Positions 1-64,000 of a stretch of 64,000 nucleotides of DNA are shown here, one piece after another. The DNA is from Bacteroidota bacterium (lineage in GTDB: Bacteria; Bacteroidota; Bacteroidia; Chitinophagales; Chitinophagaceae), in the NCBI GenBank assembly GCA_018267965.1, contig JAFDXK010000001.1, positions 1,195,520 to 1,259,519 of the forward strand, given 5' to 3'. The position numbers were made by a program, and so were the translations under genes. Numbering within the stretch: position 1 is the stretch's first letter; each line of letters begins with the position of its first letter. The notes beneath the pieces were generated by a model. The model had not been told where the DNA came from, did not search any database, and was given only the letters and a program-made list of their open reading frames with translations.

Positions 1-100
1 ACGCCGACGGTTACAATTGCCCTGTACCACCTGTTGAAAACCGCCTACCGATTAGCATACGTGCGGGCGAGAAAATATTTGGAAAGGAGCATAAATAATA

Positions 101-124
101 AAGCACTCCAAAGAGTGCTTTATA
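101..124 (-). terminator. Putative rho-independent terminator hairpin downstream of the skp-like gene
   Basis: Inverted repeat aaagcactc-caaa-gagtgcttt about 30 nt after the minus-strand stop at 150. On the minus strand it is followed by a T-rich tract. Confidence 0.4.
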
Positions 125-149
125 TACTAATATATTTATTAGAAACTTC

Positions 150-671
150 TTATTTAAGTCCCAATTTAGTTTTAACAGCAGGCAGCATATTGTCAGCATC
201 TTTTATTACCAACAATGAACCTAAGCTAACGTCAAACACATAATCAATAGCTTTTTCTTTAGCTACATCTTTGATAGCCTTGTCTGCTTTCTCCAGAATA
301 GGTTGATACAATTCCTGTTTTTTCTTCTCTACTTTTTCCTGTGCACTTTGATTGGTGCTTTCCATACGGCCTTGCAAATCGCGAATCTCTTTCTCTTTTA
401 CTTCTTTAACAGCATCGGTCATTGTTTTTTCACCTGCCTGGTATTCCTTTATTTTCTTTTCATATTCAGCCTGCATGGTTTGCAACTGATCTTGATATTG
501 TTTTGCGAATGCCTGCAAATCAGCATCAGCTTTGGTTACCTCAGGCATAGCTTTCAACAACTCACGAGAATCAATCCATGCGAATTTAGTCTGTGCAAAT
601 ACAGCGTTATTGATAAATAACCCAAGAGCAAGTAATACAACTAGTTTTTTCATTTTTAAGATATATGTCAT
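150..671 (-). CDS. OmpH/Skp family outer-membrane protein chaperone
   Basis: 173 aa with a signal peptide ending in AQ. The protein is Lys/Glu-rich and coiled-coil, typical of the Skp/OmpH family. It lies downstream of bamA, as in the conserved bamA-skp arrangement. Confidence 0.75.
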   Translation of the reverse strand: MTYILKMKKLVVLLALGLFINNAVFAQTKFAWIDSRELLKAMPEVTKADADLQAFAKQYQDQLQTMQAEYEKKIKEYQAGEKTMTDAVKEVKEKEIRDLQGRMESTNQSAQEKVEKKKQELYQPILEKADKAIKDVAKEKAIDYVFDVSLGSLLVIKDADNMLPAVKTKLGLK

Positions 672-702
672 TATTTTAATTAGGATTGCAAAGTAAATGC
701 CA

Positions 703-1212
703 TTATTTGTTTATTCCAAGTAATTTTAACACATCCTCACTCTTATCGAGTTTAGGATCTGCATAAAACATCGTTACCCCACCTGCTTTATCCAATACCA
801 GGTCATATTTGCCCTGTGTCATCTTCTGAACGGCATTGTACACTTTGTCTTGTATAGGTTTAACTAATTTCTGGCGTTCTTTAAATAAATCACCTTCGTA
901 CCCGAAGTGTTGCTTTTGCAGGTCTTTGGCTGCCTTTTCTTTTTGAACTATCTCATCTTCGCGCTTTTTACGCATATCATCGGACAACATAGCTCTTTCA
1001 GCCTCATAAGACTTATACATCTTATCTACTTCCTGCATTTTTGTATCTATCTCCGTTTGCCACGTTTTTGACATTTGGTCGATACGGGTTTGTGCATCCT
1101 TGTAGTCTACCATTTTGTCAAGGATGTACTTTGAATCTATAACACAAATGCGCTGAGCGTGTGTAGTAACAGTAGCTGCTAAGAGTAAAAAGCTTAAAAC
1201 AATAGTTTTCAT
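703..1212 (-). CDS. OmpH/Skp family outer-membrane protein chaperone (second copy)
   Basis: 169 aa with a signal peptide ending in AQ and charged coiled-coil composition. It forms a tandem skp pair downstream of bamA, as is typical of Bacteroidota. Confidence 0.7.
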   Translation of the reverse strand: MKTIVLSFLLLAATVTTHAQRICVIDSKYILDKMVDYKDAQTRIDQMSKTWQTEIDTKMQEVDKMYKSYEAERAMLSDDMRKKREDEIVQKEKAAKDLQKQHFGYEGDLFKERQKLVKPIQDKVYNAVQKMTQGKYDLVLDKAGGVTMFYADPKLDKSEDVLKLLGINK

Positions 1213-1255
1213 AAAAACGATGCGTTTATTATTTATACAATATTACGATTTATGA

Positions 1256-3943
1256 TTATTCCGGTTCAAAACCTAACATGAAGGTAAAGTTGGCAAGGTT
1301 TGAGAAACGGTTATCTGCACCCGGTGTCGGGTTGTATCGGTCAAAGCCATAACCATAGTCGAGCCCGAGCAAACCAAACATAGGTAAGAATAACCTGACA
1401 CCAATACCTGCTGAACGGTTAAGTTTGGCGGGGTTGTAATCATTAAAACTATTCCATGCATTACCTGCTTCTAAGAACATCAAACCATAAATAGTAGATG
1501 ATGCGCTAAGAGAGAACGGATAACGTATCTCTGCTGTGTATTTATTAAATAACACTGCATTGGTTTGATAAGGGTCTTTATAACCACGTTGAGCTATGAT
1601 GTCTTTACCGATAAAGAAGTTCCTGCCTGACAAACCATCACCACCAATCTGGAAACGCTCAAACGGAGAATATCCGATATCAGGATTGTAATAACCTAAG
1701 AAGCCGTATTTAGTTGCCAGTTTCAATACAAAGTTTCCGTACACTTTTTGATACCATTCAGCGGTAAAACGGTATTTGTGATATTCTACCCATTTGAACT
1801 TCTCTGATGGTGGAGTTGAGCTGTTATATGTATTACCACTTAAGTAACTAAAAGGTGGTGTAAACTGCAAAGAGAAACTAACGTTAGAACCACTTGTTGG
1901 ATACAGCGGCTTATCTATAGTATAACGCGCTAAAGTAAGTTTTACATATAAGTTATTACTGTAACCATTATTGAAAGGGTTATTGTTAGCATCTGTAACT
2001 AACGCATAGTTTTTCAACTTATAGTTCTGGTAATTGATACCATATGAAAAGACAAAGTTATCGTCAGGCCATTTGATACGTTTACTCATAGCCACACCAC
2101 CACCAAAGGCACGTATATATTGTGAATCGGCAGGATATGGCGCACCTAAACCTGAATAACGGCTGTAAAGTGTATTAACCGTTAACGCGTTAGGTTTTTT
2201 ACCGCCTAACCAAGGTTCTGTGAATGCAAAGTTTACTGAGTTATAGTACTTACCATTTGACTGATAGCTTAAAGACAAGCGCTGTCCATCGCCTACAGGA
2301 AGCGGGTCCCAAAACTTAGGCTTAAATATATTTCTCAGAGAGAAGTTGCTGAATACTATGCCTATGTTACCGTAAAACTTAATACCACCACCAAAACCAG
2401 CAGATAACTGCAACTGGTCGCTAGATTTTTCTACAAGATTATACTCAATATCAACAGTTCCGTCTTCTGCATTTGGCTTAGGTTGTATACCTATTTTTTC
2501 CTGGTCGAAGAAACCGAGGTTAGCAATTTGGCGTTGAGTACGTATCAGGTCTGCACGGCTGAATTTATTGCCCGGCCATGTATACAATTCTCGTCTTACA
2601 ACGTGTTCGTTTGTGCGGTCATTACCATAGATGTATATGTTACGAATAGTAGCTTGTGGCCCTTCCGTTACACGCATTTCATAATTAATAGTATCACCGA
2701 TTATTGAAGTTTCTATTGGTTCTATATTAAAGAACAAATAACCGTCATCCATGTAAAGACTACTCACATCTTCACCTCCATCAGGACTCAGTTGCTTACC
2801 CAGTCTTGTCTCAAGTAATTGCTGATTATAAACATCGCCTTTCTTAATGCCTAAGATGGTGCTTAGTGTTTCGCTTGGATATTTGGTATTACCTTTCCAC
2901 TCAATATCTCCAAAGTAATATTTATGTCCTTCTTTGATCTTTATTTCAACATTCACATTACCATTGGCTACTGAATATACTGTATCATCTTCTATAGAAG
3001 CGTCGCGATAACCTAGTGAGTTGTAATACTCGATCATTGACACCTTATCATCTTCGTATTTCTTTTGATTGAATTTAGAAGAACTCAGAAAATTGTATCG
3101 GAAGTAAGGGTTTAAATAATCTAATGTTTTAGACACAGAAAGGAAATTCATGTTCTTTAAATATTCATTGAAAGAACGCTTCTTCGTACCGTACACTGTA
3201 AAATTATCGGCAGGATAGAATGACACACGTGCCATTTCCTTTGTCGATTTTAACATGTGTTTCAACTTGGCATCTGTAGCATTTTCATTACCTACGATGT
3301 TTACCTGGTTGATGTGTGTTTTGTTACCCCTGTCAATATCAAATGTCAATACCACAGAGTTAACTGATGTAGTATCGATACGCCTCATTATTTTCACTTT
3401 CACGTCTCCATATCCTTTCTCAGAATAGAATTTACGAATACGTACAGTTGCTTCTTTTTCTACAGCTTCTGTTACTACCCTGCCCTTTACAAGACCTGTT
3501 TTTTCTTTGAGTTCGGTAGCCTCTCCTTTTTTTATGCCTTTAAAATTATACTTAGCTAATCGTGGTCTTTCTTCTACCTTGATGTTCAGGAATATTTTAT
3601 TACCAATGGTTTTGGTAATAGTAATATTTACATCCGAAAACAATTCCTGTTTCCACAGGTTACGTATTGCCCTCGCTATATTATCGTCATTAGGAAGTTT
3701 AATTTTAGTACCTACCGTTAAGCCCGTTACAGCAATCAATAAGTCTTCGTCCAGGTATTTAGTACCACTTACCGTTACACCACCTACTTCATATTGTTTA
3801 GGGCCTTTAGAAGTATTGCCCTGCCTTCCTAATCCTCGTGATGAAGAATCGGACTGCATTGACAATTGTGCATGAACCGATGAAGGCAGCACACAACAGA
3901 TGCATAAAAGTGTAAGGGTACTAAGCAATATTTTTTTATGCAT
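1256..3943 (-). CDS. bamA: Outer membrane protein assembly factor BamA (Omp85 family)
   Basis: About 895 aa. The N-terminal signal peptide is MHKKILLSTLTLLCIC. There are repeated POTRA-like segments, a C-terminal beta-barrel and a terminal aromatic residue. The likely start is the ATG at 3943, internal to the listed ORF, and it abuts the uppS stop. Confidence 0.85.
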   Translation of the reverse strand: MHKKILLSTLTLLCICCVLPSSVHAQLSMQSDSSSRGLGRQGNTSKGPKQYEVGGVTVSGTKYLDEDLLIAVTGLTVGTKIKLPNDDNIARAIRNLWKQELFSDVNITITKTIGNKIFLNIKVEERPRLAKYNFKGIKKGEATELKEKTGLVKGRVVTEAVEKEATVRIRKFYSEKGYGDVKVKIMRRIDTTSVNSVVLTFDIDRGNKTHINQVNIVGNENATDAKLKHMLKSTKEMARVSFYPADNFTVYGTKKRSFNEYLKNMNFLSVSKTLDYLNPYFRYNFLSSSKFNQKKYEDDKVSMIEYYNSLGYRDASIEDDTVYSVANGNVNVEIKIKEGHKYYFGDIEWKGNTKYPSETLSTILGIKKGDVYNQQLLETRLGKQLSPDGGEDVSSLYMDDGYLFFNIEPIETSIIGDTINYEMRVTEGPQATIRNIYIYGNDRTNEHVVRRELYTWPGNKFSRADLIRTQRQIANLGFFDQEKIGIQPKPNAEDGTVDIEYNLVEKSSDQLQLSAGFGGGIKFYGNIGIVFSNFSLRNIFKPKFWDPLPVGDGQRLSLSYQSNGKYYNSVNFAFTEPWLGGKKPNALTVNTLYSRYSGLGAPYPADSQYIRAFGGGVAMSKRIKWPDDNFVFSYGINYQNYKLKNYALVTDANNNPFNNGYSNNLYVKLTLARYTIDKPLYPTSGSNVSFSLQFTPPFSYLSGNTYNSSTPPSEKFKWVEYHKYRFTAEWYQKVYGNFVLKLATKYGFLGYYNPDIGYSPFERFQIGGDGLSGRNFFIGKDIIAQRGYKDPYQTNAVLFNKYTAEIRYPFSLSASSTIYGLMFLEAGNAWNSFNDYNPAKLNRSAGIGVRLFLPMFGLLGLDYGYGFDRYNPTPGADNRFSNLANFTFMLGFEPE

Positions 3944-4697
3944 GATGCTGCGTATTCGTTTGGATTTGCTCACTGGTTTTGCCGAAGCGACGCTCGCGCT
4001 GTTGATAATTGAGCAGCGCTTCATATAGGTTTTGCTTTCTGAATGCAGGCCAGTGTACTGTTGTGAAATAAAGTTCGGCATATGCCAGTTGATATAGTAA
4101 GAAGTTGCTTATCCGGTATTCTCCACTGGTTCTTATCATCAATTCCGGGTCTGGGAAAGCAGCAGTATTTAAATATTTATGAAAAGTTGCGTCGTCTACA
4201 TCTTCGGGTTTCAACTTACCTTCAGCAGCATCGGCAACCATTTTTTTAGCAGCATCAATCATCTCCCACCTTGAGCTATAACTCAATGCCAATATCAGGT
4301 TCAAACCTGTATTAGCAGCGGTCATATCCATAGCTTCATTCAATTCATTTTGGCATACCTCAGGCAAACTAGCAAAGTCGCCGATAACGTGTAAACGAAC
4401 ATTATTCTTCTTCAGTTCATCCACCTCTTTGCGAATAGTATTCACCAGCAATTCCATCAAAGCATCTACTTCTGCTTTGGGACGATTCCAGTTTTCAGTA
4501 GAGAATGCATATAATGTGAGATACGAGATACCTATCTCTGCACAACCATTTACAATGTCCCTGACACTTTTCACACCCTCATAATGACCATACACCCTAT
4601 CCTGCCCGTGTTCTTTGGCCCAACGCCCGTTGCCATCCATAATAATGGCAATATGCTTAGGCAGCTTATTACGGTCAAGAGATTGCAAAATATCCAT
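3936..4697 (-). CDS. uppS: Isoprenyl transferase / undecaprenyl diphosphate synthase
   Basis: 253 aa with the IMDGNGRWA motif and an RTSGE...R C-terminal signature of cis-prenyltransferases. It sits immediately upstream of bamA. Confidence 0.9.
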   Translation of the reverse strand: MDILQSLDRNKLPKHIAIIMDGNGRWAKEHGQDRVYGHYEGVKSVRDIVNGCAEIGISYLTLYAFSTENWNRPKAEVDALMELLVNTIRKEVDELKKNNVRLHVIGDFASLPEVCQNELNEAMDMTAANTGLNLILALSYSSRWEMIDAAKKMVADAAEGKLKPEDVDDATFHKYLNTAAFPDPELMIRTSGEYRISNFLLYQLAYAELYFTTVHWPAFRKQNLYEALLNYQQRERRFGKTSEQIQTNTQHHA

Positions 4698-4861
4698 ACT
4701 GGTTTATCCGCTTATTGAAAAGGTGTGCAAAGGTACAAAAATAGATGCTTGGCTTATCTATCAAAATTTGCACAATTCAGTTTAACTCGACTTTAACTGC
4801 AAATAGCTTGAAATTAACAGAACTCTAAATGTATTACTGAGAAATAGATAAGAATTAAGTT

Positions 4862-4869
4862 AATTTGGG
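4862..4869 (+). promoter_or_regulatory. Candidate Bacteroidota -7 promoter box (TAnnTTTG) upstream of upp
   Basis: The sequence taatttgg matches the Bacteroidetes sigma-A -7 consensus TAnnTTTG and lies about 15 nt before the upp ATG. Confidence 0.3.
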
Positions 4870-4883
4870 GTATTTTTATAGGT

Positions 4884-5534
4884 ATGATAACCAATTTGAG
4901 CAAAATCAACTCACTGTTGAGTGAATGGATAAGAGAAATAAGGGATGTGGATATTCAAAATGACCGTATGCGTTTCAGGCGTAATATGGAGCGCATTGGA
5001 GAAATAGCCGCTTATGAAATAAGTAAAGAATTGCCATATAAGCTGATTTCAGTGCAAACCCCTATGGGTCAATCTGAATGCTATGAACTGGAGTTTCAAC
5101 CTGTTTTAGCAACGATTCTCAGGGCAGGCGTACCCTTGCACCAGGGGTTGCTTAACTACTTTGACAAGGCTGATAATGCTTTTGTAGCCGGATACCGCAA
5201 ACACCACAGGGACGGCAGTTTTGAGATAGAACAGCATTATTTTACCTGCCCCGATGTAAGTGGCAGCCCCCTCATCATTGCAGACCCTATGCTGGCTACA
5301 GGCTCGTCACTGATATTAGCTTTAGAAACCATAATAGATATGGGCGCTCCTTCACAAATACACATAGTTTGTGCTATTGCCTGCGAAGAAGGTATTGAGC
5401 TTTTACAACGCAAATTCCCTACAGCTCATATATGGGCCGGTGCTATAGATGACGAATTAACTGCAAGGGGATATATAGTTCCGGGGTTGGGAGATGCGGG
5501 TGACCTGGCTTTCGGTTCAAAAAAACAGGCCTAA
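4884..5534 (+). CDS. upp: Uracil phosphoribosyltransferase
   Basis: 216 aa. Overall similarity to Upp, including a PRPP-binding region (IIADPMLATGSS) and a C-terminal YIVPGLGDAGD motif. Confidence 0.9.
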   Translation: MITNLSKINSLLSEWIREIRDVDIQNDRMRFRRNMERIGEIAAYEISKELPYKLISVQTPMGQSECYELEFQPVLATILRAGVPLHQGLLNYFDKADNAFVAGYRKHHRDGSFEIEQHYFTCPDVSGSPLIIADPMLATGSSLILALETIIDMGAPSQIHIVCAIACEEGIELLQRKFPTAHIWAGAIDDELTARGYIVPGLGDAGDLAFGSKKQA

Positions 5535-5635
5535 CCCAACGAAAATAATATTTCATACTGTCTTGGATAATAGGAGAATTTATCCTATTTTGCTGTCAGA
5601 AACTCAATTAAAAATTCATAATAAACGTTACCCAG

Positions 5636-6673
5636 ATGAAGAAAATATTACTAGGAGTGGGTGCATCAATGTTATTGGTGACTTCAGCTATGGCACAAGA
5701 TCCGCACTTTACTCAATATTTTGCATCACCTCTTACGCTCAACCCTGCACTTTCGGGATTGACTACCTGCGACTTCCGCCTGGCAGCCAATTACCGTACT
5801 CAATGGGGAAGCGTATCTCCTAATCCTTATGTTACCGGTACCATATCTTACGATATGGCTACAATGAAAGGTAAGCTCAATAATGGCGATGCAGTGGGTA
5901 TAGGTATATTGGGTTTGTATGACAAGTCTGGTGTAGGTGCCCTTCAAAACACGAGTGTTGGTCTTTCTTTAGCTTATCACAAAGCTTTAGGCTACGAGAA
6001 ACAGCACACATTATCTATAGGGTTGCAAGGTATTTTAGTGCAAAAATCTATTGACTTCCAAAAATTGAAGTTCGAAGACCAATTTAATTTCGCTACTGGT
6101 GGTACAGAATACCAGACAAGTGAACAATTGGGTAATGCGGACTTAACATATCCTGATTTCAACCTGGGTGCTATGTATTCAGGTCGTATGGGAGAATTCG
6201 CTACCATGTATGCAGGTGTTTCTTATTACCACCTCACTCAACCAGTTGAAACATTCCTGAACGGAAACCACAAAATACATTCTCGTTATAGTGCTTATTT
6301 AGGTGGTTCTTTCGATATGAATGAAAACATCGTATTGTATGCAAGCGCATTATATCAATCACAGGCTTCTGCATCTGAAGTGCTTGTTGGTGCAGCAGTA
6401 GGTTTCATATTGAATCCTGGTCATGATGCCGAATACGCTAAAAATACAATCCTGTACTTAGGTAGCTGGTATCGTTACGGCGATGCTCTTGCTCCATATA
6501 TTGGTATGGAATGGTCTAAAATGAAATTAGGTTTCACATACGACCTTAACGTTTCTGGTTTCTCTGCTGCAACTAAGAGCAACGGTGGCTATGAAATTTC
6601 ATTGATTTTCAACGGTTGTATCAATAAACGCGAAGCTCGTCCTACATACAACTTCGCTTGTCCTAAATTCTAA
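5636..6673 (+). CDS. Type IX secretion system membrane protein PorP/SprF family
   Basis: 345 aa. Signal peptide followed by QDPHFTQYFASPLTLNPALSG, the hallmark N-terminal motif of PorP/SprF. Beta-barrel-like composition. Confidence 0.75.
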   Translation: MKKILLGVGASMLLVTSAMAQDPHFTQYFASPLTLNPALSGLTTCDFRLAANYRTQWGSVSPNPYVTGTISYDMATMKGKLNNGDAVGIGILGLYDKSGVGALQNTSVGLSLAYHKALGYEKQHTLSIGLQGILVQKSIDFQKLKFEDQFNFATGGTEYQTSEQLGNADLTYPDFNLGAMYSGRMGEFATMYAGVSYYHLTQPVETFLNGNHKIHSRYSAYLGGSFDMNENIVLYASALYQSQASASEVLVGAAVGFILNPGHDAEYAKNTILYLGSWYRYGDALAPYIGMEWSKMKLGFTYDLNVSGFSAATKSNGGYEISLIFNGCINKREARPTYNFACPKF

Positions 6674-6692
6674 TAACAATCTTTATAATGAA

Positions 6693-6720
6693 GAACCCCG
6701 GTTATGCCGGGGTTTTTTAT
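6693..6720. terminator. Bidirectional rho-independent terminator between convergent genes
   Basis: gaaccccgg-ttatg-ccggggtttttt: a GC-rich hairpin with a T-run, placed between the PorP/SprF stop (6673, +) and the mpg stop (6717, -). Confidence 0.8.
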
Positions 6721-7316
6721 TTTGGTTTACTTACAAACATGTTGCCCCTAACATAAAACCTGTATGGCCATAGCGCGTGGTCCTGTGCATAATCAACCCC
6801 TACTCTTGTTGCTTCTGCAATATCCTTCTTTGCTATTTTAATACCCCTGTCTTCAATCCTAATCTCGTCACCGGATAATGACATACCTGATTGTTTTGTA
6901 TGGATTCCTAAAGCCATACTCAAAGCACCCGGACCTGATGTAAGAACCGGTGTTAGCTTTTCCTTCTTTCGTCTTTGAAGCATGGTTTCAATACCTTCTA
7001 ATGGTTCGATAGCTCTTATCAAAATAGCGTGTGGTATATCCTGAATATTAGTAACTACATTAAAAAGATGATGGATACCATAGCAGAGGTAAACATAGGA
7101 TACCCCACCTTTGCTATACATTATCTCGGTACGTTGGGTTCGCCTGTTGCCATACGCGTGAGATGCTTTGTCTATAACACCTGCGTATGCCTCTGTTTCT
7201 ACAATAATGCCGGAGGTCAATACACCATCAAAATTGGTAACGAGAACTTTACCCAATAACTCTTTGGCTATCTTCACTACATCCTTGCGTGTATAAAATG
7301 ATTCAGGCAATATCAT
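6717..7316 (-). CDS. mpg: DNA-3-methyladenine glycosylase (Mpg/AAG family)
   Basis: 199 aa with similarity to methylpurine-DNA glycosylase (LLGKVLV...GVIVETEAY...HAY motif region). Confidence 0.8.
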
Positions 7317-7357
7317 TATTCAAAAATACAGGATGAGATACAATAGTGTATTTTTAA

Positions 7358-8065
7358 GTGTTGATTATGAAAGGGAAATTATACCTGATACCGATTCCAA
7401 TTGCTGAGAATGCTGTACACACGTTATCGGCAGAGATAATAACGCATACGCTCACTATTAAACATTATGTGGCAGAAAATGCGCGTACCGCCAGACGTTT
7501 TCTTAAGTCCATACATCCGTCATTAGTAATAGATGAGATACAATTCATAGAAATTGATAAACATGAAGGTGCTGATACTAAGACCTTTAAACAATGGCTG
7601 AAGGATGGTTTGACTGTTGGTGTAATGAGTGAAGCAGGATGTCCGGGAGTAGCAGACCCTGGTGCAGATATTGTGAGCATAGCGCAGGAGATGAACGCAG
7701 AGGTTATTCCACTAACAGGGCCTAACTCAATGACATTAGCGTTAATGGCTTCGGGACTAAATGGTCAGAGTTTTTGTTTTAATGGTTACCTGCCTATAAA
7801 AGAACCATTAAGAAGCCAAAAGATAAAAGCATTAGAGGCTCTATCTAAAAAAGAAAATCAAACACAGCTATTTATTGAAACACCTTACCGCAATAACCAA
7901 CTGTTAGATGAATTGATAAAAAACTGCAGTGGGGATACAAGACTATGCATTGCACTGAACATAAGCGCAACTGATGCGTTTATCAAAACAAAGAAAATAA
8001 ACGAATGGAAACAATCTAAACCTACATTAGAAAAAGCTCCTGCGGTATTTCTTTTATTGGCTTAG
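7358..8065 (+). CDS. SAM-dependent methyltransferase, tetrapyrrole-methylase/RsmI-like fold
   Basis: 235 aa. The LYLIPIPI...ENA N-terminus and the GCPGVADPG motif are typical of the RsmI/TP-methylase family. Confidence 0.65.
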   Translation: MLIMKGKLYLIPIPIAENAVHTLSAEIITHTLTIKHYVAENARTARRFLKSIHPSLVIDEIQFIEIDKHEGADTKTFKQWLKDGLTVGVMSEAGCPGVADPGADIVSIAQEMNAEVIPLTGPNSMTLALMASGLNGQSFCFNGYLPIKEPLRSQKIKALEALSKKENQTQLFIETPYRNNQLLDELIKNCSGDTRLCIALNISATDAFIKTKKINEWKQSKPTLEKAPAVFLLLA

Positions 8066-8463
8066 TAATTTATTGCCTTTACTTCGTCAATACGGTCTAC
8101 AATATATTGTCCTTTCTCCTGGTTGACCTTGTTGTAATTCTCACCACGCCATGGTAACACACCATGATACTGTATGTAGTGTAGTGTTACTAATTTACCA
8201 CCGCAACGTTCTAATGAATCGGCTATCTTCTCATCATTTACGCTGAAATAAAAATACTGCGCACTATATGCAGGACCTTGTTTGCCAAAGCCCAATAGAA
8301 TTATTTCGCCCTCGTATGTTTTGAACAGGTTGCCTTTGCGTGAGAACTTCTGCAAAATACCATCTCTTCTGCCATCGCTATAAGGATAATAATAAGTGAA
8401 GTATACATATCCTATCACGAACACAACCAGTACTGCAATACTAATAAATACAGCTTTTCGCAT
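8062..8463 (-). CDS. Hypothetical membrane-anchored protein
   Basis: 133 aa ORF with one N-terminal transmembrane helix and no recognisable family. It overlaps the upstream gene by 4 nt in convergent orientation. Confidence 0.4.
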   Translation of the reverse strand: MRKAVFISIAVLVVFVIGYVYFTYYYPYSDGRRDGILQKFSRKGNLFKTYEGEIILLGFGKQGPAYSAQYFYFSVNDEKIADSLERCGGKLVTLHYIQYHGVLPWRGENYNKVNQEKGQYIVDRIDEVKAINY

Positions 8464-8525
8464 AAAACAATTGTTTGCTTAAGATATGCATATCATACAA
8501 GATACCCCATATCTCGGTATGAAAT

Positions 8526-9662
8526 TTACTTTACCTTTCTGCCTTTCCATTTATACACACCAATAAACCCTAAAAAGCCTGCCAATACAATGTATATGAT
8601 ATGCAAAGGTTGCAAAAAAGGAAATATAATCAGCTGTTTTTCTTTTTTAAAGAACCTCGCAACAGGGTACAGATAGTCTAATTCGGTTATGGTCTTTACC
8701 ACCAAAGCTACTAATACCAACAACCAGTGTCCGGGTACAAATAACGCGTAAATAGTAAGTAATAGAATGGATAGATTGAACAGGTAAACCAGTAATAAGA
8801 TAGCTGTTAATCGTTTATCATTATACTTGCCCGATTTAGATGCCCAGCGTATTCGTTGCTGTAAAAAGTTGCTCCAGTCGGGTTGAGGAGCTGTTCTTAC
8901 AATAACTTCCTGTGATTTGAGATATGCAATACCATCGGGGTAAGCTTGTTTAATCTTCATCATCAGTAAATAATCGTCCCCAGATGCCAGATTATCTATG
9001 CCCTTATAGCCACCTACCCTATCATATACTTCTCGTGTGAAAGCAAGATTGGCACCATTGCTCATATTACCTAAGCCCAGCTTATGCGATGCAGCAGTGA
9101 TTCCCTGCATACTCATAAAATCTAAGGACTGAAACATCTGTACAACACTGCCATTGCTTGTAAAATCAACAGGTGCAACAATCATTGCAGGTTTTATTTC
9201 TTCGTATAATGCAGCTATATTTTTAAGCCAGTTTTGAGGCGCTACGCAATCTGCATCAGTAGTAATAATTAACTCACCGTTAGATATCGCAATAGCTTTT
9301 GAGAGTGCTAATTTTTTGTATGCAACTGTTTTTTCATCTGGAGAAATAACATCTGCCAGCTTAACAGATTTGATATAGGGATTATTAAACGCTTGCACTA
9401 CTCCTGCGGTATTATCAGTTGAATGATCATCAACAACTATCACTTCAAACAGATGCTTAGGATAGTCCTGAGCTATTATTGATTGCAGACATTTACCAAT
9501 ATTCTGTTCTTCATTACAGGCAGGAATAACAATACTGATTTTCGTTTTTGGTGTAAACCCTTGCTCTATCTCAAATACAGGTTGCGCAGACCATCCCCTG
9601 CGATATACCAACATGAGTATAGCATAGGCAATAACGAACGATATGGATATATAAGGTATCAC
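8526..9662 (-). CDS. Glycosyltransferase family 2 membrane protein
   Basis: 378 aa. An N-terminal TM helix is followed by ISIVIPACNEEQNI and DD/DAD motifs of GT2, with C-terminal TM helices. Confidence 0.75.
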   Translation of the reverse strand: MIPYISISFVIAYAILMLVYRRGWSAQPVFEIEQGFTPKTKISIVIPACNEEQNIGKCLQSIIAQDYPKHLFEVIVVDDHSTDNTAGVVQAFNNPYIKSVKLADVISPDEKTVAYKKLALSKAIAISNGELIITTDADCVAPQNWLKNIAALYEEIKPAMIVAPVDFTSNGSVVQMFQSLDFMSMQGITAASHKLGLGNMSNGANLAFTREVYDRVGGYKGIDNLASGDDYLLMMKIKQAYPDGIAYLKSQEVIVRTAPQPDWSNFLQQRIRWASKSGKYNDKRLTAILLLVYLFNLSILLLTIYALFVPGHWLLVLVALVVKTITELDYLYPVARFFKKEKQLIIFPFLQPLHIIYIVLAGFLGFIGVYKWKGRKVK

Positions 9663-10477
9663 AAGCAGGCTACTATTTGAGGTATGGTATCTTCATCAAA
9701 CAATAAATGTCCTTTCTCAACTACGTGCAGTGATATGTTCTTCATTTTATCTTCGAACGCATGACCATGTGATACCGGTATCACATTATCATAAGCGCCC
9801 ATAAAGACATGCACCTTTGTCTTATTGCTTTTGCATATCGCTTTTAACTTATTATAGTCGGGCAACAGTAGAGACATGCAAGGCCATACTTTTAAGAGGA
9901 ATGCCCGGTCTTCTTTTTCCTGTATGTAACGCATCGCAAGTTTGTAATGCGATTGCTGCACAATCTTCCATTTTCTTGCCATTTTTATCAACGGCAAATA
10001 TCTTTCAGGCTTAGACAAGAAACTACTGAATAAATATTTCCCTGCTTTCATGCGGGTAAGGAAATAGTAAAAAGGATTGGAGGTTAAGCCATCTGAAGCC
10101 AATAAAATAACATTGTCCACTTTACCCGGAGATTGTTCTAATATCTTCAGGCATACCCTGCCACCCATACTATACCCTAACAGGCTTATTTGGCTGACAT
10201 TATATTCTCTACAAAGTTGTTCTACTAATTCATCCAACATGGCAGGTTCCAGATAAACACCATCAGTCCAAAGGCTCTTACCATGATGAGGTAAGTCAAG
10301 GCTTAAGATTGTATACTTTTCTTCTACATGTGTCGCAATTGGCATCAGTATCTCAGCACTATTGCCATATCCGTGCAACATTACCAACAAACTGCTGCCA
10401 CGACCTGATTTCAGATAGTGCAATTGCTCTTTGCCGACTGATATAAATCCAGATGAATAAGCCATTAACTTCCTCAA
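9659..10477 (-). CDS. Alpha/beta hydrolase fold protein
   Basis: 272 aa with an HGYGNS oxyanion region and a GYSMGG nucleophile elbow. It overlaps the GT2 gene by 4 nt. Confidence 0.7.
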   Translation of the reverse strand: MRKLMAYSSGFISVGKEQLHYLKSGRGSSLLVMLHGYGNSAEILMPIATHVEEKYTILSLDLPHHGKSLWTDGVYLEPAMLDELVEQLCREYNVSQISLLGYSMGGRVCLKILEQSPGKVDNVILLASDGLTSNPFYYFLTRMKAGKYLFSSFLSKPERYLPLIKMARKWKIVQQSHYKLAMRYIQEKEDRAFLLKVWPCMSLLLPDYNKLKAICKSNKTKVHVFMGAYDNVIPVSHGHAFEDKMKNISLHVVEKGHLLFDEDTIPQIVACL

Positions 10478-10566
10478 AAATAATCATCCATGATTGTTAT
10501 CAGTCATAAAAATTTAACTATTAACTGGCTCCATTTTTGTGTAGTTTTATAGTAAAGAATGGCGAT

Positions 10567-12342
10567 ATGGACACAACGACCAAAAACATAATGCAAGGCG
10601 GCGGATTCCTCATACAGGCATCAGAACCAGCAGATACTTTCACTCCTGAAGATTTTACAGAAGAGCAGAGATTAATAGAACAAACATGTACGGAGTTTTT
10701 GGACAAAGAGGTTTTTCCTAAAATTATAGACATAGATGCTCAAAAGGATAATATTATGGTTACCCTTTTGGATAAAGCAGGTGAATTAGGTTTGTTGGGT
10801 GCTGCTTTTCCTGAACAATATGGTGGGTTGGGCGAAGACTTTGTGACTGCTACGCTCATTAATGAGTCTTTGGGTTCAGGGCATTCTTTTGCAGTGGCCA
10901 TGGCTGCTCATAATGGTATTGGGTCTTTACCTATCCTTTATTTTGGAACGGAGGAACAGAAACAGAAATACATGCCTAAACTGGCTACCGGTGAAATGAA
11001 AGGTGCTTATGCCCTTACAGAACCCAATTCGGGTTCTGATGCATTGGGAGCCAGAACAACTGCAACGTTAAGCGAGGATGGCAAATTTTATATTCTCAAT
11101 GGTCAGAAAATATGGATTACTAATGCCGGCTTTGCAGATGTATTTACAGTATTTGCCAAAATTGATGGCGATAAATTCACAGGATTTATTGTAGAGCGTA
11201 ACACACCGGGATTCAGCTTCGGCGAAGAAGAACATAAGATGGGCATTAAAGGTTCCAGTACACGTCAATTGTTTTTTGAAAACTGCAAAGTACCTGTTGA
11301 AAATGTATTGGGCGAAATAGGCAAAGGGCATATCATAGCATTCAATATTCTGAATATAGGCAGACTGAAATTATGTGCTGCTGCACTTGGTGGGTGCAAA
11401 CGTGCGATGAATACTTCACTGAAGTATGCGATGACACGCGAGCAGTTTAAAACACCAATAGTGCAATTTGGAGCTATGCAACATAAGCTGGCTGAAATGG
11501 CTATTCGCACATTTGCTACTGATGCTGCTTTATATCGCACCGCCAAATGGATAGCAGACAAAGAACATGAACTGGAAACTGCAGGCAAGGCTGACCCGTT
11601 ACTGGGTGCTGCAGAAGAATATGCCATTGAGTGTGCCATGCTGAAAGTGATAGGTTCAGAAGCATTGAACTATGTGGCCGATGAAGGTGTGCAGATACAT
11701 GGCGGTAATGGTTTTTCTGATGAATACAATATATCACGCACCTATAGGGACAGCCGTATCAACAGGATATTTGAAGGCACTAATGAAATCAATCGTTTGC
11801 TGACGCTTGATATGTATCTGAAACGTGCCATGAAAGGACGCATCAATATCATGGGGCCTGCAATGGCTATTCAAAAAGAATTGACAGGCATACCTGATAT
11901 GAGTACAGACGATGCACCATTTGCTGCTGAATTGAAAGCAATAGCTAATTTCAAAAAAGCGATATTGATGTGTGCCGGTGCTGCTGCCCAGAAACTAATG
12001 ATGAAACTGGAACATGAGCAGGAAGTACTGATGTATTTGGCCGATATGCTGATGGATACCTTTAGCGCAGAATGTGCTTTACTCAGAGCGATGAAGATGA
12101 GTAATAACAACCATGCCAATGCTGCTGTCGCTATAGACATGGCGCGCACTTTTATCAATGATGCTGCAAACAGAATAGACCATGCCGGCAAAAACGCTAT
12201 CAATGCTTTTGCGGAAGGTGATGAGCAACGTATGATGTTACTGGGTTTGAAGAGATTTACTAAGGTCAATAATTTCAATGCTAAAGAAGCAAGAAGAAGA
12301 ATAGCAGCACAATTGATAGAAAAACAACGCTATTTCCTTTAA
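10567..12342 (+). CDS. Acyl-CoA dehydrogenase family protein (long form)
   Basis: About 590 aa with ACAD N-terminal, middle and C-terminal domain similarity (YALTEPNSGSDA, GQKIWITNA). The start is taken at the internal ATG at 10567 (MDTTTKN). Confidence 0.8.
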   Translation: MDTTTKNIMQGGGFLIQASEPADTFTPEDFTEEQRLIEQTCTEFLDKEVFPKIIDIDAQKDNIMVTLLDKAGELGLLGAAFPEQYGGLGEDFVTATLINESLGSGHSFAVAMAAHNGIGSLPILYFGTEEQKQKYMPKLATGEMKGAYALTEPNSGSDALGARTTATLSEDGKFYILNGQKIWITNAGFADVFTVFAKIDGDKFTGFIVERNTPGFSFGEEEHKMGIKGSSTRQLFFENCKVPVENVLGEIGKGHIIAFNILNIGRLKLCAAALGGCKRAMNTSLKYAMTREQFKTPIVQFGAMQHKLAEMAIRTFATDAALYRTAKWIADKEHELETAGKADPLLGAAEEYAIECAMLKVIGSEALNYVADEGVQIHGGNGFSDEYNISRTYRDSRINRIFEGTNEINRLLTLDMYLKRAMKGRINIMGPAMAIQKELTGIPDMSTDDAPFAAELKAIANFKKAILMCAGAAAQKLMMKLEHEQEVLMYLADMLMDTFSAECALLRAMKMSNNNHANAAVAIDMARTFINDAANRIDHAGKNAINAFAEGDEQRMMLLGLKRFTKVNNFNAKEARRRIAAQLIEKQRYFL

Positions 12343-12375
12343 ACGTATTTGCGCAATAAAAAATCTGTTTAAATT

Positions 12376-12404
12376 AGTCCTGTAAAGTAATACAGGACTT
12401 TTTA
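12376..12404 (+). terminator. Rho-independent terminator after the acyl-CoA dehydrogenase gene
   Basis: agtcctgta-aagtaa-tacaggact followed by ttttt. Confidence 0.7.
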
Positions 12405-12415
12405 TTTCTACTCTT

Positions 12416-13966
12416 ATGGCAAACAAAGAACAATTCATAGCAGACATTAATAAGGGATATACTTTCAAAGGAGGTTCTTTTTTATTAGGGAAAGGGATTC
12501 TGGATGGTGAATTAGTAGCAGATACCAATATTCATGTACCACTGAAAACGATGAACCGTCATGGTTTGATTAGCGGCGCTACGGGAACAGGCAAAACCAA
12601 AACATTGCAATTGCTTGCTGAAGCATTGAGCGAAGCCAGCGTACCTGTTGTGATGATGGACATAAAAGGTGATTTGAGTGGCATCGCAGCACAAGGCGCA
12701 CCAAACGACAAACTGAAAGAACGCATTGAGAAGATGGGTATTACCTATACCCCAACAGGATACCCGGTAGAATTACTGACCCTCAGCAAAGAACACGGAA
12801 CTAAATTAAGAGCTACCGTAACAGAATTCGGACCTGTATTGCTTGCCAAAATATTGGAGTTGAACGATACGCAGGAAAGCATACTGGCCATGTTGTTTAA
12901 ATACTGCGACGATAACCAGATGCCTTTGCTAGATTTAAAAGACTTGCAAAAAATGATGCAGTGGTCCGCTAATGAAGGCAAGAAGGAATTGGCTGCTGCT
13001 TATGGCAATATATCTGCTGCATCTATTGGCACTATCATGAGGAAAGTGGTAGAACTACAACAGCAAGGTGCGGATAGTTTTTTTGGAGAGAAATCTTTTG
13101 AAGTAGATGATTTGATGCGTATCAGCGATGATGGTAAAGGCATTATTAGTATAGTACGTGTAACAGATTTGCAGGATAGGCCGAAATTATTCTCGACATT
13201 CATGCTGCAAATGCTGTCTGAGCTATATGCAACATTACCCGAAGCTGGCGACCTTGACCAGCCTAAGCTGGTGATGTTTATTGACGAAGCACACCTGATA
13301 TTTTCTGATGCTACAGAAGTATTGGTAAAACAATTAGAAACCATCATCAAACTCATACGATCAAAAGGTGTAGGTATATTTTTCTGTACGCAAAACCCAA
13401 TGGATGTAGCGCCCGCTGTATTGGGGCAATTGGGTATGAAGATTCAACATGCACTACGTGCGTTTACGGCTAACGACAGGAAAGACATTAAACTAACTGC
13501 AGCTAACTACCCTGAAAGCGATTATTACAAAACAGAAGACCTGATAACACAATTGGGTATTGGTGAAGCATTAGTAACATTATTGGATGAAAAAGGCATT
13601 CCTACTCCATTGGTAGCTACCATGATGTGCCCACCCAAAAGCAGGATGGATATTTTAAGCCCTGACGAAATACAGGCATTAGTAGCTAAGTCAAGCATAG
13701 CTGCTAAATATGAACAAGCTATTGATAGAGATAGCGCTTACGAGATACTCACTAACAAACTGCAAACTGCTGCTGCACAACCAACAACTACCGCTACTAC
13801 CACCAAAACAGTAGCACCTGCAGAAGAAAAGAATATACTTGAAACTATAACAGAAAATCCAATAGCAAAAAGCATGATGCGTACTGCAGGCAATATGTTA
13901 GTACGTGGCTTATTAGGCTCATTAGGACTGGGTGGAAGTACAAGAAAAAAGAAAGGATTCTTTTAG
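12416..13966 (+). CDS. HerA-like / DUF853 family P-loop ATPase (YjgR-like)
   Basis: 516 aa. A Walker A motif (GATGTGKTKT) follows an N-terminal region typical of DUF853 helicase-HerA-like ATPases. Walker B hhhhDEAH is present (VMFIDEAH). Confidence 0.7.
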   Translation: MANKEQFIADINKGYTFKGGSFLLGKGILDGELVADTNIHVPLKTMNRHGLISGATGTGKTKTLQLLAEALSEASVPVVMMDIKGDLSGIAAQGAPNDKLKERIEKMGITYTPTGYPVELLTLSKEHGTKLRATVTEFGPVLLAKILELNDTQESILAMLFKYCDDNQMPLLDLKDLQKMMQWSANEGKKELAAAYGNISAASIGTIMRKVVELQQQGADSFFGEKSFEVDDLMRISDDGKGIISIVRVTDLQDRPKLFSTFMLQMLSELYATLPEAGDLDQPKLVMFIDEAHLIFSDATEVLVKQLETIIKLIRSKGVGIFFCTQNPMDVAPAVLGQLGMKIQHALRAFTANDRKDIKLTAANYPESDYYKTEDLITQLGIGEALVTLLDEKGIPTPLVATMMCPPKSRMDILSPDEIQALVAKSSIAAKYEQAIDRDSAYEILTNKLQTAAAQPTTTATTTKTVAPAEEKNILETITENPIAKSMMRTAGNMLVRGLLGSLGLGGSTRKKKGFF

Positions 13967-14316
13967 TGCTTTTCAGCTTGCCTTAGTTCTTCTAAGGTCA
14001 TGGTCTTATTGGTGCGTGTATTGAACACAAGTGGTGTAAATGTTTTCGGGTCGACATAAAAATCAATCTGCGGATAAAAACTTTGCCCGTTTTCTTTACC
14101 TACCTGTATCCAGTAATATTTAAAATTATAGCTCGGAACACTGATAGTGCGCATACTGAAATGCCAAATCTTACTTGTGTCATATTTAATCAGCGTCTGC
14201 ACCTCAGGAATTGCCTCAATGACGGCATACGCGCTATCTTTTAGTTTAGCCTTGTCCTGAGCAGAAACAGTAATTGAAACTGATAAACAAACTATGAATA
14301 AAAGAACCTTATTCAT
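13963..14316 (-). CDS. Hypothetical secreted protein
   Basis: 117 aa with a signal peptide (VSAQ) and no recognisable family. Confidence 0.4.
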   Translation of the reverse strand: MNKVLLFIVCLSVSITVSAQDKAKLKDSAYAVIEAIPEVQTLIKYDTSKIWHFSMRTISVPSYNFKYYWIQVGKENGQSFYPQIDFYVDPKTFTPLVFNTRTNKTMTLEELRQAEKH

Positions 14317-15070
14317 CTCGCCATTCTTTACCGGTAAGGTTCAGGAATACATCCTCCAGGTTGGCTTCTTTTACCTGTTTAGGACGCTTAAATCCTTTAG
14401 CAATTAGGCTATCTATTAAAGCATCAGGCGTATCTAATGCTATAATTTCGCCGCTATCTACAATCGCAACTCTATCACACAATACCTCTGCCTCATCCAT
14501 ATAGTGTGTAGTAATAACAACAGTTGTACCTCTGTCACGAACTTGTTTAATCAACTCCCAAAGATTGCGTCGAGCCTGAGGGTCTAAACCTGTTGTAGGT
14601 TCATCCAGGAATATTACTTTAGGTTCGTTGATCAATGTTGTGGCGATAGAAAACCTTTGCTTTTGTCCACCGGATAATTCTTTGAATTTGTTCTTTGCTT
14701 TATCTCTAAGGTTAACGGTATCGAGCAAAGCCATTGGGTCTACTTTGCGGTTATATAAGCCACTGAATAGTTTAATGATTTGTATCAGGTTCAGGTTGGG
14801 ATAATAACCTGCTGCCTGCAATTGCACCCCTATTATTTTCTTTATCTCTCCGGCATCTTTATCTACACTCAATCCATGTACAGTTACCTCACCCGATGTT
14901 TTTTCACGCAGGGTTTCGATGATCTCCAGCGTTGTAGTTTTACCCGCACCATTAGGCCCCAGCAAACCAAATATCTCACCTTGCATCACTTCAAAGCTGA
15001 TACCCTTCACTGCTGTGAAATCACTATATTTCTTTACAAGGTCTTTAACTATAATAACGCCGTTATCCAT
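14309..15070 (-). CDS. ABC transporter ATP-binding protein
   Basis: About 253 aa from the internal ATG at 15070. It carries Walker A (GPNGAGKTT), the ABC signature (LSGGQKQR) and Walker B (IFLDEPT). Confidence 0.85.
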   Translation of the reverse strand: MDNGVIIVKDLVKKYSDFTAVKGISFEVMQGEIFGLLGPNGAGKTTTLEIIETLREKTSGEVTVHGLSVDKDAGEIKKIIGVQLQAAGYYPNLNLIQIIKLFSGLYNRKVDPMALLDTVNLRDKAKNKFKELSGGQKQRFSIATTLINEPKVIFLDEPTTGLDPQARRNLWELIKQVRDRGTTVVITTHYMDEAEVLCDRVAIVDSGEIIALDTPDALIDSLIAKGFKRPKQVKEANLEDVFLNLTGKEWRDE

Positions 15071-15086
15071 ATTGACGCAATTTAAA

Positions 15087-16043
15087 CTATTTGTGCAGTA
15101 AATAACATTTGCGGTGCAACCTGCCCTGGAAATCAAAAGGCGTAGTAGCAGCGGTAATATCTTTTATATGTGGTGTAGGTATTTTATCCTTATCTAATTC
15201 AAAGCCTCGGTAATTGTTGCTGAAATAAATACTTCCGCCTTCGGTACAACCTTTCAGCAATTGCTTTAACAACCAAACATGGTCACGCTGCACGTCAAAA
15301 TTATCTTCCATGCGCTTGCTGTTAGAGAAGGTTGGAGGGTCGCAAATAATCAAATCGAAGGTATTAGCAGGTATATCTTTTATCACCTCCATCACATCAT
15401 CATGAACAAACTCATGTTTATCGTCCTTATACAGTTTATTGTACTGCATATTGCGTTTAGCCCAGTTTATGTAGGTTTTAGACAAATCAACTGAAGTAAC
15501 ACTTGCGGCACCACCATGTGCAGCATACACACTGAATGAGCCTGTATAACAAAACAAGTTCAGTACACGTTTGCCTTTAGCTTCATCTCTTACCATACCT
15601 CTTGTAATACGATGGTCGAGAAATAAGCCCGTATCTAAATAATCAGTAAGGTTGATGATAAAATTCAAATCGCCTTCAGGTACAATGCGCTCTACTTTTT
15701 CCTCTCCAAATTTCTCGTACTGCCCTTGCCTGCCTGCTTTACGCTGGCGCACTTTCATGAATATCTGCTCAAACGGCATCTCCAGCACTTTGGCTATAGT
15801 TTGCTTGCAAGCATTGAGCCAGGCTTCATGTTCTTCATCCTCCATACCATGCCTGCGCTTGTATTCTGCAGCATGCACCACATCTTTGTACAATTCTATC
15901 GCAAAAGGAAATTCAGGTAAATCGTGGTCGTAAAAACGATAACAGGCTACTTCCTGCCTGCGAGCCAGCTTGCTGTAATGTTTGAACATCTTACGCAAGC
16001 GGTTCTCAAACATTTCCTGCTTTTGTGCTACATCCAATGCCAT
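15087..16043 (-). CDS. Class I SAM-dependent rRNA methyltransferase (RlmI/RlmK-like)
   Basis: 318 aa. The C-terminal half aligns by eye with RlmI/RlmK (VLNLFCYTGSFSVYAA...VTSVD...DLIICDPPTF). Confidence 0.65.
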   Translation of the reverse strand: MALDVAQKQEMFENRLRKMFKHYSKLARRQEVACYRFYDHDLPEFPFAIELYKDVVHAAEYKRRHGMEDEEHEAWLNACKQTIAKVLEMPFEQIFMKVRQRKAGRQGQYEKFGEEKVERIVPEGDLNFIINLTDYLDTGLFLDHRITRGMVRDEAKGKRVLNLFCYTGSFSVYAAHGGAASVTSVDLSKTYINWAKRNMQYNKLYKDDKHEFVHDDVMEVIKDIPANTFDLIICDPPTFSNSKRMEDNFDVQRDHVWLLKQLLKGCTEGGSIYFSNNYRGFELDKDKIPTPHIKDITAATTPFDFQGRLHRKCYLLHK

Positions 16044-16076
16044 TGGGGTACAAGATAATACAAGCGTAAGACTGTA

Positions 16077-16733
16077 TTATGATTTTGTCTTGTTATTAGT
16101 ATAGCTCACCTGTTTAGATATAGGTGGCTCGTAAACCTTGTTCTTGTTATGAGGAAGTTTACGCTGTCTTTTATCCATAGCTACGCTGTCTGCTTTAGAC
16201 ATATCAAAATCGCGATGATAGACCAACTCATCCAGTTGATAATCTTCTTCGCGAACCAGCCTGCCGTTATCAGCATCATAAAAACGCCATGTGCCATGTC
16301 TCATAGTGCCTTTTTCAGTAGGTACTATTCTGCGTATCTCATCATGCGTTACTGGGTCTGTTACAAAGATGGTATCAAAATCATGGGTTGGGTTTAAGCC
16401 CCTGTAATAACCTATACAAGTCAGCTTACCTTTCTCATAATATTTCACTTCACCATCCAGCACATTATTCTTAAACGTTTCGGCAGCCAACATTCCCTCT
16501 TCATTACTTACCTTATACCACAATCCTGTTTTTAATCCTGCATTATAGGCACCAAATTCAGACAGGCCGCCTTCCCCTTTATTTGCAGGTTGGTTAATGA
16601 CCCACATGCCCGTGCGCCTGCCGAAGGCGTCCAGTTTATTGATATCGTCTTTAGGAGCGGGCTTGTTTTGCCCGTAAGAAACCTGACCTGCTATGCAAGC
16701 CAACACTAATGATATGTATATTATCTTCTTCAA
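16077..16733 (-). CDS. Hypothetical secreted protein with MORN-like repeats
   Basis: 218 aa with a signal peptide and repeated G-x-W/Y-x-x-Y motifs resembling MORN/YwqK-type repeats. Confidence 0.4.
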   Translation of the reverse strand: MKKIIYISLVLACIAGQVSYGQNKPAPKDDINKLDAFGRRTGMWVINQPANKGEGGLSEFGAYNAGLKTGLWYKVSNEEGMLAAETFKNNVLDGEVKYYEKGKLTCIGYYRGLNPTHDFDTIFVTDPVTHDEIRRIVPTEKGTMRHGTWRFYDADNGRLVREEDYQLDELVYHRDFDMSKADSVAMDKRQRKLPHNKNKVYEPPISKQVSYTNNKTKS

Positions 16734-16743
16734 TTACAATCTG

Positions 16744-17097
16744 TTATACTGCGAATGAACTACCGCATCCGCATGTGCTGCTGGCATTAGGGTTTTTAAA
16801 TACAAATCCGCGTGCATTCAATCCATCCTGAAAATCTACCGTCATACCGAACAAATAGATACCATGTGCATTCTTCATAACGACAGGAATACCTTCAATA
16901 TTGTATTCGGTATCATCAGCTTCTTTATTATCAAAGCCTAATATATAACTCATTCCAGAACATCCGCCACCTTTTACACCCACACGCAAATATTGTCCGC
17001 TGTTGGTATCAAAATCAGGTTGCGACATCAGCCTTTTTACTTCATTCACTGCCCCTTCTGTAAGACTCACAGGAGTTTGCACCATCGTCATATCCAT
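16744..17097 (-). CDS. Iron-sulfur cluster insertion protein (HesB/IscA/ErpA family)
   Basis: 117 aa with a conserved Cys in GGCSG and the C-terminal CGCGSSF motif. Confidence 0.85.
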   Translation of the reverse strand: MDMTMVQTPVSLTEGAVNEVKRLMSQPDFDTNSGQYLRVGVKGGGCSGMSYILGFDNKEADDTEYNIEGIPVVMKNAHGIYLFGMTVDFQDGLNARGFVFKNPNASSTCGCGSSFAV

Positions 17098-17222
17098 ACT
17101 ATAATATTTTATACAAAATTACCACACTATAAGGGGCTATCCAAATAGCTAACACTAAAGTGTGTATATGTTGTTTATATATATAGAAAACAGCAGTATA
17201 AGGTATGTTAACGAACATTTTT

Positions 17223-17230
17223 TACATTTG
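17223..17230 (+). promoter_or_regulatory. Candidate Bacteroidota -7 promoter box upstream of frr
   Basis: tacatttg matches TAnnTTTG and lies about 26 nt upstream of the frr ATG. Confidence 0.3.
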
Positions 17231-17255
17231 TGCTCCGTAAAAAACAGTATACCGT

Positions 17256-17819
17256 ATGAGCGAGGTTATAGATATGCTTATTGATGAATCGACGAGCCTG
17301 ATGAAGAAGGCCATTAACCATCTTGAAACAGAATTGAGCCGTATTCGCGCCGGAAAAGCTAACCCTCAGATACTGGATGGTGTGCACGTTGATTACTATG
17401 GCGCATCTACCCAACTGGCACAGGTGGCAAATATCACTACCCCTGATGCCCGTACGATTTCTATTCAGCCCTGGGAGAAAAATATGCTGGGTCCTATCGA
17501 AAAAGCCATCATTGCATCTAACATAGGTTTGAACCCTCAAAACGATGGTAATATCATACGCCTTTTCTTACCACCGCTTACAGAAGAGCGCCGTAAGGAA
17601 CTGGTGAAGCGTGTAAATGCCGAAGGCGAGCAGGCTAAAATAGCAGTACGCAACATCCGCCGCGATGTGATAGAACAAATAAAGAAAGAACAGAAGAACG
17701 GGCTGAGCGAAGATGCCACCAAAGATGCCGAAGGACGTGTGCAGGGCATTACCGATAAATACATTGCACTGGTAGACCAGCACTGTAAAGACAAAGACAA
17801 AGAAATAATGACCGTTTGA
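17256..17819 (+). CDS. frr: Ribosome recycling factor
   Basis: 187 aa with full-length similarity to RRF (MKKAINHLETELSRIRAGKANPQILD...). Confidence 0.9.
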   Translation: MSEVIDMLIDESTSLMKKAINHLETELSRIRAGKANPQILDGVHVDYYGASTQLAQVANITTPDARTISIQPWEKNMLGPIEKAIIASNIGLNPQNDGNIIRLFLPPLTEERRKELVKRVNAEGEQAKIAVRNIRRDVIEQIKKEQKNGLSEDATKDAEGRVQGITDKYIALVDQHCKDKDKEIMTV

Positions 17820-17821
17820 TA

Positions 17822-17846
17822 TGAAGCCCTTGAAAGCGGGCTTTTA
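17822..17846 (+). terminator. Rho-independent terminator after frr
   Basis: aagccc-ttgaaagc-gggctttt directly after the frr stop. Confidence 0.6.
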
Positions 17847-17859
17847 CAATTAGAGCCTT

Positions 17860-18759
17860 ATGGACGAGTTTCAGAAACAATTAATACTACTGTTTTCCAT
17901 TCCTATCTACGCTATTCTCATTCCGCTGGAGATATTACTGAGTAATTACCGCCACCGCAAATGGTATAGCTGGAAGGAGACTGCTACGAATGTTTACCTC
18001 AATCTTATCAATTCGGGCATAGACTTATTGCTACGCGGGTTTGCACTGTTTGTGCTTATCTATTTTTCTCAATTCGGTGTAAAGAATACATTATCTCCTG
18101 TAGCTTATTGGTTTGTATTATTTATCTGCGAAGATTTCCTCTTCTGGCTGGAGCATTATGTAGACCATTCGGTACGCTTCTTCTGGGCAGTGCATGTTAC
18201 CCACCACAGCAGCGAGGAATATAACCTGAGTACCGGTTTCCGCTCATCGGTCTTTATGCCTTTGTACCGCTACATGTATTTTATACCAATGGCATTATTA
18301 GGTTTCCGCCCGATAGACATACTATTCATGTATGCCATTACTCAGATATACGGCATACTGGTACATACGCAATCTATCAAGAAACTACCCCGCTGGATAG
18401 AATTCATATTCGTTACTCCTTCTCACCATCGTGTGCACCATGCCAGCAATGCACCCTACTTAGATAAAAACATGGGCATGGGACTTATTATCTGGGACAG
18501 GATATTCGGCACCTTTGCCGAAGAGATGGATGAAGAACCACCGCACTACGGTTTGACTACTCCTGTAGCGAAACCTAACCACCCCATTCATATCGTTACC
18601 CACGAATGGGAAGCCATAGCGCAAGACCTGAAGAAGAAAGTGCCTTTCAAAACCAAATTGGGTTACATCTTTCAACCACCCGGATGGAGCCACGACGGCA
18701 GTAAAAAAACATCGAGGCAATTGAGAAGGGAATGGAAGGAGAATAGGTTAAAAAAATGA
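17860..18759 (+). CDS. Sterol desaturase / fatty-acid hydroxylase superfamily membrane protein
   Basis: 299 aa with multiple TM helices and histidine boxes (HxxDH, HVTHH, HHRVHH). Confidence 0.75.
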   Translation: MDEFQKQLILLFSIPIYAILIPLEILLSNYRHRKWYSWKETATNVYLNLINSGIDLLLRGFALFVLIYFSQFGVKNTLSPVAYWFVLFICEDFLFWLEHYVDHSVRFFWAVHVTHHSSEEYNLSTGFRSSVFMPLYRYMYFIPMALLGFRPIDILFMYAITQIYGILVHTQSIKKLPRWIEFIFVTPSHHRVHHASNAPYLDKNMGMGLIIWDRIFGTFAEEMDEEPPHYGLTTPVAKPNHPIHIVTHEWEAIAQDLKKKVPFKTKLGYIFQPPGWSHDGSKKTSRQLRREWKENRLKK

Positions 18760-18767
18760 TTGAGGGT

Positions 18768-19000
18768 GTTCACTGTTCACTAGTGAACACTTTCATTTTG
18801 CATTTTTCATACCTACTCACGTCATTGCCCGATAATCATCCGTCATATTGACTGCGAGTAACGAAGCAGGAAATATCTCCTGAACATTAGTATGCTGCTT
18901 GGGAGATTTCTCCCTTCGGTTCGAAATGACGGACGGGTTCGTGGGGTGTTCAGATTGAACAGTTGAACACTTGAACACTTTCATTTTGCATTTTTGACCT
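18768..19000. repeat. Left-flank cluster of TGTTCA/TGAACA palindromic repeats, two units each followed by tttcattttgcattttt
   Basis: Unit A at 18771..18795 is gtgttcactgttcactagtgaacac, which contains the perfect 16-bp palindrome tgttcactagtgaaca. Unit B at about 18949..18981 is gtgttcagattgaacagttgaacacttgaacac. Both are followed by the identical 17-mer tttcattttgcattttt. Confidence 0.7.
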
Positions 19001-19129
19001 CCCTTGTTTCACTTCATTCAACATCCCCTCCTTACAAAAGGAGGGGACAAAGGGGCGGTACAATATCTTTAACCTCCCGCATATTGCAATAACTTATGCG
19101 TTATAGTATATTAGATATACTAAACTGCA

Positions 19130-20608
19130 TTGAAAACCTTACAACAAATATTAGCTTTTATACAACCTGCACCCAGGCTGAAGTTGTTGATGTTTGTGGT
19201 GGTTTGTTACTGTCTGTCACTCAATCTTTCTTTTCCCCGCCAACCTGATTATAATGAGTTTAACACTTCTTTGGAGAGGAGTATGGCTATAGAGAAAAGA
19301 AGTACAGCAAAAAGACTTAATGCTATTGAAGAAGAAGGAAAAACATACCGAGAACGTTATACAGTATATTTAGAAAAAGCCTACAATATCAACGCATGTT
19401 TTCTTAAAGTCACTGCAAATATTGATTCTATAAAAAGTTGCATTGATCCTACTTCAACGCATAAATATCATGTAAGTGCAGAAACAATTGATTATTTAGA
19501 TAACAGCATAAATCAATTCCTTAAGTCAATCGGCGATAATATCAGCCAGAATATTAGAGACTATCTTGTTAAGGATATTACCGATTGTCTATTTAAAGAA
19601 ACAAGCAACAAAACCTTATTAACAGCACTTTTAAAAGATAAAACTGCGAACGAAACTTATACGCTTTTAACCGTAATACAAAACAACATTACTTTATCTA
19701 ATGAAGTAGCTATTCAGGAAATTTCAAAAGAAGCTGGTGGCTGTAACTTAATATGTGATATACCATTTTGTGTTGCCATTCCTTTAACCTGTTATGTGCA
19801 ATACGGAGATAAAGTAAAAGCTCAAATGTTTATTGGCAATTACAACAAAGCTACCAACCCTACTTTTACTACCAATAGAGGCCATATAACAAAAGTTGAA
19901 AATGGATTAGCTTCATTAATTGCCAATACTAAATACCCGGGGCTATACCAATTATACGGCACTGCTACATTAGAAGATTACGACGATACAATTATCAGAC
20001 CGTGGTCTACTCAATACTATGTAGCTAACCAGGGAGTGTTTATGAACATATGCAAACCTAATTATTGCTACAGAGGCATGAATAATACCGTTACACTTAA
20101 CTATCCGGGTTATGAAGCTGATAAATTATCATTAAGGGCTGATGGTGCTAAAGTGATAAAACTATCTGATGGCAGGTATAATATTATAGTTGATAAATCT
20201 CCTAAAGAAATTACAGCCTATATGGATGGCATCAACCCCGATGGCAGTAAGAGTGTTGCACTGGCTACCAAGCGAATTATTGTGGCTAATCCTCCCCCAC
20301 CCATAGCTTGCGTGGGCGATAATGCGGGTGGTCATATCAGTTTAAAAGAACTAACTCGTAACAACAAACTATCTGTAACACCCCGTGATGAAGACATAGA
20401 TATGGTGTATAGTATTAAGAGTTATCAAATTACATGTTTGAATAGCAAGTCTTTTACCGAAGCTGTAACTATTGAGGGAGGTGTATTTGACAAAGATATC
20501 ATCAGCAAACTTCAGCATGGCGACAGGATATATTTTACAGACATTGTGGCTGCCGACAAGAATGGGAAAATGATTACAGTGCCACCTGTTGCATTTGTCA
20601 TTGAGTAA
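19130..20608 (+). CDS. Hypothetical membrane-anchored protein with GldM/PorM C-terminal-like region
   Basis: 492 aa with one N-terminal hydrophobic helix. The C-terminal 150 aa show patterned similarity to the GldM C-terminal Ig-like domains (GD-x-I/V-x-F/I-x-x-I ... P-x-V-x-x-V-I-E end). No gldK/L/N neighbours. The start codon is uncertain. Confidence 0.4.
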   Translation: MKTLQQILAFIQPAPRLKLLMFVVVCYCLSLNLSFPRQPDYNEFNTSLERSMAIEKRSTAKRLNAIEEEGKTYRERYTVYLEKAYNINACFLKVTANIDSIKSCIDPTSTHKYHVSAETIDYLDNSINQFLKSIGDNISQNIRDYLVKDITDCLFKETSNKTLLTALLKDKTANETYTLLTVIQNNITLSNEVAIQEISKEAGGCNLICDIPFCVAIPLTCYVQYGDKVKAQMFIGNYNKATNPTFTTNRGHITKVENGLASLIANTKYPGLYQLYGTATLEDYDDTIIRPWSTQYYVANQGVFMNICKPNYCYRGMNNTVTLNYPGYEADKLSLRADGAKVIKLSDGRYNIIVDKSPKEITAYMDGINPDGSKSVALATKRIIVANPPPPIACVGDNAGGHISLKELTRNNKLSVTPRDEDIDMVYSIKSYQITCLNSKSFTEAVTIEGGVFDKDIISKLQHGDRIYFTDIVAADKNGKMITVPPVAFVIE

Positions 20609-20772
20609 AAATGAAAAGTACAGGTGTTCAACATTGAACACTTGAACAGTTAAACACCATCACTAACAAATAAAGAAAAGCAAAAATTAGCACAACTTAT
20701 TGAATATTAGCGCATTGTATCGAAATGCAAAATGCAGGTGTTCACGGTGTTCACTAGTGAACAGTGAACACT
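20609..20772. repeat. Right-flank cluster of TGTTCA/TGAACA palindromic repeats, inverted relative to the left flank
   Basis: 20745..20769 gtgttcactagtgaacagtgaacac is the exact reverse complement of 18771..18795. 20625..20660 gtgttcaacattgaacacttgaacagttaaacac is a B-like unit. Each is preceded by aaaatg(c)aaaatg, the reverse complement of the left-flank 17-mer. Confidence 0.7.
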
Positions 20773-21180
20773 TTACAATCCTCCCATCTTCATTATCTTT
20801 TTGTACTCGGCTGGTTTTACAGTGCCTACGCTCAAACGCCCGAGGCGTACCAAGTCCATATCTTTAAAAGCAGGGTCTGCTTTCAATGCTTCGAGTGTTA
20901 CGGGCTTAGGCATGGCTTGTACAGGTTTTAAATCTACCACTACCCAGTTCGGGTCATCCGTCGTAGGGTCCTGGTATGCTGTTTTTACGACTTCAGCTAT
21001 ACCTACTATTGCAAGCCCTTCATTACTATGATAAAAGAATACATGGTCGCCTTTGGACATTGCACGCAGGTTGTTGCGAGCAGCATAATTACGCACACCA
21101 TCCCAAACAGCTTTCTTGTCTTTTACCAACTGTTCCCAACTATATTTAAACGGTTCTGATTTTACGAGCCAGTAATTCAT
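20773..21180 (-). CDS. EVE domain (PUA-like) protein
   Basis: 135 aa. MNYWLVKSEPFKYSWEQL...GDHVFFYHS is the characteristic EVE/ASCH-like PUA fold N-terminus. Confidence 0.8.
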   Translation of the reverse strand: MNYWLVKSEPFKYSWEQLVKDKKAVWDGVRNYAARNNLRAMSKGDHVFFYHSNEGLAIVGIAEVVKTAYQDPTTDDPNWVVVDLKPVQAMPKPVTLEALKADPAFKDMDLVRLGRLSVGTVKPAEYKKIMKMGGL

Positions 21181-21187
21181 GTTTTAT

Positions 21188-21379
21188 TTATGATTTATGT
21201 TTACTAAGTAAATAAACTTTACGCCAAAGCAATATAGTTATTATTAAAAAAGCAGCAGTCATAATCACAAACCCATAGAATAGCTGTTTATATTCGTACA
21301 CATCGTAGCAATTAGGTATGGCTAATAAAGACACTAATGTCATTACGATAGCAGCAATAATAAAAATCACTTTTTTCAT
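21188..21379 (-). CDS. Small hypothetical membrane protein (about 64 aa, two TM helices)
   Basis: The ATG at 21379 (MKKVIFIIAAIV...) gives two hydrophobic helices. The six-frame track extends it to a TTG at 21403. It lies inside a duplicated copy of the EVE gene 5' end. Confidence 0.4.
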   Translation of the reverse strand: MKKVIFIIAAIVMTLVSLLAIPNCYDVYEYKQLFYGFVIMTAAFLIITILLWRKVYLLSKHKS

Positions 21380-21462
21380 GGTTCTGATTTTACGAGCCGG
21401 CAATTCATGAGTATCGAATATTAATACGCCAATTTACGATAAAGAACTTATTTTTAAAGACA

Positions 21463-21780
21463 ATGACAGATACAGATAATAGCAACGAAGCACGAACAGC
21501 AATTGTAGGCTATATCGTTTTATTGCTACTTGTAAATATTGCCGGCTGTGCTAAAATATACAGTGCAGGCGGATGGGCTCAATTAGGCATGCTTGTGTTT
21601 GTTGCCCCCATATACGAGGGATTATTTTTATTGTTTGGCTGCATTATGGTATGGCGATTGGACAAAAAGTATCCTCAAAAAGATTTTGGATTGTACTGGT
21701 TTACAGTCATTGCCCTACCCATCTTGCTTTATGCAGTAACTGCCATGTTTACGTTTGCCTATTCCAAAGGAGGCTGTTAG
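21463..21780 (+). CDS. Hypothetical membrane protein
   Basis: 105 aa with three predicted TM helices and no recognisable family. Confidence 0.4.
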   Translation: MTDTDNSNEARTAIVGYIVLLLLVNIAGCAKIYSAGGWAQLGMLVFVAPIYEGLFLLFGCIMVWRLDKKYPQKDFGLYWFTVIALPILLYAVTAMFTFAYSKGGC

Positions 21781-21803
21781 TATAACTTGTATATCTTTAA
21801 ACA

Positions 21804-22343
21804 ATGATGAAGAGATTATTCACTGCACTGTTAGTAAGTATATCTGTTGTAACGTTTGCACAAAAAGTACCAGATTGCAACCAGGCGCGTTTTGAAGATG
21901 CACTGCTTGATAAAATGCAAGGCGAATGGGTGATGACCGGTAAACTGGGAGAAAAAGATGTGGTGTATAATGTTAGTTGCAAATGGGTATTGAACCACCA
22001 GTTTTTAGAATGGGACTTCGTAAATGCCACCAATGCCATTCAATACGAGGCAAAAGTATTCATTGGCTATAACTGTACCGACAAACGCTATGTAATGCAC
22101 TGGATGGATATGATGGGTGGCAAGTTTTCGGAAGCACTAGGCTATGGAATAAAAGTGAGTGGCAAAGAAATAGATTTTAAATTCAAACGCCCAACTGACA
22201 TCGACCCTAACAAATACATTAATCAAAACAATAAAATCTCCTACAACCCCGATAACGATATGTGGCAGTTTCATGTAGTGATGCTGAACGACAAGAAACA
22301 ATGGGTTACCTGGTCGATGAATACGATGGCACGGAAGAGGTAG
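21804..22343 (+). CDS. Hypothetical secreted protein
   Basis: 179 aa with a signal peptide (TFAQ) and a Trp-rich beta-type composition. No recognisable family. Confidence 0.45.
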   Translation: MMKRLFTALLVSISVVTFAQKVPDCNQARFEDALLDKMQGEWVMTGKLGEKDVVYNVSCKWVLNHQFLEWDFVNATNAIQYEAKVFIGYNCTDKRYVMHWMDMMGGKFSEALGYGIKVSGKEIDFKFKRPTDIDPNKYINQNNKISYNPDNDMWQFHVVMLNDKKQWVTWSMNTMARKR

Positions 22344-22403
22344 CAGCTGATTATGCAATATTTCGAATAATGGCTCCGTTGTATATAAAACATTATTTAC
22401 GCC

Positions 22404-22841
22404 ATGAGAACCTATGTTATATTCGCCGTTGTTTTGTTATATTGTACTGCATGTCACAAAAAGGGTACAAGCATTCAATACAGTTCGGATATCACTACAA
22501 AGGATATATATCTTTCTACAATTAAGCATGTAAAGATTGTGAATATCAACAAGAAAAATGTATTAGATACTACCTTAATTGGGAGCACAAGTTTTCAACT
22601 TATAAAAGATACAGCTGCAAAGAAAGTATACGTTGTAGGGTTAAACAGCAGGATAGATACGTTTCCTGCTGCATTGGAATACTATAACCAATATTACGGA
22701 TATAGTATCGGAGATACAGATATTATATTGGATGTTACCATTTATCATCCTGATACAGTAAGCGTTTGGATTGGATATTACAATGATACCACCAAACAAT
22801 TTATTAATGGCTACATCTATGATGGTCATAAACAGAAATGA
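22404..22841 (+). CDS. Hypothetical lipoprotein
   Basis: 145 aa with a signal peptide and a lipobox-like LLYCTAC motif. Confidence 0.4.
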   Translation: MRTYVIFAVVLLYCTACHKKGTSIQYSSDITTKDIYLSTIKHVKIVNINKKNVLDTTLIGSTSFQLIKDTAAKKVYVVGLNSRIDTFPAALEYYNQYYGYSIGDTDIILDVTIYHPDTVSVWIGYYNDTTKQFINGYIYDGHKQK

Positions 22842-22854
22842 CGGAAAAGCATCT

Positions 22855-23814
22855 TTATGCCTCCCTCGTCAGCAGATAACTGGCTAAATCGTGCAGGTGT
22901 TTTTTACGTACACTTTGTACGGCAGCATCTTCAAGGCATTCAAACGCCAGTTGCGAATAATGCGCTATAGCTTCTTTACAGGCTTCATCAGCTCCCGTAT
23001 TATTAAAGAGCGATAACATAGCAGGCACCTTGCTTTCATCATCACGTTGCAGCAATGCGTTGATAGCCTGGTACTGCAACTCGTTAGCATTCTCCTGTGC
23101 CTTCAGCAAGAGGTAGGTCTTCTTGTTCGATTTGATATCACCACCCTGCTGCTTGCCCGTAATGGTACTGAAAGCATCTAAATAATCATCCCTCAACTGA
23201 AAAGCTATACCCAGATTCTTACCAAACTCATACAGCTTATTGGCATTGCCATCAGTGGCTCCACCCAGCAATGCACCCATCTTGAGGCTGCATGCTAATA
23301 ACACCGATGTTTTAAGCGTTATCATTTCGATATACTCTTCGATACTTACATCATTGCGGGTTTCAAAATCCATATCCAGTTGCTGGCCTTCGCACACTTC
23401 AATAGATGTTTTGTTGAACAGATGCAGCACCTGCGGCAGGCTGGTTTTGATATGTGCCAGCTGGTCGTAGGCATAGATAGCCATCACGTCGCCACAAAGT
23501 ATACCCGCAGTCAGCCCGTTACGCTCGTGCACAGTGGTCTTGCCTCTGCGCAACGGCGCTTTATCCATGATGTCATCATGTATCAGCGTGAAGTTGTGAA
23601 ACAGCTCTACACCCATAGCAGCACGCCAGGCATCTTCGGTAAGCTCACCAAACAATTCATTAGCCATCAGCGCCAATACGGGGCGTACACGCTTGCCTCC
23701 TATGGTCATGAAATAGCGGCAGGGCTCATATAATGTATTCGGCCTTTCGGGAAAAGGCATGATATTATTTAACTTATCTTCAAAAAGTGTAACCAGTTCG
23801 TTGAAGCTATGCAT
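22855..23814 (-). CDS. Polyprenyl diphosphate synthase (trans-isoprenyl diphosphate synthase family)
   Basis: 319 aa with a first Asp-rich motif (LIHDDIMD) and a second (LRDDYLD). Confidence 0.85.
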   Translation of the reverse strand: MHSFNELVTLFEDKLNNIMPFPERPNTLYEPCRYFMTIGGKRVRPVLALMANELFGELTEDAWRAAMGVELFHNFTLIHDDIMDKAPLRRGKTTVHERNGLTAGILCGDVMAIYAYDQLAHIKTSLPQVLHLFNKTSIEVCEGQQLDMDFETRNDVSIEEYIEMITLKTSVLLACSLKMGALLGGATDGNANKLYEFGKNLGIAFQLRDDYLDAFSTITGKQQGGDIKSNKKTYLLLKAQENANELQYQAINALLQRDDESKVPAMLSLFNNTGADEACKEAIAHYSQLAFECLEDAAVQSVRKKHLHDLASYLLTREA

Positions 23815-23819
23815 CTGTC

Positions 23820-25868
23820 TTAAAATCGTTTGTTTTTTGATTTCGATTTCGGCTTACCACCTCCCTGTTTGGGTTTGTTGCCTTTATCTTTTTTATACTT
23901 CGGTGCACCGTCGCTATGGCTTTGCTGCGGTACCTCGGCAAGACTGTAATCTATTTGTCGTTTCTCAAGGTTGGCACTCACTACACGCACCTTCACTTTA
24001 TCGCCCATAGCAAAGCGCAGCCCTGTATGATAACCTACCAGTGCATACTCACCTTCCTGCCATTCAAAATCATCAATATCGCGCAGGTCGTGCAGGGCTA
24101 CCATGCCTTCGCATTTATGTGCTACGGTCTCTGCCCAGAAACCAAAAGCAGCCACACCACTTATCACGGCATCAAACTCCTCGCCAACATAGTCGGCCAT
24201 ATACTCTACCTGCTTGTATTTATTAGCCGTGCGCTCAGCTTCCATAGCACGTCGCTCCTGGTCGCTGCAATGGCGGCATTGCGCCTCCATGTGTTTTACA
24301 GGCTTTATCTTTTCGTCAAGACATTCCTGCAATACACGATGCACCATCACATCGGGGTAACGGCGTATGGGTGATGTAAAGTGACAGTAATCTTTAAAGC
24401 CCAAACCATAGTGCCCTATATTATCGGTAGTATATACCGCCTTCGACATGGTGCGAATACCCAGGCTTTCCAGCACATGCTGTTCGGGCTTGCCCTGTAC
24501 CTTGCGCAGCATTTCGTTGAACGACTGTGCAATGCCCTCCGGTGTTTCCATATCAAACTTGTACCCGAACCTTGCCGCGAATGCCATGAACAATCCCAGC
24601 TTGCTTTCATCGGGTACATCGTGCACACGGTACGGGAATGGTACCGGCTTATCTTTTACCGTGATACCCGAAACATATTCGGCCACCGTACGGTTTGCCA
24701 GCAGCATACACTCCTCTACCAGCTGATGGGCTTCTTTACTTTCTTTTATTACTATACCTATGGGTTTGCCGTTTTCATCCAGCTTGAAACGCACCTCCTG
24801 CGACGAGAAATTGATAGCTCCTTTTTTGAAGCGGGCCTTGCGCAGGTTTTGTGCCATCTCATTTACCAGCATCAGTACCTCTTTGTGTGTATCATCGGCA
24901 CCTTCTATCACTTCCTGCACTTCTTCGTAGGTATAGCGGCGTTGCGAGCGTATCACCGTTCTGCCCAGCCAGTAGTCTTTTATCTTGCCCTGCTTGTTGA
25001 TCTCGAATATTGCCGAGAAGGTATATTTATCTTCATTAGGTCTTAACGAACACAATTCGTTCGACAGCCTTTCGGGCAACATGGGCAATACCCTGTCGGG
25101 CAGGTACACACTGGTAGCACGCAGGTACGCTTCTTTATCCAGCGCACTATCGGGTTCTATATAAAAGCTTACATCGGCTATATGAACACCCAGTTCAAAG
25201 TTGCCGTTCTTGAGTGGCTTGTATGATATGGCATCGTCAAAATCGCGTGCATCTACAGGGTCTATGGTAAAGGTGAGCGTACCACGCATATCTCTGCGCT
25301 TCTTGGCTTCTTTATTGTCAACCCCTTCGGGATAACGAGCCGCCTCTTCCATCACATCATCGGGAAAATGCAGCGGGAAACCATTCTCTGCCAGTATGCT
25401 CTTCATGGCCACATCGCTTGCGGCTTCGTGTGTCATCACACTTATCACTTCGCCTACAGGGTTTTTATTACCCGTCCACTCTACAATGCGTGCCATCACA
25501 TGGTCGCCGTTCTTAGCACCGTTCAGCAGGTCCAGCGGAATGTAAATATCTACGGGCATCTTATCGCTGTCCGTTACCACAAAAGCAAAATGCGGTTTCA
25601 CTTCCAGCACACCACTGAATTCGTTTTGCTTACGGCGCAGCACCTCTACTATCTTGCCTTCGGGGCGACTGCCAAACTTCCTGCCGTGTTCGGGTATCTC
25701 TACACGCACCTCATCGCCATTGAGTGCATTGCCTACGTTCTCGCGTTTGATGAGTATGTCTTTCTCCATACCCTCTACCACCACATAGCCCAAACCACTG
25801 CGGGTAATCTCGAGCCTGCCTTTATAGCTAAGCCTGCCCTTGCCGTCTTTCTTCTTCTTTTTACTCAT
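23820..25868 (-). CDS. rnr: Ribonuclease R
   Basis: 682 aa with N-terminal cold-shock-like domains, a central RNB catalytic domain, an S1 domain and a Lys-rich basic C-terminal tail. Confidence 0.85.
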   Translation of the reverse strand: MSKKKKKDGKGRLSYKGRLEITRSGLGYVVVEGMEKDILIKRENVGNALNGDEVRVEIPEHGRKFGSRPEGKIVEVLRRKQNEFSGVLEVKPHFAFVVTDSDKMPVDIYIPLDLLNGAKNGDHVMARIVEWTGNKNPVGEVISVMTHEAASDVAMKSILAENGFPLHFPDDVMEEAARYPEGVDNKEAKKRRDMRGTLTFTIDPVDARDFDDAISYKPLKNGNFELGVHIADVSFYIEPDSALDKEAYLRATSVYLPDRVLPMLPERLSNELCSLRPNEDKYTFSAIFEINKQGKIKDYWLGRTVIRSQRRYTYEEVQEVIEGADDTHKEVLMLVNEMAQNLRKARFKKGAINFSSQEVRFKLDENGKPIGIVIKESKEAHQLVEECMLLANRTVAEYVSGITVKDKPVPFPYRVHDVPDESKLGLFMAFAARFGYKFDMETPEGIAQSFNEMLRKVQGKPEQHVLESLGIRTMSKAVYTTDNIGHYGLGFKDYCHFTSPIRRYPDVMVHRVLQECLDEKIKPVKHMEAQCRHCSDQERRAMEAERTANKYKQVEYMADYVGEEFDAVISGVAAFGFWAETVAHKCEGMVALHDLRDIDDFEWQEGEYALVGYHTGLRFAMGDKVKVRVVSANLEKRQIDYSLAEVPQQSHSDGAPKYKKDKGNKPKQGGGKPKSKSKNKRF

Positions 25869-25920
25869 GGGTATAAAGATACAAGCTGATAATTAAAGAG
25901 TTGATTATATTTATATACTA

Positions 25921-26949
25921 ATGAATATGTATAAATATCTTGCCATACTGCTATCATTGACATCAGTGCTTTCTTATGGGCAGAAGAAGTACACTGTTCG
26001 CAATACTTACCAATACGAAGGAGATGACAGCACAAATGCAAAATTGGTACTGACTGAAAAATATAACGCCAATGGTAAAATTATACACGCGAAATATGAC
26101 TACTATACGAATACATTTGAAGAAAATAACAATTATTATGACGTAGGAGAAAACTATTACTATTACAGGGACACCTTTCTCATAAAACAACTTGAAGTTC
26201 ACAAGGCTGTTAGATGGGACCTTACTGGTAGAAAAAGATTGAATTCATATATAAATGGCGATAGCTCATTATTTTACTATGACTATGATATTGATAAACT
26301 GGGAAGAATAAAATCTATAAAAATCACATCGTCCGAAAAAGTATCATACAATATGATGTGCGGCAATGAAGCAGAATTGTTTGATGACACATTAAGCCTG
26401 CGAGATACCCTTTTAAGAAGTATGAAACAGCAATTAGTAGATATGCATAATAAAATGGAAGACTCAAAACAATGGAGTATACCCACTGTTCAGTCTACAT
26501 CGTACGAATATGATGAACACGGTTTAGCTACAGAAACTACTAACCAGGGAGTAGCTCTAGGCCAAAAATATATATACGACTATGAGTATAATACCAACAA
26601 ATTGATTTCAAAAACTGCATACATAAAATCTGAAAAAAATAATGAGTTTATATACGCTGCAACATACCTATATAAGTATTATCCAGACCACTCAACAGTT
26701 TACCGTATTGGCAACTGGATGCTTAAAAAAGCTGTACCAGATGATAAGGGAATATTGAGTGTACCATCTACTGTAAGAACCTCATATTATAATCTGAAGA
26801 AACTATTAACGCGTGTAATAATTGCAGACGGTTACGACAACAGCATACATACAATCTATTTCTATTACGATAAATACGATAGACTAACAAAAGACGTTAC
26901 GCAGTATTTCGAGCACTCAAAAATTACACACCGCTACACCTACGAATAA
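25921..26949 (+). CDS. Secreted YD/RHS-repeat-containing protein (small)
   Basis: 342 aa with a signal peptide. It carries repeated YxYDxxG(R/K)(L/I) motifs (YDYDIDKLGRIKSI, YEYDEHGLATETT, YDYEYNTNKLISKT, YYDKYDRLTKDVT). Confidence 0.55.
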   Translation: MNMYKYLAILLSLTSVLSYGQKKYTVRNTYQYEGDDSTNAKLVLTEKYNANGKIIHAKYDYYTNTFEENNNYYDVGENYYYYRDTFLIKQLEVHKAVRWDLTGRKRLNSYINGDSSLFYYDYDIDKLGRIKSIKITSSEKVSYNMMCGNEAELFDDTLSLRDTLLRSMKQQLVDMHNKMEDSKQWSIPTVQSTSYEYDEHGLATETTNQGVALGQKYIYDYEYNTNKLISKTAYIKSEKNNEFIYAATYLYKYYPDHSTVYRIGNWMLKKAVPDDKGILSVPSTVRTSYYNLKKLLTRVIIADGYDNSIHTIYFYYDKYDRLTKDVTQYFEHSKITHRYTYE

Positions 26950-28043
26950 CTTTCCCCTCCACCATACATCGCATTATTCTCAGCCACTTCGCGTTCTACA
27001 TACTCCGAAACAAATGCATCAAACTGTGCCCCTTCGTTAAAAAGAAATGCAACACTGATGGGTAGCACAGCTATCTGGGCACCCCATTCTTTAAGGGCGT
27101 CTGTATGTAAATGTAATCGTGCCGCATCTTTTTCTGTGGTGAGGATAATTTTTTGTTCTGTTTTCCAATTGTTGTAGGCTTCTTTCATTTCCTCAATATC
27201 CCTGCTCAGAAAATAATGATGATCGGCATAAGAAAGCACATGGCTGTCCTTTACGATAGTATTTACATAATTCACCAGCGGCTCCGGCTTGGCAATGCAA
27301 CATACCAGTAATGCATTTTTATCTTTTAACTGTATAGGCTCAAGCGTAAACATATCGTATGCCTGCTCATACTGTATAGTGGTAAAAAACACACGTTGAT
27401 GTTCTAATGGCTTTATTTGCTGTACAATACCATCAGCCTGTTGCCTACTTAAATTCAATGGACATTTAGAAACGATGATAATATCTGCACGCTTGTATGC
27501 ATCCCGTTTTTCACGTAGTGTGCCTGCCGGCAAAATATAATCTGTATAAAACGGATTTGAATAGTCTGTTATTAATATGGTTTTACCAGCTTTTACACTG
27601 CGATGCTGGTAAGCATCATCCAACAAGACTACTTCCACCTGAGGACGGGTTTGTAACAAACGTGGAATGCCAGTAATGCGCTCTTCTGCAACACTCACTA
27701 CCAACCCCGGGAATTTCATGTGGTACTGCATAGGTTCATCGCCTATTTTCAGTGCATTGGTATTTTCATCAGCCAGCAGAAAACCCTGCGTGCGTCTTTT
27801 ATAACCACGGCTCATAGTAGCTACCTGGAACCTGTATTGCAATAACCTTATCAAATATTCTACATGGGGTGTTTTGCCTGTGCCGCCAACAGATAAATTT
27901 CCGACGGTAATAACAGGTACGCTAAATTCTACAGAAGAGAAAAAACCTGTATCATATAATCGGTTGCGCAGCCAAACCACTGCTCCATATATCAATGCAA
28001 AGGGATATAGAAATATCTTGACAAATGAGAAAAACTGCTTCAC
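26940..28043 (-). CDS. lpxK: Tetraacyldisaccharide 4'-kinase
   Basis: 367 aa with an N-terminal TM helix and the P-loop VGNLSVGGTGKTP characteristic of LpxK. Confidence 0.85.
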   Translation of the reverse strand: MKQFFSFVKIFLYPFALIYGAVVWLRNRLYDTGFFSSVEFSVPVITVGNLSVGGTGKTPHVEYLIRLLQYRFQVATMSRGYKRRTQGFLLADENTNALKIGDEPMQYHMKFPGLVVSVAEERITGIPRLLQTRPQVEVVLLDDAYQHRSVKAGKTILITDYSNPFYTDYILPAGTLREKRDAYKRADIIIVSKCPLNLSRQQADGIVQQIKPLEHQRVFFTTIQYEQAYDMFTLEPIQLKDKNALLVCCIAKPEPLVNYVNTIVKDSHVLSYADHHYFLSRDIEEMKEAYNNWKTEQKIILTTEKDAARLHLHTDALKEWGAQIAVLPISVAFLFNEGAQFDAFVSEYVEREVAENNAMYGGGESYS

Positions 28044-28113
28044 AGTGGTAAATGTACCAAAACAATAAGACTTGTTAAATGATACTCATTTATAAGCGTA
28101 TAATAAAAAGCCT

Positions 28114-28720
28114 TTGGATATTTACTTAATGAACCGGATACAACACCCATTGACATTAGAAGGTGAACGTGTAAAACTGGTACCGCTTGAAGAAAAGTAT
28201 TTTGATGAACTATATAATATAGGGCTTGATACACGCATCTGGGATTTTCTGCCTGTAGACGGGACAATCAAATCGGAATTGGTTACCGCATTAAACAGCG
28301 CTATGCTTCAGCGGCTGAATGGCGAAACTTACCCTTTTGTTGTAATTGACAAAATACACAACCGCGTTATCGGTAATACCAGTTACTTACACATCACACC
28401 TGAACATAAAAAAACTGGAGATCGGCTGGACATGGTATACACCATCATACTGGGGAACGGGCTATAACACTGAATGTAAGTACCTTCTATTGCAATATGC
28501 TTTTGAAATCATACATTGTGTACGCGTAGAAATCCGTACCCGTGATGTCAACTTTCGCAGCAGGGCGGCTATCGAGAAAATAGGTGGTGTGTTGGAAGGC
28601 ATCCACCGCAAGTTTGTTATACGACGCGGAGAAGCACGAAATATTGCCCACTATAGCATTATAGATACAGAATGGCCCGAAGTAAAAAGTATGCTGAAGC
28701 AAAAACTAACCGATAGTTAA
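28114..28720 (+). pseudogene. GNAT family N-acetyltransferase (RimJ/RimL-like) interrupted by a frameshift in an A7 homopolymer
   Basis: Two overlapping ORFs (28114..28467 in frame 1, 28346..28720 in frame 2) together make one about 200-aa GNAT protein (N-terminal region, then WGTGY...AFE...IGG acetyl-CoA binding). The frames switch at the aaaaaaa run at about 28414..28420. Confidence 0.6.
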
Positions 28721-28835
28721 TATCATCATTATTATGGCATCATTAAAATATGATGTTTTTTTTGGGATATAGGCATAATGATTTAACTTAACATATCTTT
28801 TAGATTTTAAGTTTTAAAAGCCATACACCCTTTTA

Positions 28836-31004
28836 ATGAAGCGCTACACTCTACTTCTGACGTTTATATTACTACGCATTTTTGAGGCATATGCACAAAC
28901 GGTATGTCCTCCTAATATTGACTTTGAACAAGGTAATTTTACCAATTGGACTCCTTATACAGGCACATGCTGTCCCATAAATGTATCACAGGTAGGCGCT
29001 CCTGTGTCTAACAGGCATGAATTAAAATCAATTGTTTCTACACCATCTACAGACCCTTATGGAGGTTTTCCTGTTATAGCTCCTTCAAGCGGGTTATATT
29101 CAGTAAAAATTGGCAATGACCAAACCGGTGCACAAGCAGAAAGTATCCGTTATTTTTTAAAGATACCCTCAACAGCCAGCTCCGCGTATGTTCTGGTATT
29201 CAGATACGCTGTAGTTTTTCAGGACCCCGGACATACTATCCAACAACAACCCCGTTTTGAAGTAGCTGCATTAGATTCAGCCACAGGTGATACTATCGGC
29301 TGCAACCACTTTACATTCGTTGCATCATCATCATTGCCCGGCTTCATTACTGCATCTACCGGCAGTAACGTTTTATACAAACCATGGTCTACCTATTCAA
29401 TAGATTTATCTAAAGCAAAAGGCAAGACAGTAGCACTTGATTTTGCTACCGGTGATTGTGCTTTAGGTGCTCATTTCGGTTATGGCTATGTAGATGTCAA
29501 TTGTGGTTTGTTTGAAACACTAAAAAAAGTATGCAGCCCCGGAGACCTGACACAAGTTGTAGCACCTGCCGGATTTCAAAATTATGCATGGTGGGATTCA
29601 GCTTTTACGACCTATTATGGTGGTACACAAACACAAAACCTGACGGTACCATATCAAACAAAGACTTATGCGGTTGTATTAACGCCATACCCCGGCTTAG
29701 GATGTAATGATACTTTATATACTACTCTGAGTCTCGAAGACCTCGTTACCAACCCAACATCAGATACCACTATTTGTGTTGATAGTAGCATAGCACTGCA
29801 ACTACACTCTAACGTAACAGCGGCATATCCTCCAGTTATGTATTCATGGGCACCACCTACAGGCTTAAGTTGTACCAACTGCGCCGACCCTGTAGCTAAT
29901 CTGTCTGCTAATGCAAAATATTACTTTACTGTAGTTGACAGTAAAGGATGTAAACGGTGGGATACATTAGATATCAATGTAGGTAAAACGGTCATTGCGA
30001 ACATGAGCAAACCTGCAGATAGTGTTTGCCAGTTTTTAGATGTGGGTCTTCAAAATCTGTTCAAGCATAAAATTGGCTCTGCATATGATTGGGGGCTGGA
30101 TAGTGGCGGTAAAATAAGAAGTATTGATACTAACACGGCAGTAGTATATTGGACTACGACGGGTCTAAAAAAGATAAAACTCCACGTTCACAATGGCGGT
30201 TGTTACGACGATGATTCAGCTTATGTGTACGTAAAACCTACGTCAGTAGCTTCTTTCGATCTTAAGAAAACAGCATGCATTAACGAGGAGCTCACACTAA
30301 CGCCAATGGAAACCAAAGATGCAACCTACCATTGGACGATTACCCAAGGTAGCATTACAGATACTACCTATGTTCCTAAATATACCCTCAAGTGGGACAA
30401 CAAAGGACTAAAAACAGTTACGCTTACATTGAATGCTAAAAACTTCTGCGCTACAGCACCATACAGCTCTACTGTGTTTGTAAATGACAACCCTGATGCG
30501 AAAATATCATTGAGTACAGACAACTATTGTATCGGCGATCATATTACCCTCCGCTGCAATGAAGGTTCTGATAATTATTACGCATGGAGCCCTGTTGAAT
30601 ATTTTGAAACCAACAACTATCACGAGGTAACTATGAAAGTAGAAAACTCAACAGTTGTCAATCTTAAAGTCATTAACCGTTGGGGTTGCTATAATACAGA
30701 CAGCACATACATCAATACTACTACCTGCTGCAGGCCTATTATGCCGGGTGCATTTACGCCAAACAAAGACGGACACAATGATACCTACAGGCCTTTAGGA
30801 TTAGACAATCAACAGGTAATTAGTTTTGTGGTAAGAAACAGATATGGCCAAGTGGTGTTCGAGGGAAAGAACTCCAAAGACACATGGGATGGTACCATAA
30901 ACGGCACTCCGCAGGATGTAGGCACCTACTATTATTATTTGAAATACCTGTGCAATTATAAAGACACCAAAGAAGAAAAAGGAAGTTTCACTTTATTAAG
31001 ATAA
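28836..31004 (+). CDS. T9SS type-B C-terminal-domain (gliding-motility-associated CTD) secreted protein
   Basis: 722 aa with a signal peptide. It is Cys-rich with Ig-like repeats. The C-terminal 90 aa (PGAFTPNKDGHNDTY...YYYYLKY) match the CHU_C / type-B sorting domain. Confidence 0.75.
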   Translation: MKRYTLLLTFILLRIFEAYAQTVCPPNIDFEQGNFTNWTPYTGTCCPINVSQVGAPVSNRHELKSIVSTPSTDPYGGFPVIAPSSGLYSVKIGNDQTGAQAESIRYFLKIPSTASSAYVLVFRYAVVFQDPGHTIQQQPRFEVAALDSATGDTIGCNHFTFVASSSLPGFITASTGSNVLYKPWSTYSIDLSKAKGKTVALDFATGDCALGAHFGYGYVDVNCGLFETLKKVCSPGDLTQVVAPAGFQNYAWWDSAFTTYYGGTQTQNLTVPYQTKTYAVVLTPYPGLGCNDTLYTTLSLEDLVTNPTSDTTICVDSSIALQLHSNVTAAYPPVMYSWAPPTGLSCTNCADPVANLSANAKYYFTVVDSKGCKRWDTLDINVGKTVIANMSKPADSVCQFLDVGLQNLFKHKIGSAYDWGLDSGGKIRSIDTNTAVVYWTTTGLKKIKLHVHNGGCYDDDSAYVYVKPTSVASFDLKKTACINEELTLTPMETKDATYHWTITQGSITDTTYVPKYTLKWDNKGLKTVTLTLNAKNFCATAPYSSTVFVNDNPDAKISLSTDNYCIGDHITLRCNEGSDNYYAWSPVEYFETNNYHEVTMKVENSTVVNLKVINRWGCYNTDSTYINTTTCCRPIMPGAFTPNKDGHNDTYRPLGLDNQQVISFVVRNRYGQVVFEGKNSKDTWDGTINGTPQDVGTYYYYLKYLCNYKDTKEEKGSFTLLR

Positions 31005-31006
31005 AC

Positions 31007-31033
31007 AAAACGCCGGCATATAGCCGGCGTTTC
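31007..31033. terminator. Bidirectional rho-independent terminator
   Basis: aaaacgccggc-atata-gccggcgtttc lies between convergent genes ending at 31004 (+) and 31041 (-). Confidence 0.8.
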
Positions 31034-31040
31034 TCATTCA

Positions 31041-32960
31041 TTACTCAGGTTTATCTGTTTTACCGTTTATCTTCTTATCAGCATCCATCATATCCATCAG
31101 TTTCAAACCTAATAAACCGTTCATGGAACCTTCAGTGCCATTACCTCCGTTGATGATAATTTCAGGTATCACCTTGATACTGTTCTTACCTATCTCTTCG
31201 GTAATCTTATAACGGGTAAAGTTATCACCACCCATTGCCTTCACCTGAAGTTCATAAGCTTCAGCGGTAGACTTACCAATTGCGAGTATCTTCTCAGCTT
31301 CGGCATTACCTGTTTTAGCGATCTTTTCAGCTTCAGCTACAGCATTCAGCTTAGTTGATTCAGCCTGCGCAGCAGCACGCATTTTAGTAGCCTCACTCTC
31401 GGCATTAGCACGCATCTTGGTAGCTTCTGCCTCTGCATTTACCTGTAGCTTCAAACTCGAAGCATCACCTTCTGCTTTCTTAACGGTTGCATCAGCAGTG
31501 CGTTGAGCTATCTCTACGCTTTGTTGTGCTTTCACTATTTCCTTTTGCATATCGGCAATAGCTGTTTCTTTTTCTACACCCTGGCGTTTTTCCTGAGCCA
31601 TACGTTGTGTTTCATAGGTCTTTTCTTCCTCCTGCGCTATCTTACGGTCAGTAAGTGTTTTCATCAATGCTTCAGGTGGTACGATGTCACCTATCAACGT
31701 ATCCACGGCATTTACGTTATACTCTTCCAGCACACGTTGAATGTGCATTTTTGCAGCGTCTTGTCTTTCCTTACGTGTAGACAGGAATGATATTACATCA
31801 CTATCCTGTGCTGAGTTACGGAAGTAGTTACCGATGGTTGGCTCCAACACTTGCGATACCAGGTTGGTCATACTACCGAAACGGGCTATCACTTTAGGTG
31901 CTTCGTTTGCAGGTATATGTATGATTTGTGCTACGTCAAGATTGAACGGGAAACCGTCTTTAGAACGTACAGTTATTGTACTGAGGTTCTTGTCCAAAGC
32001 ATGTGCCTCACTACGGGCATTGGCCCAGTTCAGCACCAGGTTGGTAGTTGGCACCACTTCCACTTTCATTGTATAGATGTTGATTGGGTATTTACCCGGG
32101 CCTAATGGCTCCATCCATACACCACGATAACCTTTCGATACGATGTTACCATGCTTAAAGCTTTCACCCGTTACGTCTTTACCGTCTTCGCCTATGTAGC
32201 TAATCACAACACCTACATGACCAATAGGTACTTCAGTCATTACACGCTCTTCTATTTGTATAGCCCATGGGTTCAGGTAATACGAACCTGCCAATATCAC
32301 TTGTGGTTGCAAACCACGGCTACCGCCATTATTCAGGAAGGTATCAATATCCTGAAAGTTGTTGTGACCCGGTATTTCTCTACCCGCAATTTGTCCCTGT
32401 GGTATAGGCTCACCGTCAAGAGTGGTAACAATACCTACCCTGTTTTCGTGAATAGTAACCTGGTCTGTTATCGCTATATCAAACAACAATGTGTTGATAC
32501 GATAAGAACCTGCTGTAACAAAAGCTGTTTGTCTACCACGCTGACCACCATTCAACAAGAATTTTTCAGCATCCTGGAAATTATCGCAATCTACTTTGCG
32601 AGCAAGGATACGGCCTGTAGGTATTTCAGCACCGTCTTTTGACAATACGAGGCCCAATTTGCCTTCGGGTATCACTGTAAACGGCACCATGTTCACACTA
32701 TACTGCCATGGCCACATGAACCAAAACAGACCCGGAGCTAATGTTTTTGCCTGGAAACCGGCTTCACCATTTGTTGCTACGATGCGGCCGTCAGGTAACG
32801 CACGATTAGCACCAAACAAAACAAACTTTTTTGTTACTAATCCTATTCGGTTTTCAGGTACGATTACCATACCGAAAATAACCCGAAGGATAACCTTGTA
32901 AAATACAAGGGCAATAATCAGGGCAACAGCCCACCAATAATTGGTTAATACACTTAACAT
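31041..32960 (-). CDS. Flotillin / SPFH (band 7) family protein
   Basis: 639 aa with an N-terminal TM helix, three internal 60-70 aa repeats, an SPFH core and a C-terminal coiled coil with near-identical 11-aa repeats (EATKMRANAES EATKMRAAAQAES). Confidence 0.75.
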   Translation of the reverse strand: MLSVLTNYWWAVALIIALVFYKVILRVIFGMVIVPENRIGLVTKKFVLFGANRALPDGRIVATNGEAGFQAKTLAPGLFWFMWPWQYSVNMVPFTVIPEGKLGLVLSKDGAEIPTGRILARKVDCDNFQDAEKFLLNGGQRGRQTAFVTAGSYRINTLLFDIAITDQVTIHENRVGIVTTLDGEPIPQGQIAGREIPGHNNFQDIDTFLNNGGSRGLQPQVILAGSYYLNPWAIQIEERVMTEVPIGHVGVVISYIGEDGKDVTGESFKHGNIVSKGYRGVWMEPLGPGKYPINIYTMKVEVVPTTNLVLNWANARSEAHALDKNLSTITVRSKDGFPFNLDVAQIIHIPANEAPKVIARFGSMTNLVSQVLEPTIGNYFRNSAQDSDVISFLSTRKERQDAAKMHIQRVLEEYNVNAVDTLIGDIVPPEALMKTLTDRKIAQEEEKTYETQRMAQEKRQGVEKETAIADMQKEIVKAQQSVEIAQRTADATVKKAEGDASSLKLQVNAEAEATKMRANAESEATKMRAAAQAESTKLNAVAEAEKIAKTGNAEAEKILAIGKSTAEAYELQVKAMGGDNFTRYKITEEIGKNSIKVIPEIIINGGNGTEGSMNGLLGLKLMDMMDADKKINGKTDKPE

Positions 32961-33352
32961 GTTTAGTTGATTTTATGATTGTTTAATAAATGATATTTCT
33001 TTTCCCTTCCTGCGTACAGGTCAGATGATTTTAGCGATCTTGTTTATAGAGACTCTATTTCGCGAATGCGCAAGGCGGATGTACCATCTTTTTATGGTTC
33101 ACCATTGTTTCTTTAAGAAAGAAAACAAAGCGACGAACGATACCTTTTTCCTGAAAAGCTGAGTGTACAGAAGTGAGGGTCTTACTTAGCGGTTGTGTAT
33201 AAATACACATAGTTTTAGTTGATTGATTGTGTATTAATACTCATCAAATAATGTACCAAACCCATTCACTTTAGCAAGATTTCTTATTTGAACACACCGG
33301 GTATTTTAATGCTAGGGCATTAAAAACTATCTTTGCACATCGTTTCAGAAAC

Positions 33353-34525
33353 ATGTCAGATAATAACAGATACAACCAACGCGGTGTTTCAGCCCAAAAA
33401 GAAGATGTACATAAAGCCATAGCAAAGCTGGATAAAGGTTTATATCCGAATGCGTTTTGCAAAATATACCCCGACTATTGGGGCGGAGATGATGCGTACT
33501 GCAACCTGATGCATGCTGACGGTGCAGGCACCAAATCGATACTGGCATATATGTACTGGAAAGAAACAGGAGATATGAGCGTATGGAAAGGCATATCTAT
33601 CGATTCGATAGTAATGAATATCGACGATATGCTTTGTGTTGGCGCTACTGGGCCTTTTACATATTCTTCTACTATAGGCAGGAATAAACACCTGATACCT
33701 GGTGAAGTAATTTCTGAACTGATAAACGGCACACAGTCCTACTTCGACAGGCTTGCTGAATATGGCATCGATGTGAAACTGATGGGTGGTGAAACTGCAG
33801 ATGTGGGAGATGTGGTAAGAACAGTTATCGTTGATGGTACAATGTCATGCCGTATGCGCAGGGACAAATTAGTTACCACCGAGAAAATGATAGCCGGTGA
33901 TGTAATAGTTTCTTTAGCCAGCTATGGACAAGCAAGCTATGAAGATGAATATAACAGCGGAATGGGTAGCAATGGGCTTACCAGTGCACGCCACGAACTG
34001 CTGAAAAAAGAATACGCAACAAAGTACCCTGAAAGTGTAGATCCTAATTTGCCTTCAGATGTAGTATATAATGGTACGTATGGCCTTACTGATATGACCG
34101 AAACAGGGCTTGATGTAGGTAAAATGATATTATCTCCTACCCGCACCTATGCACCGGTAGTATTGCAAATACTGCAAAAACATTTCGATAAGATACACGG
34201 TATCATACATTGCAGTGGTGGCGGACAAAGCAAATGCCTGCACTATCTGCCTAAACCATTGCGAGTGGTAAAGAACAATTTATTGCCCATTCCTCCGTTA
34301 TTTACCATGATACAACAATCTGCAGGCACTGACTGGAGAGAAATGTACCAGGTATTTAATATGGGGCAAAGGCTGGAGATATTTACTGATAAAGAAACAG
34401 CAGCTGCTATCATAGAAATATCTGAAAAATTCAATATAAATGCTCAAATATCAGGTTACGTAGAAAATGCAGAAGCTAAAGAAGTAATAGTAGAGTCAGC
34501 TTATGGCATGTTTTCGTATAAGTAG
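33353..34525 (+). CDS. AIR synthase-related protein (PurM-like phosphoribosylformylglycinamidine cyclo-ligase, Bacteroidota long form)
   Basis: 390 aa. The HADGAGTK and VGATG motifs and the overall layout resemble the Bacteroidota PurM-type enzyme. Confidence 0.55.
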   Translation: MSDNNRYNQRGVSAQKEDVHKAIAKLDKGLYPNAFCKIYPDYWGGDDAYCNLMHADGAGTKSILAYMYWKETGDMSVWKGISIDSIVMNIDDMLCVGATGPFTYSSTIGRNKHLIPGEVISELINGTQSYFDRLAEYGIDVKLMGGETADVGDVVRTVIVDGTMSCRMRRDKLVTTEKMIAGDVIVSLASYGQASYEDEYNSGMGSNGLTSARHELLKKEYATKYPESVDPNLPSDVVYNGTYGLTDMTETGLDVGKMILSPTRTYAPVVLQILQKHFDKIHGIIHCSGGGQSKCLHYLPKPLRVVKNNLLPIPPLFTMIQQSAGTDWREMYQVFNMGQRLEIFTDKETAAAIIEISEKFNINAQISGYVENAEAKEVIVESAYGMFSYK

Positions 34526-34606
34526 TACCTTAAAAATACATATCTTTATTTTTAAATAAACGAATTTGGCACAATCTGTGCAAGAGTTTTAAAAACAAAA
34601 TAACCT

Positions 34607-35455
34607 ATGAATATTAAATCAATTTCCATCTGCTTACTCGGTTTAACACTTAGTATCTCTGCATCCGCACAAGACAAAATTTACAAACGTAATGGCGGTG
34701 TTATCGATGGTAAAGTACAGGAAGTTACCTCTAAAAATGTCTCTTATAAAAAAGCTGACAACCCTGAAGGGCCTACTTATGTAATCGAAAAATCAGCACT
34801 TGATAGGATAGAATATCAAAATGGTTCTGAAGATGTATTTAAAGAAGAGCGTCATGGCAGAGAAACTGAAGATAGGCCTGCACGCAAAGAAAACAAGATA
34901 AAGTATGGTAACAATGTGCTGGCTGTTGCTCCTTTGCAATTGACGGAAAATGGTATTGGTGTTGGTTTAACTTACGAAAGAGTGCTTGATAAAAAAGGTA
35001 TAATCAGCTTCTATATGCCTGCAATAGTATCCTTCAGTTATGATAATAGTGGGAATACACCTGTACCAATGACTAGTACCGGCCCTACATATTATAACAA
35101 CAATGGTACTCCCTTCTATTATGTAATGCCGGGATTGAAAATCTATCCAACAGGCAGCAAAGGAAAGGTAAGGTATGCAGTTGGCCCGAACATAGTACTG
35201 ATGTCAGGTCAGCAACATGTGAGCTATTTTGTGTATGATAATTACGGTAACCCTATACAGTTAGTTGATGCTAACAAAAATCAATTCGCACTAGGTGTAA
35301 TGGTTAACAACTCACTTAACATGAATCCTACAAAACACCTTTATTTAGGCCTTGAATTAGGTTTGGGTGTTTCTTATATGAACCAGGTTGATGGTATTAA
35401 CCAGGGTGAATACGGATTTACTCAATTTGCATTCAAAATGGGTTATCGTTTCTAA
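34607..35455 (+). CDS. Hypothetical outer-membrane beta-barrel protein
   Basis: 282 aa with a signal peptide (SASAQ), alternating hydrophobic beta-strand pattern and a C-terminal aromatic residue (…MGYRF). Confidence 0.5.
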   Translation: MNIKSISICLLGLTLSISASAQDKIYKRNGGVIDGKVQEVTSKNVSYKKADNPEGPTYVIEKSALDRIEYQNGSEDVFKEERHGRETEDRPARKENKIKYGNNVLAVAPLQLTENGIGVGLTYERVLDKKGIISFYMPAIVSFSYDNSGNTPVPMTSTGPTYYNNNGTPFYYVMPGLKIYPTGSKGKVRYAVGPNIVLMSGQQHVSYFVYDNYGNPIQLVDANKNQFALGVMVNNSLNMNPTKHLYLGLELGLGVSYMNQVDGINQGEYGFTQFAFKMGYRF

Positions 35456-35478
35456 TAAAACCTCTGATAATTATATAA

Positions 35479-35507
35479 TAAAGCCATCCTTTGAGGATGG
35501 CTTTATA
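35479..35507. terminator. Bidirectional terminator hairpin
   Basis: aaagccatcct-ttg-aggatggcttt lies between convergent genes (35455 + and 35528 -). Confidence 0.7.
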
Positions 35508-35527
35508 GTTTCAGGGAATATTTTAAT

Positions 35528-36082
35528 CTACTTCAGCGGATTAGCAGTAATACTCAAAGTTGTGTTTACATCTGCCTTGCTGTTAGAATCAGGATACTTT
35601 GTAAAATGTGCGGCAATCCTTACGTACATCGAATCTTTGATGAAGTATTCTTTCAACTCGATGTCGTTACATGTTAGGTCAATAGTTTTTAACAGGTTAG
35701 GTATGTTATACCTGTAAGCAGCCAATTGTTCGGGAAGGTTGTCAGCAGAGATATATACTCTTACAGAGTCCATAAAATTCAAATAGCCATTGGCAGGATT
35801 AGTAAGTGTCATCCCTAAACTGGCAGCCTTAACACTTGTCAGTAAATCGGTGCTGGTATTATTTTCTTTTACAAAGTTGCTGGAATTGGTAACGATGGTA
35901 TATTTCAGGAAATCAACACTAATACCCTGTGCAGGGAAAGTATCTGCTTTGGTTATATTAGGTATATCTACACTCTGCTTATAATCCAGGTTTTTATGTA
36001 TGGTAATCAAGTCTTTCAGGGTTTTACCACAAGACACAAGGATAATTACAAGCGCAATAAGTACGAATGATATTCTTTTCAT
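35528..36082 (-). CDS. Hypothetical lipoprotein
   Basis: 184 aa with a signal peptide plus lipobox (LVSCGK). Confidence 0.45.
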   Translation of the reverse strand: MKRISFVLIALVIILVSCGKTLKDLITIHKNLDYKQSVDIPNITKADTFPAQGISVDFLKYTIVTNSSNFVKENNTSTDLLTSVKAASLGMTLTNPANGYLNFMDSVRVYISADNLPEQLAAYRYNIPNLLKTIDLTCNDIELKEYFIKDSMYVRIAAHFTKYPDSNSKADVNTTLSITANPLK

Positions 36083-36166
36083 ATAGTTAAATGTTATTCT
36101 AATTTACATATTTAGGGTTTAAAAATCGAATATTATTATCCCCAATGCCGTAATTTTGCAGCCCTG

Positions 36167-37444
36167 ATGCCAAATTCAAAAACAATAGCATTTCATACAT
36201 TGGGCTGTAAGCTTAACTATTCGGAGACATCCACGTTAAGCCGCATGCTTGAAACTGATGGCTTCATCAAAAAGGATTTTGATGAAACTGCAGATGTGTA
36301 TGTTATCAATACCTGTTCTGTTACTGAGAATGCGGACAAAGAATGCAGGCAAATTGTAAGGCGAATTCAAAGGCGCGCTCCTGAATCAGTAGTTGTTATT
36401 ACAGGCTGTTATGCTCAATTGAAACCTGAAGAGATTGCTTCAATAGATGGTGTAGACTTAGTATTAGGTGCTGCAGAGAAATTCAACTTATCAAAACACC
36501 TGAGCGAGTTCACTAAAGGTGATAGTGCTAAGATATGTTCCTGCGATATTGATGATGTAAATGGCTTTAATAGCTCCTACTCTATCAACGACCGTACCCG
36601 TACCTTTTTGAAAGTGCAGGATGGTTGTGATTATAATTGCAGCTTCTGTACTATACCATTAGCACGTGGTCATAGCCGCAGCGATAGCATTCAAGGAGTA
36701 GTAAATAATGTAAAGGAGTTGGCTAAATCGGGAACCAAAGAGATAGTACTCACTGGCATCAACCTTGGAGATTTCGGCAAAGGCTACGAAGGTGGTAAAA
36801 AGATTGAAACCAGTTTCTATGAATTGATACAGGTATTAGATGAGATTGAAGGTATTGAACGTTACCGTATATCATCAATAGAGCCTAACCTGTTAACAAA
36901 CGACATCATTGAATTTGTAGCAAAGTCTAAACGCTTTATGCCACACTTTCACATTCCACTGCAAAGCGGCAGCAATAAGATATTAGGCGCTATGCGCAGA
37001 CGTTACAAACGTGAGCTGTATGCAGAGAGGGTTGCTACCATCAAACAACTGATGCCACACTGCTGCATAGGTGCCGATGTGATAGTTGGATTCCCGTCAG
37101 AATCTGATGATGATTTCAAAGAGACATTTGATTTCCTACATGATATTAATGTTTCCTACTTGCATGTATTTACTTATTCCGAAAGAGCCAACACACACGC
37201 TCTCGAAATAAAACCTGTAGTTCCGATTCATGTAAGAAATGAGCGCAACAAAAGCCTCCGCAACTTATCCTACCAAAAAATGCAATACTTCACTGCACAA
37301 CATAATGGACAAACCCGTAAGGTGCTGTTTGAAAGCGCAGAGAAAAGCGGCATGATGGAAGGCTACACCGATAATTATATTAAAATACAAACACCATACC
37401 GCCAGGAATGGGTGAACAATTTAGTTGACTGGACAATCTTATAA
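36167..37444 (+). CDS. Radical-SAM tRNA methylthiotransferase (MtaB/MiaB family)
   Basis: 425 aa with an MTTase N-terminal domain (IAFHTLGCKLNYSET), a radical-SAM CxxxCxxC motif (CDYNCSFC) and no obvious long TRAM extension, consistent with MtaB-like. Confidence 0.75.
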   Translation: MPNSKTIAFHTLGCKLNYSETSTLSRMLETDGFIKKDFDETADVYVINTCSVTENADKECRQIVRRIQRRAPESVVVITGCYAQLKPEEIASIDGVDLVLGAAEKFNLSKHLSEFTKGDSAKICSCDIDDVNGFNSSYSINDRTRTFLKVQDGCDYNCSFCTIPLARGHSRSDSIQGVVNNVKELAKSGTKEIVLTGINLGDFGKGYEGGKKIETSFYELIQVLDEIEGIERYRISSIEPNLLTNDIIEFVAKSKRFMPHFHIPLQSGSNKILGAMRRRYKRELYAERVATIKQLMPHCCIGADVIVGFPSESDDDFKETFDFLHDINVSYLHVFTYSERANTHALEIKPVVPIHVRNERNKSLRNLSYQKMQYFTAQHNGQTRKVLFESAEKSGMMEGYTDNYIKIQTPYRQEWVNNLVDWTIL

Positions 37445-37486
37445 AGAACTTCGATTCTAAATCCTAACTTTACTTTCCCAATTTAA

Positions 37487-37559
<73 letters not shown>

Positions 37560-37562
37560 CAA

Positions 37563-37590
37563 GCCTTTGCATAAAGCAAAGGCTTTATTA
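37563..37590 (+). terminator. Terminator hairpin after tRNA-Lys
   Basis: aagcctttgc-ataaa-gcaaaggcttt followed by attaat. Confidence 0.55.
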
Positions 37591-37608
37591 ATGACTCATA
37601 GAAAATTA

Positions 37609-38103
37609 CTACTTTAATGTTGGCAATAATTCTTCAAGGTAATTTAACGTAGCAGTGAATCCTTCTTTGAAGCCCATTTCAATCATTCTTTCCATGCGCT
37701 CAAGAGAATCATTGTAAATAGTGATACTCACTTTCGTTATTCCGTTTTGTTCACTGAAAGTCAAATCCCAATCAGAGCCTGGCAATTGAGGGTTTGCATC
37801 TTTATCGGCAAAAGCATTTACGTATTTAAAATTAGTTTTCGGGCTGATGGACGTGTACATGTGCATGGCATAATGTTCCTGCCCTTCGGGGCTTACCATA
37901 GCGTAAAACCTTTGTCCTCCCACTTCAAAATTCATCGCCTTTGTTTTTGAGGTAAATGGTTTGGGCGCCCACCATAAGTCCAGTATATCAGCATTAGTCC
38001 ATGCATCCCAAACAAGGTCAAGACCGGCATTAAATTCACGCACAATGTGTGCTGTTTTAGTTTCCTTGTTTAAGGAAAAATCGAATAAAAGATTATTGCT
38101 CAT
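37609..38103 (-). CDS. SRPBCC domain protein (AHSA1/activator of Hsp90 ATPase-like)
   Basis: 164 aa with SRPBCC-fold composition. It is commonly co-transcribed with ArsR-type regulators, and overlaps arsR by 4 nt. Confidence 0.65.
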
Positions 38104-38420
38104 TTCTTCTTATTTTTTAGTGTGAGTAATACATCATCAAGTTGATTGAAACGGGCTTCCCATATTTTCCTGAATTGCTCCAGCCAGATATCAACCTCTT
38201 TCATTTTTTTTATTTCAAGTGAGTAGTAGATCTCCCTACCCTGTTGCTCTTGTTTCACCAGCTCGCATTCTGTGAGTATCTGTAAATGTTTGGATACAGA
38301 CTGGCGGGTGGTGTCAAAATGCTCGGCAATCGCATTGGGTGTCATTGCTTGTAGCGCTATAAGTACCATAATGGCCCTTCTTGTGGGGTCAGCTATGGCT
38401 TGAAAAACGTCTCTTCTCAT
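38100..38420 (-). CDS. ArsR/SmtB family metalloregulatory transcriptional repressor
   Basis: 106 aa. A winged HTH ([16 protein letters not shown]...[23 protein letters not shown]) is the canonical ArsR signature. Confidence 0.85.
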
Positions 38421-38424
38421 TGTA

Positions 38425-38480
38425 AACAGTTATAATTATGCAATCGTTCGGTTGCAAATATATACGCAATCATTCGGTTG
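38425..38480. promoter_or_regulatory. Putative ArsR operator: two direct copies of GCAATC(G/A)TTCGGTTGC upstream of arsR
   Basis: gcaatcgttcggttgc at about 38430..38445 and gcaatcattcggttgc at about 38457..38472. Each has GCAA/TTGC inverted arms. They lie immediately upstream of the arsR start. Confidence 0.45.
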
Positions 38481-38600
38481 CGCAAGTTTTTTTGAGAAAA
38501 TTTTAATATGGATTATAAAATACTGCGAATAAAATAATGATAATTCGTACTAAGTATATGATGCTATTACTTAAATAATAATTACATTTCTCAAACCGTT

Positions 38601-40463
38601 CTAATCAATATCTTTAAAGTTCACTTTGACGTATTTCCAATTCTTGATTAAATACAATGGAACCTTAATCGGACTCTGATAATTAACTGTATCTGCAATA
38701 CTCCTTGCAAAAATAGATACAATAGCATTGGGATTTGACTTTATGTAAGACTCAGAAATAACACCATGGTCTGCTTTGAATCTATCATTAAAAAGTAGTA
38801 TACTTTCTTTTATTCCTGAAAGTTTATATAGCCCTAAGAATAGTTTATTATTAGAAATTTTATCTTCAATGAAATGGTCATTCCATAATTTTAGAACATA
38901 ATATCCAAGCTTCTCTGTAGGATTAAATACTGTTTTCTGTTGAACAATTCTATCCAGATAAATTTCTATATATTTTTTTTGTTCTTGCTTCTGAGATTTA
39001 GTAAGATTAATAATATCAATAAACAGATTAGATGTATTCCGGGTTAAAACGGTAGCCATTGCACTCTCAAGAGGCATATGTGCCAACTCATTCTTAATAT
39101 CATCATCTAAAGGATTATAGTTAGCAATATAAAAGCCTGCTAAATACTCCTGAATAGATTTGTGTGAAAACTGGTAAAGATCATATCCACAAACAAGGAT
39201 AATCCCTGAGTGGTCTCGTATTTCATTTACTACCTCTTCAGGGCTATTCTGAGGTAAATTTGGATAGAATTTTTTTATATCATCGTAAGCTGTAACTAAA
39301 TTTAATCTATTGAAATAAACCAAATTTCTACACAATAATTTATATGCAAGATGAGATAAAAACGATAACTTATCAATGTAATCAAAATTTGCATATTTTG
39401 ATTCTCGATGAATACCCCCTCGAACTTTATCCCAACGCATAAATAATATTTCAATTACGTCTCTATACAAATTTTTTGGGATTTCTGGGATTCTGTTATT
39501 TATTGAATAAAGGCCAGCTAAATAAGATAAAATTAATGGTTGTCCAGCCACATCATTAAATGCTGAATTCATTATTTCTATATAAAACAAACTCCCCTTT
39601 TCTTGTCCAAGCCATTTTTCAGAAAATTCTAAAATTTGAGACGGTTTAAATGGGGCAATTTCAAATACATGAATATTACTAGGGGAAAAGTCAAAATTCG
39701 ATGTTCGTGAAGTAATAATCAACTTTGATTTTTGTAGGTATTGGCTTATCTCATTTAGTTCTTGGTAAACAACAGACTGTTGTAAAATAGGCAACTCATC
39801 AAATCCATCAACAATTAATAAACACTTAAGGGCATCTATATAATCCCATATTTCATGCCTTATTTTCGCACTTTCAACCTTGAAATCTTTGAAAATATCT
39901 TTATTATGTCGCACTAGAATTCCTAATTCTTCTTGCAAATATTCAGTAACAACATATTTACATTTAACATCTGTATTATTTATTTTTCTGCATAAAACAA
40001 CTAGTGGACAAGTATAATCCGACAAATAATTTTCCTCTGTGATGCATTTATACGTAATCATTTTCATGGATGTTGTTTTACCCATCCCTGCTTCCCCAAC
40101 AATTGCAAGATGCTTATCTGTTTGAGAGAAAATTGTATCTATAAGCTTCTCATTGGTACCCTGATTTGCAAAATGATTATATCGCGCAGTAACATAATAC
40201 TCCAAATCTATATAAGTATTTTTGACATCTTTTGAATTTTCAAAACTGATACCTTCTAAGTTTTGACACCAAGATTGTATTTTTTTTGAGAGATTTTGGA
40301 ATGAATGCTCTAGTTCATGTTTTGACACTTTTAAATTAATGTCTTCTCTTTTAAGCCCTTCACGCAGTTTAGTATATGCTTCATTAAAAGCTTTTTCAAA
40401 CAAAAAAGACGTTATTCCCATGAGATAGATTATATAAATAATAAATATAGCAATACAAATCAA
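38601..40463 (-). CDS. Membrane-anchored NACHT-domain (STAND) NTPase
   Basis: 620 aa with an N-terminal TM helix (MICIAIFIIYIIYLMGITSFLF). The NACHT motifs are Walker A GEAGMGKTT, Walker B LLIVDGFDE, sensor IITSRTS, a GxP-like AGQPLIL, and a winged-helix signature FSHKSIQEYLAGFY. The gene is strongly AT-rich compared with its neighbours. Confidence 0.8.
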   Translation of the reverse strand: MICIAIFIIYIIYLMGITSFLFEKAFNEAYTKLREGLKREDINLKVSKHELEHSFQNLSKKIQSWCQNLEGISFENSKDVKNTYIDLEYYVTARYNHFANQGTNEKLIDTIFSQTDKHLAIVGEAGMGKTTSMKMITYKCITEENYLSDYTCPLVVLCRKINNTDVKCKYVVTEYLQEELGILVRHNKDIFKDFKVESAKIRHEIWDYIDALKCLLIVDGFDELPILQQSVVYQELNEISQYLQKSKLIITSRTSNFDFSPSNIHVFEIAPFKPSQILEFSEKWLGQEKGSLFYIEIMNSAFNDVAGQPLILSYLAGLYSINNRIPEIPKNLYRDVIEILFMRWDKVRGGIHRESKYANFDYIDKLSFLSHLAYKLLCRNLVYFNRLNLVTAYDDIKKFYPNLPQNSPEEVVNEIRDHSGIILVCGYDLYQFSHKSIQEYLAGFYIANYNPLDDDIKNELAHMPLESAMATVLTRNTSNLFIDIINLTKSQKQEQKKYIEIYLDRIVQQKTVFNPTEKLGYYVLKLWNDHFIEDKISNNKLFLGLYKLSGIKESILLFNDRFKADHGVISESYIKSNPNAIVSIFARSIADTVNYQSPIKVPLYLIKNWKYVKVNFKDID

Positions 40464-40570
40464 TAAATTATTATTAAAATTTAGGTAGTTATTGTGATTT
40501 CTTTGACATATTGATATAGTAGAAAAAACAACTAACTCATTTCATTAATTTTATAGTTTAACTTGGCATA

Positions 40571-41557
40571 GTGCTGACGGATAACCACGGAAGAAAAATC
40601 AATTATTTAAGGCTGGCTGTAACTGACAGATGCAACCTGCGCTGCAGCTATTGTATGCCCGAAGAAGGCATTAATTGGCTGGATAGAAAGGAGCTGATGA
40701 GTTATGAAGAAATGCTGGTTACCTGCAGCCTGTTGGTAAAGATGGGTATAGAGAAAATACGCATTACAGGTGGCGAGCCTTTTGTGCGTAAGGACATGAT
40801 GCCGTTCCTGGAACAATTATCTCAGTTGCAGGGATTAAAAGAATTAACACTAACCACTAACGGTGTGTTGACAGCGCCTTTGATACCTGAACTGAAAAGA
40901 TTGGGTATTCGTTCCATCAACCTGAGTCTTGACACATTAGACAGGAACCGTTTTTTCGCTATCAGTTTTCGGGATGAGTTTGATGCGGTATTAGAAACCA
41001 TAGATACTGCTTTGCAACATGGCATAGAACTGAAAACAAATACGGTGGTGATGGATGGCAAGAATACGATGGACATCATTCCGATGGTTAACCTGACCAA
41101 AGACCTGCCTATTAGTGTGCGTTTTATAGAAGAGATGCCTTTCAACGGTGGAGAAGCACACTACAAGCATTGGGAATGGAACCATGTAAAAATACTGAAC
41201 ACTATTAAAGAGGCTTATCCGGGTATTGAAAAGATACAGGATGCCGCCTACTCTACTGCCTACAACTATCATATACCGGGTCATAAGGGCAATGTAGGCA
41301 TTATAGCAGCTTATACACGTTCGTTTTGCGGCACTTGCAACAGGTTACGCATAACACCTGAAGGCATACTGAAGACCTGCCTGTATGATAATGGCGTGCT
41401 CAACATGAAACAACTGATGAGAGATGGCTTGTCTGCCGAAGAAATAGAACAGCAATTACTGAACAAAATAAAAAGCCGTGCAGCAAACGGCCACGAAGCA
41501 GAACGCAACAGGCTTAATAACCCCGTGCATGAATCGATGAGCACGATAGGCGGATAA
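40571..41557 (+). CDS. moaA: GTP 3',8-cyclase (molybdenum cofactor biosynthesis protein A)
   Basis: 328 aa with a radical-SAM CNLRCSYCMP cluster motif and a C-terminal second cluster (CGTCNRLR). Confidence 0.9.
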   Translation: MLTDNHGRKINYLRLAVTDRCNLRCSYCMPEEGINWLDRKELMSYEEMLVTCSLLVKMGIEKIRITGGEPFVRKDMMPFLEQLSQLQGLKELTLTTNGVLTAPLIPELKRLGIRSINLSLDTLDRNRFFAISFRDEFDAVLETIDTALQHGIELKTNTVVMDGKNTMDIIPMVNLTKDLPISVRFIEEMPFNGGEAHYKHWEWNHVKILNTIKEAYPGIEKIQDAAYSTAYNYHIPGHKGNVGIIAAYTRSFCGTCNRLRITPEGILKTCLYDNGVLNMKQLMRDGLSAEEIEQQLLNKIKSRAANGHEAERNRLNNPVHESMSTIGG

Positions 41558-41566
41558 TCTACAAAC

Positions 41567-42769
41567 ATGGTAAGCGTATCACAGGCAGATAATATTGTTC
41601 TTGCTAACACCAAAGATTTTGGTGTTGAGACTTTGTCGTTTGAAGATTGCTTAGGACGCGTATTAGCAGAAGACCTAATTGCAGACAGGGACCTTCCGCC
41701 CTATAACAGGGTGGCGATGGATGGCATAGCTATTGTGTTTGATGCCTTTCAAAACGGTATTATGCGATTTAAAATAGCAGGAACACAAGCAGCTGGCGAT
41801 AAACCTATTGAGATTACCGACAATGAGCAATGCGTAGAGATAATGACGGGTGCAGCATTGCCCGATAGCCTTGATACCATAATACGATATGAAGATGTGA
41901 AGATGGAAGATGGATTTGCTACGATACTAATAAAAGACATCAGAAAAGGACAAAATATACATTGCAAAGGCATAGATAAAAAGCAGGGCGAGATTGTAGT
42001 AAGGAGTGGAGCTTATATAACGCCAGCAGTTATCAATATGGCTGCGTCGGTTGGTAAAACAAGTCTGGCAGTTAAGAAAAACCCTAAGGTGGTTATCATT
42101 ACCACCGGAGATGAAGTAATAGCTGTTGACAAAACGCCTTCGCCCTATGAAGTACGCCAGTCGAATAACTATGCTGCGAAAGCTGTATTGCAACAATATA
42201 GTGTAGCTGCAGAGTTACTGCACATAGTTGACGATGCGGAAAAAGTTAAACAACAGTTAGCAAATTGTCTGTCGCAATATGATGCCATTATCTTAAGCGG
42301 TGGAATATCGATGGGTAAGTTTGATTATGTTCCGCAGGCATTGCAGGTATTACAAGTAGAACAATTATTTTATAAAGTGCAGCAACGCCCGGGCAAACCA
42401 TTCTGGTTTGGGAAGCATGGTAATGGCACTGTAGTCTTTGCTTTCCCCGGCAACCCGGTATCAACCTTTATGTGTTTGCACAGGTATTTTATTCCGTGGC
42501 TGAAAAGCTGCTGGGGATTAGAGATACCAAAAGCTTACGCGATACTGAATAGCGAGGTAACCTTTGCTCCGCCTTTACAATATTTCATGCAGGTAAAGTT
42601 GCGAATGAATAAACAAGCACAGCTAGTTGCTACACCAACAGAAGGACACGGCTCGGGAGACTTTGCCAACTTGTTAGAGTCTAATGCTTTTATGGAACTT
42701 CCTGCTGAATTGAATAACTTTAAACAAGGGGAAATATATCCTATATGGACTTTTAGCCCTGTGATATAA
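41567..42769 (+). CDS. moeA: Molybdopterin molybdotransferase
   Basis: 400 aa matching the MoeA fold (GDEV...SGGISMGKFD). Confidence 0.85.
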   Translation: MVSVSQADNIVLANTKDFGVETLSFEDCLGRVLAEDLIADRDLPPYNRVAMDGIAIVFDAFQNGIMRFKIAGTQAAGDKPIEITDNEQCVEIMTGAALPDSLDTIIRYEDVKMEDGFATILIKDIRKGQNIHCKGIDKKQGEIVVRSGAYITPAVINMAASVGKTSLAVKKNPKVVIITTGDEVIAVDKTPSPYEVRQSNNYAAKAVLQQYSVAAELLHIVDDAEKVKQQLANCLSQYDAIILSGGISMGKFDYVPQALQVLQVEQLFYKVQQRPGKPFWFGKHGNGTVVFAFPGNPVSTFMCLHRYFIPWLKSCWGLEIPKAYAILNSEVTFAPPLQYFMQVKLRMNKQAQLVATPTEGHGSGDFANLLESNAFMELPAELNNFKQGEIYPIWTFSPVI

Positions 42770-42770
42770 C

Positions 42771-43241
42771 ATGAATGAATTTTCGCACATAGACAAGAAA
42801 GGACAAGCTACAATGGTAGACGTGAGCGAGAAAGCTGTAACCAAACGTACAGCCACAGCGCGGAGCATTGTAAGCCTGCCTGAAGAAGTATTTGAGAAAC
42901 TGAAAGATGGCGATATACAAACCAAGAAGGGTGCAGTATTTCAGACTGCTATTATTGCGGGCATTATGGCAGCAAAGAAAACAGGAGAACTGATACCACT
43001 TTGCCATCCTTTAGGATTGGATAATTGCAATATAGAAATACAAACAAAAGGCAACGAGGTTATCATACAATGCACAGCCAGCATCACTGCTAAAACAGGC
43101 ATTGAAATGGAAGCATTAGTTGGTGCATCAATCACAGCGCTGACGGTATATGATATGTGCAAAGCTTTATCGCACGATATAGTGATAAAAGAAACGATGT
43201 TGATTGAAAAAACAGGTGGCAAACGTGATTTCAAACGATAA
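42771..43241 (+). CDS. moaC: Cyclic pyranopterin monophosphate synthase
   Basis: 156 aa with MoaC motifs (MVDVSEK, IPLCHPL, EALVGASIT). Confidence 0.9.
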   Translation: MNEFSHIDKKGQATMVDVSEKAVTKRTATARSIVSLPEEVFEKLKDGDIQTKKGAVFQTAIIAGIMAAKKTGELIPLCHPLGLDNCNIEIQTKGNEVIIQCTASITAKTGIEMEALVGASITALTVYDMCKALSHDIVIKETMLIEKTGGKRDFKR

Positions 43242-43842
43242 AGGCATATTGAACGGTTTAGTGTTAGCAGGAGGGAAAAGCCTGCGCATGGGCGAAGACA
43301 AAAGCCAAATCAAATGGCACGAAAAAGAGCAATTGTATTATGTAGCTGATTTGTTGAATAGCATTTGTGATGATGTGTGTATATCGTGTAGAGAGGAACA
43401 GGCAACAAGCATAGACACATTTTACCAAGTACTCACTGACAAATATGAAGGCAAAGGGCCATTTGGCGCTATACTATCTGCATTTACACATCAACATGAT
43501 TGTGCTTGGTTGGTAGTTGCGTGCGATTTGCCTTTGTTAGATAAAGAGACATTACAATACCTGATTGCAAACAGAGACACTTCATACATTGCTACAACAT
43601 TTGAAAGCCCGCATGATAGTTTACCAGAACCACTGATCACTATTTGGGAACCACAATGCTACCCTATCTTGCAATCTTTCTTGTCAGAAGGTATCAGTTG
43701 CCCGAGAAAAGTATTGAGAAGCCAAGTAGATAAAGTAAAAATCATCAAGCCGCTTAATCCCGAAGCATTGATGAATGCCAACACACCTGAAGATGCTGCA
43801 ATAGTTAGAAATATTATTCAACAACGGATGGTGAATGGATAA
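43204..43842 (+). CDS. mobA: Molybdenum cofactor guanylyltransferase
   Basis: About 200 aa with LAGGKSLRMG and a C-terminal region typical of MobA. It overlaps the moaC 3' end. The true start may be a downstream GTG/TTG. Confidence 0.7.
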   Translation: MKKQVANVISNDKGILNGLVLAGGKSLRMGEDKSQIKWHEKEQLYYVADLLNSICDDVCISCREEQATSIDTFYQVLTDKYEGKGPFGAILSAFTHQHDCAWLVVACDLPLLDKETLQYLIANRDTSYIATTFESPHDSLPEPLITIWEPQCYPILQSFLSEGISCPRKVLRSQVDKVKIIKPLNPEALMNANTPEDAAIVRNIIQQRMVNG

Positions 43843-44863
43843 GGAGTTTGCACGATATAGCTGCCAGGTGGCATTGCCGGGGTTTGGAGAACAAGCACAG
43901 CTAGCACTTCAGCATGCTAAAGTATTAGTTGTAGGCATGGGCGGATTGGGTTGCCCTGCCACGCAGTACTTAGCAACAAGTGGTATTGGCACTTTAGGAA
44001 TTGTTGATGATGATATTATTTCTGTAAGCAACCTGCACAGGCAGATATTGTATAATGAAAATGAAGTTGGACAAAAGAAAGTAGTTATTGCAAAACAAAA
44101 ATTGCAACAATTAAATCCGTCAGCTAATATCATTGTTCATGAAACGAAGATTAATAGCGACAATGCACTAGACATCATCAACGATTATGATATAGTGCTT
44201 GACTGTACTGACAATTTCGACACGACCTATTTATTGAATGACGCCTGTGTGATAGCAGACAAGCCACTTGCTTACGGAGCCATCTATCAATACGAAGGAC
44301 AAGTAGCAGTTTGGAATGCTACAAATGCTGATGGTTCAAAAAGCCCTAACTACAGAGATGTATTCCCTGATGTGAATGCAGCAATGATACCGGATTGTGC
44401 AGACGGTGGCGTACTCCCTACCCTTGCAGGTATTATAGGTTGTATGCAGGCTAACGAAGTAATTAAATACATAACGAAGACTGGAGAAATTTTAGCAGGC
44501 AAGCTATTGATATTCGATGCTCAAACCATGCAAAACAGGGTGATGAAGATTAGCGGTGTAACTAAGACAAATATTACTTCATTAGAGCAAAGCATAAATA
44601 TTCCAACCATTACTATCCAAGAATTACAATCGTCCATTGATGATTATGAGTTGATAGATGTGCGTAGTATAGAAGAACATATTGCTTTCAATATTGGCGG
44701 CAGAAATATTCCTTTAGACGAGATTGTCTCGTTCATACCCAATGGCAAAACTGTAGTGTTCTATTGCGCAAGTGGCAAACGAAGCGCAGAAGCAGTTAGG
44801 ATTATTAAACAGCAAAATCTCAACATAGCTGCTTTGTCATTAGAAGGTGGAATTAACCATTAA
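43835..44863 (+). CDS. moeB: Molybdopterin-synthase adenylyltransferase MoeB/MoeZ with C-terminal rhodanese domain
   Basis: 342 aa. The ThiF/MoeB fold (GMGGLGCP, CxxC) is followed by a rhodanese-like C-terminal domain with the active-site Cys in FYCASGKRS. Confidence 0.85.
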   Translation: MDKEFARYSCQVALPGFGEQAQLALQHAKVLVVGMGGLGCPATQYLATSGIGTLGIVDDDIISVSNLHRQILYNENEVGQKKVVIAKQKLQQLNPSANIIVHETKINSDNALDIINDYDIVLDCTDNFDTTYLLNDACVIADKPLAYGAIYQYEGQVAVWNATNADGSKSPNYRDVFPDVNAAMIPDCADGGVLPTLAGIIGCMQANEVIKYITKTGEILAGKLLIFDAQTMQNRVMKISGVTKTNITSLEQSINIPTITIQELQSSIDDYELIDVRSIEEHIAFNIGGRNIPLDEIVSFIPNGKTVVFYCASGKRSAEAVRIIKQQNLNIAALSLEGGINH

Positions 44864-45276
44864 GGATGGGCTGACACCCAGACTTCGCCATCTTCAAAAA
44901 TCTCTTTCTTAAATATTGGTACTGTTTTCTTTAGTGTATCGATAGCATAACGGCAGGCATCAAATGCAGCATCACGGTGTGCAGCTGATACAGCAATAAC
45001 AACAGGCACCTCACCAACTGAAAGTTTACCTATACGATGATGAATGAGTATCCTGTCAACAGGCCATTTAGTAATAACTTCATCAGCAATTTTTTTCATT
45101 TCGCTGAGTGCCATAGCGGCATACGCTTCAAAATCCAATGCGAGCACTTTTTTGCCTTTAGTTGTATCTCTGACCGTACCAATAAACACATCAACACCTC
45201 CTGAAGTGGGAGTTCTTACCCATTCTATACAGGCAGCAATATCTACAGCTTCGTTTTGTAATTGAATATCTATCAT
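44860..45276 (-). CDS. moaE: Molybdopterin synthase catalytic subunit
   Basis: 138 aa with MoaE similarity. It is translationally coupled to upstream moaD by a 1-nt overlap. Confidence 0.85.
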   Translation of the reverse strand: MIDIQLQNEAVDIAACIEWVRTPTSGGVDVFIGTVRDTTKGKKVLALDFEAYAAMALSEMKKIADEVITKWPVDRILIHHRIGKLSVGEVPVVIAVSAAHRDAAFDACRYAIDTLKKTVPIFKKEIFEDGEVWVSAHP

Positions 45277-45515
45277 TAGCCTCCGCTTACTGGTGGAATT
45301 ATCGCGATTTCATCTCCTTCTTTAATAGCAGTTGTATCTGTTGCATATTCATTGTTCACAGCTACCATATAGTGAGCCAGTTTTTTCAGCTCGGGATATT
45401 TATCTGCAAGCATTTGTTTTAATGCCCCGGCATCTGCAACTTCACAATCTATCTCCAACTGAGGAGCCTTAAATATATCTTTTACTATCCCAAACGCGAG
45501 TAATGTAATTTTCAC
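45276..45515 (-). CDS. moaD: Molybdopterin synthase sulfur-carrier subunit
   Basis: 79 aa ubiquitin-like protein ending in Gly-Gly (PPVSGG). Confidence 0.85.
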   Translation of the reverse strand: MKITLLAFGIVKDIFKAPQLEIDCEVADAGALKQMLADKYPELKKLAHYMVAVNNEYATDTTAIKEGDEIAIIPPVSGG

Positions 45516-45516
45516 T

Positions 45517-46269
45517 CTATGCTACGTTTAAATGTTTGATTAATACCTCTACCCCTGCAGCAAATACCAAAACCGCAGTAATGCGTCTTATCCATAACAT
45601 ATCGAATTTCCGGATACTTATCCTCGACCCAAACTGTCCGCCCAATAATACTGTCACTGCTAATATAGTGGCCCTTTTATAATCAAAACCCTGGGGAATA
45701 TCTGATAATTGCCCGGCAATACCGGCTAATGAATTGACTAAAATAAACAGGCTGGCGGTAGCAGCTATGCGCTTTGATGTGTCCCAATTCATCAAATTTA
45801 AGATTGGGGATAAAAAAATACCCCCACCTATTCCTACTAATCCTGACAAAAAACCAATACTTCCACCCAACAAACCCTCTTTAACAACATTGGCAGACTG
45901 ATTGTATGTCTTTCCGGAAGGCTCAATTTTAAGCCATAAAAGTAGCGAAGCAATCAATAGGCAAACACCTAATATGATAAAATACGCCTCAGCTTCTAAC
46001 TTAATTTTTGCACCTAAAAAGGCCATAGGAATGCTTATTATTATCAAAGGGAGTACCTTTTTCCATAAAACCTGTCCATTTTTGATATAGATATAGGTTC
46101 CTCCAGCTACCACTATCACATTACACAATAATGCAATAAGTTTTAACTCTTTAAAAGGCAGCGCATATAAAGCCAATATAGCTATGTAACTGGAGCCTCC
46201 TCCAAATCCAACTGATGCATAAATTGCTGCAATACAGAAGAAAAAAACGAATATTTCCCAGTGTTGCAT
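45517..46269 (-). CDS. Sulfite exporter TauE/SafE family membrane protein
   Basis: 250 aa with 7-8 TM helices and internal duplication, typical of TauE/SafE. Confidence 0.75.
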   Translation of the reverse strand: MQHWEIFVFFFCIAAIYASVGFGGGSSYIAILALYALPFKELKLIALLCNVIVVAGGTYIYIKNGQVLWKKVLPLIIISIPMAFLGAKIKLEAEAYFIILGVCLLIASLLLWLKIEPSGKTYNQSANVVKEGLLGGSIGFLSGLVGIGGGIFLSPILNLMNWDTSKRIAATASLFILVNSLAGIAGQLSDIPQGFDYKRATILAVTVLLGGQFGSRISIRKFDMLWIRRITAVLVFAAGVEVLIKHLNVA

Positions 46270-46358
46270 AAATCCTAAATATGTAAGAGATTTGCAGGCA
46301 AATATCTTATTTTAACCTGACAATCGTTAACACCGTAATTCTCAATAAAAACAATCGT

Positions 46359-47117
46359 ATGAAATTTAAATTCATGACTCGTAAGGCCATTTTAGTTTTA
46401 GCTCTGTTAGCAATAGTTTTCTCATCATGTAACCGTGGTTATATTGTAAACACAGGAATCGAGAGAGGCACATTGAAACTTAACCTAAAATATATGGTTG
46501 ACGACAAAGCTTTTCAACTGGACTCTTTGATCTACAGGAACGATGGTAATGAAACTTACAGTGTTACACGCTTACAGTATTTTATTTCAGGTGTAAAACT
46601 TTACAAAAGAGATATTGAATTATATACTTCTAACAAAGTATTCTATGTAGACGCAAGGAATCCGCTTACATCTATCATAACACTTGACAGTGTAGCTGCT
46701 ATAGCTTATGACCGTATGGATTTCCAAATTGGTGTTGTGGATGCTAAAAATTACTATGGCAATATTGACAATACTCCTGAAAATAATGCGATGAAATGGT
46801 CTAGCAATGCTGCTGACGGTTATGCATTTATCAAACTTGATGGTAAATATAAAGATGTAGGCCAGACTACACCAGCCGACTACATGATAGCTACAGGTAC
46901 AGCTGGCTATCAATCAAAGGTTAAGCTGATACATTACATTAGCGTACCGGTTAGGCGTACTGCAAGCATCAACGTAGTGATGAACATCAATAACTGGTTT
47001 AGAGGTCAATATGGTTACTATCATTTTATCCTTGATGGTGCCAGCACGTATAACAACCCTACACTGATGAATAAAATCAGGTGGAACGGTTACGATGTAT
47101 TCTACATTCAGGACTAA
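46359..47117 (+). CDS. Hypothetical lipoprotein
   Basis: 252 aa with a signal peptide and lipobox (FSSCN). Aromatic-rich. There is a possible, unverified resemblance to MbnP-like copper-binding lipoproteins. Confidence 0.4.
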   Translation: MKFKFMTRKAILVLALLAIVFSSCNRGYIVNTGIERGTLKLNLKYMVDDKAFQLDSLIYRNDGNETYSVTRLQYFISGVKLYKRDIELYTSNKVFYVDARNPLTSIITLDSVAAIAYDRMDFQIGVVDAKNYYGNIDNTPENNAMKWSSNAADGYAFIKLDGKYKDVGQTTPADYMIATGTAGYQSKVKLIHYISVPVRRTASINVVMNINNWFRGQYGYYHFILDGASTYNNPTLMNKIRWNGYDVFYIQD

Positions 47118-47135
47118 TTTCTTCAACATATACAT

Positions 47136-47171
47136 AAAAAAATATCCCGCTTAATAGCGGGATATTTTTTT
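47136..47171. terminator. Bidirectional rho-independent terminator
   Basis: aaaaaa-atatcccgc-ttaata-gcgggatat-ttttttt lies between convergent genes (47117 + and 47170 -). Confidence 0.8.
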
Positions 47172-47940
47172 ATGTCATTAATAGCTCAAGAAACGCAGGG
47201 CAATGATCTGAATGTTTTACATCAGGATGAATAGCCACTTTCTTTATCTTAGGTTTTAACGAATCTGTTACACCTATATAATCTATCCTCCAACCTTTAT
47301 TTTCAAGCCTAACAGAAGGGAAACGTGCACTCCACCATGTATAATGATGAGGATCGGGATTCAGTACCCTGAAACTATCTACAAAACCTTTCTCCCAAAA
47401 CTTATCCAGCCATGCGCGCTCCTCTGGCAGAAAACCGCTGGTATTTTTGTTTCCTTTAGGATTATGAATATCAATATCCTTATTAGCAATATTATAGTCT
47501 CCGCATATAATCAGGTTCTTCCTGGTTTTTCTGAGCTTTATCAAATACTCCTGAAACTCATCCAGCCATTGGTATTTATACGTTTGTCTCTCATCACCAC
47601 TTGTCCCACTTGGGAAATAGGCATTAATCAAACTAATATCTCCAAAATCGGCACGTATCACCCTACCTTCAGCATCACTCTGCATAATGCCATTGCCGTA
47701 ATGCACTTTATCAGGTTTTATTTTGGTGAAAATAGCTACACCACTATACCCCTTCTTTTCAGCTGAAAACCAATATGTCTCATAACCCAGTTGCTCAATA
47801 TGGGTTACATCCACATCTTCTTTTGTCGCCTTCGTCTCCTGCAGGCAAACAATATCTGCGGGGTTGGTCTTTAGCCAATCAACAAATCCCTTTTTGATAG
47901 CAGCGCGTATACCGTTTACGTTGTATGTTATTATTCTCAT
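47170..47940 (-). CDS. xth: Exodeoxyribonuclease III
   Basis: 256 aa with MRIITYNVNGIR, catalytic residues and a C-terminal SDHCP motif of the ExoIII/APE family. Confidence 0.9.
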   Translation of the reverse strand: MRIITYNVNGIRAAIKKGFVDWLKTNPADIVCLQETKATKEDVDVTHIEQLGYETYWFSAEKKGYSGVAIFTKIKPDKVHYGNGIMQSDAEGRVIRADFGDISLINAYFPSGTSGDERQTYKYQWLDEFQEYLIKLRKTRKNLIICGDYNIANKDIDIHNPKGNKNTSGFLPEERAWLDKFWEKGFVDSFRVLNPDPHHYTWWSARFPSVRLENKGWRIDYIGVTDSLKPKIKKVAIHPDVKHSDHCPAFLELLMT

Positions 47941-47941
47941 G

Positions 47942-48406
47942 TTATTCTGTTATTTGTTGTCTTATTTGTGATTCTAGTGCTTTAGCCCAGTTGATTACGG
48001 CTGTTTTTTCTGCATCGGTCAGAATAGCATCTTTATGAATCCATGTGTAAGAAGATAAAGGCATTTCATTCTTTTCAATCATTTTCACTACTTCTTCCAT
48101 CTTATGTGCCTGTTTCTTCTTTTTATACGTAGCGAATTCTGAAAAGTTGATTTCTTCTTTGCCTTCATTTATATGATTCTGCATCCATAAACCTACAGGT
48201 TGGATATTTGTGTACCACGGATAGCGCGTGTTATTGCTATGGCAATCATAACAAGCTTTTTTCAGAGTTTCATGCACGTCTGCAGGAACATTATACGCTG
48301 TGCTGATATCATTCACAGCAGCAGCATCTGATATATTTCTTGAGGGGCGGATAAATTGAAGAACGACAAAGAGTATTATTAACCCAATAAATATCTTCTT
48401 GAACAT
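47942..48406 (-). CDS. Haem-binding domain protein (CxxCH-containing)
   Basis: 154 aa with an N-terminal TM helix and a CYDCHSNNTRYPWY motif typical of the small haem-binding domain family. Confidence 0.6.
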   Translation of the reverse strand: MFKKIFIGLIILFVVLQFIRPSRNISDAAAVNDISTAYNVPADVHETLKKACYDCHSNNTRYPWYTNIQPVGLWMQNHINEGKEEINFSEFATYKKKKQAHKMEEVVKMIEKNEMPLSSYTWIHKDAILTDAEKTAVINWAKALESQIRQQITE

Positions 48407-48429
48407 AGATTTCGATTTAGCACAAATTA

Positions 48430-48463
48430 AAAAAACGCCGCAACATATTCATGCGCGGCGTTT
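48430..48463 (-). terminator. Rho-independent terminator for the S9 peptidase gene
   Basis: aacgccgc...gcggcgtt hairpin. The reverse complement is followed by ttttttaattt. Confidence 0.65.
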
Positions 48464-48479
48464 CTATTAGCAGGTTAAA

Positions 48480-50453
48480 TTACTTTAACGTTTCATCCAG
48501 CCATTTATAAAACTCCCTGTGCCAAGCTACACCATTCTGAGGGTGTAGTATCCAGTGGTTTTCGTTAGGAAAATACAATAGTTTGCTTTTGATGCCTTTT
48601 AACTGGGCTGCCTGAAAAGCTTCCAAACCCTGCTCAATAGGTACACGATAATCGATACCGCCCTGAATGATCATAATTGGTGTGTTCCACTTAGCAATAA
48701 AATTGCTCGGATTGAACAGCTCGTAACTTTTAGGAACAGGTTTGTTCCAGTATGCACCTTCTATGTCCCAATTAGCAAACCAAAGTTCTTCGGTAGTACC
48801 GTACCAGCTTTTAAGGTCAAACAACCCATCGTGAGCAATAAATGTCTTAAACCTGTTTTCGTGCATACCTGCCAGCATAAACACACTATAACCACCATAG
48901 CTTGCACCCACACAACCCAGGCGATTTTTATCTACAAATTTTTCTTCGGCTACAGCATCTATTGCTGCTAAATAATCTCTCATCGGTTGTCCGCCCCAGT
49001 CTTTACTAATATCTTCATTCCATTGCACGCCCCAACCCGGCATACCTCTGCGGTTTGGCGCAACAACTATATAACCATTTGCTGCCATCAGTTGGAAATT
49101 CCAACGGTAGCTATAGAATTGTGATAATGCTGATTGCGGTCCACCCTGACAATACAAAAGTGTTGGATATTTTTTCTTAGGATTAAAATCAGGAGGATAA
49201 ATAACCCATACGCCCATTTGTTTGCCATCCGTAGTTTTCACCATGCGCAATTCTGTTTTGCTCATGCCGATTTTACTGTATGCTTCATCGTTAGCATGCG
49301 TTAATTGTTTCATGCTGCCATCTTCTGTATTAACGAGATATAACTCTGCTGCATGGTTCATATCCGTGCGAGACACCACCAAACCTCTTTTTGCTTGTCC
49401 TTTGATACCTGCAATGTCAAATACACCATCAGTAATTTTATGTACAGCAGGCAATATCTTGCTATACAAATTAGCAGGAACACCAACCTCAAATAATTGT
49501 ACTGTACCTTTCCAAGGCGCATTAAAGAATATACGTGTAGATGTAGAATCCCAAACAAAGCTTTCAATTGTACCGTCCCAGTGACCCGTAAGATTTACTT
49601 TGTAGGCATCTTTGGAGCCTAAGTCCATTACATAGATGTCTGTTTTATCCGCTTCAAAGCCATCGCGCCTCATGCTAGTCCACGCCATGCGTTTGCCATC
49701 AGGACTGAACAAAGGTGCCATATCATAGCCCATCATATTAGCTGTCCAGTTGGTAGTAGTACCTGATTTGAAATCATAGTAATAGATATCAGTGTTTGTG
49801 CTTTGAGCATATTCCTTACCCACTTTCTTTTTGCTTACGTAAACGATGCCTTTACCATCAGGTGTGAAGACAAAATCCTCATCACCACCAAATGGCTTTT
49901 GGGGACAGTCATAAGGCTCATTTAATTGAATATCTTTAATATCACCTGTCTCAGGATTCATGATAAATACGTGAGAGTATTTACCATCTTCCCATGTATC
50001 CCAATGTCGATAAATGAGGTCTGTATATACCTGCATAGTGGTTTTAGGAAGGTCTTTATGAATGTCACTTCCATTCATAGGTGTAATTAAGACCTCCTTT
50101 GTAAAGGCAATATATTTTTTATCGGGTGATACTTTTACATTTTCTACTCCTTCTGTATTCAGCTCTATTCCTTCTTTTCCTTTGCTGGTTATTACTTCAT
50201 AAGTTTTTTTAACATTAGGAACTGGTATTATTTCAGCAACAGTACCTTTAGCAATATTGAGCTTATAATGTTTGGTTACACTTTTTTCAGTGGTGTAATC
50301 GTATTGCTTTTCGCTGTAAAAAAGTGTTTTGCCTGATTTGCTAATTTCTTCAGCACTAACGCGCTTCAGACTCCATAGTGTTTCAGGCGTCAAATTATTT
50401 TGTGCCTGAGCAGCAAAAGAGCCCATCAAAAACAGAAAAAATATTTGTTTCAT
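48480..50453 (-). CDS. S9 family serine peptidase (prolyl oligopeptidase / acylaminoacyl-peptidase type)
   Basis: 657 aa with a signal peptide, an N-terminal beta-propeller region and a C-terminal alpha/beta hydrolase carrying the GASYGGY nucleophile motif. Confidence 0.8.
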   Translation of the reverse strand: MKQIFFLFLMGSFAAQAQNNLTPETLWSLKRVSAEEISKSGKTLFYSEKQYDYTTEKSVTKHYKLNIAKGTVAEIIPVPNVKKTYEVITSKGKEGIELNTEGVENVKVSPDKKYIAFTKEVLITPMNGSDIHKDLPKTTMQVYTDLIYRHWDTWEDGKYSHVFIMNPETGDIKDIQLNEPYDCPQKPFGGDEDFVFTPDGKGIVYVSKKKVGKEYAQSTNTDIYYYDFKSGTTTNWTANMMGYDMAPLFSPDGKRMAWTSMRRDGFEADKTDIYVMDLGSKDAYKVNLTGHWDGTIESFVWDSTSTRIFFNAPWKGTVQLFEVGVPANLYSKILPAVHKITDGVFDIAGIKGQAKRGLVVSRTDMNHAAELYLVNTEDGSMKQLTHANDEAYSKIGMSKTELRMVKTTDGKQMGVWVIYPPDFNPKKKYPTLLYCQGGPQSALSQFYSYRWNFQLMAANGYIVVAPNRRGMPGWGVQWNEDISKDWGGQPMRDYLAAIDAVAEEKFVDKNRLGCVGASYGGYSVFMLAGMHENRFKTFIAHDGLFDLKSWYGTTEELWFANWDIEGAYWNKPVPKSYELFNPSNFIAKWNTPIMIIQGGIDYRVPIEQGLEAFQAAQLKGIKSKLLYFPNENHWILHPQNGVAWHREFYKWLDETLK

Positions 50454-50484
50454 AATTGGTTGTTATAATGCGTTAAAAATATCT

Positions 50485-51987
50485 CTAATTACGTTGAGGT
50501 TTATCCCGCTTTTCGGGGGATGTAACAGGCTCAGGGGCCTTCTTAGGCGGTTCAAAATCTATAATATTATCCCATCCGGCCTTTAGAGCGATAGCTTCCA
50601 TATAAGGTATTACGTCCTCTGGCTGTATCTTCTCGAAAAGATTACCTGTATCCCATTTACCATTCCTGTTCTTATCTACAATTATCCTCATCTTATAATC
50701 TCCGGGAACTAACTTCGATAACTTTACCACTGTATCTGCAACAGGCTTGTTATGAATGGTATCAGCATCTCTGCACACCATCAGCATGTGTTGATTGCTA
50801 TGATATTTTGAAGGCAGATGAATTTCGAGTTTTGCGTAGTCATCATCATTCTGTGTGCGAAAGGCGAACTTACCTGGGAATGGTTGATTGCCTATAGAAT
50901 CTGTTGCAAAACCCTTCAGTAATTTTACAGTATATAGGGCATCCTCTTTCCACGGAACAGTAATCTTTAGTTGCTCTTTCTTTACAGAATCTCTAACTAC
51001 ATCAAATGCTGATTCAATTGTTATGTCAGAACTGTCGTAACTAATAAATATGCGATTCTTATTAAAGGAGTCTATCTTTCTTGAGAATGTAATAATTAAA
51101 GGCTTGGTAACATCAAAAGTGCGGCGGTTAATATTAGAAGTATCTGCCTGTACTACATAAGTAAGTGGCATTTTGTCTTCCGCTTTAGTTTTATTCGTCG
51201 CCACAGCACCTTTCCTGTCTGTAGCTTTCAACAAAGCAGTATCCACAAAAGGTTCTTCAAATACCTTCAATGTAATCGTATCAACACTGCTATCTGCAGG
51301 TTTTACATACCTGTTCAGGAAAGCTATCTTTTCATTCTTACCATCGTACACCAAATTATTATTGGCGTCGTGCATAGCATATATCCTGAATTTCTTTGCA
51401 GGCAAGCCTGAAAAATAGAAATTGCCACCAGTAGATTTAGTGATGTAAGAAGGCTTTTCTTTTACTACAGCACTGTCTGATTTTGTTGCGTCATACAATG
51501 CAATAACAGCATCACCATCAGGTAAGCCTGTAGCAGCATCATAAACCGTACCTTTCAATTCCAATGAATCGAAATAACTACCCGTACTAAACTGGTAGGT
51601 ATAAGGTTTCATCACATTGCCTTCGTGCACATCTTTGATAGCATTACCAAACGAAATTCTATAAGTAGTATTATTCTGCAGCAGCGAATCGGGTATTTTA
51701 ACTACTACCCTTTTGCCATAAGAAAGTGCACTGATAGGAATCGTCAACAATGGCGAAATTTGTATTTCTTTAGATACATCAGTAACCGTCACAAATTCAT
51801 TGAAATGCATTTCGATTTTACTGACACGAGTATTTAGCAATGAATCGCCAGGAGTAATTGACTTTAACTTTGGAGGATAAGTATCCTTTTTACCTCCTTC
51901 GGGAGGCACTATATTAGCGCAGCCTGCACTGATGAAAAGTATGACGAAGAGAAGGAAACGGTTAGCCGAGAGCTTCATTTGGCTCAA
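50485..51987 (-). CDS. Hypothetical lipoprotein with Ig-like domains
   Basis: 500 aa with a signal peptide plus lipobox (ISAGCAN) and beta-rich Ig-like segments. Confidence 0.45.
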   Translation of the reverse strand: MSQMKLSANRFLLFVILFISAGCANIVPPEGGKKDTYPPKLKSITPGDSLLNTRVSKIEMHFNEFVTVTDVSKEIQISPLLTIPISALSYGKRVVVKIPDSLLQNNTTYRISFGNAIKDVHEGNVMKPYTYQFSTGSYFDSLELKGTVYDAATGLPDGDAVIALYDATKSDSAVVKEKPSYITKSTGGNFYFSGLPAKKFRIYAMHDANNNLVYDGKNEKIAFLNRYVKPADSSVDTITLKVFEEPFVDTALLKATDRKGAVATNKTKAEDKMPLTYVVQADTSNINRRTFDVTKPLIITFSRKIDSFNKNRIFISYDSSDITIESAFDVVRDSVKKEQLKITVPWKEDALYTVKLLKGFATDSIGNQPFPGKFAFRTQNDDDYAKLEIHLPSKYHSNQHMLMVCRDADTIHNKPVADTVVKLSKLVPGDYKMRIIVDKNRNGKWDTGNLFEKIQPEDVIPYMEAIALKAGWDNIIDFEPPKKAPEPVTSPEKRDKPQRN

Positions 51988-52077
51988 AAATAAGATTTAA
52001 GGGTTGTCTTTTAGTATTTGTACGTAGGTTTGTATAAGTTTTTGAAAAAAGGAAGTCGATAATCAAAAAAAAGCGAT

Positions 52078-52623
52078 ATGTTATTAAGTTATTTATTGAT
52101 GTTCAAACTATTATTTACAGCTGCACCAACGCCGAATCCTGATATACCTAAATCCATTTATGATTTTAAGGTTGCCGGGCTTACGGGAGGTACAATAGAC
52201 TTCTCCCAATTCAAAGGAAAGAAGATACTGATAGTAAATACAGCTTCTGAATGCGGATATACACCCCAATACGAAGGACTGGAACAACTGTATGAAAAAT
52301 ATAAAGACAAACTTGTTATAGTTGGTTTCCCAGCCAACAACTTTGGCTCACAAGAACCGGGAAGCAATGAAGAGATAGCCGGTTTTTGTAAAAAGAATTA
52401 TGGTGTTACCTTCCCTATGGCAGCTAAGATATCTGTAAAAGGAGATGACATGGCACCGATATATCATTGGCTTACTGAAAAACAATACAATGGCTTTGAC
52501 AACACCAGTGTAAAATGGAATTTTCAGAAATACCTTATCAATGAAAAAGGTGAACTGGTAGGGGTATTTTATTCTCCTGTTAAGCCGATGAGTAAAAAAT
52601 TAACAGAAGCAATAGAACAATAA
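52078..52623 (+). CDS. Glutathione peroxidase (Cys-type)
   Basis: 181 aa with NTASECGYT, FPANNFGSQEPG and WNFQKYLI motifs. Confidence 0.9.
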   Translation: MLLSYLLMFKLLFTAAPTPNPDIPKSIYDFKVAGLTGGTIDFSQFKGKKILIVNTASECGYTPQYEGLEQLYEKYKDKLVIVGFPANNFGSQEPGSNEEIAGFCKKNYGVTFPMAAKISVKGDDMAPIYHWLTEKQYNGFDNTSVKWNFQKYLINEKGELVGVFYSPVKPMSKKLTEAIEQ

Positions 52624-52646
52624 TTTTCTGCAATGAATAATATGAC

Positions 52647-52674
52647 AAAATCCCTCTCTTTGAGAGGGATTTTG
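52647..52674 (+). terminator. Rho-independent terminator after the glutathione peroxidase gene
   Basis: aaaatccctctc-tttg-agagggattttg. Confidence 0.7.
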
Positions 52675-52712
52675 CATTTACAAGATGTGTCCATCCATCT
52701 TGTGTTTTTTAA

Positions 52713-52967
52713 TTAATAACGCCACCTTCTACCATATCCTCTATGCCAGCAATGACGAGGCCTGCCATAATAACCATATCCGCCATAATAGCGTGGACGT
52801 GGAACGAATACCGGTGCAGGCACTACAATTCTTGGTATAGGTGGCGCCAGGAACACTCTATGTGGCCTGCAATGCCATCTTCCCCATCCTCTCGCATCTG
52901 CATTATTAAAAGAACTTACTACTAACATTACCGCCAATATCCCGGTAATCAAAAACCTGTTTCTCAT
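52713..52967 (-). CDS. Small secreted Arg/Tyr/Gly/Pro-rich protein
   Basis: 84 aa with a signal peptide. The mature part is extremely basic and aromatic (RGWGRWHCRPHR...YYGGYGYYGRPRHCWHRGYGRRWRY), shares a VPAPV motif with the neighbouring gene and has two Cys. Confidence 0.5.
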   Translation of the reverse strand: MRNRFLITGILAVMLVVSSFNNADARGWGRWHCRPHRVFLAPPIPRIVVPAPVFVPRPRYYGGYGYYGRPRHCWHRGYGRRWRY

Positions 52968-53016
52968 AACCTAATGTTTTCTATGAGACATCATTTGAAA
53001 TAAAAGGTTTAATACT

Positions 53017-53367
53017 TTATGGTAAAGGAGGATGCGGTGGTAATGGAGGGTGTGGTGGCAATGGCACATGGCGTGGTAAAGGAGGATGCGGTGGCACCGG
53101 CACATAACGAGGATGTGGAGGTACAGGTACTACTACCGTGCGTGGATGATGGTAGTAATACACCCTGCGTGGGTGATGATAATATACTCGAGCAGGAACC
53201 GGCGCAGGAACATATACAGTTCTGTAATGTCGCGGGTAATAATAATGATGATAATACCTTCTTTCGCGGCAGTTACCACGTCGCCCATGACCGGCAAAAG
53301 CAGAATCAATTGCTGTGGTGGTAAGCAATATTGCAAGTAGTATTGCTCCCATTATCTTGTTTTTCAT
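53017..53367 (-). CDS. Small secreted His/Pro/Tyr/Arg-rich repeat protein
   Basis: 116 aa with a signal peptide. The mature part is YYHH/PRHY-rich and ends in PPHPPLP repeats. The DNA carries a roughly 56-bp tandem duplication (ggtaaaggaggatgcggtgg at 53021 and 53077). Confidence 0.5.
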   Translation of the reverse strand: MKNKIMGAILLAILLTTTAIDSAFAGHGRRGNCRERRYYHHYYYPRHYRTVYVPAPVPARVYYHHPRRVYYYHHPRTVVVPVPPHPRYVPVPPHPPLPRHVPLPPHPPLPPHPPLP

Positions 53368-53442
53368 AACAATTCATTTTATGGTTCACAATCTATTTAG
53401 CACTAAATTAATACCACAGTTATTCTTGAATGCTATGAAATC

Positions 53443-53472
53443 TGTTAAAATAAAATAGCGCCCGTACAAGGC
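53443..53472 (-). terminator. Rho-independent terminator downstream of the biotin carboxylase gene
   Basis: tagcgcc-cgtacaa-ggcgcta hairpin. The reverse complement is followed by ttttatttt. Confidence 0.6.
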
Positions 53473-53506
53473 GCTATAAATAATAATGTTACGATTAATT
53501 AATAAT

Positions 53507-54988
53507 CTATCTGCGTCTTAGTTTCCAGTTGCTCACTTGTATAGTTGAGGTAGTGGCAGTTACATTTTTTTGCTTGCTGCTATTCCATATTTCTGCAGCA
53601 AGTAATGATGCAATTTCTTCAGCTTCAGGATTCTCTTCAACCAGGTATTCAGGCTTGAAATATTTATCAATGAATTTCGTATCAAAATTTCCGGAACGGA
53701 ATTGTTCTGTTCTAACAGCCCATTTACCAAAGCTCAGTGTTGTTTGTATACCCTTGATATGATATTCATCAATTGCCCTGCAAAGCCTGTCAATGGCTTC
53801 ATCTCTGGTTGCTGCATGCACCACCAATTTAGCAATCATAGGGTCGTAGAATATAGGAATATCCTGTCCCTGCTCATAACCATCATCTACACGTACACCC
53901 GGACCTTTAGGGGGCTGGTACATTTCCAGTTTACCGGTATCAGGTAAAAAATTATTCATCGGGTCTTCGGCACAAACACGCAACTCTAATGAGTGGCCGT
54001 TTATTTTTAAATCATCCTGAGAGAATGATAATTTATTACCACGTGCTACATTGATTTGTTCTTTCACAAGGTCTATGCCTGTTATCATTTCTGTTACGCA
54101 ATGCTCTACCTGCAAACGGGTATTCATTTCAAGGAAATAGAAATTCAGATTTTCATCTACAAGAAATTCAACCGTTCCTGCACCATAATAATTACATGAA
54201 CGAGCAACAGCAACCGCACTTTCGCCCATCGCCTTACGAATATCAACAGTAAGGCAGCTTGACGGTGCTTCTTCAACCAATTTCTGATGCCTGCGTTGTA
54301 TAGAACATTCTCTTTCGAAAAGATATACGTAGTTGCCATGCTGGTCACCTACCAGTTGAATTTCTACGTGACGTGGTGCTCCAACATATTTTTCAATAAA
54401 CACCGCATCATCACCAAATGCACTCATCGCTTCGCTCTTAGCAGTACGCATCTGCTCTTCCAGTTCCTCTTCGTTATTTACAACCCTCATTCCTTTACCA
54501 CCACCGCCAGCAGATGCTTTTATCAAAATAGGATAACCTATACGTGATGCAATTGTTTTTGCCTCAGCAGCATCTTTAATCGGGTCTTCTGTACCGGGCA
54601 CCATTGGTACATTGAATTTTTTAGCTGCCTGCTTTGCAGCTATTTTACTACCCATCATTTCGATAGACCTGGCAGAAGGTCCTATGAATATCAAACCTGC
54701 ATCAGCAACTGCTTTAGAAAAGCTTGCATTCTCACTTAAGAAGCCATAACCCGGGTGGATGGCATCTGCACCTGTTTCTTTTGCTACCTGTATTATTTTA
54801 TCTGCGCGAAGGTAAGATTGTGATGAAGGTGCAGGACCAATGCAAACTGCTTCGTCTGCATACCTTACAAAAGGCATATTTCTGTCAGCTTCTGAAAAAA
54901 CAGCTACGGTTTTAATACCCATCTCTTTTGCAGTACGCATTACACGCAAAGCAATCTCGCCACGATTGGCAACCAATATTTTTTGCAT
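53507..54988 (-). CDS. accC: Biotin carboxylase (acetyl-CoA carboxylase subunit AccC type)
   Basis: 493 aa with MQKILVANRGEIALR, an ATP-grasp domain and a biotin carboxylase C-terminal domain. No adjacent BCCP gene. Confidence 0.8.
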   Translation of the reverse strand: MQKILVANRGEIALRVMRTAKEMGIKTVAVFSEADRNMPFVRYADEAVCIGPAPSSQSYLRADKIIQVAKETGADAIHPGYGFLSENASFSKAVADAGLIFIGPSARSIEMMGSKIAAKQAAKKFNVPMVPGTEDPIKDAAEAKTIASRIGYPILIKASAGGGGKGMRVVNNEEELEEQMRTAKSEAMSAFGDDAVFIEKYVGAPRHVEIQLVGDQHGNYVYLFERECSIQRRHQKLVEEAPSSCLTVDIRKAMGESAVAVARSCNYYGAGTVEFLVDENLNFYFLEMNTRLQVEHCVTEMITGIDLVKEQINVARGNKLSFSQDDLKINGHSLELRVCAEDPMNNFLPDTGKLEMYQPPKGPGVRVDDGYEQGQDIPIFYDPMIAKLVVHAATRDEAIDRLCRAIDEYHIKGIQTTLSFGKWAVRTEQFRSGNFDTKFIDKYFKPEYLVEENPEAEEIASLLAAEIWNSSKQKNVTATTSTIQVSNWKLRRR

Positions 54989-55027
54989 CCCGCTAAGTTA
55001 ATGGATTACCAGCTTGAGAGGTAAATA

Positions 55028-55477
55028 TTATTCTTCTGTATTAAGTGTTGTGCCTTTGCCGTATTTCACGAACATATATAAATATAACACCCGCGAAATC
55101 CGCATCAGCCATGGCTGTAGGACTATAACAATGAGAATACTTGTAATGAGATAATAAAAAATACTATTATCCTTTGCTGATATGCCGAAAATAGCCCAAT
55201 ACCAAGCAAGATTAATAAAAAACAATGCAACCGACAGCGCATAACTCACATAACCGGTACCATAGAAAAACCCTACTTCCAGTTCGAACTTTTGACCGCA
55301 AACGGGGCAATGTTCGGGCATTTTCAACATTTCTGATAAAGGAAAAATACTCTTGTTCGTATACATATGCCCTTTACGGCAATTGGGGCATTTCATATGT
55401 AACATACTTGGTAATATTGCCGGCTTGTCTGCAGACATCCTGTATATTTTTCGCAAAGTTACGAGGTAATATCGCAC
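55028..55477 (-). CDS. DUF983-like zinc-ribbon membrane protein
   Basis: 149 aa with CPNCRKG...CPVCGQKF zinc-ribbon cysteines followed by two TM helices. Confidence 0.5.
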   Translation of the reverse strand: MRYYLVTLRKIYRMSADKPAILPSMLHMKCPNCRKGHMYTNKSIFPLSEMLKMPEHCPVCGQKFELEVGFFYGTGYVSYALSVALFFINLAWYWAIFGISAKDNSIFYYLITSILIVIVLQPWLMRISRVLYLYMFVKYGKGTTLNTEE

Positions 55478-55515
55478 TACCTATAATAATCTTTATAAGT
55501 AGTTATTGAATTGCT

Positions 55516-57327
55516 CTATTCTTCTGCACTATTAAAATATTGCCATATGATTCGGGCTTTGGTAGCTCCTACTACTCTGGTCAATTCTCGCTCTGTTAGC
55601 GTTTTGATATTTTTTATAGAGCGAAACTCCTGCAATAGTTCCGTCGCAGTTTGCTCACCGATACCTCTGATAGATTCCAGTTCATTTTTGAATGTGCCTT
55701 TGCTACGTGTATCTCGATGAAAAGTAATACCAAAACGGTGCACTTCATCCCTTATTCTGCGGACGAGCATATGTGCCTGGCTATCATAAGGTAGCTTTAT
55801 AGATTCCGTATCACCGGGGAAGAATATTTCTTCTTCGCGTTTTGCCAAACCCACCAAAGCCATACGACCAGTGAGACCCAATTTTTCTATACTTTCCAAA
55901 GCAGCCCCTAATTGTCCTTTACCTCCATCTATTATTACTAATTGCGGTAATGGTTCTTTTTCCTTCACCAACCTGAAATAACGGCGATAGACTACCTCTG
56001 ACATAGAAGCAAAATCGTTGATGCCCTCTACCGTTTTGATATGAAAATGACGATAGTCGGCCTTAGCAGGTTCTCCATTCTTAAAACAAACCATGGCTGC
56101 TACAGGATAAGCGCCTTGAAAATTGGAGTTATCGAAGCACTCAATATGCGATGGCAGCTCAGGCAACTGTAGTGCATCCTGTAAATCTTCTAATACCTTT
56201 AATGTATCTGCTGCGGTAGCTTCTTTTACAGACAACACAGCCTTTTTCTTAGCCTCGTATTTAGCAATTACGGCATTTTTCTCGCACAGCTCCAGCAAGT
56301 CCTTTTTATCACCGACCTTAGGTATAGTTAGTTTAATGTTTTCATCGGCCACATCTATCATTATAGAGGTAATGATCTCCTGCGAGGTACTTTTAAATGT
56401 ATCTCTGAAATCGGCAACACACAAAGACAGAATATCTTTATCCTCTTCATCTATCTTCTTCTCTATCTTTAATGTTTTGGTATGAATAATGCTGCCATCT
56501 ACCACCATCATATAACTAACATAGGCATTACTTTCATCGCTCATAATGGCAGCAACGTCAACATTACCCAACCGTGTATTCACCACAGTCGACCTGCTCT
56601 GGTAGTTTTGCAAGTCTTCAATCTTCTTTTTTAATACCGCCGCTTTTTCAAAGTGCAACGTTGATGCTTCGGTATTCATTTCTTCCTTCAGGTATTTGAT
56701 AACATCTCTTGTTTTACCCTTAAGGATATTCTTTACGTGCTGCAGATTAGTGCTATAATCCTCTTCAGACTGAAAACCCTGGCACGGGCCTTTACAATTG
56801 CCCAAATGATATTCGAGACATACTTTGTATTTGCCTTTAGCAATGTTCAGTGGCGATAAATTGAGATTACATGTGCGCAATGGTATATTTTGCTTCACAA
56901 AGTTCAACAACTCCTTGACTGCAAATACCCCTGTAAACGGCCCTATATACTCTGAACCATCTCTTATTACCCTGCGCGTTAGGAACACCCTGGGAAAGTG
57001 TTCTTTCTTAATCACGATAAAGGGATAGGTTTTATCGTCCTTCAGGCTGATATTGAATCGGGGTTGATAGTTTTTGATCAATGAATTCTCAAGAAGGAAT
57101 GCATCGTGTTCATCATTGGTAATAGTAAATTCTATACGATGTATTAATGATACCAGCTTCTGGGTTTTGAAGCTGTCATGTACTTTATTGAAATAAGAAC
57201 TGACACGCTTGATAAGGTCTTTCGCCTTGCCAACATATATAAGCTCATTATTCGAGTTATAGTATTTATAACAACCCGGCTCATGCGGTATCGTCGGCGC
57301 TATTTTATCAAACTCTTCCTTGGTCAT
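55516..57327 (-). CDS. uvrC: Excinuclease ABC subunit C
   Basis: 603 aa with an N-terminal GIY-YIG domain (GCYKYYN...ELIYVGKAKDL), a UvrBC-interaction region and a C-terminal RNaseH-like plus HhH domain. Confidence 0.9.
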   Translation of the reverse strand: MTKEEFDKIAPTIPHEPGCYKYYNSNNELIYVGKAKDLIKRVSSYFNKVHDSFKTQKLVSLIHRIEFTITNDEHDAFLLENSLIKNYQPRFNISLKDDKTYPFIVIKKEHFPRVFLTRRVIRDGSEYIGPFTGVFAVKELLNFVKQNIPLRTCNLNLSPLNIAKGKYKVCLEYHLGNCKGPCQGFQSEEDYSTNLQHVKNILKGKTRDVIKYLKEEMNTEASTLHFEKAAVLKKKIEDLQNYQSRSTVVNTRLGNVDVAAIMSDESNAYVSYMMVVDGSIIHTKTLKIEKKIDEEDKDILSLCVADFRDTFKSTSQEIITSIMIDVADENIKLTIPKVGDKKDLLELCEKNAVIAKYEAKKKAVLSVKEATAADTLKVLEDLQDALQLPELPSHIECFDNSNFQGAYPVAAMVCFKNGEPAKADYRHFHIKTVEGINDFASMSEVVYRRYFRLVKEKEPLPQLVIIDGGKGQLGAALESIEKLGLTGRMALVGLAKREEEIFFPGDTESIKLPYDSQAHMLVRRIRDEVHRFGITFHRDTRSKGTFKNELESIRGIGEQTATELLQEFRSIKNIKTLTERELTRVVGATKARIIWQYFNSAEE

Positions 57328-57334
57328 TATTCAC

Positions 57335-57898
57335 TTATAGAAAACGATACTCAACCCTTAAATCTTTTTTATCAGATGCCCTGCCCGATTCAAATTCCTG
57401 TATGCTTATTGTCTTTACAGGTATATAAAACAATCTTTGCGTCCTGCCACCCCACTGGTTTTTCTTTAGGGTTTCGATATATATTGATTTTATTTTACCG
57501 CTATACGCATCGGCAGATATTTGCAGTTTCTGGGTAAATAATGCATTGGATTTTGCCTCGTAATAATAATTACTAGTCTGTGTAGCATCATCTGAAAAGT
57601 TTGAAAAGCTATACTGTCCTTCAAACTTAGGGTCGCTGATATCGGTATCAAAAAATATCTTAAACACATCACCCCACTTCACCTCATAAGCATTGGTAAT
57701 TACACTGTCAGATTTGCCGTTAACATTCACATACTTGATGATACCGAAAGGTTGCCCGCTGTATGTCTTCCACTGATCGGCTATATATTGCTTGATAGAA
57801 AAATATGCCCCATCATCTTTAGGTTGTTGTTGCTCCTGTTTTTGTTTACACGATATGCACAGAAAAGATATAACAATTAATATCCCTGAAAGTTTCAT
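57335..57898 (-). CDS. Hypothetical lipoprotein
   Basis: 187 aa with a signal peptide plus lipobox (CISCKQ). Confidence 0.4.
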   Translation of the reverse strand: MKLSGILIVISFLCISCKQKQEQQQPKDDGAYFSIKQYIADQWKTYSGQPFGIIKYVNVNGKSDSVITNAYEVKWGDVFKIFFDTDISDPKFEGQYSFSNFSDDATQTSNYYYEAKSNALFTQKLQISADAYSGKIKSIYIETLKKNQWGGRTQRLFYIPVKTISIQEFESGRASDKKDLRVEYRFL

Positions 57899-57921
57899 AA
57901 CTCTAAATTAGCGAGAAAAGA

Positions 57922-58500
57922 TCAATTGAGCTGCGGGTTGGAAGGCAAACTAAGTAAAGGCAAGTACTCCTTGCCTAACGAAATAACTGCAGCTCTCCAC
58001 GTTTCTGTGGTATCAGTATCAAAAACCAATTTCTCAGTAGGATTGCCCACATACCATGAGCCTATCTTTAACTCATCTAACAGCTGGCCTGCAGACCATC
58101 CTGCATAACCAATAAACAGGCTCAGGTCCTGGGTATTATATTGTTGTTCAGCAATCACTTTATCCAGTTCAGTATTGGTTATACCCCAATATACCCCTTG
58201 TGCTACTTCTACACCACCCAGTTCAGGCAACCTGTGCAACACATGTAAAGTATCAGTTTGAACAGGGCCACCCTCTTTCAGCACAATATCATCTGCTGTA
58301 TAATCTGGCAATAAATCTTTCAAAGTAAGCTGCGTAGGCTTATTTATGATAAACCCGACTGTTCCCTCTTCATTATGCTCACAAATCAATACAACAGCTC
58401 GGCCAAAGTTCGGATCGGCAAGAAAGGGTTCGGCTATCAATAGCTTACCTGCCGATAGCTCACTGCTGTAATCTTGTTTAGGAATATTGAAAAAATCCAC
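57922..58500 (-). CDS. YqgE/AlgH family protein (UPF0301)
   Basis: 192 aa with the conserved LLIAEPFLADPNFGRAVVLICEHNEEG N-terminus. Confidence 0.8.
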   Translation of the reverse strand: MDFFNIPKQDYSSELSAGKLLIAEPFLADPNFGRAVVLICEHNEEGTVGFIINKPTQLTLKDLLPDYTADDIVLKEGGPVQTDTLHVLHRLPELGGVEVAQGVYWGITNTELDKVIAEQQYNTQDLSLFIGYAGWSAGQLLDELKIGSWYVGNPTEKLVFDTDTTETWRAAVISLGKEYLPLLSLPSNPQLN

Positions 58501-58574
58501 TATGTTAAATATAACTATTTATAAGAGAATAAAATAATGGCGTTATTTTTACATATTGAACGGCGCAATATAGT

Positions 58575-59297
58575 ATGGAAACAGGATATAGTGTTTTACT
58601 CTTTCTCATAACACTCATTGGTAGTACCATACCCCTGTTTATCAAGGGCTTTGACGATAAACGCATGTTGAGCCTGCTGGCTTTCTCAGGTTCATTTTTG
58701 CTGAGTATCACCTTTCTTCATTTATTACCCGAAACATTTGGTGAGTTAAATGCAAGAGCGGGTGTCTACATTCTAATCGGCTTTTTTCTGCAATTGGCAT
58801 TACAACGCCTTACTCATGGTATAGAACATGGGCATGTGCATCATTCGTCAGACCATCATCATGTTCCGGTTATTTCGGTTATTGCCGGCCTCACATTACA
58901 TGCCGTAATGGAGGGATTACCGTTGGGTTTTAACTATAGGATGGCTTCAACTACTCCTTCACTTTACCTGGCTGTTGCTGCTCATAAATTACCCGAATCT
59001 GTTCTGGCTGCTATGCTCATCAATTCAGTGAAAGGAAAAAAAGTGGCATTTATCACCATGTGCTTTTTTTCATTGGTAACACCGCTATCCGGAATGTTAG
59101 CAAATAAGCTAGGTACAAGTTACCATGCCATGAGCAACGCAATTACTGTAGTGATACCAATAGTTGCAGGTGCATTTATACATATAGCAACAACCATATT
59201 TTTTGAAAGCGGTACTAAAAACCATTTGCTCACATGGCAAAAATTAGCAGCCATGCTTGCAGGCGTAGGCGCTGCTTTAACCACCTTATTATTCTAA
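58575..59297 (+). CDS. ZIP family metal (zinc) transporter
   Basis: 240 aa with 8 predicted TM helices, a His-rich cytoplasmic loop (HGHVHHSSDHHH) and an HAVMEGL metal-binding motif. Confidence 0.8.
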   Translation: METGYSVLLFLITLIGSTIPLFIKGFDDKRMLSLLAFSGSFLLSITFLHLLPETFGELNARAGVYILIGFFLQLALQRLTHGIEHGHVHHSSDHHHVPVISVIAGLTLHAVMEGLPLGFNYRMASTTPSLYLAVAAHKLPESVLAAMLINSVKGKKVAFITMCFFSLVTPLSGMLANKLGTSYHAMSNAITVVIPIVAGAFIHIATTIFFESGTKNHLLTWQKLAAMLAGVGAALTTLLF

Positions 59298-59304
59298 AAA
59301 AACT

Positions 59305-60171
59305 ATGCGCCTCATCCAGACTATTCTTCTGTGTTTATATATCACATCTTCGTTTTTAGGCTATAGTCAAACAAAAGAGGAGAATTCCTTACTATGGAAA
59401 ATCAGCAGGAAAGACATGAAATCTGCTTCCTACTTATTTGGCACTATACACCTGATATGTAAAGAGGACTACGTATGGACAAAACCTATGCAAGCAGGTT
59501 TATCTGACTGCAAAGAAATATGTTTCGAACTGGACCTTGATGACCCTAACATGATGATGGAGGTAGCAAAAGGAATGATAAGTACTGATGGCAAATCACT
59601 TAAAGACTATTTTTCAGATTCAGATTATGTATTGCTCACCAAGTATGTGAAAGACAGCCTGAAAATGGATATTTCTTTGTTTCAGCAGATGAAGCCGGTG
59701 GCTCTTGAAACCTTATTTGCCTCCAGCAGTCCGTCATGCGAATCCCCGCAATCGTATGAGAATAACATCATGCAGATAGCACAAAAGTCGAATAGAGAAA
59801 TAACAGGGCTGGAAAGTGTTAGCGAACAACTTGACCTGTTTGATAACCTGCCTGCAGATAGTGTAGTCAAAGACATTATGTCTGTAATAAAAGGCAAACA
59901 AGACGATAAATCTGAATATCGAAAAATGGTTACTGCATATAAGAAACAAGATTTGCAGCAACTTTATAAGCTCATATCCGAATCCGAGCAAATTGACAAA
60001 GAACTCAGCAGTTTCCTGGATGTAAGAAACGAAAAATGGATTCCCCGCATCATAGAGAAAATGGATAGGACATCCGTTTTCTTTGCTGTAGGTGCAGGAC
60101 ACCTACCCGGCAAAAATGGTGTTATAGCTTTATTGAGAAAAGCAGGCTATACTGTTACTCCTGTAAAATAA
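59305..60171 (+). CDS. TraB/GumN family protein
   Basis: 288 aa with a signal peptide and the LLWKIS...YLFGTIH N-terminal motif of the TraB/GumN family. Confidence 0.75.
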   Translation: MRLIQTILLCLYITSSFLGYSQTKEENSLLWKISRKDMKSASYLFGTIHLICKEDYVWTKPMQAGLSDCKEICFELDLDDPNMMMEVAKGMISTDGKSLKDYFSDSDYVLLTKYVKDSLKMDISLFQQMKPVALETLFASSSPSCESPQSYENNIMQIAQKSNREITGLESVSEQLDLFDNLPADSVVKDIMSVIKGKQDDKSEYRKMVTAYKKQDLQQLYKLISESEQIDKELSSFLDVRNEKWIPRIIEKMDRTSVFFAVGAGHLPGKNGVIALLRKAGYTVTPVK

Positions 60172-60174
60172 AAG

Positions 60175-60570
60175 CTAAAACTGTTCGAGAACCATAGAGA
60201 TACTAGCATTTGTAAGCGGCTTATTTAAAAACTGCTTAACCGAGCTATAGCCCTTTACCCTCGCTATGTCATTTTCATTAATAGAGGATGAAAGCATATA
60301 AATGCTATAGTTACTTCTCAATTCCTGTGGGAGGCTTTCAAATGTTTCAACAAACTCAAAACCATTCATGATAGGCATCTGGATATCGACAAAAATAATA
60401 GTCATCAACCCATTAGCTGATACGCTCTTTATATATGTAATAGCGTCAGGTGCTTGCTGAAAAGTGGTAATGACTTCAGACCTACCTGAGTTTTTTATTA
60501 TTTTTTCAGCAATAAAACAATCCAGCTTGCTATCGTCTATAACTATAAAATTCAATTTTTCCTGACTCAT
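60175..60570 (-). CDS. Response regulator, receiver domain only (CheY-like)
   Basis: 131 aa REC domain with conserved Asp residues (IVIDD...IFVDIQMP) and Lys. Confidence 0.8.
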   Translation of the reverse strand: MSQEKLNFIVIDDSKLDCFIAEKIIKNSGRSEVITTFQQAPDAITYIKSVSANGLMTIIFVDIQMPIMNGFEFVETFESLPQELRSNYSIYMLSSSINENDIARVKGYSSVKQFLNKPLTNASISMVLEQF

Positions 60571-60572
60571 TT

Positions 60573-61664
60573 TTATTTATTTGGTATTGTAACTGTAAAT
60601 GTTGTTCCCTCACTACCGGAAGATGTAACTTCTATATTCCCGCCAAGTTTGCCCAATGCGTCCTTAACGTTGTACAAGCCAAATCCGGAACCTACCTCTT
60701 CGGTAGTTGCGCGGTAAAACATATTGAAAATTTGTGAAACACTGTTTTCCGGTATACCTATACCATTATCTTTTACAGTTAATACTGCAACACCTTTATT
60801 CACAGTAACATTTAAGTCAACTCTTTTATCACTGTTGTCTTTTTTCTGGTATTTAAACGCGTTAGATAAGAGGTTGTTTAAGATGATCTTGATAGATACA
60901 TCATCAGACCTGAAAGGCTCTCCCTGGTTGACAGACTTATCAAACTTCACGTTATTCATTTTACTCGTTACCTCGTAAATATCCGACAGGTCTTTTACTA
61001 CATCCTCGAAATTAATCTCTGTTATTTCAACCTCGCCTCTTCGGATACTGTAATAATCGTGCAGGTTTTGAATATAGTTATCAAGCTTAAGTATCGCATT
61101 CTCCATCATGTCAAGCATCTCCTTCACTTCAGCAATATCACCCGTATTTTTAGCCAAATCAATAATACCTAACACACTCAATATAGGGCCGCGCATATCG
61201 TGGGTAGCGCTATATGCGAATTTATCAAGCTCATTATACGCTTTTTGCAATTCTTCATTTTTAATTGCAAGCATTGAGCTGGTAATATAAAACTTATGAG
61301 ATTGATCAATAGCAGACTTAACATCATCTTCTGCCCAGGGCTTTTTGATATACCTGTATACATGGCCTCGGTTGATGGCATTAATAACGGATTCAATGTC
61401 TGCATAACCTGTTATCAATACCCTTACAGGATTAGGAAATTCTTTTCGTATCTCTTCAAAAAATTCAACGCCTGTTTTATCGGGCATTTTCTGGTCGCTC
61501 AGCACTACACTGATGTCGGGATTTTCCCTGAGATGTGCTATAGCCTCGTCGGTATTATTAGCGACATATACATTGTAATCGAAGCGAAACGACGCTTTGA
61601 AACTGACAAGGTTATTAGGCTCATCATCAATGTACAATACTTTAATTTTCTCTTTCTTACTCAA
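60573..61664 (-). CDS. Hybrid response regulator / histidine kinase (REC-HisKA-HATPase_c)
   Basis: 363 aa. An N-terminal REC domain (VLYIDDE...VLSDQKMP) is followed by H-box SATHDMRGP and N/G1/G2 boxes (LSNAFKY, DNGIGIP, GSGFGL). Confidence 0.8.
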   Translation of the reverse strand: MSKKEKIKVLYIDDEPNNLVSFKASFRFDYNVYVANNTDEAIAHLRENPDISVVLSDQKMPDKTGVEFFEEIRKEFPNPVRVLITGYADIESVINAINRGHVYRYIKKPWAEDDVKSAIDQSHKFYITSSMLAIKNEELQKAYNELDKFAYSATHDMRGPILSVLGIIDLAKNTGDIAEVKEMLDMMENAILKLDNYIQNLHDYYSIRRGEVEITEINFEDVVKDLSDIYEVTSKMNNVKFDKSVNQGEPFRSDDVSIKIILNNLLSNAFKYQKKDNSDKRVDLNVTVNKGVAVLTVKDNGIGIPENSVSQIFNMFYRATTEEVGSGFGLYNVKDALGKLGGNIEVTSSGSEGTTFTVTIPNK

Positions 61665-63824
61665 CTATGCAATTTTTTGTTCGTGAACAATGGGGATCTC
61701 CATAATAAATTCTGTTCCTTCTCCTAAGGTTGAATTTACATTAATAGTACCATTATGCTTTACCATAGTATTATACGCAATAGAAAGGCCTAAGCCGGTT
61801 CCTTCACCCACATCTTTGGTAGTAAAGAATGGTTCAAATAGCTTTTTCTTAGTATTCTCATCCATTCCGGTACCGTTATCTGCAATACCAACAATGACAT
61901 GAGTATCTGTAGATGTAGTGGTAATGGTTAACTTACCACCTTTTTCATCCTTGAATTTCGACTTAATGGCATGAAGTCCATTAGTAATGATATTGAGGAA
62001 AACCTGGTTGAGTTTACCCGGATAACACTCTACAGGAGGTATTTCGCCGTAATTCTTGACAATTTCTATCCTGTTATCCAACTGATTATTTACAATAACT
62101 AACGTAGAATCGAGGCCTTCGTTAAGATCAGCACGTTTTAAATCATCTTCATCAAGTCTTGAGAAAATGCGCAATCCTTTCACTATCTCTGCAGTACGGC
62201 TTGAACCTTCGTTAATACCATTCAGCAAATAATCAATTTCTGTTTTAAGGTAATCGAAATCGTACTCTTCTTTTAGTTCGTCAATTTGCTTTTTCTTATC
62301 TGCAGCTGAATCATCTGATAATGATATGCCTTCAATTTGGTCCAGCAATTGTATCATCATGTCAACGTCTCGCTTTAAAGGCTTCACGTTTGATGTTACG
62401 AAGTTTATCGGATTATTGATTTCATGAGCTATACCCGCAGTCAGCTGACCTAAAGAAGCCATTTTTTCAGATTCCACCAACTGCATTTCAGCTTCTTTCA
62501 AATCAACCAACGCCTTGCTTAATCCATCATTAGACTCTTTAAGCTCCTGGGTTCTTTCTGCTACTTTAGCTTCCAATATCACGTTCTGCTCCCTTACTAT
62601 TCTTGCATTCTCCTGCACAGCCGCCAAAGTTTGTGCTTGAGACTCTTCTTTTTCTTTACGCAGTATACTAATCTTATCTGCAAGGGCAAATGACAGTAAT
62701 ACCACCTCTAACGCCGAACCTATTTGCAGTGCATACAGGGTAAAGTTATTATATGGTAATACACCAAAGTTTCTCAATACAAATACTACCACACTGGCTA
62801 AAAATATCACCCATGCCAGTAAAAAGAATTTTGCAGTACGATTACCTCTTGACGATAAAATACTACCGATAATAACTACGTACACAGACCCCAGCATTGC
62901 ATTGCCTAGCACTGTTTGAGCTGCCTCACGGTATTTTCCGAGGAAGCCAAGCGTTGCAATACACAAATAGAAAAATTCAACTACATATATACCTTTATTA
63001 AGTTTGGGCAAATACTCTTTAAGCTGTAAAAACACCCTTAAAAACTCCAGGGCAGATACACCCACCATCACCGGCATTAATACCATCATCAGGTTTGCCA
63101 GGTAAGGAGAATCAGGATATAAAAATCTTGGACCATAACCTTGCACGCAAGCCTGTGTCATTCCCACAAAGAGAATATAAGCTACATAATACAGATAGTT
63201 CTTATCGCGAACACTGATAAATATGAACAGGTTATAAAACAACATTACAAGAATAGTACCCGCATAAACGCCGAATATTAAATCTTTAGATGTTGTTGAC
63301 TCAAGTATTGTTTTTGCTGTACCAACTTCAAGCGGAACTTGTAACTGTTCAGATGCATTAAGCCGTAAATAATAAGTACGGCTCTCACCCGGAGCTAATC
63401 TTAAATCAAAAATATAATTCTGATGTTTATAGGCACGCTTATAATATGGGATGTATTCACCCGTATTGATTACATCATAACTATTGTCAGCATTCATTGA
63501 CACAAATGAAACCGAATCGATAGTAGGATATGCCAGTTCTACGACAACATCATCATTCTGTGTTGCGTTACTAACAGTAAATCGAACCCAAATTGTAGAC
63601 TTGGTAATTTCAAGATTGGGTACTTCCTGTGTGCTTTTTATAAACTTCCCCGATTTGATGACTTCATCAATGGACAATACACTATTTGTATCGTTGAGAA
63701 TGAAAACTTTATTACCTATTGATATATTCTTATCGGCAGTATTATAGATAATTGTGTCTTGTGCAGTAGCGCACCATTGGGTAAGGGATAGCAGTAAAAA
63801 AACAAGGAACAAGATTTTCCTCAT
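61665..63824 (-). CDS. 7TMR-DISM sensor histidine kinase
   Basis: 719 aa with a signal peptide, an extracellular 7TMR-DISM-type domain, seven TM helices, a coiled coil, H-box AHEINNPINF and HATPase_c (DNGTGM, GTGLGL). Confidence 0.8.
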   Translation of the reverse strand: MRKILFLVFLLLSLTQWCATAQDTIIYNTADKNISIGNKVFILNDTNSVLSIDEVIKSGKFIKSTQEVPNLEITKSTIWVRFTVSNATQNDDVVVELAYPTIDSVSFVSMNADNSYDVINTGEYIPYYKRAYKHQNYIFDLRLAPGESRTYYLRLNASEQLQVPLEVGTAKTILESTTSKDLIFGVYAGTILVMLFYNLFIFISVRDKNYLYYVAYILFVGMTQACVQGYGPRFLYPDSPYLANLMMVLMPVMVGVSALEFLRVFLQLKEYLPKLNKGIYVVEFFYLCIATLGFLGKYREAAQTVLGNAMLGSVYVVIIGSILSSRGNRTAKFFLLAWVIFLASVVVFVLRNFGVLPYNNFTLYALQIGSALEVVLLSFALADKISILRKEKEESQAQTLAAVQENARIVREQNVILEAKVAERTQELKESNDGLSKALVDLKEAEMQLVESEKMASLGQLTAGIAHEINNPINFVTSNVKPLKRDVDMMIQLLDQIEGISLSDDSAADKKKQIDELKEEYDFDYLKTEIDYLLNGINEGSSRTAEIVKGLRIFSRLDEDDLKRADLNEGLDSTLVIVNNQLDNRIEIVKNYGEIPPVECYPGKLNQVFLNIITNGLHAIKSKFKDEKGGKLTITTTSTDTHVIVGIADNGTGMDENTKKKLFEPFFTTKDVGEGTGLGLSIAYNTMVKHNGTINVNSTLGEGTEFIMEIPIVHEQKIA

Positions 63825-64000
63825 GGTCTGTTATGTATTTCTAAGTCGTATATCAATTCAAAACTACTCCTTCTACCTTCTTCGGTCTTCGTTTGTTTTG
63901 GATTTTCCCTTAAAGATAATATTTCTGCTTTTTCATCAGGATGGGCTGTTGATAAAATGTCAACATCTTTTAAAAGCATGGCTGTGGCTACTAAATCTTC

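Follow-up and report, generated by a model that had tools for sequence, protein, structure and literature searches.

Four clusters of GTGTTCA/TGAACAC heptamers surround one gene in the window, by which we mean the whole 64-kb stretch of DNA analysed here, and the 2.0-kb block that they delimit is, judged by comparison with related genomes, an insertion. The explanation that we propose, and to which we give an even chance of being correct, is that the block is an imported cassette of one gene and that these clusters are its compound palindromic flanks, whose hairpins would act as inward-facing terminators or insulators. The cassette would comprise a gldM/porM-like gene that stands alone and has a promoter of its own, and it would have entered between a pair of housekeeping genes in convergent orientation; each cluster would form a hairpin whose arms are tandem units of 7-9 nt. 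The hairpins would have been inherited with the gene in a gldM-like clade, their foldability being retained by compensatory change or by strict conservation of the stem, and the likeness of left and right copies would be upheld by recombination or gene conversion between the flanks, or else by recent duplication. Because their U-rich tails point into the cassette, the outer two hairpins most likely terminate the transcripts of the neighbouring hydroxylase and EVE genes; all four would insulate the gldM-like gene against read-through and antisense transcription. The flanks were probably imported together with the gene and probably took part in its insertion, and they may also be recombination ends.

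Features of the locus, with the strand where one applies, are the following.

17860-18759, + strand: fatty-acid hydroxylase gene, left neighbour of the cassette
18760-20772: whole insertion, between the stop codons of both neighbour genes
18766-18790: cluster A (C1), outer left hairpin, GTGTTCAC TGTTCAC TA GTGAACAC, arrows >><
18791-18807, + strand: T-rich 17-mer TTTCATTTTGCATTTTT, tail of module 1, with an exact copy at 18979-18995
18808-18945: A-B spacer, 138 nt, strongly self-folding and bounded by the 24-nt direct repeat TGAACACTTTCATTTTGCATTTTT
18946-18978: cluster B (C2), inner left hairpin, GTGTTCAG AT TGAACAG T TGAACAC T TGAACAC, arrows ><<<
18979-18995, + strand: second exact copy of the T-rich 17-mer, tail of module 2, located by exact-match search
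19025-19046: perfect hairpin with a 9-bp stem, CCCCTCCTT-ACAA-AAGGAGGGG, after B and ahead of the promoter-like box
19084-19114, + strand: promoter-like site TTGCAA-17-TATATT, a sigma-70-like match
19130-20608, + strand: stand-alone gldM/porM-like gene, 492 aa from a TTG start
20607-20623, - strand: A-rich AAAAATGAAAAGTACAG, degenerate tail of module 3, T-rich on the - strand and overlapping the gldM-like stop codon
20624-20657: cluster B' (C3), inner right hairpin, GTGTTCAA CAT TGAACAC T TGAACAG T TAAACAC, arrows ><<<
20658-20722: B'-A' spacer, 65 nt, without significant fold and without similarity to the left spacer
20723-20737, - strand: AAATGCAAAATGCAG, tail of module 4, reading CTGCATTTTGCATTT on the - strand
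20738-20771: cluster A' (C4), outer right hairpin, GTGTTCAC G GTGTTCAC TA GTGAACAG TGAACAC, arrows >><<
20773-21180, - strand: EVE-domain gene, right neighbour of the cassette

Comparison with related genomes indicates an insertion

The original prediction had called for a comparison of the locus in related strains. In a comparison with related genomes the 2.0-kb block was missing at the same site in five (L001, L003, L004, L014 and L050), where the hydroxylase and EVE genes abut in convergent orientation, 19-300 bp apart, and no gldM-like gene was found between the two. TGTTCA clusters are present in none of 80 related loci. In the window, the clusters start 6 nt after the hydroxylase stop codon and stop 1 nt short of the EVE stop codon, the GC content of the gene is 0.36 versus 0.41 in its flanks, and the only gene within the cassette is GldM-like by Pfam search.

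As had been predicted, no recombinase or transposase is encoded nearby; nor is there one among all ORFs of 110 aa or more across the 64-kb window, and we found no invertase, integrase or RAYT among these either. No target-site duplication was found, the outer flanks being TTGAGG and TTTACA with no direct repeat. Reading A/A' as such a duplication was dropped as a test, since merging A with its own reverse complement yields a palindrome automatically and carries no independent information. A second copy of the cassette is absent from the 64-kb window and from the 80 related loci, and an Rfam search of positions 17000-23000 returned no match at E up to 1. An IS or MITE remnant in the strict sense, one of the identities suggested originally, does not fit a block without transposase, target-site duplication or other copy in 64 kb; the cassette has terminal inverted repeats as IS and MITE elements do, but is a 2-kb element with a GldM-like gene in place of the transposase.

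Heptamer clusters bracket the gene in a partly inverted arrangement

The bracket of palindrome clusters around the gene, as first reported, proved to be real, non-random and gene-specific: of 16 GTGTTCA matches across the 64 kb, 10 fall in the four clusters, and a scan for at least two TGTTCA/TGAACA hexamers within 25 nt returned just four places, namely C1-C4. C1 and 20747-20771 are exact reverse complements of each other over 25 nt (100%), the two copies lying 1956 nt apart. The right-hand copy of A that had been predicted is therefore present, but at this position and not at 20745-20769; by our own calculation, an exact inverted repeat of 25 nt has a chance expectation of about 1e-9 in 2.4 kb. 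Sixteen of the 25 nt form one self-complementary palindrome, TGTTCACTAGTGAACA, which has exactly two occurrences in the window (18774 and 20748), and C4 has one additional GTGTTCAC at its left with respect to the reverse complement of A.

The 17-mer TTTCATTTTGCATTTTT likewise occurs exactly twice in the window, following C1 and C2, and together with TGAACAC makes up the 24-nt exact direct repeat TGAACACTTTCATTTTGCATTTTT, whose copies are 188 nt apart; because this repeat bounds the 138-nt spacer, the spacer may be a separate insertion. It has no Rfam match, and blast found no copies of the 138-nt or the 65-nt spacer in the window or in the fetched loci. The original prediction also had the reverse complement of the 17-mer ahead of each right-hand unit. 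Its two left copies are indeed exact, but the sequences before C3 and C4 agree with the reverse complement at 12/17 and 13/17 positions when read by eye, and no right-flank copy exists within 3 mismatches; the tail region of module 4 forms a 23-nt inverted repeat, at 91%, with 18783-18805. Nor is the right half simply the inverse of the left, as the proposed A-B-[gene]-B'-A' architecture implied, since only A and A' are inverted: B and B' match as direct repeats, at 29/34 positions versus 23/35 when inverted, and in this pair the inverted arrangement is limited to the T-rich and A-rich tails.

The cassette carries a gldM-like gene outside any gld operon

By its domain and structure matches, the gene inside the bracket is a GldM/PorM paralog that stands alone. 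The protein (P0001, identical to the NCBI MAG protein JST82_05815) combines a hydrophobic helix at its N-terminus with GldM domains 2-4, and the N-terminus is conserved with that of P0003. Pfam detects GldM_2nd (4.7e-8, 33.9 bits, cut-off 24.4) and GldM_4th (1.1e-9, 39.3 bits, cut-off 24.6), with GldM_3rd weak and below its own cut-off and no Pfam match to GldM_N; GldM/PorM entries of the PDB match at E 5e-10 to 6e-8 (7cmg, 4.8e-10). The gene lies outside any gldK-L-M-N operon, with the fatty-acid hydroxylase and EVE genes as neighbours, and its homologs likewise stand alone. A word-based search returned P0001 alone, and the homolog family was recovered by a profile-free full scan; the closest homolog of P0001 shares 43% identity with it, and all clusters are singletons. 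GldM-like relatives were found in no viral contig, phage or plasmid.

The promoter-like box TATATTAG (19107-19114) is located 23 nt upstream of the TTG start. At the homolog loci L129 and L133, the TTG start is preceded at 23-24 nt by a box TATATT(A/G)G; at a third, L128, the box is 74 nt upstream of the annotated ATG and about 16 nt upstream of the inferred TTG start. A full match to the Bacteroidetes-type promoter (TTTG ... TAnnTTTG) was not found in the left flanks, a relaxed box being present near the start codon alone. The promoter-like box and the entire gene lie inside the inverted repeats.

Related flanks recur around homologs of the gene

The flanks recur around homologs of the gene, and their alignment identifies orthologous copies. 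Heptamer-foldback hairpins were present on both sides of the gene in all 4 closest homolog loci, and the genomic contexts of the four array-flanked homologs are of at least three kinds, one contig being too short to show neighbours. At L128 (P0002, 43% identical to P0001) the gene lies between a T9SS cargo gene and dus, and the inverted repeats there measure 24 nt (92%) and 17 nt (100%). L129 (P0003) has arrays with the same unit on either side of the gene and recA downstream. The arms of L133 (P0004) measure 97 nt at 92% and 51 nt at 75% and follow the mirrored order X-W-V-U-gene-V'-W'-X', and its contig ends exactly within these arms. Different units are found side by side at the homolog loci. 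As a control, an exact flank-to-flank inverted match of at least 17 nt was found for 4 of 907 genes in the window and the 80 related loci; the exact matches at the four cassette loci are 25, 17, 26 and 12 nt, the contig end having truncated the upstream flank at the last of these. Since the flanks recur around homologs in other genomes, the repeats are very probably not ubiquitous REP-like elements unrelated to the gene, the outcome that had been named as counting against the original prediction. Further TGTTCA arrays may nevertheless be present in the source genome outside the 64 kb.

The stems of A', GGTGTTCA-N4-TGAACAGTGAA, are identical in hairpin D2 of L128 (6535-6557), the sole match in 136 loci, with loops that differ. 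Because 19 of 19 stem positions are the same at 43% protein identity, this suggests sequence-specific recognition or recent exchange and not structural constraint alone. C3 and hairpin D1 of L128 share their layout (an A-rich run, then > < <), with the unit TGTTCA replaced by TGTACG, and both of their 2 stem differences are compensatory; such differences between orthologous hairpins point to selection on pairing. L128 also has a T-tail on its left module and an A-rich run ahead of its right module. The arrays of L129 and L133 align at 74-75%, their proteins being 48% identical. Within a locus, left and right copies were more alike in these alignments than orthologous copies, at 92% for the arms of L133 and 100% for A/A' of the window. 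Arrays are missing from the more distant homolog loci L130, L131, L132, L134 and L136, and L135 does not extend far enough to judge.

Tandem-repeat-arm hairpins with locus-specific units are found at many related loci, and Chitinophagaceae intergenic DNA commonly contains them; 27 of 34 are intergenic, intergenic DNA making up about 10% of the sequence. The holA gene and other housekeeping genes are also bracketed by same-unit arrays, apparently through local spread. A metagenome scan for GTGTTCA-N(1-25)-TGAACAC with a tail gave 47 matches, all simple single hairpins and mostly one unrelated human-gut sequence, and viral scans gave no match to the module or to the conserved A' hairpin.

The outer hairpins have the form of intrinsic terminators

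Folded as + strand RNA, C1 reaches -20 kcal/mol (z -4.8), and C4 reaches -18.6 kcal/mol on the - strand and -20.3 kcal/mol on the + strand. Several alternative pairings are possible for C2, whose fold is no better than that of shuffled sequence (z 0.01). The 138-nt spacer has an MFE of -43.8 kcal/mol (z -2.5), and the region 19000-19070, which contains the hairpin with the 9-bp stem, folds at -22.4 kcal/mol (z -3.6). C1 and C4 have the form of intrinsic terminators, a stable stem-loop and a U-rich tract with a same-strand gene upstream: C1 follows the hydroxylase gene on the + strand with the tail UUUCAUUUUGCAUUUUU, and C4 follows the EVE gene on the - strand with the tail CUGCAUUUUGCAUUU. A simple terminator scan flags C1 (+) and C3 (-) only, the match on the - strand being 20641-20624 with the tail CTGTACTTTT. 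All four hairpins of the window have a U-rich tail directed into the cassette, a terminator-like form that the original prediction had not noted, and terminator or insulator activity is predicted for them.

The hairpins of L129 and L133 are without U-rich tails, and the upstream hairpin of L128 lies in a divergent intergenic region, where there is no incoming transcript to stop. A T-rich tail accompanies 9 of 32 generic arrays versus 15% of control positions, a weak enrichment; termination therefore cannot be the conserved function of the flanks. No RNA-strand asymmetry was found in the hairpin energies, so an RNA-only role is not indicated and the energies do not point to a transcribed strand.

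Alternative explanations

A possible though doubtful alternative is that the compound inverted repeats are the working ends of a non-autonomous mobile cassette, of foldback/MITE-composite or attC-like kind, and that either the hairpins or the TGTNC units are the target of an enzyme encoded elsewhere, whose existence we regard as just as doubtful. If the cassette were of the attC-like kind, which is equally tentative, a circle with a single A-tract/hairpin/T-tract palindrome after the gene would undergo an in-hairpin crossover with a chromosomal hairpin, a step that we hold with the same reserve, to give hairpin-T ... gene ... A-hairpin. In favour of a mobile cassette, A and A' delimit the insertion exactly, 1-6 nt from the neighbouring stop codons; every unit starts with TG and ends with CA, and the outermost bases are GTGT...ACAC. 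The direct cores and inverted tails of B/B' are the expected outcome of a crossover in a palindromic site between A- and T-tracts, and the layout of L128 matches. Mobility would also suit the co-evolution of left and right ends, the stem sequence kept across homologs of 43% identity and the spread of array-flanked homologs over at least three genomic contexts, but near-identical copies are missing from other genomes, the closest homolog being so distant and all clusters singletons, and phage, plasmid and viral collections hold no relatives. The 64 kb encode no transposase or recombinase, the outer ends have no target-site duplication and the window has no second copy. Moreover, the differing adjacent units of L129 and L133 would be awkward for one sequence-specific enzyme, and housekeeping genes of the holA type are bracketed by same-unit arrays too.

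Foldback elements and MITE-flanked composites are known mainly from eukaryotes, with a few bacterial MITE pairs. The cassette shares with them long terminal inverted repeats of short tandem repeats round a passenger, with no transposase inside; unlike them, it has no target-site duplication or multicopy evidence, its mobility is putative and its inner pair is direct. With integron attC cassettes it shares a single ORF with an imperfect palindromic site whose structure is better conserved than its sequence, and a split-site geometry (hairpin-T ... A-hairpin) that resembles an integrated circle. Integrons, however, have an IntI integrase and attI, and their attC sites share one orientation and each follow an ORF without a promoter; here there is no IntI and no cassette array, the gene has its own promoter-like box, and flanks lie on both sides of it, mostly inverted and not direct. 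It seems improbable to us that heptamer-foldback hairpins with A-/T-tracts are the recombination sites of an undescribed kind of Bacteroidota cassette, in which a single-site circle integrates by structure-guided crossover. Under such a scheme, the lone palindromic site of the circle would double as a bidirectional terminator, and the nested pairs (A/A' outside B/B'; X, W, V and U in L133) would record successive events. The GldM paralog carried as passenger might then act as a modulator of the type IX secretion/gliding motor.

We consider it unlikely that the block is an invertible phase-variable segment, in which recombination of A with A' by a distant global invertase or RecA would flip the gene. 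Distant invertases acting on many loci are known from Bacteroides, and the perfect 25-nt inverted repeat with its 1956-nt separation, together with the long inverted arms around homologs, would suit inversion; the greater closeness of left and right arms than of orthologous arms would imply recombination between the two sides. As in Bacteroidota invertons, inverted repeats bracket a DNA segment, but here the 2-kb segment holds the promoter and the whole gene, the repeats are compound hairpins and no invertase is encoded nearby or in the 64 kb. With promoter-like box and gene inside the repeats and outer hairpins resembling inward-facing terminators, orientation would not change expression; in addition, the inner pair B/B' is direct, and 16 of 25 nt of the perfect repeat are a self-complementary palindrome.

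There is likewise little chance that a sequence-specific DNA-binding protein regulates or silences the gldM-like gene by occupying the heptamer arrays in the manner of an operator or centromere; such a binder, itself unlikely, could for example be of the ribbon-helix-helix type, which binds adjoining 7-8-bp units of mixed orientation. The uninterrupted runs of 7-9-bp units facing both ways, the kinship of units across loci (TGTTCA, TGTACG, TGTCCC, TGTTCC; all TG..C(A/G)), the 19/19 stem positions shared with L128 and the lack of strand bias in folding energy are consistent with protein binding. A regulator gene, however, adjoins the cassette in no locus, unit spacing varies from 7 to 11 nt with 4-5 different units in one locus, orthologous hairpins show compensatory differences, and equivalent hairpins with unrelated units are common elsewhere. 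The iteron-type array suggested originally does not agree with units of 7-9 nt in mixed orientation and at variable spacing, without a rep or par gene; iterons are direct repeats of about 17-22 bp beside such a gene. Likeness of TGTTCA to LexA, CRP, NifA-UAS and DnaA-box sites was also rejected, spacing and orientation being unfitting and variable between loci.

An origin of the clusters as chance repeats or as everyday REP-like palindromes of the host, with no relation to the gene, is very improbable: tandem-repeat-arm hairpins are widespread in related intergenic DNA and sometimes surround housekeeping genes, but the TGTTCA clusters occur at one locus alone within 64 kb and in 0/80 related loci, orthologous flanks recur around homologs in different contexts, and chance would hardly produce the 25-nt exact inverted repeat (about 1e-9 in 2.4 kb).

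Relation to known repeats and implications

REP/BIME/REPIN elements are short extragenic hairpin palindromes that cluster with alternating orientation, frequently where genes end; paired copies are the better conserved, and RAYT genes are flanked by inverted copies of them (Bertels & Rainey 2011, PMC3116915). The window clusters share these traits, with inverted copies round a gene; unlike REPs, they have arms of tandem 7-9-nt units, no RAYT and no dispersal within 64 kb, the gene that they bracket is a GldM paralog and not a transposase, and the flanks are inherited with it across genomes. TAACTGA heptamer repeats of Beggiatoaceae, Cyanobacteria and Bacteroidetes are intergenic, tandem and patchily distributed in the phylogeny, lie just upstream of start codons and form 169 direct sets versus one inverted (MacGregor 2015, PMC4679880). 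The window shares intergenic tandem heptamers with these repeats, but here direct and inverted units combine into gene-flanking hairpins. Bidirectional intrinsic terminators of convergent gene pairs resemble the cassette in the stem-loop and U-rich tail right after the hydroxylase (+) and EVE (-) stop codons, and differ from it in that the cassette has four related modules instead of one, stems of repeated heptamers, and modules that accompany the gene elsewhere, some downstream of no gene.

A full-text literature search found no description of tandem-repeat-arm hairpins or of a gldM-like cassette. If the proposed explanation is true, the findings would define a class of Chitinophagaceae/Sphingobacteriia intergenic hairpins with 7-9-nt tandem arms whose unit varies by locus or genome, and a small clade in which gldM-like genes stand alone and move together with compound inverted hairpin flanks, some stems of which are conserved or compensated across homologs 43-48% identical in protein. 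The locus would offer a system for asking how extragenic palindromes arise and stay matched on either side of a gene, whether they provide foreign genes with transcriptional insulation and whether they act as sites of structure-specific recombination. The locus further draws attention to an orphan paralog of a type IX secretion motor protein, which could be a modulator, a decoy or have another role. Finally, hairpin flanks of this kind break short-read assemblies, as at the contig end of L133, and can pass for invertons.

Repeat clusters bracket a stand-alone gldM-like gene

The original prediction described TGTTCA/TGAACA clusters on both sides of a gene; these clusters are real, and they are more structured than it could see. 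Four groups of GTGTTCA/TGAACAC heptamers (GTGTTCAC arrays) are the only places in the 64-kb window where at least two TGTTCA/TGAACA hexamers lie within 25 nt, and they contain 10 of the window's 16 GTGTTCA matches.

Features of the 2.0-kb cassette (18760-20772) and its neighbours. Arrows give heptamer orientation; MFE values are predicted, computed on 58-66-nt stretches.
Left neighbours, + strand: ribosome recycling factor; fatty-acid hydroxylase
18766-18790, cluster C1 (A), heptamers >><: hairpin, + strand, predicted MFE -20 kcal/mol, tail UUUCAUUUUGCAUUUUU
18946-18978, cluster C2 (B), heptamers ><<<: hairpin, + strand, predicted MFE -12.6 kcal/mol, tail UUUCAUUUUGCAUUUUU
19130-20608, + strand: GldM/PorM paralog
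20624-20657, cluster C3 (B'), heptamers ><<<: hairpin, - strand, predicted MFE -15.5 kcal/mol, tail CUGUACUUUUCAUUUUU
20738-20771, cluster C4 (A'), heptamers >><<: hairpin, - strand, predicted MFE -18.6 kcal/mol, tail CUGCAUUUUGCAUUU
Right neighbour, - strand: EVE-domain gene

The predicted exact reverse complement of C1 on the right is present (25 nt, 20747-20771), although its coordinates had been off by two, and the 16-bp palindrome TGTTCACTAGTGAACA has exactly two copies in the window. The 17-mer TTTCATTTTGCATTTTT lies directly 3' of both C1 and C2, as had been noted; joined to the TGAACAC before it, it makes an exact direct repeat of 24 nt at a spacing of 188 nt. The reverse complement of the 17-mer was said to precede the right-hand units, but only 12 of 17 positions agree at C3 and 13 of 17 at C4, and no match was found at up to three mismatches. 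Nor is the whole right half inverted relative to the left, since B and B' are direct repeats (29 of 34 positions, against 23 of 35 when inverted), and mirror symmetry of these modules is restricted to their T-rich and A-rich tails.

The 24-nt repeat bounds a 164-nt segment (18808-18971), a pattern resembling the duplication of the EVE start described below. The 138-nt spacer between A and B (18808-18945) folds strongly (-43.8 kcal/mol, z -2.5) and has no Rfam match; no further copy turned up in the window or among the loci searched. It may resemble a widespread Bacteroidota hairpin repeat of the 'CGTCATTGCGAG...CTCGCAATGACG' type. A perfect hairpin, CCCCTCCTT-ACAA-AAGGAGGGG (19025-19046), with a U-tract on neither strand, lies between cluster B and the promoter-like box.

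The bracketed protein (P0001), identical to the NCBI MAG protein JST82_05815, matches Pfam GldM_2nd and GldM_4th above cut-offs and GldM_3rd weakly, as well as GldM/PorM chains in the PDB (E 5e-10 to 6e-8). Its N-terminus is hydrophobic and helix-like, and the TTG start is supported by N-terminal likeness to the homolog P0003 ("LLQQI"). A TATATT(A/G)G box lies shortly upstream of the gene start in all four cassette loci (the window and the homolog loci L128, L129 and L133): it precedes the TTG by 23-24 nt in the window, L129 and L133, and in L128 it precedes the annotated ATG by 74 nt, or an inferred TTG by about 16 nt. In the window the box is part of a TTGCAA-17-TATATT site, and its recurrence close to the start suggests that the gene's promoter most likely lies within the bracket. 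A Pfam scan of all window ORFs of at least 110 aa returned ordinary cellular genes and, as anticipated, no recombinase, transposase or integrase; Rfam gave no match across 17-23 kb. The window also encodes a PorP/SprF type IX secretion membrane protein (5636-6673), a CHU_C-tailed type IX cargo protein (28836-31004) and a NACHT-domain NTPase (38601-40463).

The cassette is inserted between two housekeeping genes

A genome scan with the EVE protein as query yielded 80 loci from Flavipsychrobacter and other Chitinophagaceae/Sphingobacteriia, and all 80 lack both the gldM-like gene and TGTTCA clusters. In five loci the hydroxylase and EVE genes converge directly on each other, with gaps of 19 bp (L004), 23 bp (L014), 66 bp (L003), 81 bp (L050) and 300 bp (L001), so that the comparison with relatives proposed in the original prediction finds the block missing and its neighbours abutting in five genomes. 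A gap of 6 nt separates the hydroxylase stop codon from C1, and one of 1 nt separates C4 from the EVE stop codon, which indicates that the outer hairpins delimit the inserted DNA. The gene has a GC content of 0.36 against 0.41 in its flanks; wherever 5 kb or more of flanking DNA was available, homologs are 2-10 points below their surroundings, and low GC is therefore a family trait.

Other irregularities were observed around EVE. About 32 nt of its 5' end, including the ATG, are duplicated with 3 mismatches (21150-21180 and 21379-21410) on either side of a small ORF for a membrane protein on the minus strand (about 21188-21380). In the upstream copy the ATG and 10 codons are retained, after which comes a TGA overlapping the small ORF's ATG, an arrangement suggestive of a gene insertion that duplicated the start of the target gene. 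Compared with related genomes, a second extra block (21181-22854) separates EVE from polyprenyl synthase by some 1.7 kb of DNA of low GC, which holds three ORFs on the + strand (a DUF1579 gene and two without a Pfam match). The two genes are 20-507 bp apart in relatives (at most 58 bp in 6 of 10 loci), so that insertions lie on either side of EVE here. In L001, the closest relative, the EVE/hydroxylase gap holds a different, lipoprotein-like ORF of about 96 aa (625-924), whose ATG overlaps the EVE stop codon, so insertions appear to have recurred at this intergenic site. The L003 gap (10406-10471) carries AACCTTT-type direct tandem repeats (TTTTTAACC TTTCAACC TTTTAACCC TTTAAACC) with no inverted partner.

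Hairpin flanks accompany the closest homologs

A full scan of 1.84 billion representative proteins identified a family of proteins of about 490 aa; 28 representatives score below 1e-30, and the two nearest have identities of 43% and 34%. Heptamer-foldback hairpins occur on both sides of the gene in all four closest members, which occupy no fewer than three distinct genomic settings (neighbours are not visible on the short L133 contig), and arrays are absent from the more distant homologs (L130-L132, L134, L136).

Contexts and flanks of the array-bearing members.
Window: between hydroxylase and EVE
L128 (P0002): T9SS cargo gene on one side, dus on the other; upstream array GTGTACG AA GTGTACG GGT TGTACG C CGTACAC; downstream three hairpins with units TGTACG, TGTTCAG and TGTACA/TGTACG
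L129 (P0003): upstream TGTCCC array; downstream five arrays (TGTCCCA, TATTCCA, TGTTCCA, mixed, TTTTCAC), then an apparent recA
L133 (P0004): left arrays X (GCGTGAAT), W (TTTTCACG), V (TGTTCCA) and U (TGTCCCA); right of the gene V', W', X', in mirrored order

Inverted matches join the two flanks in L128 (24 nt at 92%, 17 nt at 100%) and L133 (97 nt at 92%, 51 nt at 75%). When 300-nt flanks were compared for 907 control genes from the window and the 80 related loci, an exact inverted match of at least 17 nt was found for only 4; the four cassette loci gave 25, 17, 26 and 12 nt, the last from a locus with a shortened upstream flank. The stand-alone gldM-like gene and its compound hairpin flanks are a conserved package. 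The L133 Logan contig (1-1931) starts and ends inside its own inverted arms, an expected assembly break for inverted repeats longer than the k-mer, and systematic fragmentation of such cassettes is to be expected in short-read assemblies.

Sequence comparison further indicates that the flanks are orthologous between loci and constrained. The window A' hairpin and the second downstream hairpin of L128 share GGTGTTCA-N4-TGAACAGTGAA (19 specified positions; loops CTAG and GCCC), a pattern with no other match among 136 loci. C3 and the first downstream hairpin of L128 have a like layout, an A-rich run after the stop codon and then > < <, with GTGTACG/CGTACAC units in L128 where the window has GTGTTCA/TGAACAC. 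The two differences in the stem are compensatory (A-T to G-C, T-A to A-T), and the next tandem unit shows the change as well. Between L129 and L133, array alignments reach 74-75%, as high as in the best-conserved coding DNA, against only 48% identity for the proteins. Arms within a locus are more alike still (92% in L133, 100% for A/A' in the window), showing that a locus keeps its own flanks more similar than orthologous ones, either by recombination or gene conversion between flanks or by recent duplication.

Termination and alternative readings

In the window, all four modules are hairpins followed by U-rich tails pointing into the cassette. C1 and C4 lie at the points where the hydroxylase and EVE transcripts must end, and the insertion displaced any native terminator of this gap; on this basis termination and insulation are most likely the hairpins' local function. 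The conservation of the flanks cannot be due to termination, because the L129 and L133 hairpins lack U-tails, the L128 upstream hairpin lies in a divergent intergenic region and hairpin energies have no strand bias. What is conserved is foldability, a mirrored or bracketing arrangement and left-right similarity, properties that fit DNA-level palindromes recombining with each other, and the palindromes may also serve as ends or sites in the cassette insertion event.

The most interesting rival, a foldback or attC-like cassette mobilised in trans, is tentative at best. Exact boundaries, differing genomic contexts, co-evolving ends and TG...CA units speak for it, as do the direct cores and inverted tails of B/B', such as a crossover within an A-tract/hairpin/T-tract palindrome would leave. 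However, the window holds no enzyme and no second copy, there is no target duplication, phage, plasmid and viral collections gave 0 matches, and the homolog clusters, all singletons at no more than 48% identity, argue against recent spread. Physical inversion through recombination between the arms is plausible, but phase variation by inversion, as originally proposed, is improbable as a switch, given that promoter and gene both lie inside the repeats. Iteron arrays, also proposed originally, and operator arrays are unlikely: the spacing varies, one locus may hold several different units, and the changes are compensatory. The recurrence around homologs, together with the flank controls, all but rules out a reading as generic or chance repeats.

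Relation to other tandem-arm hairpins

All loci were scanned for stretches of 60 nt containing four or more copies of one 6-mer in both orientations. The lineages concerned (Chitinophagaceae and relatives) commonly carry hairpins with tandem-repeat arms, whose units vary by locus and genome (for example GATTTTGG, AATGTGAC, TTAATGG, ACATAGGA, GATTGCC, CACGGAGA, ATTCGTA). Foldback-type arrays are present in all intergenic types, with 27 of 34 being intergenic although such DNA makes up only about 10% of the sequence, and a T-rich tail follows only 9 of 32 arrays, against 15% of control positions. Same-unit copies lie a few kb apart in L026 and L047 and at times bracket housekeeping genes (holA in L039 and L060, a thioredoxin-like gene in L034), which suggests locally spreading, REP/BIME-like behaviour. 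Within the window's 64 kb they occur only at the cassette, in keeping with joint import of gene and flanks. The cassette flanks are akin to REP/BIME-like palindromes, foldback-like inverted flanks and terminator insulation, but members of none.

The gene holA (DNA polymerase III delta; L039 about 8829-9860, L060 about 5777) lies between a run of ATTCGTA units and one of TACGAAT units, as though it occupied the loop of a split hairpin array, and the ATTCGTA unit also flanks the neighbouring PNP gene in L060. The thioredoxin-like gene of L034 (about 5429-6694) has on each side a palindromic element of about 105 nt (GAATATCGAAC...GTTCGATATTC); the two copies are nearly identical and represent a MITE/REP-like family in this Chitinophaga MAG.

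What the first reader, a model, noticed from the sequence alone, without database searches (positions are those of the whole stretch)
21149..21411. About 31-bp duplication of the EVE gene 5' end brackets a small membrane-protein ORF
aaacggttctgattttacgagccagtaattcatg (codons 1-10 of the EVE gene, MNYWLVKSEP) recurs at 21378..21411 as catggttctgattttacgagccggcaattcatg, with 3 mismatches. The second copy encodes MNCRLVKSEP followed by TGA, overlapping the ATG of a 64-aa two-TM ORF by ATGA. The small ORF thus sits between two copies of the EVE start and is translationally coupled to a 10-codon pseudo-leader. This looks like an insertion with target duplication or a local duplication that created a new small gene. 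It could also act as a leader peptide.
Basis: seen in the sequence. Interest (0 to 1): 0.55.

Follow-up and report, generated by a model that had tools for sequence, protein, structure and literature searches.

The report
Imported small gene splits EVE start
A 228-base piece carrying a small membrane-protein gene and a fresh copy of the EVE gene's start has been spliced into a Flavipsychrobacter-like bacterium's EVE gene after codon 10, leaving the original first ten codons as a decaying stub; it is a tidy recombination scar, not a new kind of system.

Summary
The first 10 codons of the EVE gene (window 21150-21181, 37 nt if extended to 21145) recur 228 nt upstream (21373-21409), 29/32 identical. 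No shuffle and none of about 80 relatives' loci come close. The upstream copy is the original EVE start. It lies 53 nt from the divergent 105-aa gene, as in relatives with 93-97% identical EVE, and its 54-nt upstream region aligns with their native EVE promoter region. Those relatives lack the 228 bp. The 63-aa two-helix membrane ORF between the copies is a real gene. Its only detectable homologue (48% identity, E=3e-11, dN/dS about 0.2) lies 7 nt upstream of EVE in a more distant relative (L081), with the same 7-nt spacer and no long repeat. So the small gene was imported, not born here. The stub differs from the consensus start at only 2 of 31 positions, while synonymous sites are saturated even against the nearest relative, so the event is recent. 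My best reading is recombination anchored on EVE homology, by a homology-facilitated illegitimate join or a single crossover of a small circle. A transposon-type target duplication is less likely. The finding is ordinary in kind, with a new two-member orphan small-protein family.

The parts
20773..21180 (-). Intact EVE-domain gene (135 aa).
   Evidence: Pfam PF01878 E=5e-50. It is 93-97% identical to the EVE proteins of L082-L095.
21145..21181 (-). Repeat copy 1: the base before the ATG plus EVE codons 1-10 (core 21150-21181) and a few weakly matching bases beyond. This is the functional start of the present EVE gene.
   Evidence: the repeat finder family D1; the DNA search.
21181..21187 (-). 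7-nt spacer (ATAAAAC on the minus strand) between the small-ORF stop and the EVE ATG.
   Evidence: Read from the sequence. L081 has the same 7-nt spacing (305 to 313).
21188..21379 (-). Small gene: a 63-aa predicted two-helix membrane hairpin. It has an MKK N-terminus, a conserved loop IPNCxDVxEYK and a basic C-terminus.
   Evidence: The only homologue is P0001 (48% identity, E=3e-11). pN 0.35 against pS 0.71. AlphaFold gives helices 2-20 and 27-62 with pLDDT 77. No Pfam, NCBIfam or PADLOC family matches.
21376..21408 (-). Relic of the original EVE start (repeat copy 2, 21373-21409). It is now a 10-codon ORF, MNCRLVKSEP, whose TGA overlaps the small-ORF ATG (ATGA).
   Evidence: C3 and R4 are seen in none of 99 relatives' N-termini.
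21409..21462 (.). Native divergent promoter/5'UTR region shared by the 105-aa gene and EVE. It contains TCTTTATCGTAAATTG and ATACTC directly before the relic ATG.
   Evidence: It aligns with the native EVE upstream regions of L082, L083, L088 and L090, scoring 13-20 against a null of 4.4+-2.6 (max 13, n=63).
21463..21780 (+). 105-aa membrane-protein gene divergent from EVE. It serves as the positional landmark.
   Evidence: It is 57-61% identical to the 104-aa gene at the same place in L083-L095, which lies 58 nt from their EVE ATG.
21181..21408 (-). The 228 bp extra relative to close relatives. Because of the repeat its boundaries can be slid anywhere between 21150-21377 and 21181-21408.
   Evidence: It is absent from L082-L099.

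Best explanation
In a recent ancestor of this genome, a donor DNA carrying the arrangement 'small membrane-protein gene - 7 nt - EVE gene' recombined with the resident EVE locus, which had the arrangement 105-aa gene <- promoter -> EVE. A similar donor-type arrangement exists in the more distant relative L081. EVE homology anchored the exchange on one side. The other end joined illegitimately to the resident EVE gene after codon 10, at GAACCAT|G. An equivalent route is a single crossover of a small circle carrying the small gene plus about 32 nt of the EVE start. The product keeps the resident promoter and resident codons 1-10 (copy 2). These are now a useless stub that has picked up Y3C and W4R and ends at a TGA made by the junction. 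The stub is followed by the imported small gene and a complete EVE gene beginning at copy 1. Shown here: the repeat, the native position of copy 2, the absence of the insert in close relatives, and the homologous small gene next to EVE elsewhere. Inferred: the recombination route. Also inferred: all three ORFs are read from one mRNA started at the native promoter, with termination-reinitiation at ATGA and across the 7-nt spacer.
For: Copy 2 sits at the native start. It is 53 nt from the tm105 ATG, against 58 nt in L083-L095. Its upstream 54 nt aligns with native EVE upstream regions, including ATACTC|ATG as in L082 and L002. No locus with 89-97% identical EVE has the small ORF or the 228 bp. 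The small ORF's only homologue lies directly upstream of EVE in L081 with the same 7-nt spacer, so the small gene and the EVE start plausibly travelled together. The repeat's 5' edge is at ATG-1, exactly where a donor EVE and the resident EVE become homologous. Copy 2 differs from the consensus or L082 start at 2 of 31 positions, while EVE dS between the window and L082 is about 1.4, so the event is recent. The small proteins are only 48% identical with saturated dS, so the gene is old and was imported. Duplication of the homologous segment flanking heterologous DNA is the documented outcome of single-crossover integration (PMC3240628). Homology-anchored illegitimate insertion has been proposed to leave displaced gene remnants in T6SS and Rhs loci (PMC5361080).
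Against: No donor lineage with a closely similar small gene was found; the only other member is 48% identical. The test for a donor-derived 5' part of EVE is inconclusive. The L081-versus-L082 breakpoint has p=0.0014, but the control L002 versus L082 gives a similar breakpoint with p=0.0098. Classic HFIR usually deletes recipient DNA rather than duplicating the anchor. The illegitimate joint falls exactly at the small ORF's ATG, which is an unexplained coincidence. A 32-nt homology is at the lower limit for RecA-type crossover, and a 228-bp circle is very small (both points from my own knowledge).
Confidence: 0.55

Rival explanations
1. A cassette-like mobile unit consisting of the small ORF with minimal flanks inserted into the EVE 5' end through a staggered cut of about 32-37 bp. 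Repair of the cut duplicated resident sequence, giving a true target-site duplication.
For: The direct repeat brackets the insert exactly, and the ORF fills the insert. A homologous small ORF lies within about 40 nt of the EVE start in a second lineage but at a different point (-8 in L081 against +30 here). L081's sister L001 lacks it, which could mean repeated insertion near this site.
Against: The insert ends carry no inverted repeats. There is no second copy in the window or in 100 loci. No integrase or transposase is found among ORFs of 150 aa or more within about 9 kb. No viral, plasmid or phage relatives exist. A 32-37 bp target duplication is far longer than those of known transposases (my own knowledge). 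The repeat begins exactly at ATG-1, which a staggered cut does not explain. The 7-nt spacer is shared with L081.
Confidence: 0.15
2. The leader-small ORF-EVE structure is old. The two copies are kept similar by gene conversion or by selection on the leader. Relatives lost the cassette repeatedly by precise recombination between the repeats, which restores a normal EVE gene without a scar.
For: Direct repeats of 32 nt (19 nt in an exact run) make scarless deletion easy. The small gene occurs in two lineages separated by lineages without it. L001 and L081 differ by the presence or absence of just the ORF.
Against: It needs at least five independent losses among the sampled lineages. L081 shows no long repeat. 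Copy 2 carries two radical replacements, so it is not selected as a peptide. A 19-nt identity run is short for conversion (my own knowledge).
Confidence: 0.12
3. A local duplication of the EVE start plus de novo emergence of a small ORF from non-coding sequence.
For: The ORF is AT-rich, hydrophobic, and an orphan in Pfam, NCBIfam and PADLOC. The word-indexed search of 5.8 billion proteins found nothing.
Against: A full HMMER scan found a colinear homologue of the same length (E=3e-11) next to EVE in L081. pN is well below pS. The conserved loop motif is IPNCxDVxEYK.
Confidence: 0.03
4. An assembly artefact that joined two strain variants, or a chance repeat.
For: Both L001 and L081 contigs end just upstream of this locus, which hints at strain heterogeneity around EVE in metagenomes.
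Against: Chance is excluded. The copies differ at 3 positions, and the junction GAACC|ATGAAAAAAG needs real reads spanning it. Reading frames are intact on both sides.
Confidence: 0.03

Closest known systems
Homology-facilitated illegitimate recombination (HFIR), described in Acinetobacter, Streptococcus pneumoniae, Pseudomonas stutzeri and E. coli (summarised in PMC3240628).
   Same: Foreign DNA enters next to a gene that supplies a one-sided homologous anchor. The other end joins at a point with little or no homology.
   Different: Typical HFIR products delete recipient DNA of similar size. Here about 32 nt of the anchor is duplicated and nothing is lost. The route is inferred, and no donor has been identified.
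Single-crossover (Campbell-type) integration of a circular molecule, which duplicates the homologous segment (lacZ duplications of 109-950 bp in PMC3240628).
   Same: Heterologous DNA ends up flanked by direct copies of the shared segment. The structure can revert by recombination between the copies.
   Different: The shared segment here is only 32-37 nt and the implied circle only 228 bp. No plasmid or vector sequence is present.
Displaced gene remnants in T6SS effector-immunity and Rhs/CDI arrays (PMC5361080).
   Same: Incoming modules anchored on a conserved gene part push the resident copy aside. Orphan fragments remain beside an intact gene.
   Different: Those arrays keep 3' fragments and immunity genes and carry a selective logic of retained immunity. 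Here a 10-codon 5' stub is left and no such logic is evident.
Transposon or casposon target-site duplications, and CRISPR repeat duplication by Cas1-Cas2 (my own knowledge).
   Same: A direct duplication of target sequence flanks inserted DNA. CRISPR repeat duplication is of similar length (about 28-37 bp).
   Different: No inverted repeats, no transposase or Cas1 nearby and no further copies. The duplicated segment starts exactly at the gene's ATG.

Membership tests
EVE domain protein (Pfam PF01878) | Full-length match to the EVE profile above the gathering score. | tested here: met
   169.6 bits against a cutoff of 23, residues 2-132.
IS/MITE-type insertion with target-site duplication | Terminal inverted repeats at the insert ends. 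| tested here: not met
   No inverted-repeat pair has arms at 21182-21200 and 21360-21377.
IS/MITE-type insertion with target-site duplication | Additional copies of the element elsewhere. | tested here: not met
   The 196-bp insert matches nothing longer than 15 nt in the 64-kb window, and nothing significant in 80 loci. Only the window and the fetched loci were searched, not the whole genome.
IS/MITE-type insertion with target-site duplication | A transposase or integrase encoded in or near the element. | tested here: not met
   The neighbours are RNase R, polyprenyl synthase, RRF, FA hydroxylase, LpxK and similar. Only ORFs of 150 aa or more within about 9 kb were scanned.
Homology-facilitated illegitimate recombination product | The inserted DNA is contiguous with a segment homologous to the recipient (the anchor). 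| tested here: met
   The insert is followed after 7 nt by the EVE start. The same small ORF-7 nt-EVE layout occurs in L081.
Homology-facilitated illegitimate recombination product | Donor-derived sequence within the anchor (a mosaic gene). | tested here: inconclusive
   Max-chi-square for L081 against L082 gives p=0.0014, but the control L002 against L082 gives p=0.0098 at a similar site, and synonymous sites are saturated.
Homology-facilitated illegitimate recombination product | Microhomology of 3-10 bp at the illegitimate joint, and deletion of recipient DNA. | tested here: inconclusive
   Only AT/CAT microhomology can be inferred, from L082-like CCATTC and L081-like CAATG. There is a duplication and no deletion, which is atypical.
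Campbell-type single-crossover integration | Direct duplication of the shared segment on both sides of the heterologous DNA. | tested here: met
   37-nt repeat, 86% identical, spacing 228.
Campbell-type single-crossover integration | A circular intermediate carrying one copy of the shared segment. | not testable with these tools
   This needs outward-facing PCR or split reads from the source sample.
Regulatory leader peptide / attenuator | The leader ORF is conserved in relatives and linked to alternative RNA structures or a terminator. | tested here: not met
   The stub is absent from all relatives. No terminator-like site lies between 21181 and 21462. The fold z-score is 0.57. There is no Rfam hit.
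Integron gene cassette | An attC-like imperfect palindrome at the 3' end and an integron integrase or cassette array nearby. | tested here: not met
   No palindrome lies at the ORF's 3' end. No integrase is found among the neighbours scanned.

The most novel reading that the evidence does not exclude
The small membrane-protein gene, together with the highly conserved first 30 nt of EVE, behaves as a recombination-mobilisable cassette. It would loop out as a circle by recombination between the flanking EVE-start copies and re-enter naive EVE genes of other strains through that same conserved segment. This would explain its appearance at slightly different points beside EVE in two lineages and its absence in their sisters. 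It might also reflect a functional partnership between the membrane hairpin and the EVE modified-base reader.
Probability: 0.07. Interest if true: 0.55.

Novelty: new member of a known kind. Interest (0 to 1): 0.27.

Why it matters
The locus is a clean natural example of how a gene can be spliced into the 5' end of another gene without killing it. The incoming DNA brings a replacement start, and the resident start survives as a short upstream ORF. The timing can be read from the decay of that stub. The case also shows that a 63-aa ORF with no database family can be validated by one distant homologue in conserved synteny. It adds a two-member orphan small membrane protein linked to EVE genes in Flavipsychrobacter-like bacteria. 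It does not reveal a new class of mobile element or regulator.

Tried and rejected
1. Homologues of the small ORF. The word-indexed search of 5.8 billion proteins, run with the single sequence and with a two-sequence profile, returned nothing beyond P0001. Two metagenome scans, a viral scan and plasmid and phage tblastn also found nothing. Only the full HMMER scan of representatives succeeded.
2. A decayed relic of the EVE start upstream of L081's small ORF. TCATAAAATCA lies 4 nt before its ATG, against TCGTAAAATCA 5 nt before the window's. The local-alignment p is only about 0.07. AAAATCAT also occurs in the native EVE 5'UTRs of L001 and L087-L089. I left this unresolved and did not use it.
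3. Similarity of the sequence just upstream of copy 1 to L083/L087-type 5'UTRs. The score is 15/30 ungapped, which is weak. Not used.
4. Mosaic test on EVE for a donor-derived 5' part. A control pair gives the same pattern.
5. Tandem-duplication-plus-deletion origin. The 196-bp insert resembles nothing downstream of EVE or elsewhere in the window.
6. Structured RNA or a riboswitch in the region. No credible Rfam hit and no excess folding.
7. Defence-system context. PADLOC gave only sub-threshold EVE hits.

Full report
**The observation**

- The EVE gene is 20773..21180 on the minus strand (Pfam PF01878, E=5e-50).
- Its first 10 codons plus the base before the ATG (21150-21181) recur at 21378-21409.
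- The repeat finder extends the pair to 37 nt at 86% identity with a spacing of 228 nt.
- The 30-nt core has two mismatches and never recurs in 100 shuffles.
- As a biological control, I looked in each of about 80 relatives' loci for the best match of that locus's own first 33 EVE nucleotides within 600 nt upstream. The maximum is 19/33, against 28/33 in the window.
- On the minus strand copy 2 reads MNCRLVKSEP followed by TGA. The TGA overlaps the ATG of a 63-codon ORF (21379..21188) that ends 7 nt before the EVE ATG.

**Organism and ancestral layout**

A scan of one genome per species with the EVE protein places the window in Flavipsychrobacter-like Chitinophagaceae. In ten syntenic relatives the polyprenyl synthase gene ends 14-160 nt before EVE.

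A protein search then found closer EVE relatives at 89-97% identity. I fetched the contigs of several of them.
- In L083-L095 (93-94% identical EVE) the order is RNase R, polyprenyl synthase, a 104-aa gene on the opposite strand, 58 nt, then EVE.
- That 104-aa gene is 57-61% identical to the window's 105-aa gene at 21463..21780.
- None of these loci has the small ORF or an extra 228 bp. Nor does L082 (97%), L090-L092 (94%), L096 (91%), L097 (90%) or L098-L099 (89%).

**Which copy is the original**

Copy 2's ATG (21408) lies 53 nt from the ATG of the 105-aa gene, which matches the 58 nt seen in L083-L095. The 54 nt upstream of copy 2 align with the native EVE upstream regions of L082, L083, L088 and L090. 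The scores are 13-20, against 4.4+-2.6 (maximum 13) for 63 unrelated upstream regions of the window.

Two elements are shared:
- TCTTT(A/G)T(C/T)GTAA(A/T)TTG, which resembles the Bacteroidetes -7 promoter box (my own knowledge, not tested).
- ATACTC directly before the ATG in L082 and L002.

The sequence upstream of copy 1, by contrast, is the 3' end of the small ORF. Copy 2 is therefore the resident EVE start with its promoter. The extra piece is [small ORF + 7 nt + a second EVE start].

Copy 2 encodes C3 and R4. Neither residue occurs in any of 99 relatives' N-termini, where W4 is present in 98 of 99. Copy 2 is decaying.

**The small ORF is a real, older gene**

The word-indexed protein search found nothing, and neither did two metagenome scans. 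A full HMMER pass over 1.84 billion representatives found one credible homologue, P0001 (61 aa, 48% identity over residues 1-60, E=3e-11).

The contig encoding P0001 is L081. It places the gene at 120-305, 7 nt upstream of an EVE gene at 313-720. This is the same position and the same spacer length as in the window.

The two proteins align colinearly. They share a conserved loop IPNCxDVxEYK and the motif TILLWxKVY. Between them pN=0.35 and pS=0.71, giving dN/dS of roughly 0.2 with dS saturated. AlphaFold predicts a helical hairpin (helices 2-20 and 27-62, pLDDT 77). The basic termini and acidic loop fit an in-out-in topology (inference).

L081 has no long repeat of its EVE start. Its sister L001 (EVE 96% identical at the protein level) shares the upstream region but lacks the ORF.

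**Timing**

EVE synonymous divergence between the window and even its nearest relative is saturated (dS about 1.4 against L082). Copy 2 nevertheless differs from the L082 or consensus start at only 2 of 31 positions. Unless gene conversion intervenes, the split of the start is much younger than the divergence from L082. It is also far younger than the divergence of the two small proteins. The small gene therefore came in from elsewhere.

**Mechanism**

The repeat begins at ATG-1, exactly where a donor 'small ORF-7 nt-EVE' and the resident 'promoter-EVE' would start to be homologous. The small ORF keeps the same 7-nt distance to EVE as in L081. Both facts fit an import anchored on EVE homology.

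Two routes could give this product:
- An HFIR-like event whose illegitimate joint fell inside the resident gene after codon 10. A resident like L082 reads GAACCAT|TC, and the product reads GAACCAT|GAAAAAAG, which creates the TGA.
- A single crossover of a small circle carrying one copy of the shared segment.

The literature documents that single crossovers duplicate the shared segment, while classic HFIR usually deletes recipient DNA (PMC3240628). It has also been proposed that homology-anchored insertion leaves displaced gene remnants in T6SS and Rhs loci (PMC5361080).

Several features argue against a transposon-type target duplication:
- No terminal inverted repeats.
- No other copy.
- No recombinase among the neighbours.
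- No viral, plasmid or phage relatives.
- A duplication far longer than usual.

I could not show a donor-derived 5' part of EVE, because the mosaic test is matched by a control. I also could not find a close donor. The route therefore remains inferred, with confidence 0.55.

**How it probably works now (inference)**

Transcription starts at the native promoter in 21409-21462. The mRNA carries three ORFs in order: the 10-codon stub, the small membrane protein reached by ATGA termination-reinitiation, and EVE after a 7-nt gap. No terminator, Rfam family or unusual RNA structure lies in between. The flanking repeats (19 nt in an exact run) would allow scarless loss of the small gene.

**Unresolved**

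In L081 the small ORF sits about 8 nt upstream of EVE within a 5'UTR shared with L001. The insertion points therefore differ between the two lineages. I could not decide whether this reflects independent imports, a leader deletion, or a cassette-like behaviour. A possible relic of the EVE start upstream of L081's small ORF is not significant.

**Verdict**

The insertion reading is partly right, and the 'new gene' reading is wrong. This is an ordinary recombination scar with a neat anatomy, plus a new orphan small-protein family. Interest is low to moderate.

Noticed in passing
window 18760-20772: About 2 kb carrying a GldM-like 492-aa ORF (19130..20608, +; Pfam GldM 2nd and 4th domains) lies between EVE and the FA-hydroxylase gene. 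It is absent from every relative. In relatives this slot holds a different small gene in almost every lineage (72, 128, 139, 154, 202 or 249 aa).
   Followed up: partly
window 18765-18810, 18944-18997, 20599-20650, 20713-20775: A local repeat family with a hairpin core GTGTTCA-N4-TGAACAC (18773, 20624, 20747) and a tail GAACACTTTCATTTTGCATTTT (18785 and 18973 on +, 20722-20743 on -) bounds the GldM-like extra segment. The copies could be terminators or the ends of an inserted block.
   Followed up: partly
window 21804-22841: A DUF1579 gene (21804..22343) and a 145-aa lipoprotein-like ORF (22404..22841) sit between the 105-aa gene and the polyprenyl synthase stop. L083-L095 have only about 12 nt there. 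This is a second, separate gain at the same locus.
   Followed up: partly
L004 3510-3902; L001 1-219; L081 1-119: The region upstream of EVE is a general hot spot. L004 has a 130-aa lipoprotein ORF between the synthase and EVE. L001 and L081 have a different upstream neighbour followed by a terminator hairpin. Three contigs (L001, L002, L081) end 119-219 nt (130 in L002) upstream of EVE or of the small gene.
   Followed up: no
L081 717-935; L001 626-920: A small lipoprotein-like ORF overlaps the EVE stop (ATGA/TAATGA) downstream of EVE in L081 and L001. It is another lineage-specific small gene coupled to EVE.
   Followed up: no
L084 1366-2616: In GCA_044225815.1 the polyprenyl synthase is called as three fragments (98, 50 and 209 aa), whereas L085 from the same lineage has an intact 319-aa gene. 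This is probably a frameshift or an assembly error.
   Followed up: no

Follow-up and report, generated by a model that had tools for sequence, protein, structure and literature searches.

A divergent NACHT protein in an AT-rich insert between arsR and moaA, most likely a one-gene antiphage switch of a described kind

What does a solitary NACHT gene do on an AT-rich insert between arsR and moaA in a Bacteroidota genome? A sequence-only reading of the window (the whole stretch of 64,000 nucleotides analysed here) had taken the encoded protein for a membrane-anchored NACHT (STAND) NTPase of unusual architecture and a candidate single-gene antiphage or signalling system. The gene encodes a divergent, previously undescribed NACHT protein of a known kind, and analogy with characterised relatives makes a suicide switch against phages, encoded by one gene and of a sort already described, its most likely role. 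The locus is laid out as follows.

37487-37560, tRNA-Lys(CTT), two genes from the NACHT gene
38100-38420, arsR, flanking the NACHT gene
38421..40570, no strand, AT-rich insert from the arsR start to the moaA start, holding the NACHT gene and both intergenic regions (GC profile)
38601..40421, minus strand, NACHT protein coding sequence, 606 aa from ATG (open reading frame, NCBI product, Pfam NACHT), with the stop codon at 38601-38603 counted within it; start and stop codons and coordinates were verified
40571-41557, moaA, flanking the NACHT gene

The NACHT module and its family

All four NACHT motifs quoted in the sequence-only reading were located in the sequence, and the residues named below are invariant in 150 sequences.

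39117..40202, minus strand, NACHT module (residues 74-435), comprising the nucleotide-binding domain, helical domain 1 and the winged-helix domain
40071..40097, minus strand, Walker A GEAGMGKTT (K115), with G109, G112, G114 and K115 invariant
39795..39821, minus strand, Walker B LLIVDGFDE, with G206, D208 and E209 invariant
39699..39719, minus strand, sensor-1 region IITSRTS, with R239 invariant
39129..39170, minus strand, winged-helix histidine motif FSHKSIQEYLAGFY (H420), with F418, H420, S422 and E425 invariant

The assignment to the NACHT/STAND NTPases is supported by a Pfam match to NACHT PF05729 (47.8-47.9 bits against a cutoff of 26.7; E=1.8e-12, second run 1.7e-12), by the Walker B sequence and by the winged-helix histidine. 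Walker B carries the NACHT-specific D[GAS]hDE signature (DGFDE, residues 205-209), which defines the NACHT subclade (10.1101/2022.07.19.500537), and H420 lies within FSHKSIQEY, a motif that aligns to FHKSFQEY of NLRC4. Structural comparison returned NOD2, NLRP3 and NLRC4 as top matches, in keeping with a winged-helix extension and an NLR-like fold; the protein differs from these animal NLRs in having no LRR sensor, CARD or PYD and in a sequence identity of 12-16%.

An exhaustive HMMER search gave 2,657 matches at E<=1e-30, and at least 150 cluster representatives (the best 150 of the 2,657) match at E<=1e-162, which overturned a first impression of a very rare family drawn from a word-indexed search (19 matches). 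Its hosts are mostly bacteria of low GC, Bacteroidota among them, and all 99 family members scanned against Pfam match the NACHT profile. In the set of 150, no members diverge more than P0002 and the window protein, the latter ranking second with 23 of 89 conserved columns changed, so that family properties may not transfer fully to it. Most of these 23 unusual substitutions are nevertheless common to P0002, which is only ~50% identical, and therefore point to a conserved sub-lineage rather than random decay. Among defence-system profiles, no PADLOC v2 model recognises the protein beyond P-loop-level noise (mad8, IetA). Identity with EruA was rejected (NCBIfam EruA, 38 bits against a cutoff of 1000).

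The nearest characterised counterparts belong to clade 14, the most abundant bacterial NACHT clade, whose members carry a NACHT module between a short N-terminus and a short C-terminal domain without repeats and include bNACHT01, 02, 11, 12 and 23 (10.1101/2022.07.19.500537; bNACHT11 mechanism 10.1101/2024.12.17.629029). The family profile aligns to bNACHT01 of Klebsiella pneumoniae (WP_015632533.1; hhalign 98.8%, E=5e-17, query 78-437 to target 77-417) and to an MDPIT-type NACHT protein from an E. coli plasmid (hhalign 99.2%, E=1e-19), the NACHT modules being homologous and in register. Like bNACHT01, the window protein is a single polypeptide (606 and 609 aa, respectively) with its Walker A lysine at K115. 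It shares with the short clade-14 proteins a short N-terminal extension without a recognisable enzymatic domain, a short, repeat-free C-terminal extension (186 aa after the winged-helix motif) that is the most variable region, and a mobile gene (plasmids, prophages, islands); pairwise profile alignments show homology to clade-14 members. Against this, NACHT identity to bNACHT01 and clade 14 is only ~24%, and the family occurs chiefly in bacteria of low GC such as Bacteroidota rather than in Enterobacteria. The layout is thus the one reported for clade 14, and bacterial NACHT proteins with a transmembrane (TM) segment have also been described (10.1101/2022.07.19.500537; 10.1101/2024.12.17.629029), so the proposal of an unusual architecture is not supported.

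The two ends of the protein

The regions outside the NACHT module are the following.

38604..39116, minus strand, C-terminal region, residues 436-606 (AF2, family entropy, profile alignments)
40263..40421, minus strand, N-terminal two-helix hairpin, residues 1-53 (AF2 model, N-terminal motif analysis)

The C-terminal region had been put at roughly 250 aa; it is real but smaller, as part of that length is the helical and winged-helix portion of the NACHT module. Beyond H420 there are 186 aa (family median 185), of which ~170 aa align with no other NACHT protein. Structure prediction with AF2 gave non-repeat helices (residues 440-547) followed by a small low-confidence alpha/beta part (residues 548-601), model confidence being low over the last ~60 residues. 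As the sequence-only reading had noticed, TPR, WD40 and LRR repeats are absent from the window protein; the Pfam results tabulated for 99 members of the family show none either. This is the most variable region of the family, with an entropy of 3.1 bits against 1.66 for helical domain 1 and the winged-helix domain, and the SNaCT sensor domains of short bNACHT proteins are also reported to be the most variable. We propose, by analogy of position with SNaCT, that it is the sensor domain. The 99 members gave no match to the Pfam domains SNaCT, NNH, NCH or NCAB, and the domain aligns with none of SNaCT8, SNaCT11, bNACHT01 and the MDPIT-type protein, the hhalign alignments ending at ~residue 440. 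The missing SNaCT match is weak evidence, because bNACHT01 has none either at E<=1e-3; nor does an MDPIT-type protein. The bNACHT11 structure 9ORF was not recovered from the PDB sequences queried with SNaCT-bearing relatives.

At the other end, the AF2 model (from 150 sequences; pLDDT 93-96 across residues 11-50) places helix 1 at residues 3-25 and helix 2, which bears the conserved W51, at residues 34-53. Some close but longer family members (E<=1e-162) carry an N-terminal TIR_2, Trypsin_2, PNP_UDP_1 or EAD11 domain; these effector fusions keep helix 2 and have other or additional sequence ahead of it. One EAD11-bearing member is followed downstream by an EAD11-only gene; a literature search on EAD11 found nothing relevant. 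Judged from these sequence swaps, the N-terminus is the output position of the family. The short-form relatives are conserved from residue 2, with 36 of 87 starting M[ILVF]x[EDQ] and a family consensus of MI-x-E-[YI]-L-L-K-K, and the N-terminus of P0056 (MDPSSFLLNRLFVEAYNELK) aligns without gaps to that of the window protein (MGITSFLFEKAFNEAYTKLR). Taken together, the sequence comparisons establish the architecture, the intact catalytic motifs, the homology to antiphage NACHT proteins and the swappable N-terminal outputs.

By analogy with cell-death modules, helix 1 is proposed to be a minimal effector. In bNACHT11, plasmolysis-type cell death needs a short N-terminal MDPIT extension, in which D2 and P3 are essential (10.1101/2024.12.17.629029). 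In the window protein, as in the MEPIS/MDPIT-motif proteins and the Bell, Hell and HeLo modules (10.1101/2024.11.07.622273), the N-terminal alpha-helix starts at residue 2-3 and belongs to a small helical bundle or hairpin located where an NLR-type protein has its output end. The window protein differs in having two predicted helices where Babybell and Bell have four or five, and in its start: it begins MGITS (MGITSF...), without the acidic-proline pair D2 and P3 of the MDPIT/MEPIS motif, and its family consensus likewise departs from the MDPIT of clade 14. A minority of the family does have MEPIT-, MDP- or MIDP-type starts; a [DE]P pair occurs in the first 8 residues of 6 of the 87 short-form relatives, and four of these six open with MEP, MDP or a MIDP-like start. 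Even clade 14 does not have the motif throughout, since bNACHT01 itself starts MDIIQ. Helix 1 shows only weak amphipathicity (hydrophobic moment 0.21) and no strong hydrophobicity, which makes direct membrane action speculative. Both the "MI-x-E…" N-terminal motif and the C-terminal domain lie outside the coverage of current models.

Genomic context and a proposed mechanism

The AT-rich island described in the sequence-only reading is real, and the arsR and moaA flanks and the tRNA-Lys two genes away were also found as described. The NACHT gene has a GC content of 0.299 (GC3 0.226) against 0.397+-0.023 in equal-length windows elsewhere (z=-4.3) and is the lowest-GC 1.8-kb stretch of the window; homologue genes lie 4-14 points below their flanks in all six cases examined. 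No integrase was found nearby, and the island is flanked by AT-rich 13-19-mers only, with no convincing att-like direct repeats. The tRNA-Lys is for these reasons unsupported as an integration site, and its proximity may be coincidental. A synteny comparison showed the NACHT gene in none of 13 related moaA loci, from genomes that are distant (moaA 59-80% identity), and a look-up of the exact ArsR sequence found no other contig with a match. One locus, L010, retains the arsR-SRPBCC...moaA arrangement with a different gene in the NACHT slot; partnership with arsR-SRPBCC was rejected, as the pair adjoins moaA there without a NACHT gene.

Elsewhere, one family member has a complete Thoeris system (ThsA E=6e-200, two ThsB) at a distance of ~3.5 kb, another is an opposite-strand gene within a prophage replication module, and three are on IMG/VR viral contigs; the window protein itself matches phrog_18297 at 6e-27. 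No neighbouring gene is conserved across six homologue contexts of short-form members. On this comparative evidence, the NACHT gene is real and horizontally acquired, and its family's mobile or defence-type contexts and its own foreign composition are established.

We consider that the gene probably encodes a soluble, single-polypeptide and NLR-related short bNACHT, horizontally acquired and inserted between arsR and the moaA operon, that would act by abortive infection. The earlier idea of a single-gene antiphage candidate thus remains plausible, given the homology to bNACHT01, the Thoeris, prophage and viral contexts and the absence from 13 of 13 related moaA loci, and it is the membrane anchor that falls away. 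By analogy with bNACHT01 and bNACHT11, the resting protein would be an autoinhibited, nucleotide-bound monomer. We infer that its fast-evolving C-terminal domain of ~170 aa would bind one or more phage proteins or sense a phage-induced change, freeing the NACHT module for NTP-dependent oligomerisation into a ring. Ring formation would cluster the N-terminal helical hairpins, helix 1 could then harm the inner membrane or osmotic homeostasis, and the infected cell would die before phage release. Such a system would resemble the Avs/AVAST STAND proteins in combining, in one gene, a C-terminal sensor, an N-terminal effector and abortive infection.

An alternative explanation, which we regard as unlikely, is an NLR-like sensor whose hairpin is an adaptor or autoinhibitory coiled coil and which kills or signals through a separate partner encoded by the host or the element. 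The EAD11-bearing relatives with an adjacent EAD11-only protein offer a template for such a division of labour, and the absent D2/P3 motif and the weak amphipathicity of helix 1 are consistent with it. However, the six short-form contexts share no conserved neighbour, arsR and SRPBCC co-occur without the NACHT gene in L010, and conservation at the N-terminal end sets in at residue 2, as in short bNACHT11.

Somewhat less probable still is a STAND NTPase that serves non-phage signalling or regulation, mobile-element maintenance or inter-element competition. The lack of a PADLOC match would fit this, as would the several homologue contexts, and the window itself, in which no recognisable defence genes are present. 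Yet the window protein lacks a DNA-binding or enzymatic output domain, the C-terminus diversifies fast, the N-terminal swaps of TIR, protease, nucleosidase and EAD11 are typical conflict-system outputs, and members adjoin Thoeris and sit inside a prophage.

The start codon and the wider family

The sequence-only reading had taken the open reading frame at 38601..40463 on the minus strand, which is indeed present, and a single N-terminal TM helix encoded at its start. That helix depends on 14 codons upstream of ATG 40421.

40422..40463, minus strand, 14 codons from TTG to ATG (LICIAIFIIYIIYL), conserved in no homologue and the source of the spurious TM helix

Were TTG 40463 the start, residues 1-22 would be a TM helix by which the NTPase is held at the inner membrane; the 19-residue Kyte-Doolittle mean of the TTG-initiated frame is 2.48, the stretch from TTG to ATG has no in-frame stop, and bacterial NACHT proteins with TM segments exist. 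We nevertheless judge this very improbable. Counted from the ATG, hydropathy peaks at 0.2 within the first 60 residues, and the 12 homologues examined in this way all lack a TM-like N-terminus. The NCBI product (P0001; 606 aa, 100% identical to the window protein) initiates at ATG 40421, and homologues mostly start at the position aligned with it, beginning 'MI..'; the 14-residue extension is missing or unrelated in every one. Walker A falls at residue 109 (G109/K115) from the ATG, which is the family mode, against 123 from the TTG. P0002 has an N-terminal over-extension of its own whose sequence is unrelated; there the match to the family profile does not begin until residue 35. The extension sits in DNA of GC 0.19 (0.188 for the NACHT-moaA intergenic region). 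A membrane-anchored NACHT class was accordingly rejected, and by these sequence comparisons the true start is ATG 40421 and not TTG 40463. The apparent anchor arose because the frame was over-extended to an upstream TTG in AT-rich DNA, and 40422..40463 is most likely leader or promoter DNA, AT-rich and untranslated. A sigma-70 promoter scan was uninformative (17 sites against 14.7 expected), the sigma-70 model being ill-suited to Bacteroidota.

Least likely of all is the decay of a horizontally acquired gene to a non-functional remnant, which the rank as second most divergent of 150 members, the 23 of 89 changed columns and the missing D2/P3 might suggest, but against which stand an intact 606-codon frame in 30% GC DNA, the retention of every invariant catalytic residue and the substitutions shared with P0002.

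For annotation, the lesson is that an apparent TM anchor can be a start-codon artefact of AT-rich upstream DNA. Low-GC environmental bacteria and their phages commonly carry the family, which the PADLOC v2 and Pfam SNaCT models miss. It is possible, although we hold it only tentatively, that the family forms a distinct, mostly Bacteroidota-type short-NLR lineage, whose M-I-x-E-[YI]-L-L-K-K helix would act as a novel minimal effector of cell death, unlike MDPIT/MEPIS, and whose C-terminal domain would be a new phage-sensing class, and that the interval between arsR and moaA is a recurrent defence cargo slot in Chitinophagaceae-like genomes. If the antiphage reading itself is correct, the "short NLR" defence architecture, defined by experiment in bNACHT01 and bNACHT11, would extend from Enterobacteria to a large new family. 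The variant N-terminal motif and unaligned C-terminal domain of that family would then be useful natural material for studying cell killing by a helix of ~25 residues and the recognition of diverse phage proteins by a small domain.

Start codon, motifs and predicted fold

The open reading frame at 38601..40463 (-) encodes 620 aa when read from a TTG, and the four NACHT motifs picked out by the sequence-only reading were all present in its translation at verified coordinates:

40071-40097, minus strand: Walker A, GEAGMGKTT
39795-39821, minus strand: Walker B, LLIVDGFDE
39699-39719, minus strand: Sensor-1, IITSRTS
39129-39170, minus strand: winged-helix motif, FSHKSIQEYLAGFY

The NACHT assignment was confirmed with Pfam (PF05729, 47.8 bits vs a gathering cutoff of 26.7, E=1.8e-12), and the protein carries DGFDE, matching the signature D[GAS]hDE defined as NACHT-specific (10.1101/2022.07.19.500537). 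As had been read from the translation, it matched no TPR, WD40 or LRR family in Pfam. The N-terminal transmembrane anchor of the same reading was a start-codon artefact, its hydrophobicity being wholly due to the 14 codons between the TTG (40463) and the ATG (40421): the best 19-residue Kyte-Doolittle mean was 2.48 with these codons and 0.2 in the first 60 residues counted from the ATG. The extension sits in upstream DNA of GC 0.19, NCBI annotates the identical protein from the ATG onwards (606 aa), a Met at the aligned position opens most homologues, and the Walker A glycine, residue 109 from the ATG, falls at the position most frequent among 157 family members. The protein was concluded to be soluble and of 606 aa. 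From this start the Walker A lysine, K115, is common to the window protein and bNACHT01, and of 12 full-length homologues none had a TM-like N-terminus. P0002, the closest homologue, has an over-extension of its own that is unrelated to and differs from that of the window protein, so the artefact recurs there in AT-rich upstream DNA. The annotated N-terminus of P0002 (locus L001, 10001-10090) is hydrophobic and aromatic, and the family profile match begins at residue 35.

An AlphaFold2 model from 150 family sequences (mean pLDDT 85.4, pTM 0.83; pLDDT 76 and pTM 0.76 in an earlier model from 13 sequences) predicted the following parts:

Residues 3-25 and 34-53: helices of an N-terminal two-helix hairpin (pLDDT 93-96 over residues 11-50)
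After the hairpin: short beta/loop segment
Up to about residue 435: NACHT nucleotide-binding domain, helical domain 1 and winged-helix domain
Residues 440-547: helix run
Residues 548-601: small low-confidence alpha/beta part (pLDDT 45-59)

Family size and likeness to tested proteins

A word-indexed search returned 19 relatives only, and the rare family that these implied was overturned by an exhaustive profile search of 1.84 billion cluster representatives, which gave 40,776 matches at E<=1e-3, 2,657 of them with E<=1e-30. The top 150 all had E<=1e-162 and were mostly full-length (590-650 aa); G109, G112, G114, K115, G206, D208, E209, R239 and H420 were invariant in their alignment. Positional entropy was lowest in HD1-WHD (1.66 bits), followed by the nucleotide-binding domain (2.2 bits) and the two N-terminal helices (2.7-2.9 bits), and highest in the C-terminal 100 residues (3.1 bits), a trend also given by the 13-sequence set.

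The family profile matched the tested antiphage protein bNACHT01 with 98.8% probability (E=5e-17, query 78-437 vs target 77-417), an MDPIT-start E. coli plasmid NACHT protein (WP_024127758.1) with 99.2% (E=1e-19) and SNaCT8- and SNaCT11-bearing proteins with 99.6%. The Klebsiella plasmid match is bNACHT01 itself (WP_015632533.1, an accession confirmed in 10.1101/2024.12.17.629029). Every one of these alignments stops at about residue 440, leaving the C-terminal domains unaligned. None of 99 family members scanned matched the Pfam SNaCT, NNH, NCH or NCAB models. The absence of SNaCT counts for little, since bNACHT01 (L022 1219-3048) and WP_024127758.1 (L023 1-1905) likewise had no Pfam SNaCT match at E<=1e-3; current SNaCT models thus miss even the clade-14 reference proteins. 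[quoted passage not shown]

Base composition and genomic settings

The AT-richness of the gene was borne out: with GC 0.299 and GC3 0.226, it is the lowest-GC 1.8-kb stretch of the 64-kb window (z=-4.3 against equal-length windows elsewhere, GC 0.397+-0.023). Homologue genes lay 4-14 GC points under their flanks in all six cases examined. Two landmarks frame the locus:

37487-37560: tRNA-Lys(CTT)
40571: start of moaA

The tRNA is indeed two genes off, with an AHSA1/SRPBCC gene and arsR in between, and neither att-like repeats nor an integrase was found around the NACHT gene. A 24-nt direct repeat in two tandem copies (38432-38481; ATAATTATGCAATCGTTCGGTTGC and ATATATACGCAATCATTCGGTTGC, 83% identical) immediately precedes the arsR start codon and overlaps a hairpin (38463-38484); it is plausibly an ArsR operator, the NACHT-gene terminator, or both. 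Two further lower-GC stretches (about 0.34; 19130-20608 and 25921-26949) match ORFs of 492 and 342 aa with no obvious identity, and a higher-GC stretch at 23-26 kb is, by translation alone, an RNase R-like gene.

A tblastn search found no relative of the gene at any of 13 moaA loci of related genomes (Chitinophagaceae-like MAGs, Flavipsychrobacter, Pontibacter and Saprospiraceae; closest eleven moaA 59-80% identical), a distance at which synteny upstream of moaA is mostly lost. One Flavipsychrobacter MAG (L010) retained arsR-SRPBCC beside moaA. Its arsR|moaA slot is occupied by an unrelated 623-aa SLFN_AlbA_2 + HATPase_c_4 gene (8059-9930, plus strand; GC 0.41 vs a locus average of 0.46) with weak PADLOC matches to pAgo-associated models. 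On this single comparison, the junction may be a recurrent cargo slot.

No conserved neighbour gene was found among the short-form homologue contexts examined. About 3.5 kb upstream of one short form, P0008, is a complete type I Thoeris system (ThsA, E=6e-200, and two ThsB); P0008 also adjoins a PDC-M11A-like gene, and this setting is a defence island. This region just upstream of P0008 (L003 3923-9413) includes a 692-aa acetyltransferase-domain protein with the PDC-M11A-like part. Another short form is an opposite-strand gene in a prophage replication module (DnaD-like loader, RusA, SSB, Sak4), three are on IMG/VR viral contigs, and the window protein itself matches phrog_18297 (6e-27).

N-terminal outputs and proposed mode of action

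Longer family members have additional domains in front of the core:

TIR_2, N-terminal: P0116
Trypsin_2, N-terminal: P0101
PNP_UDP_1, N-terminal: P0141
EAD11, N-terminal: P0007, P0036, P0082, P0095, P0150, P0162 and 10 of 76 further members

These members keep helix 2 and a conserved Trp, with the preceding part swapped or lengthened. Bacterial NACHT proteins are described as following an NLR pattern, in which a STAND NTPase has conflict-type domains that can be swapped at one end (10.1101/2022.07.19.500537), and in this family the N-terminus is the output end. At L021 (2319-5102), the gene directly after P0007 encodes a 207-aa protein with EAD11 as its only strong domain, and the two form a candidate adaptor-effector pair. 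In the short forms (87 of 157 representatives) the N-terminus is conserved from residue 2 (consensus M-I-x-E-[YI]-L-L-K-K-x-h-D-x-A); 36 start with M[ILVF]x[EDQ], and six have [DE]P in the first eight residues, such as MEPITAYLIKK (P0030) and MDPSSFLL (P0056). The window protein, MGITSFLFEKAFNEAYTKLR, aligns with P0056 without gaps.

Several unrelated phage proteins are bound by the SNaCT domain of bNACHT11, which is thereby induced to form a heptameric ring; plasmolysis-type death is triggered by its short N-terminal extension, in which D2 and P3 are essential (10.1101/2024.12.17.629029). The membrane-targeting Bell, Hell and HeLo modules begin with related MEPIS-type helices (10.1101/2024.11.07.622273). 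By analogy, the window protein is probably an NLR-like abortive-infection sensor encoded by a single gene, of the short-bNACHT kind: its C-terminal domain would sense a ligand, the NACHT module would oligomerise into a ring, and clustered N-terminal helices, with helix 1 as effector, would kill the cell. The single-gene antiphage proposal stands as the best-supported reading, shorn of its membrane anchor, and draws on the architecture, intact motifs, homology to tested proteins, modular N-terminal outputs, mobile and defence-type contexts and foreign composition. Its main weaknesses are the D2/P3 motif, absent here in contrast to bNACHT11, a weakly amphipathic helix 1 and a C-terminal domain unalignable to anything known.

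Among the 150 sequences, those of the window protein and P0002 (about 50% identity between the two) diverge the most, departing at 23-24 of 89 conserved columns. Most changes are common to both, which points to a conserved sub-lineage and not decay. The architecture, previously thought unusual, is common, and the window protein is a new, divergent member of an already known kind of NACHT protein.
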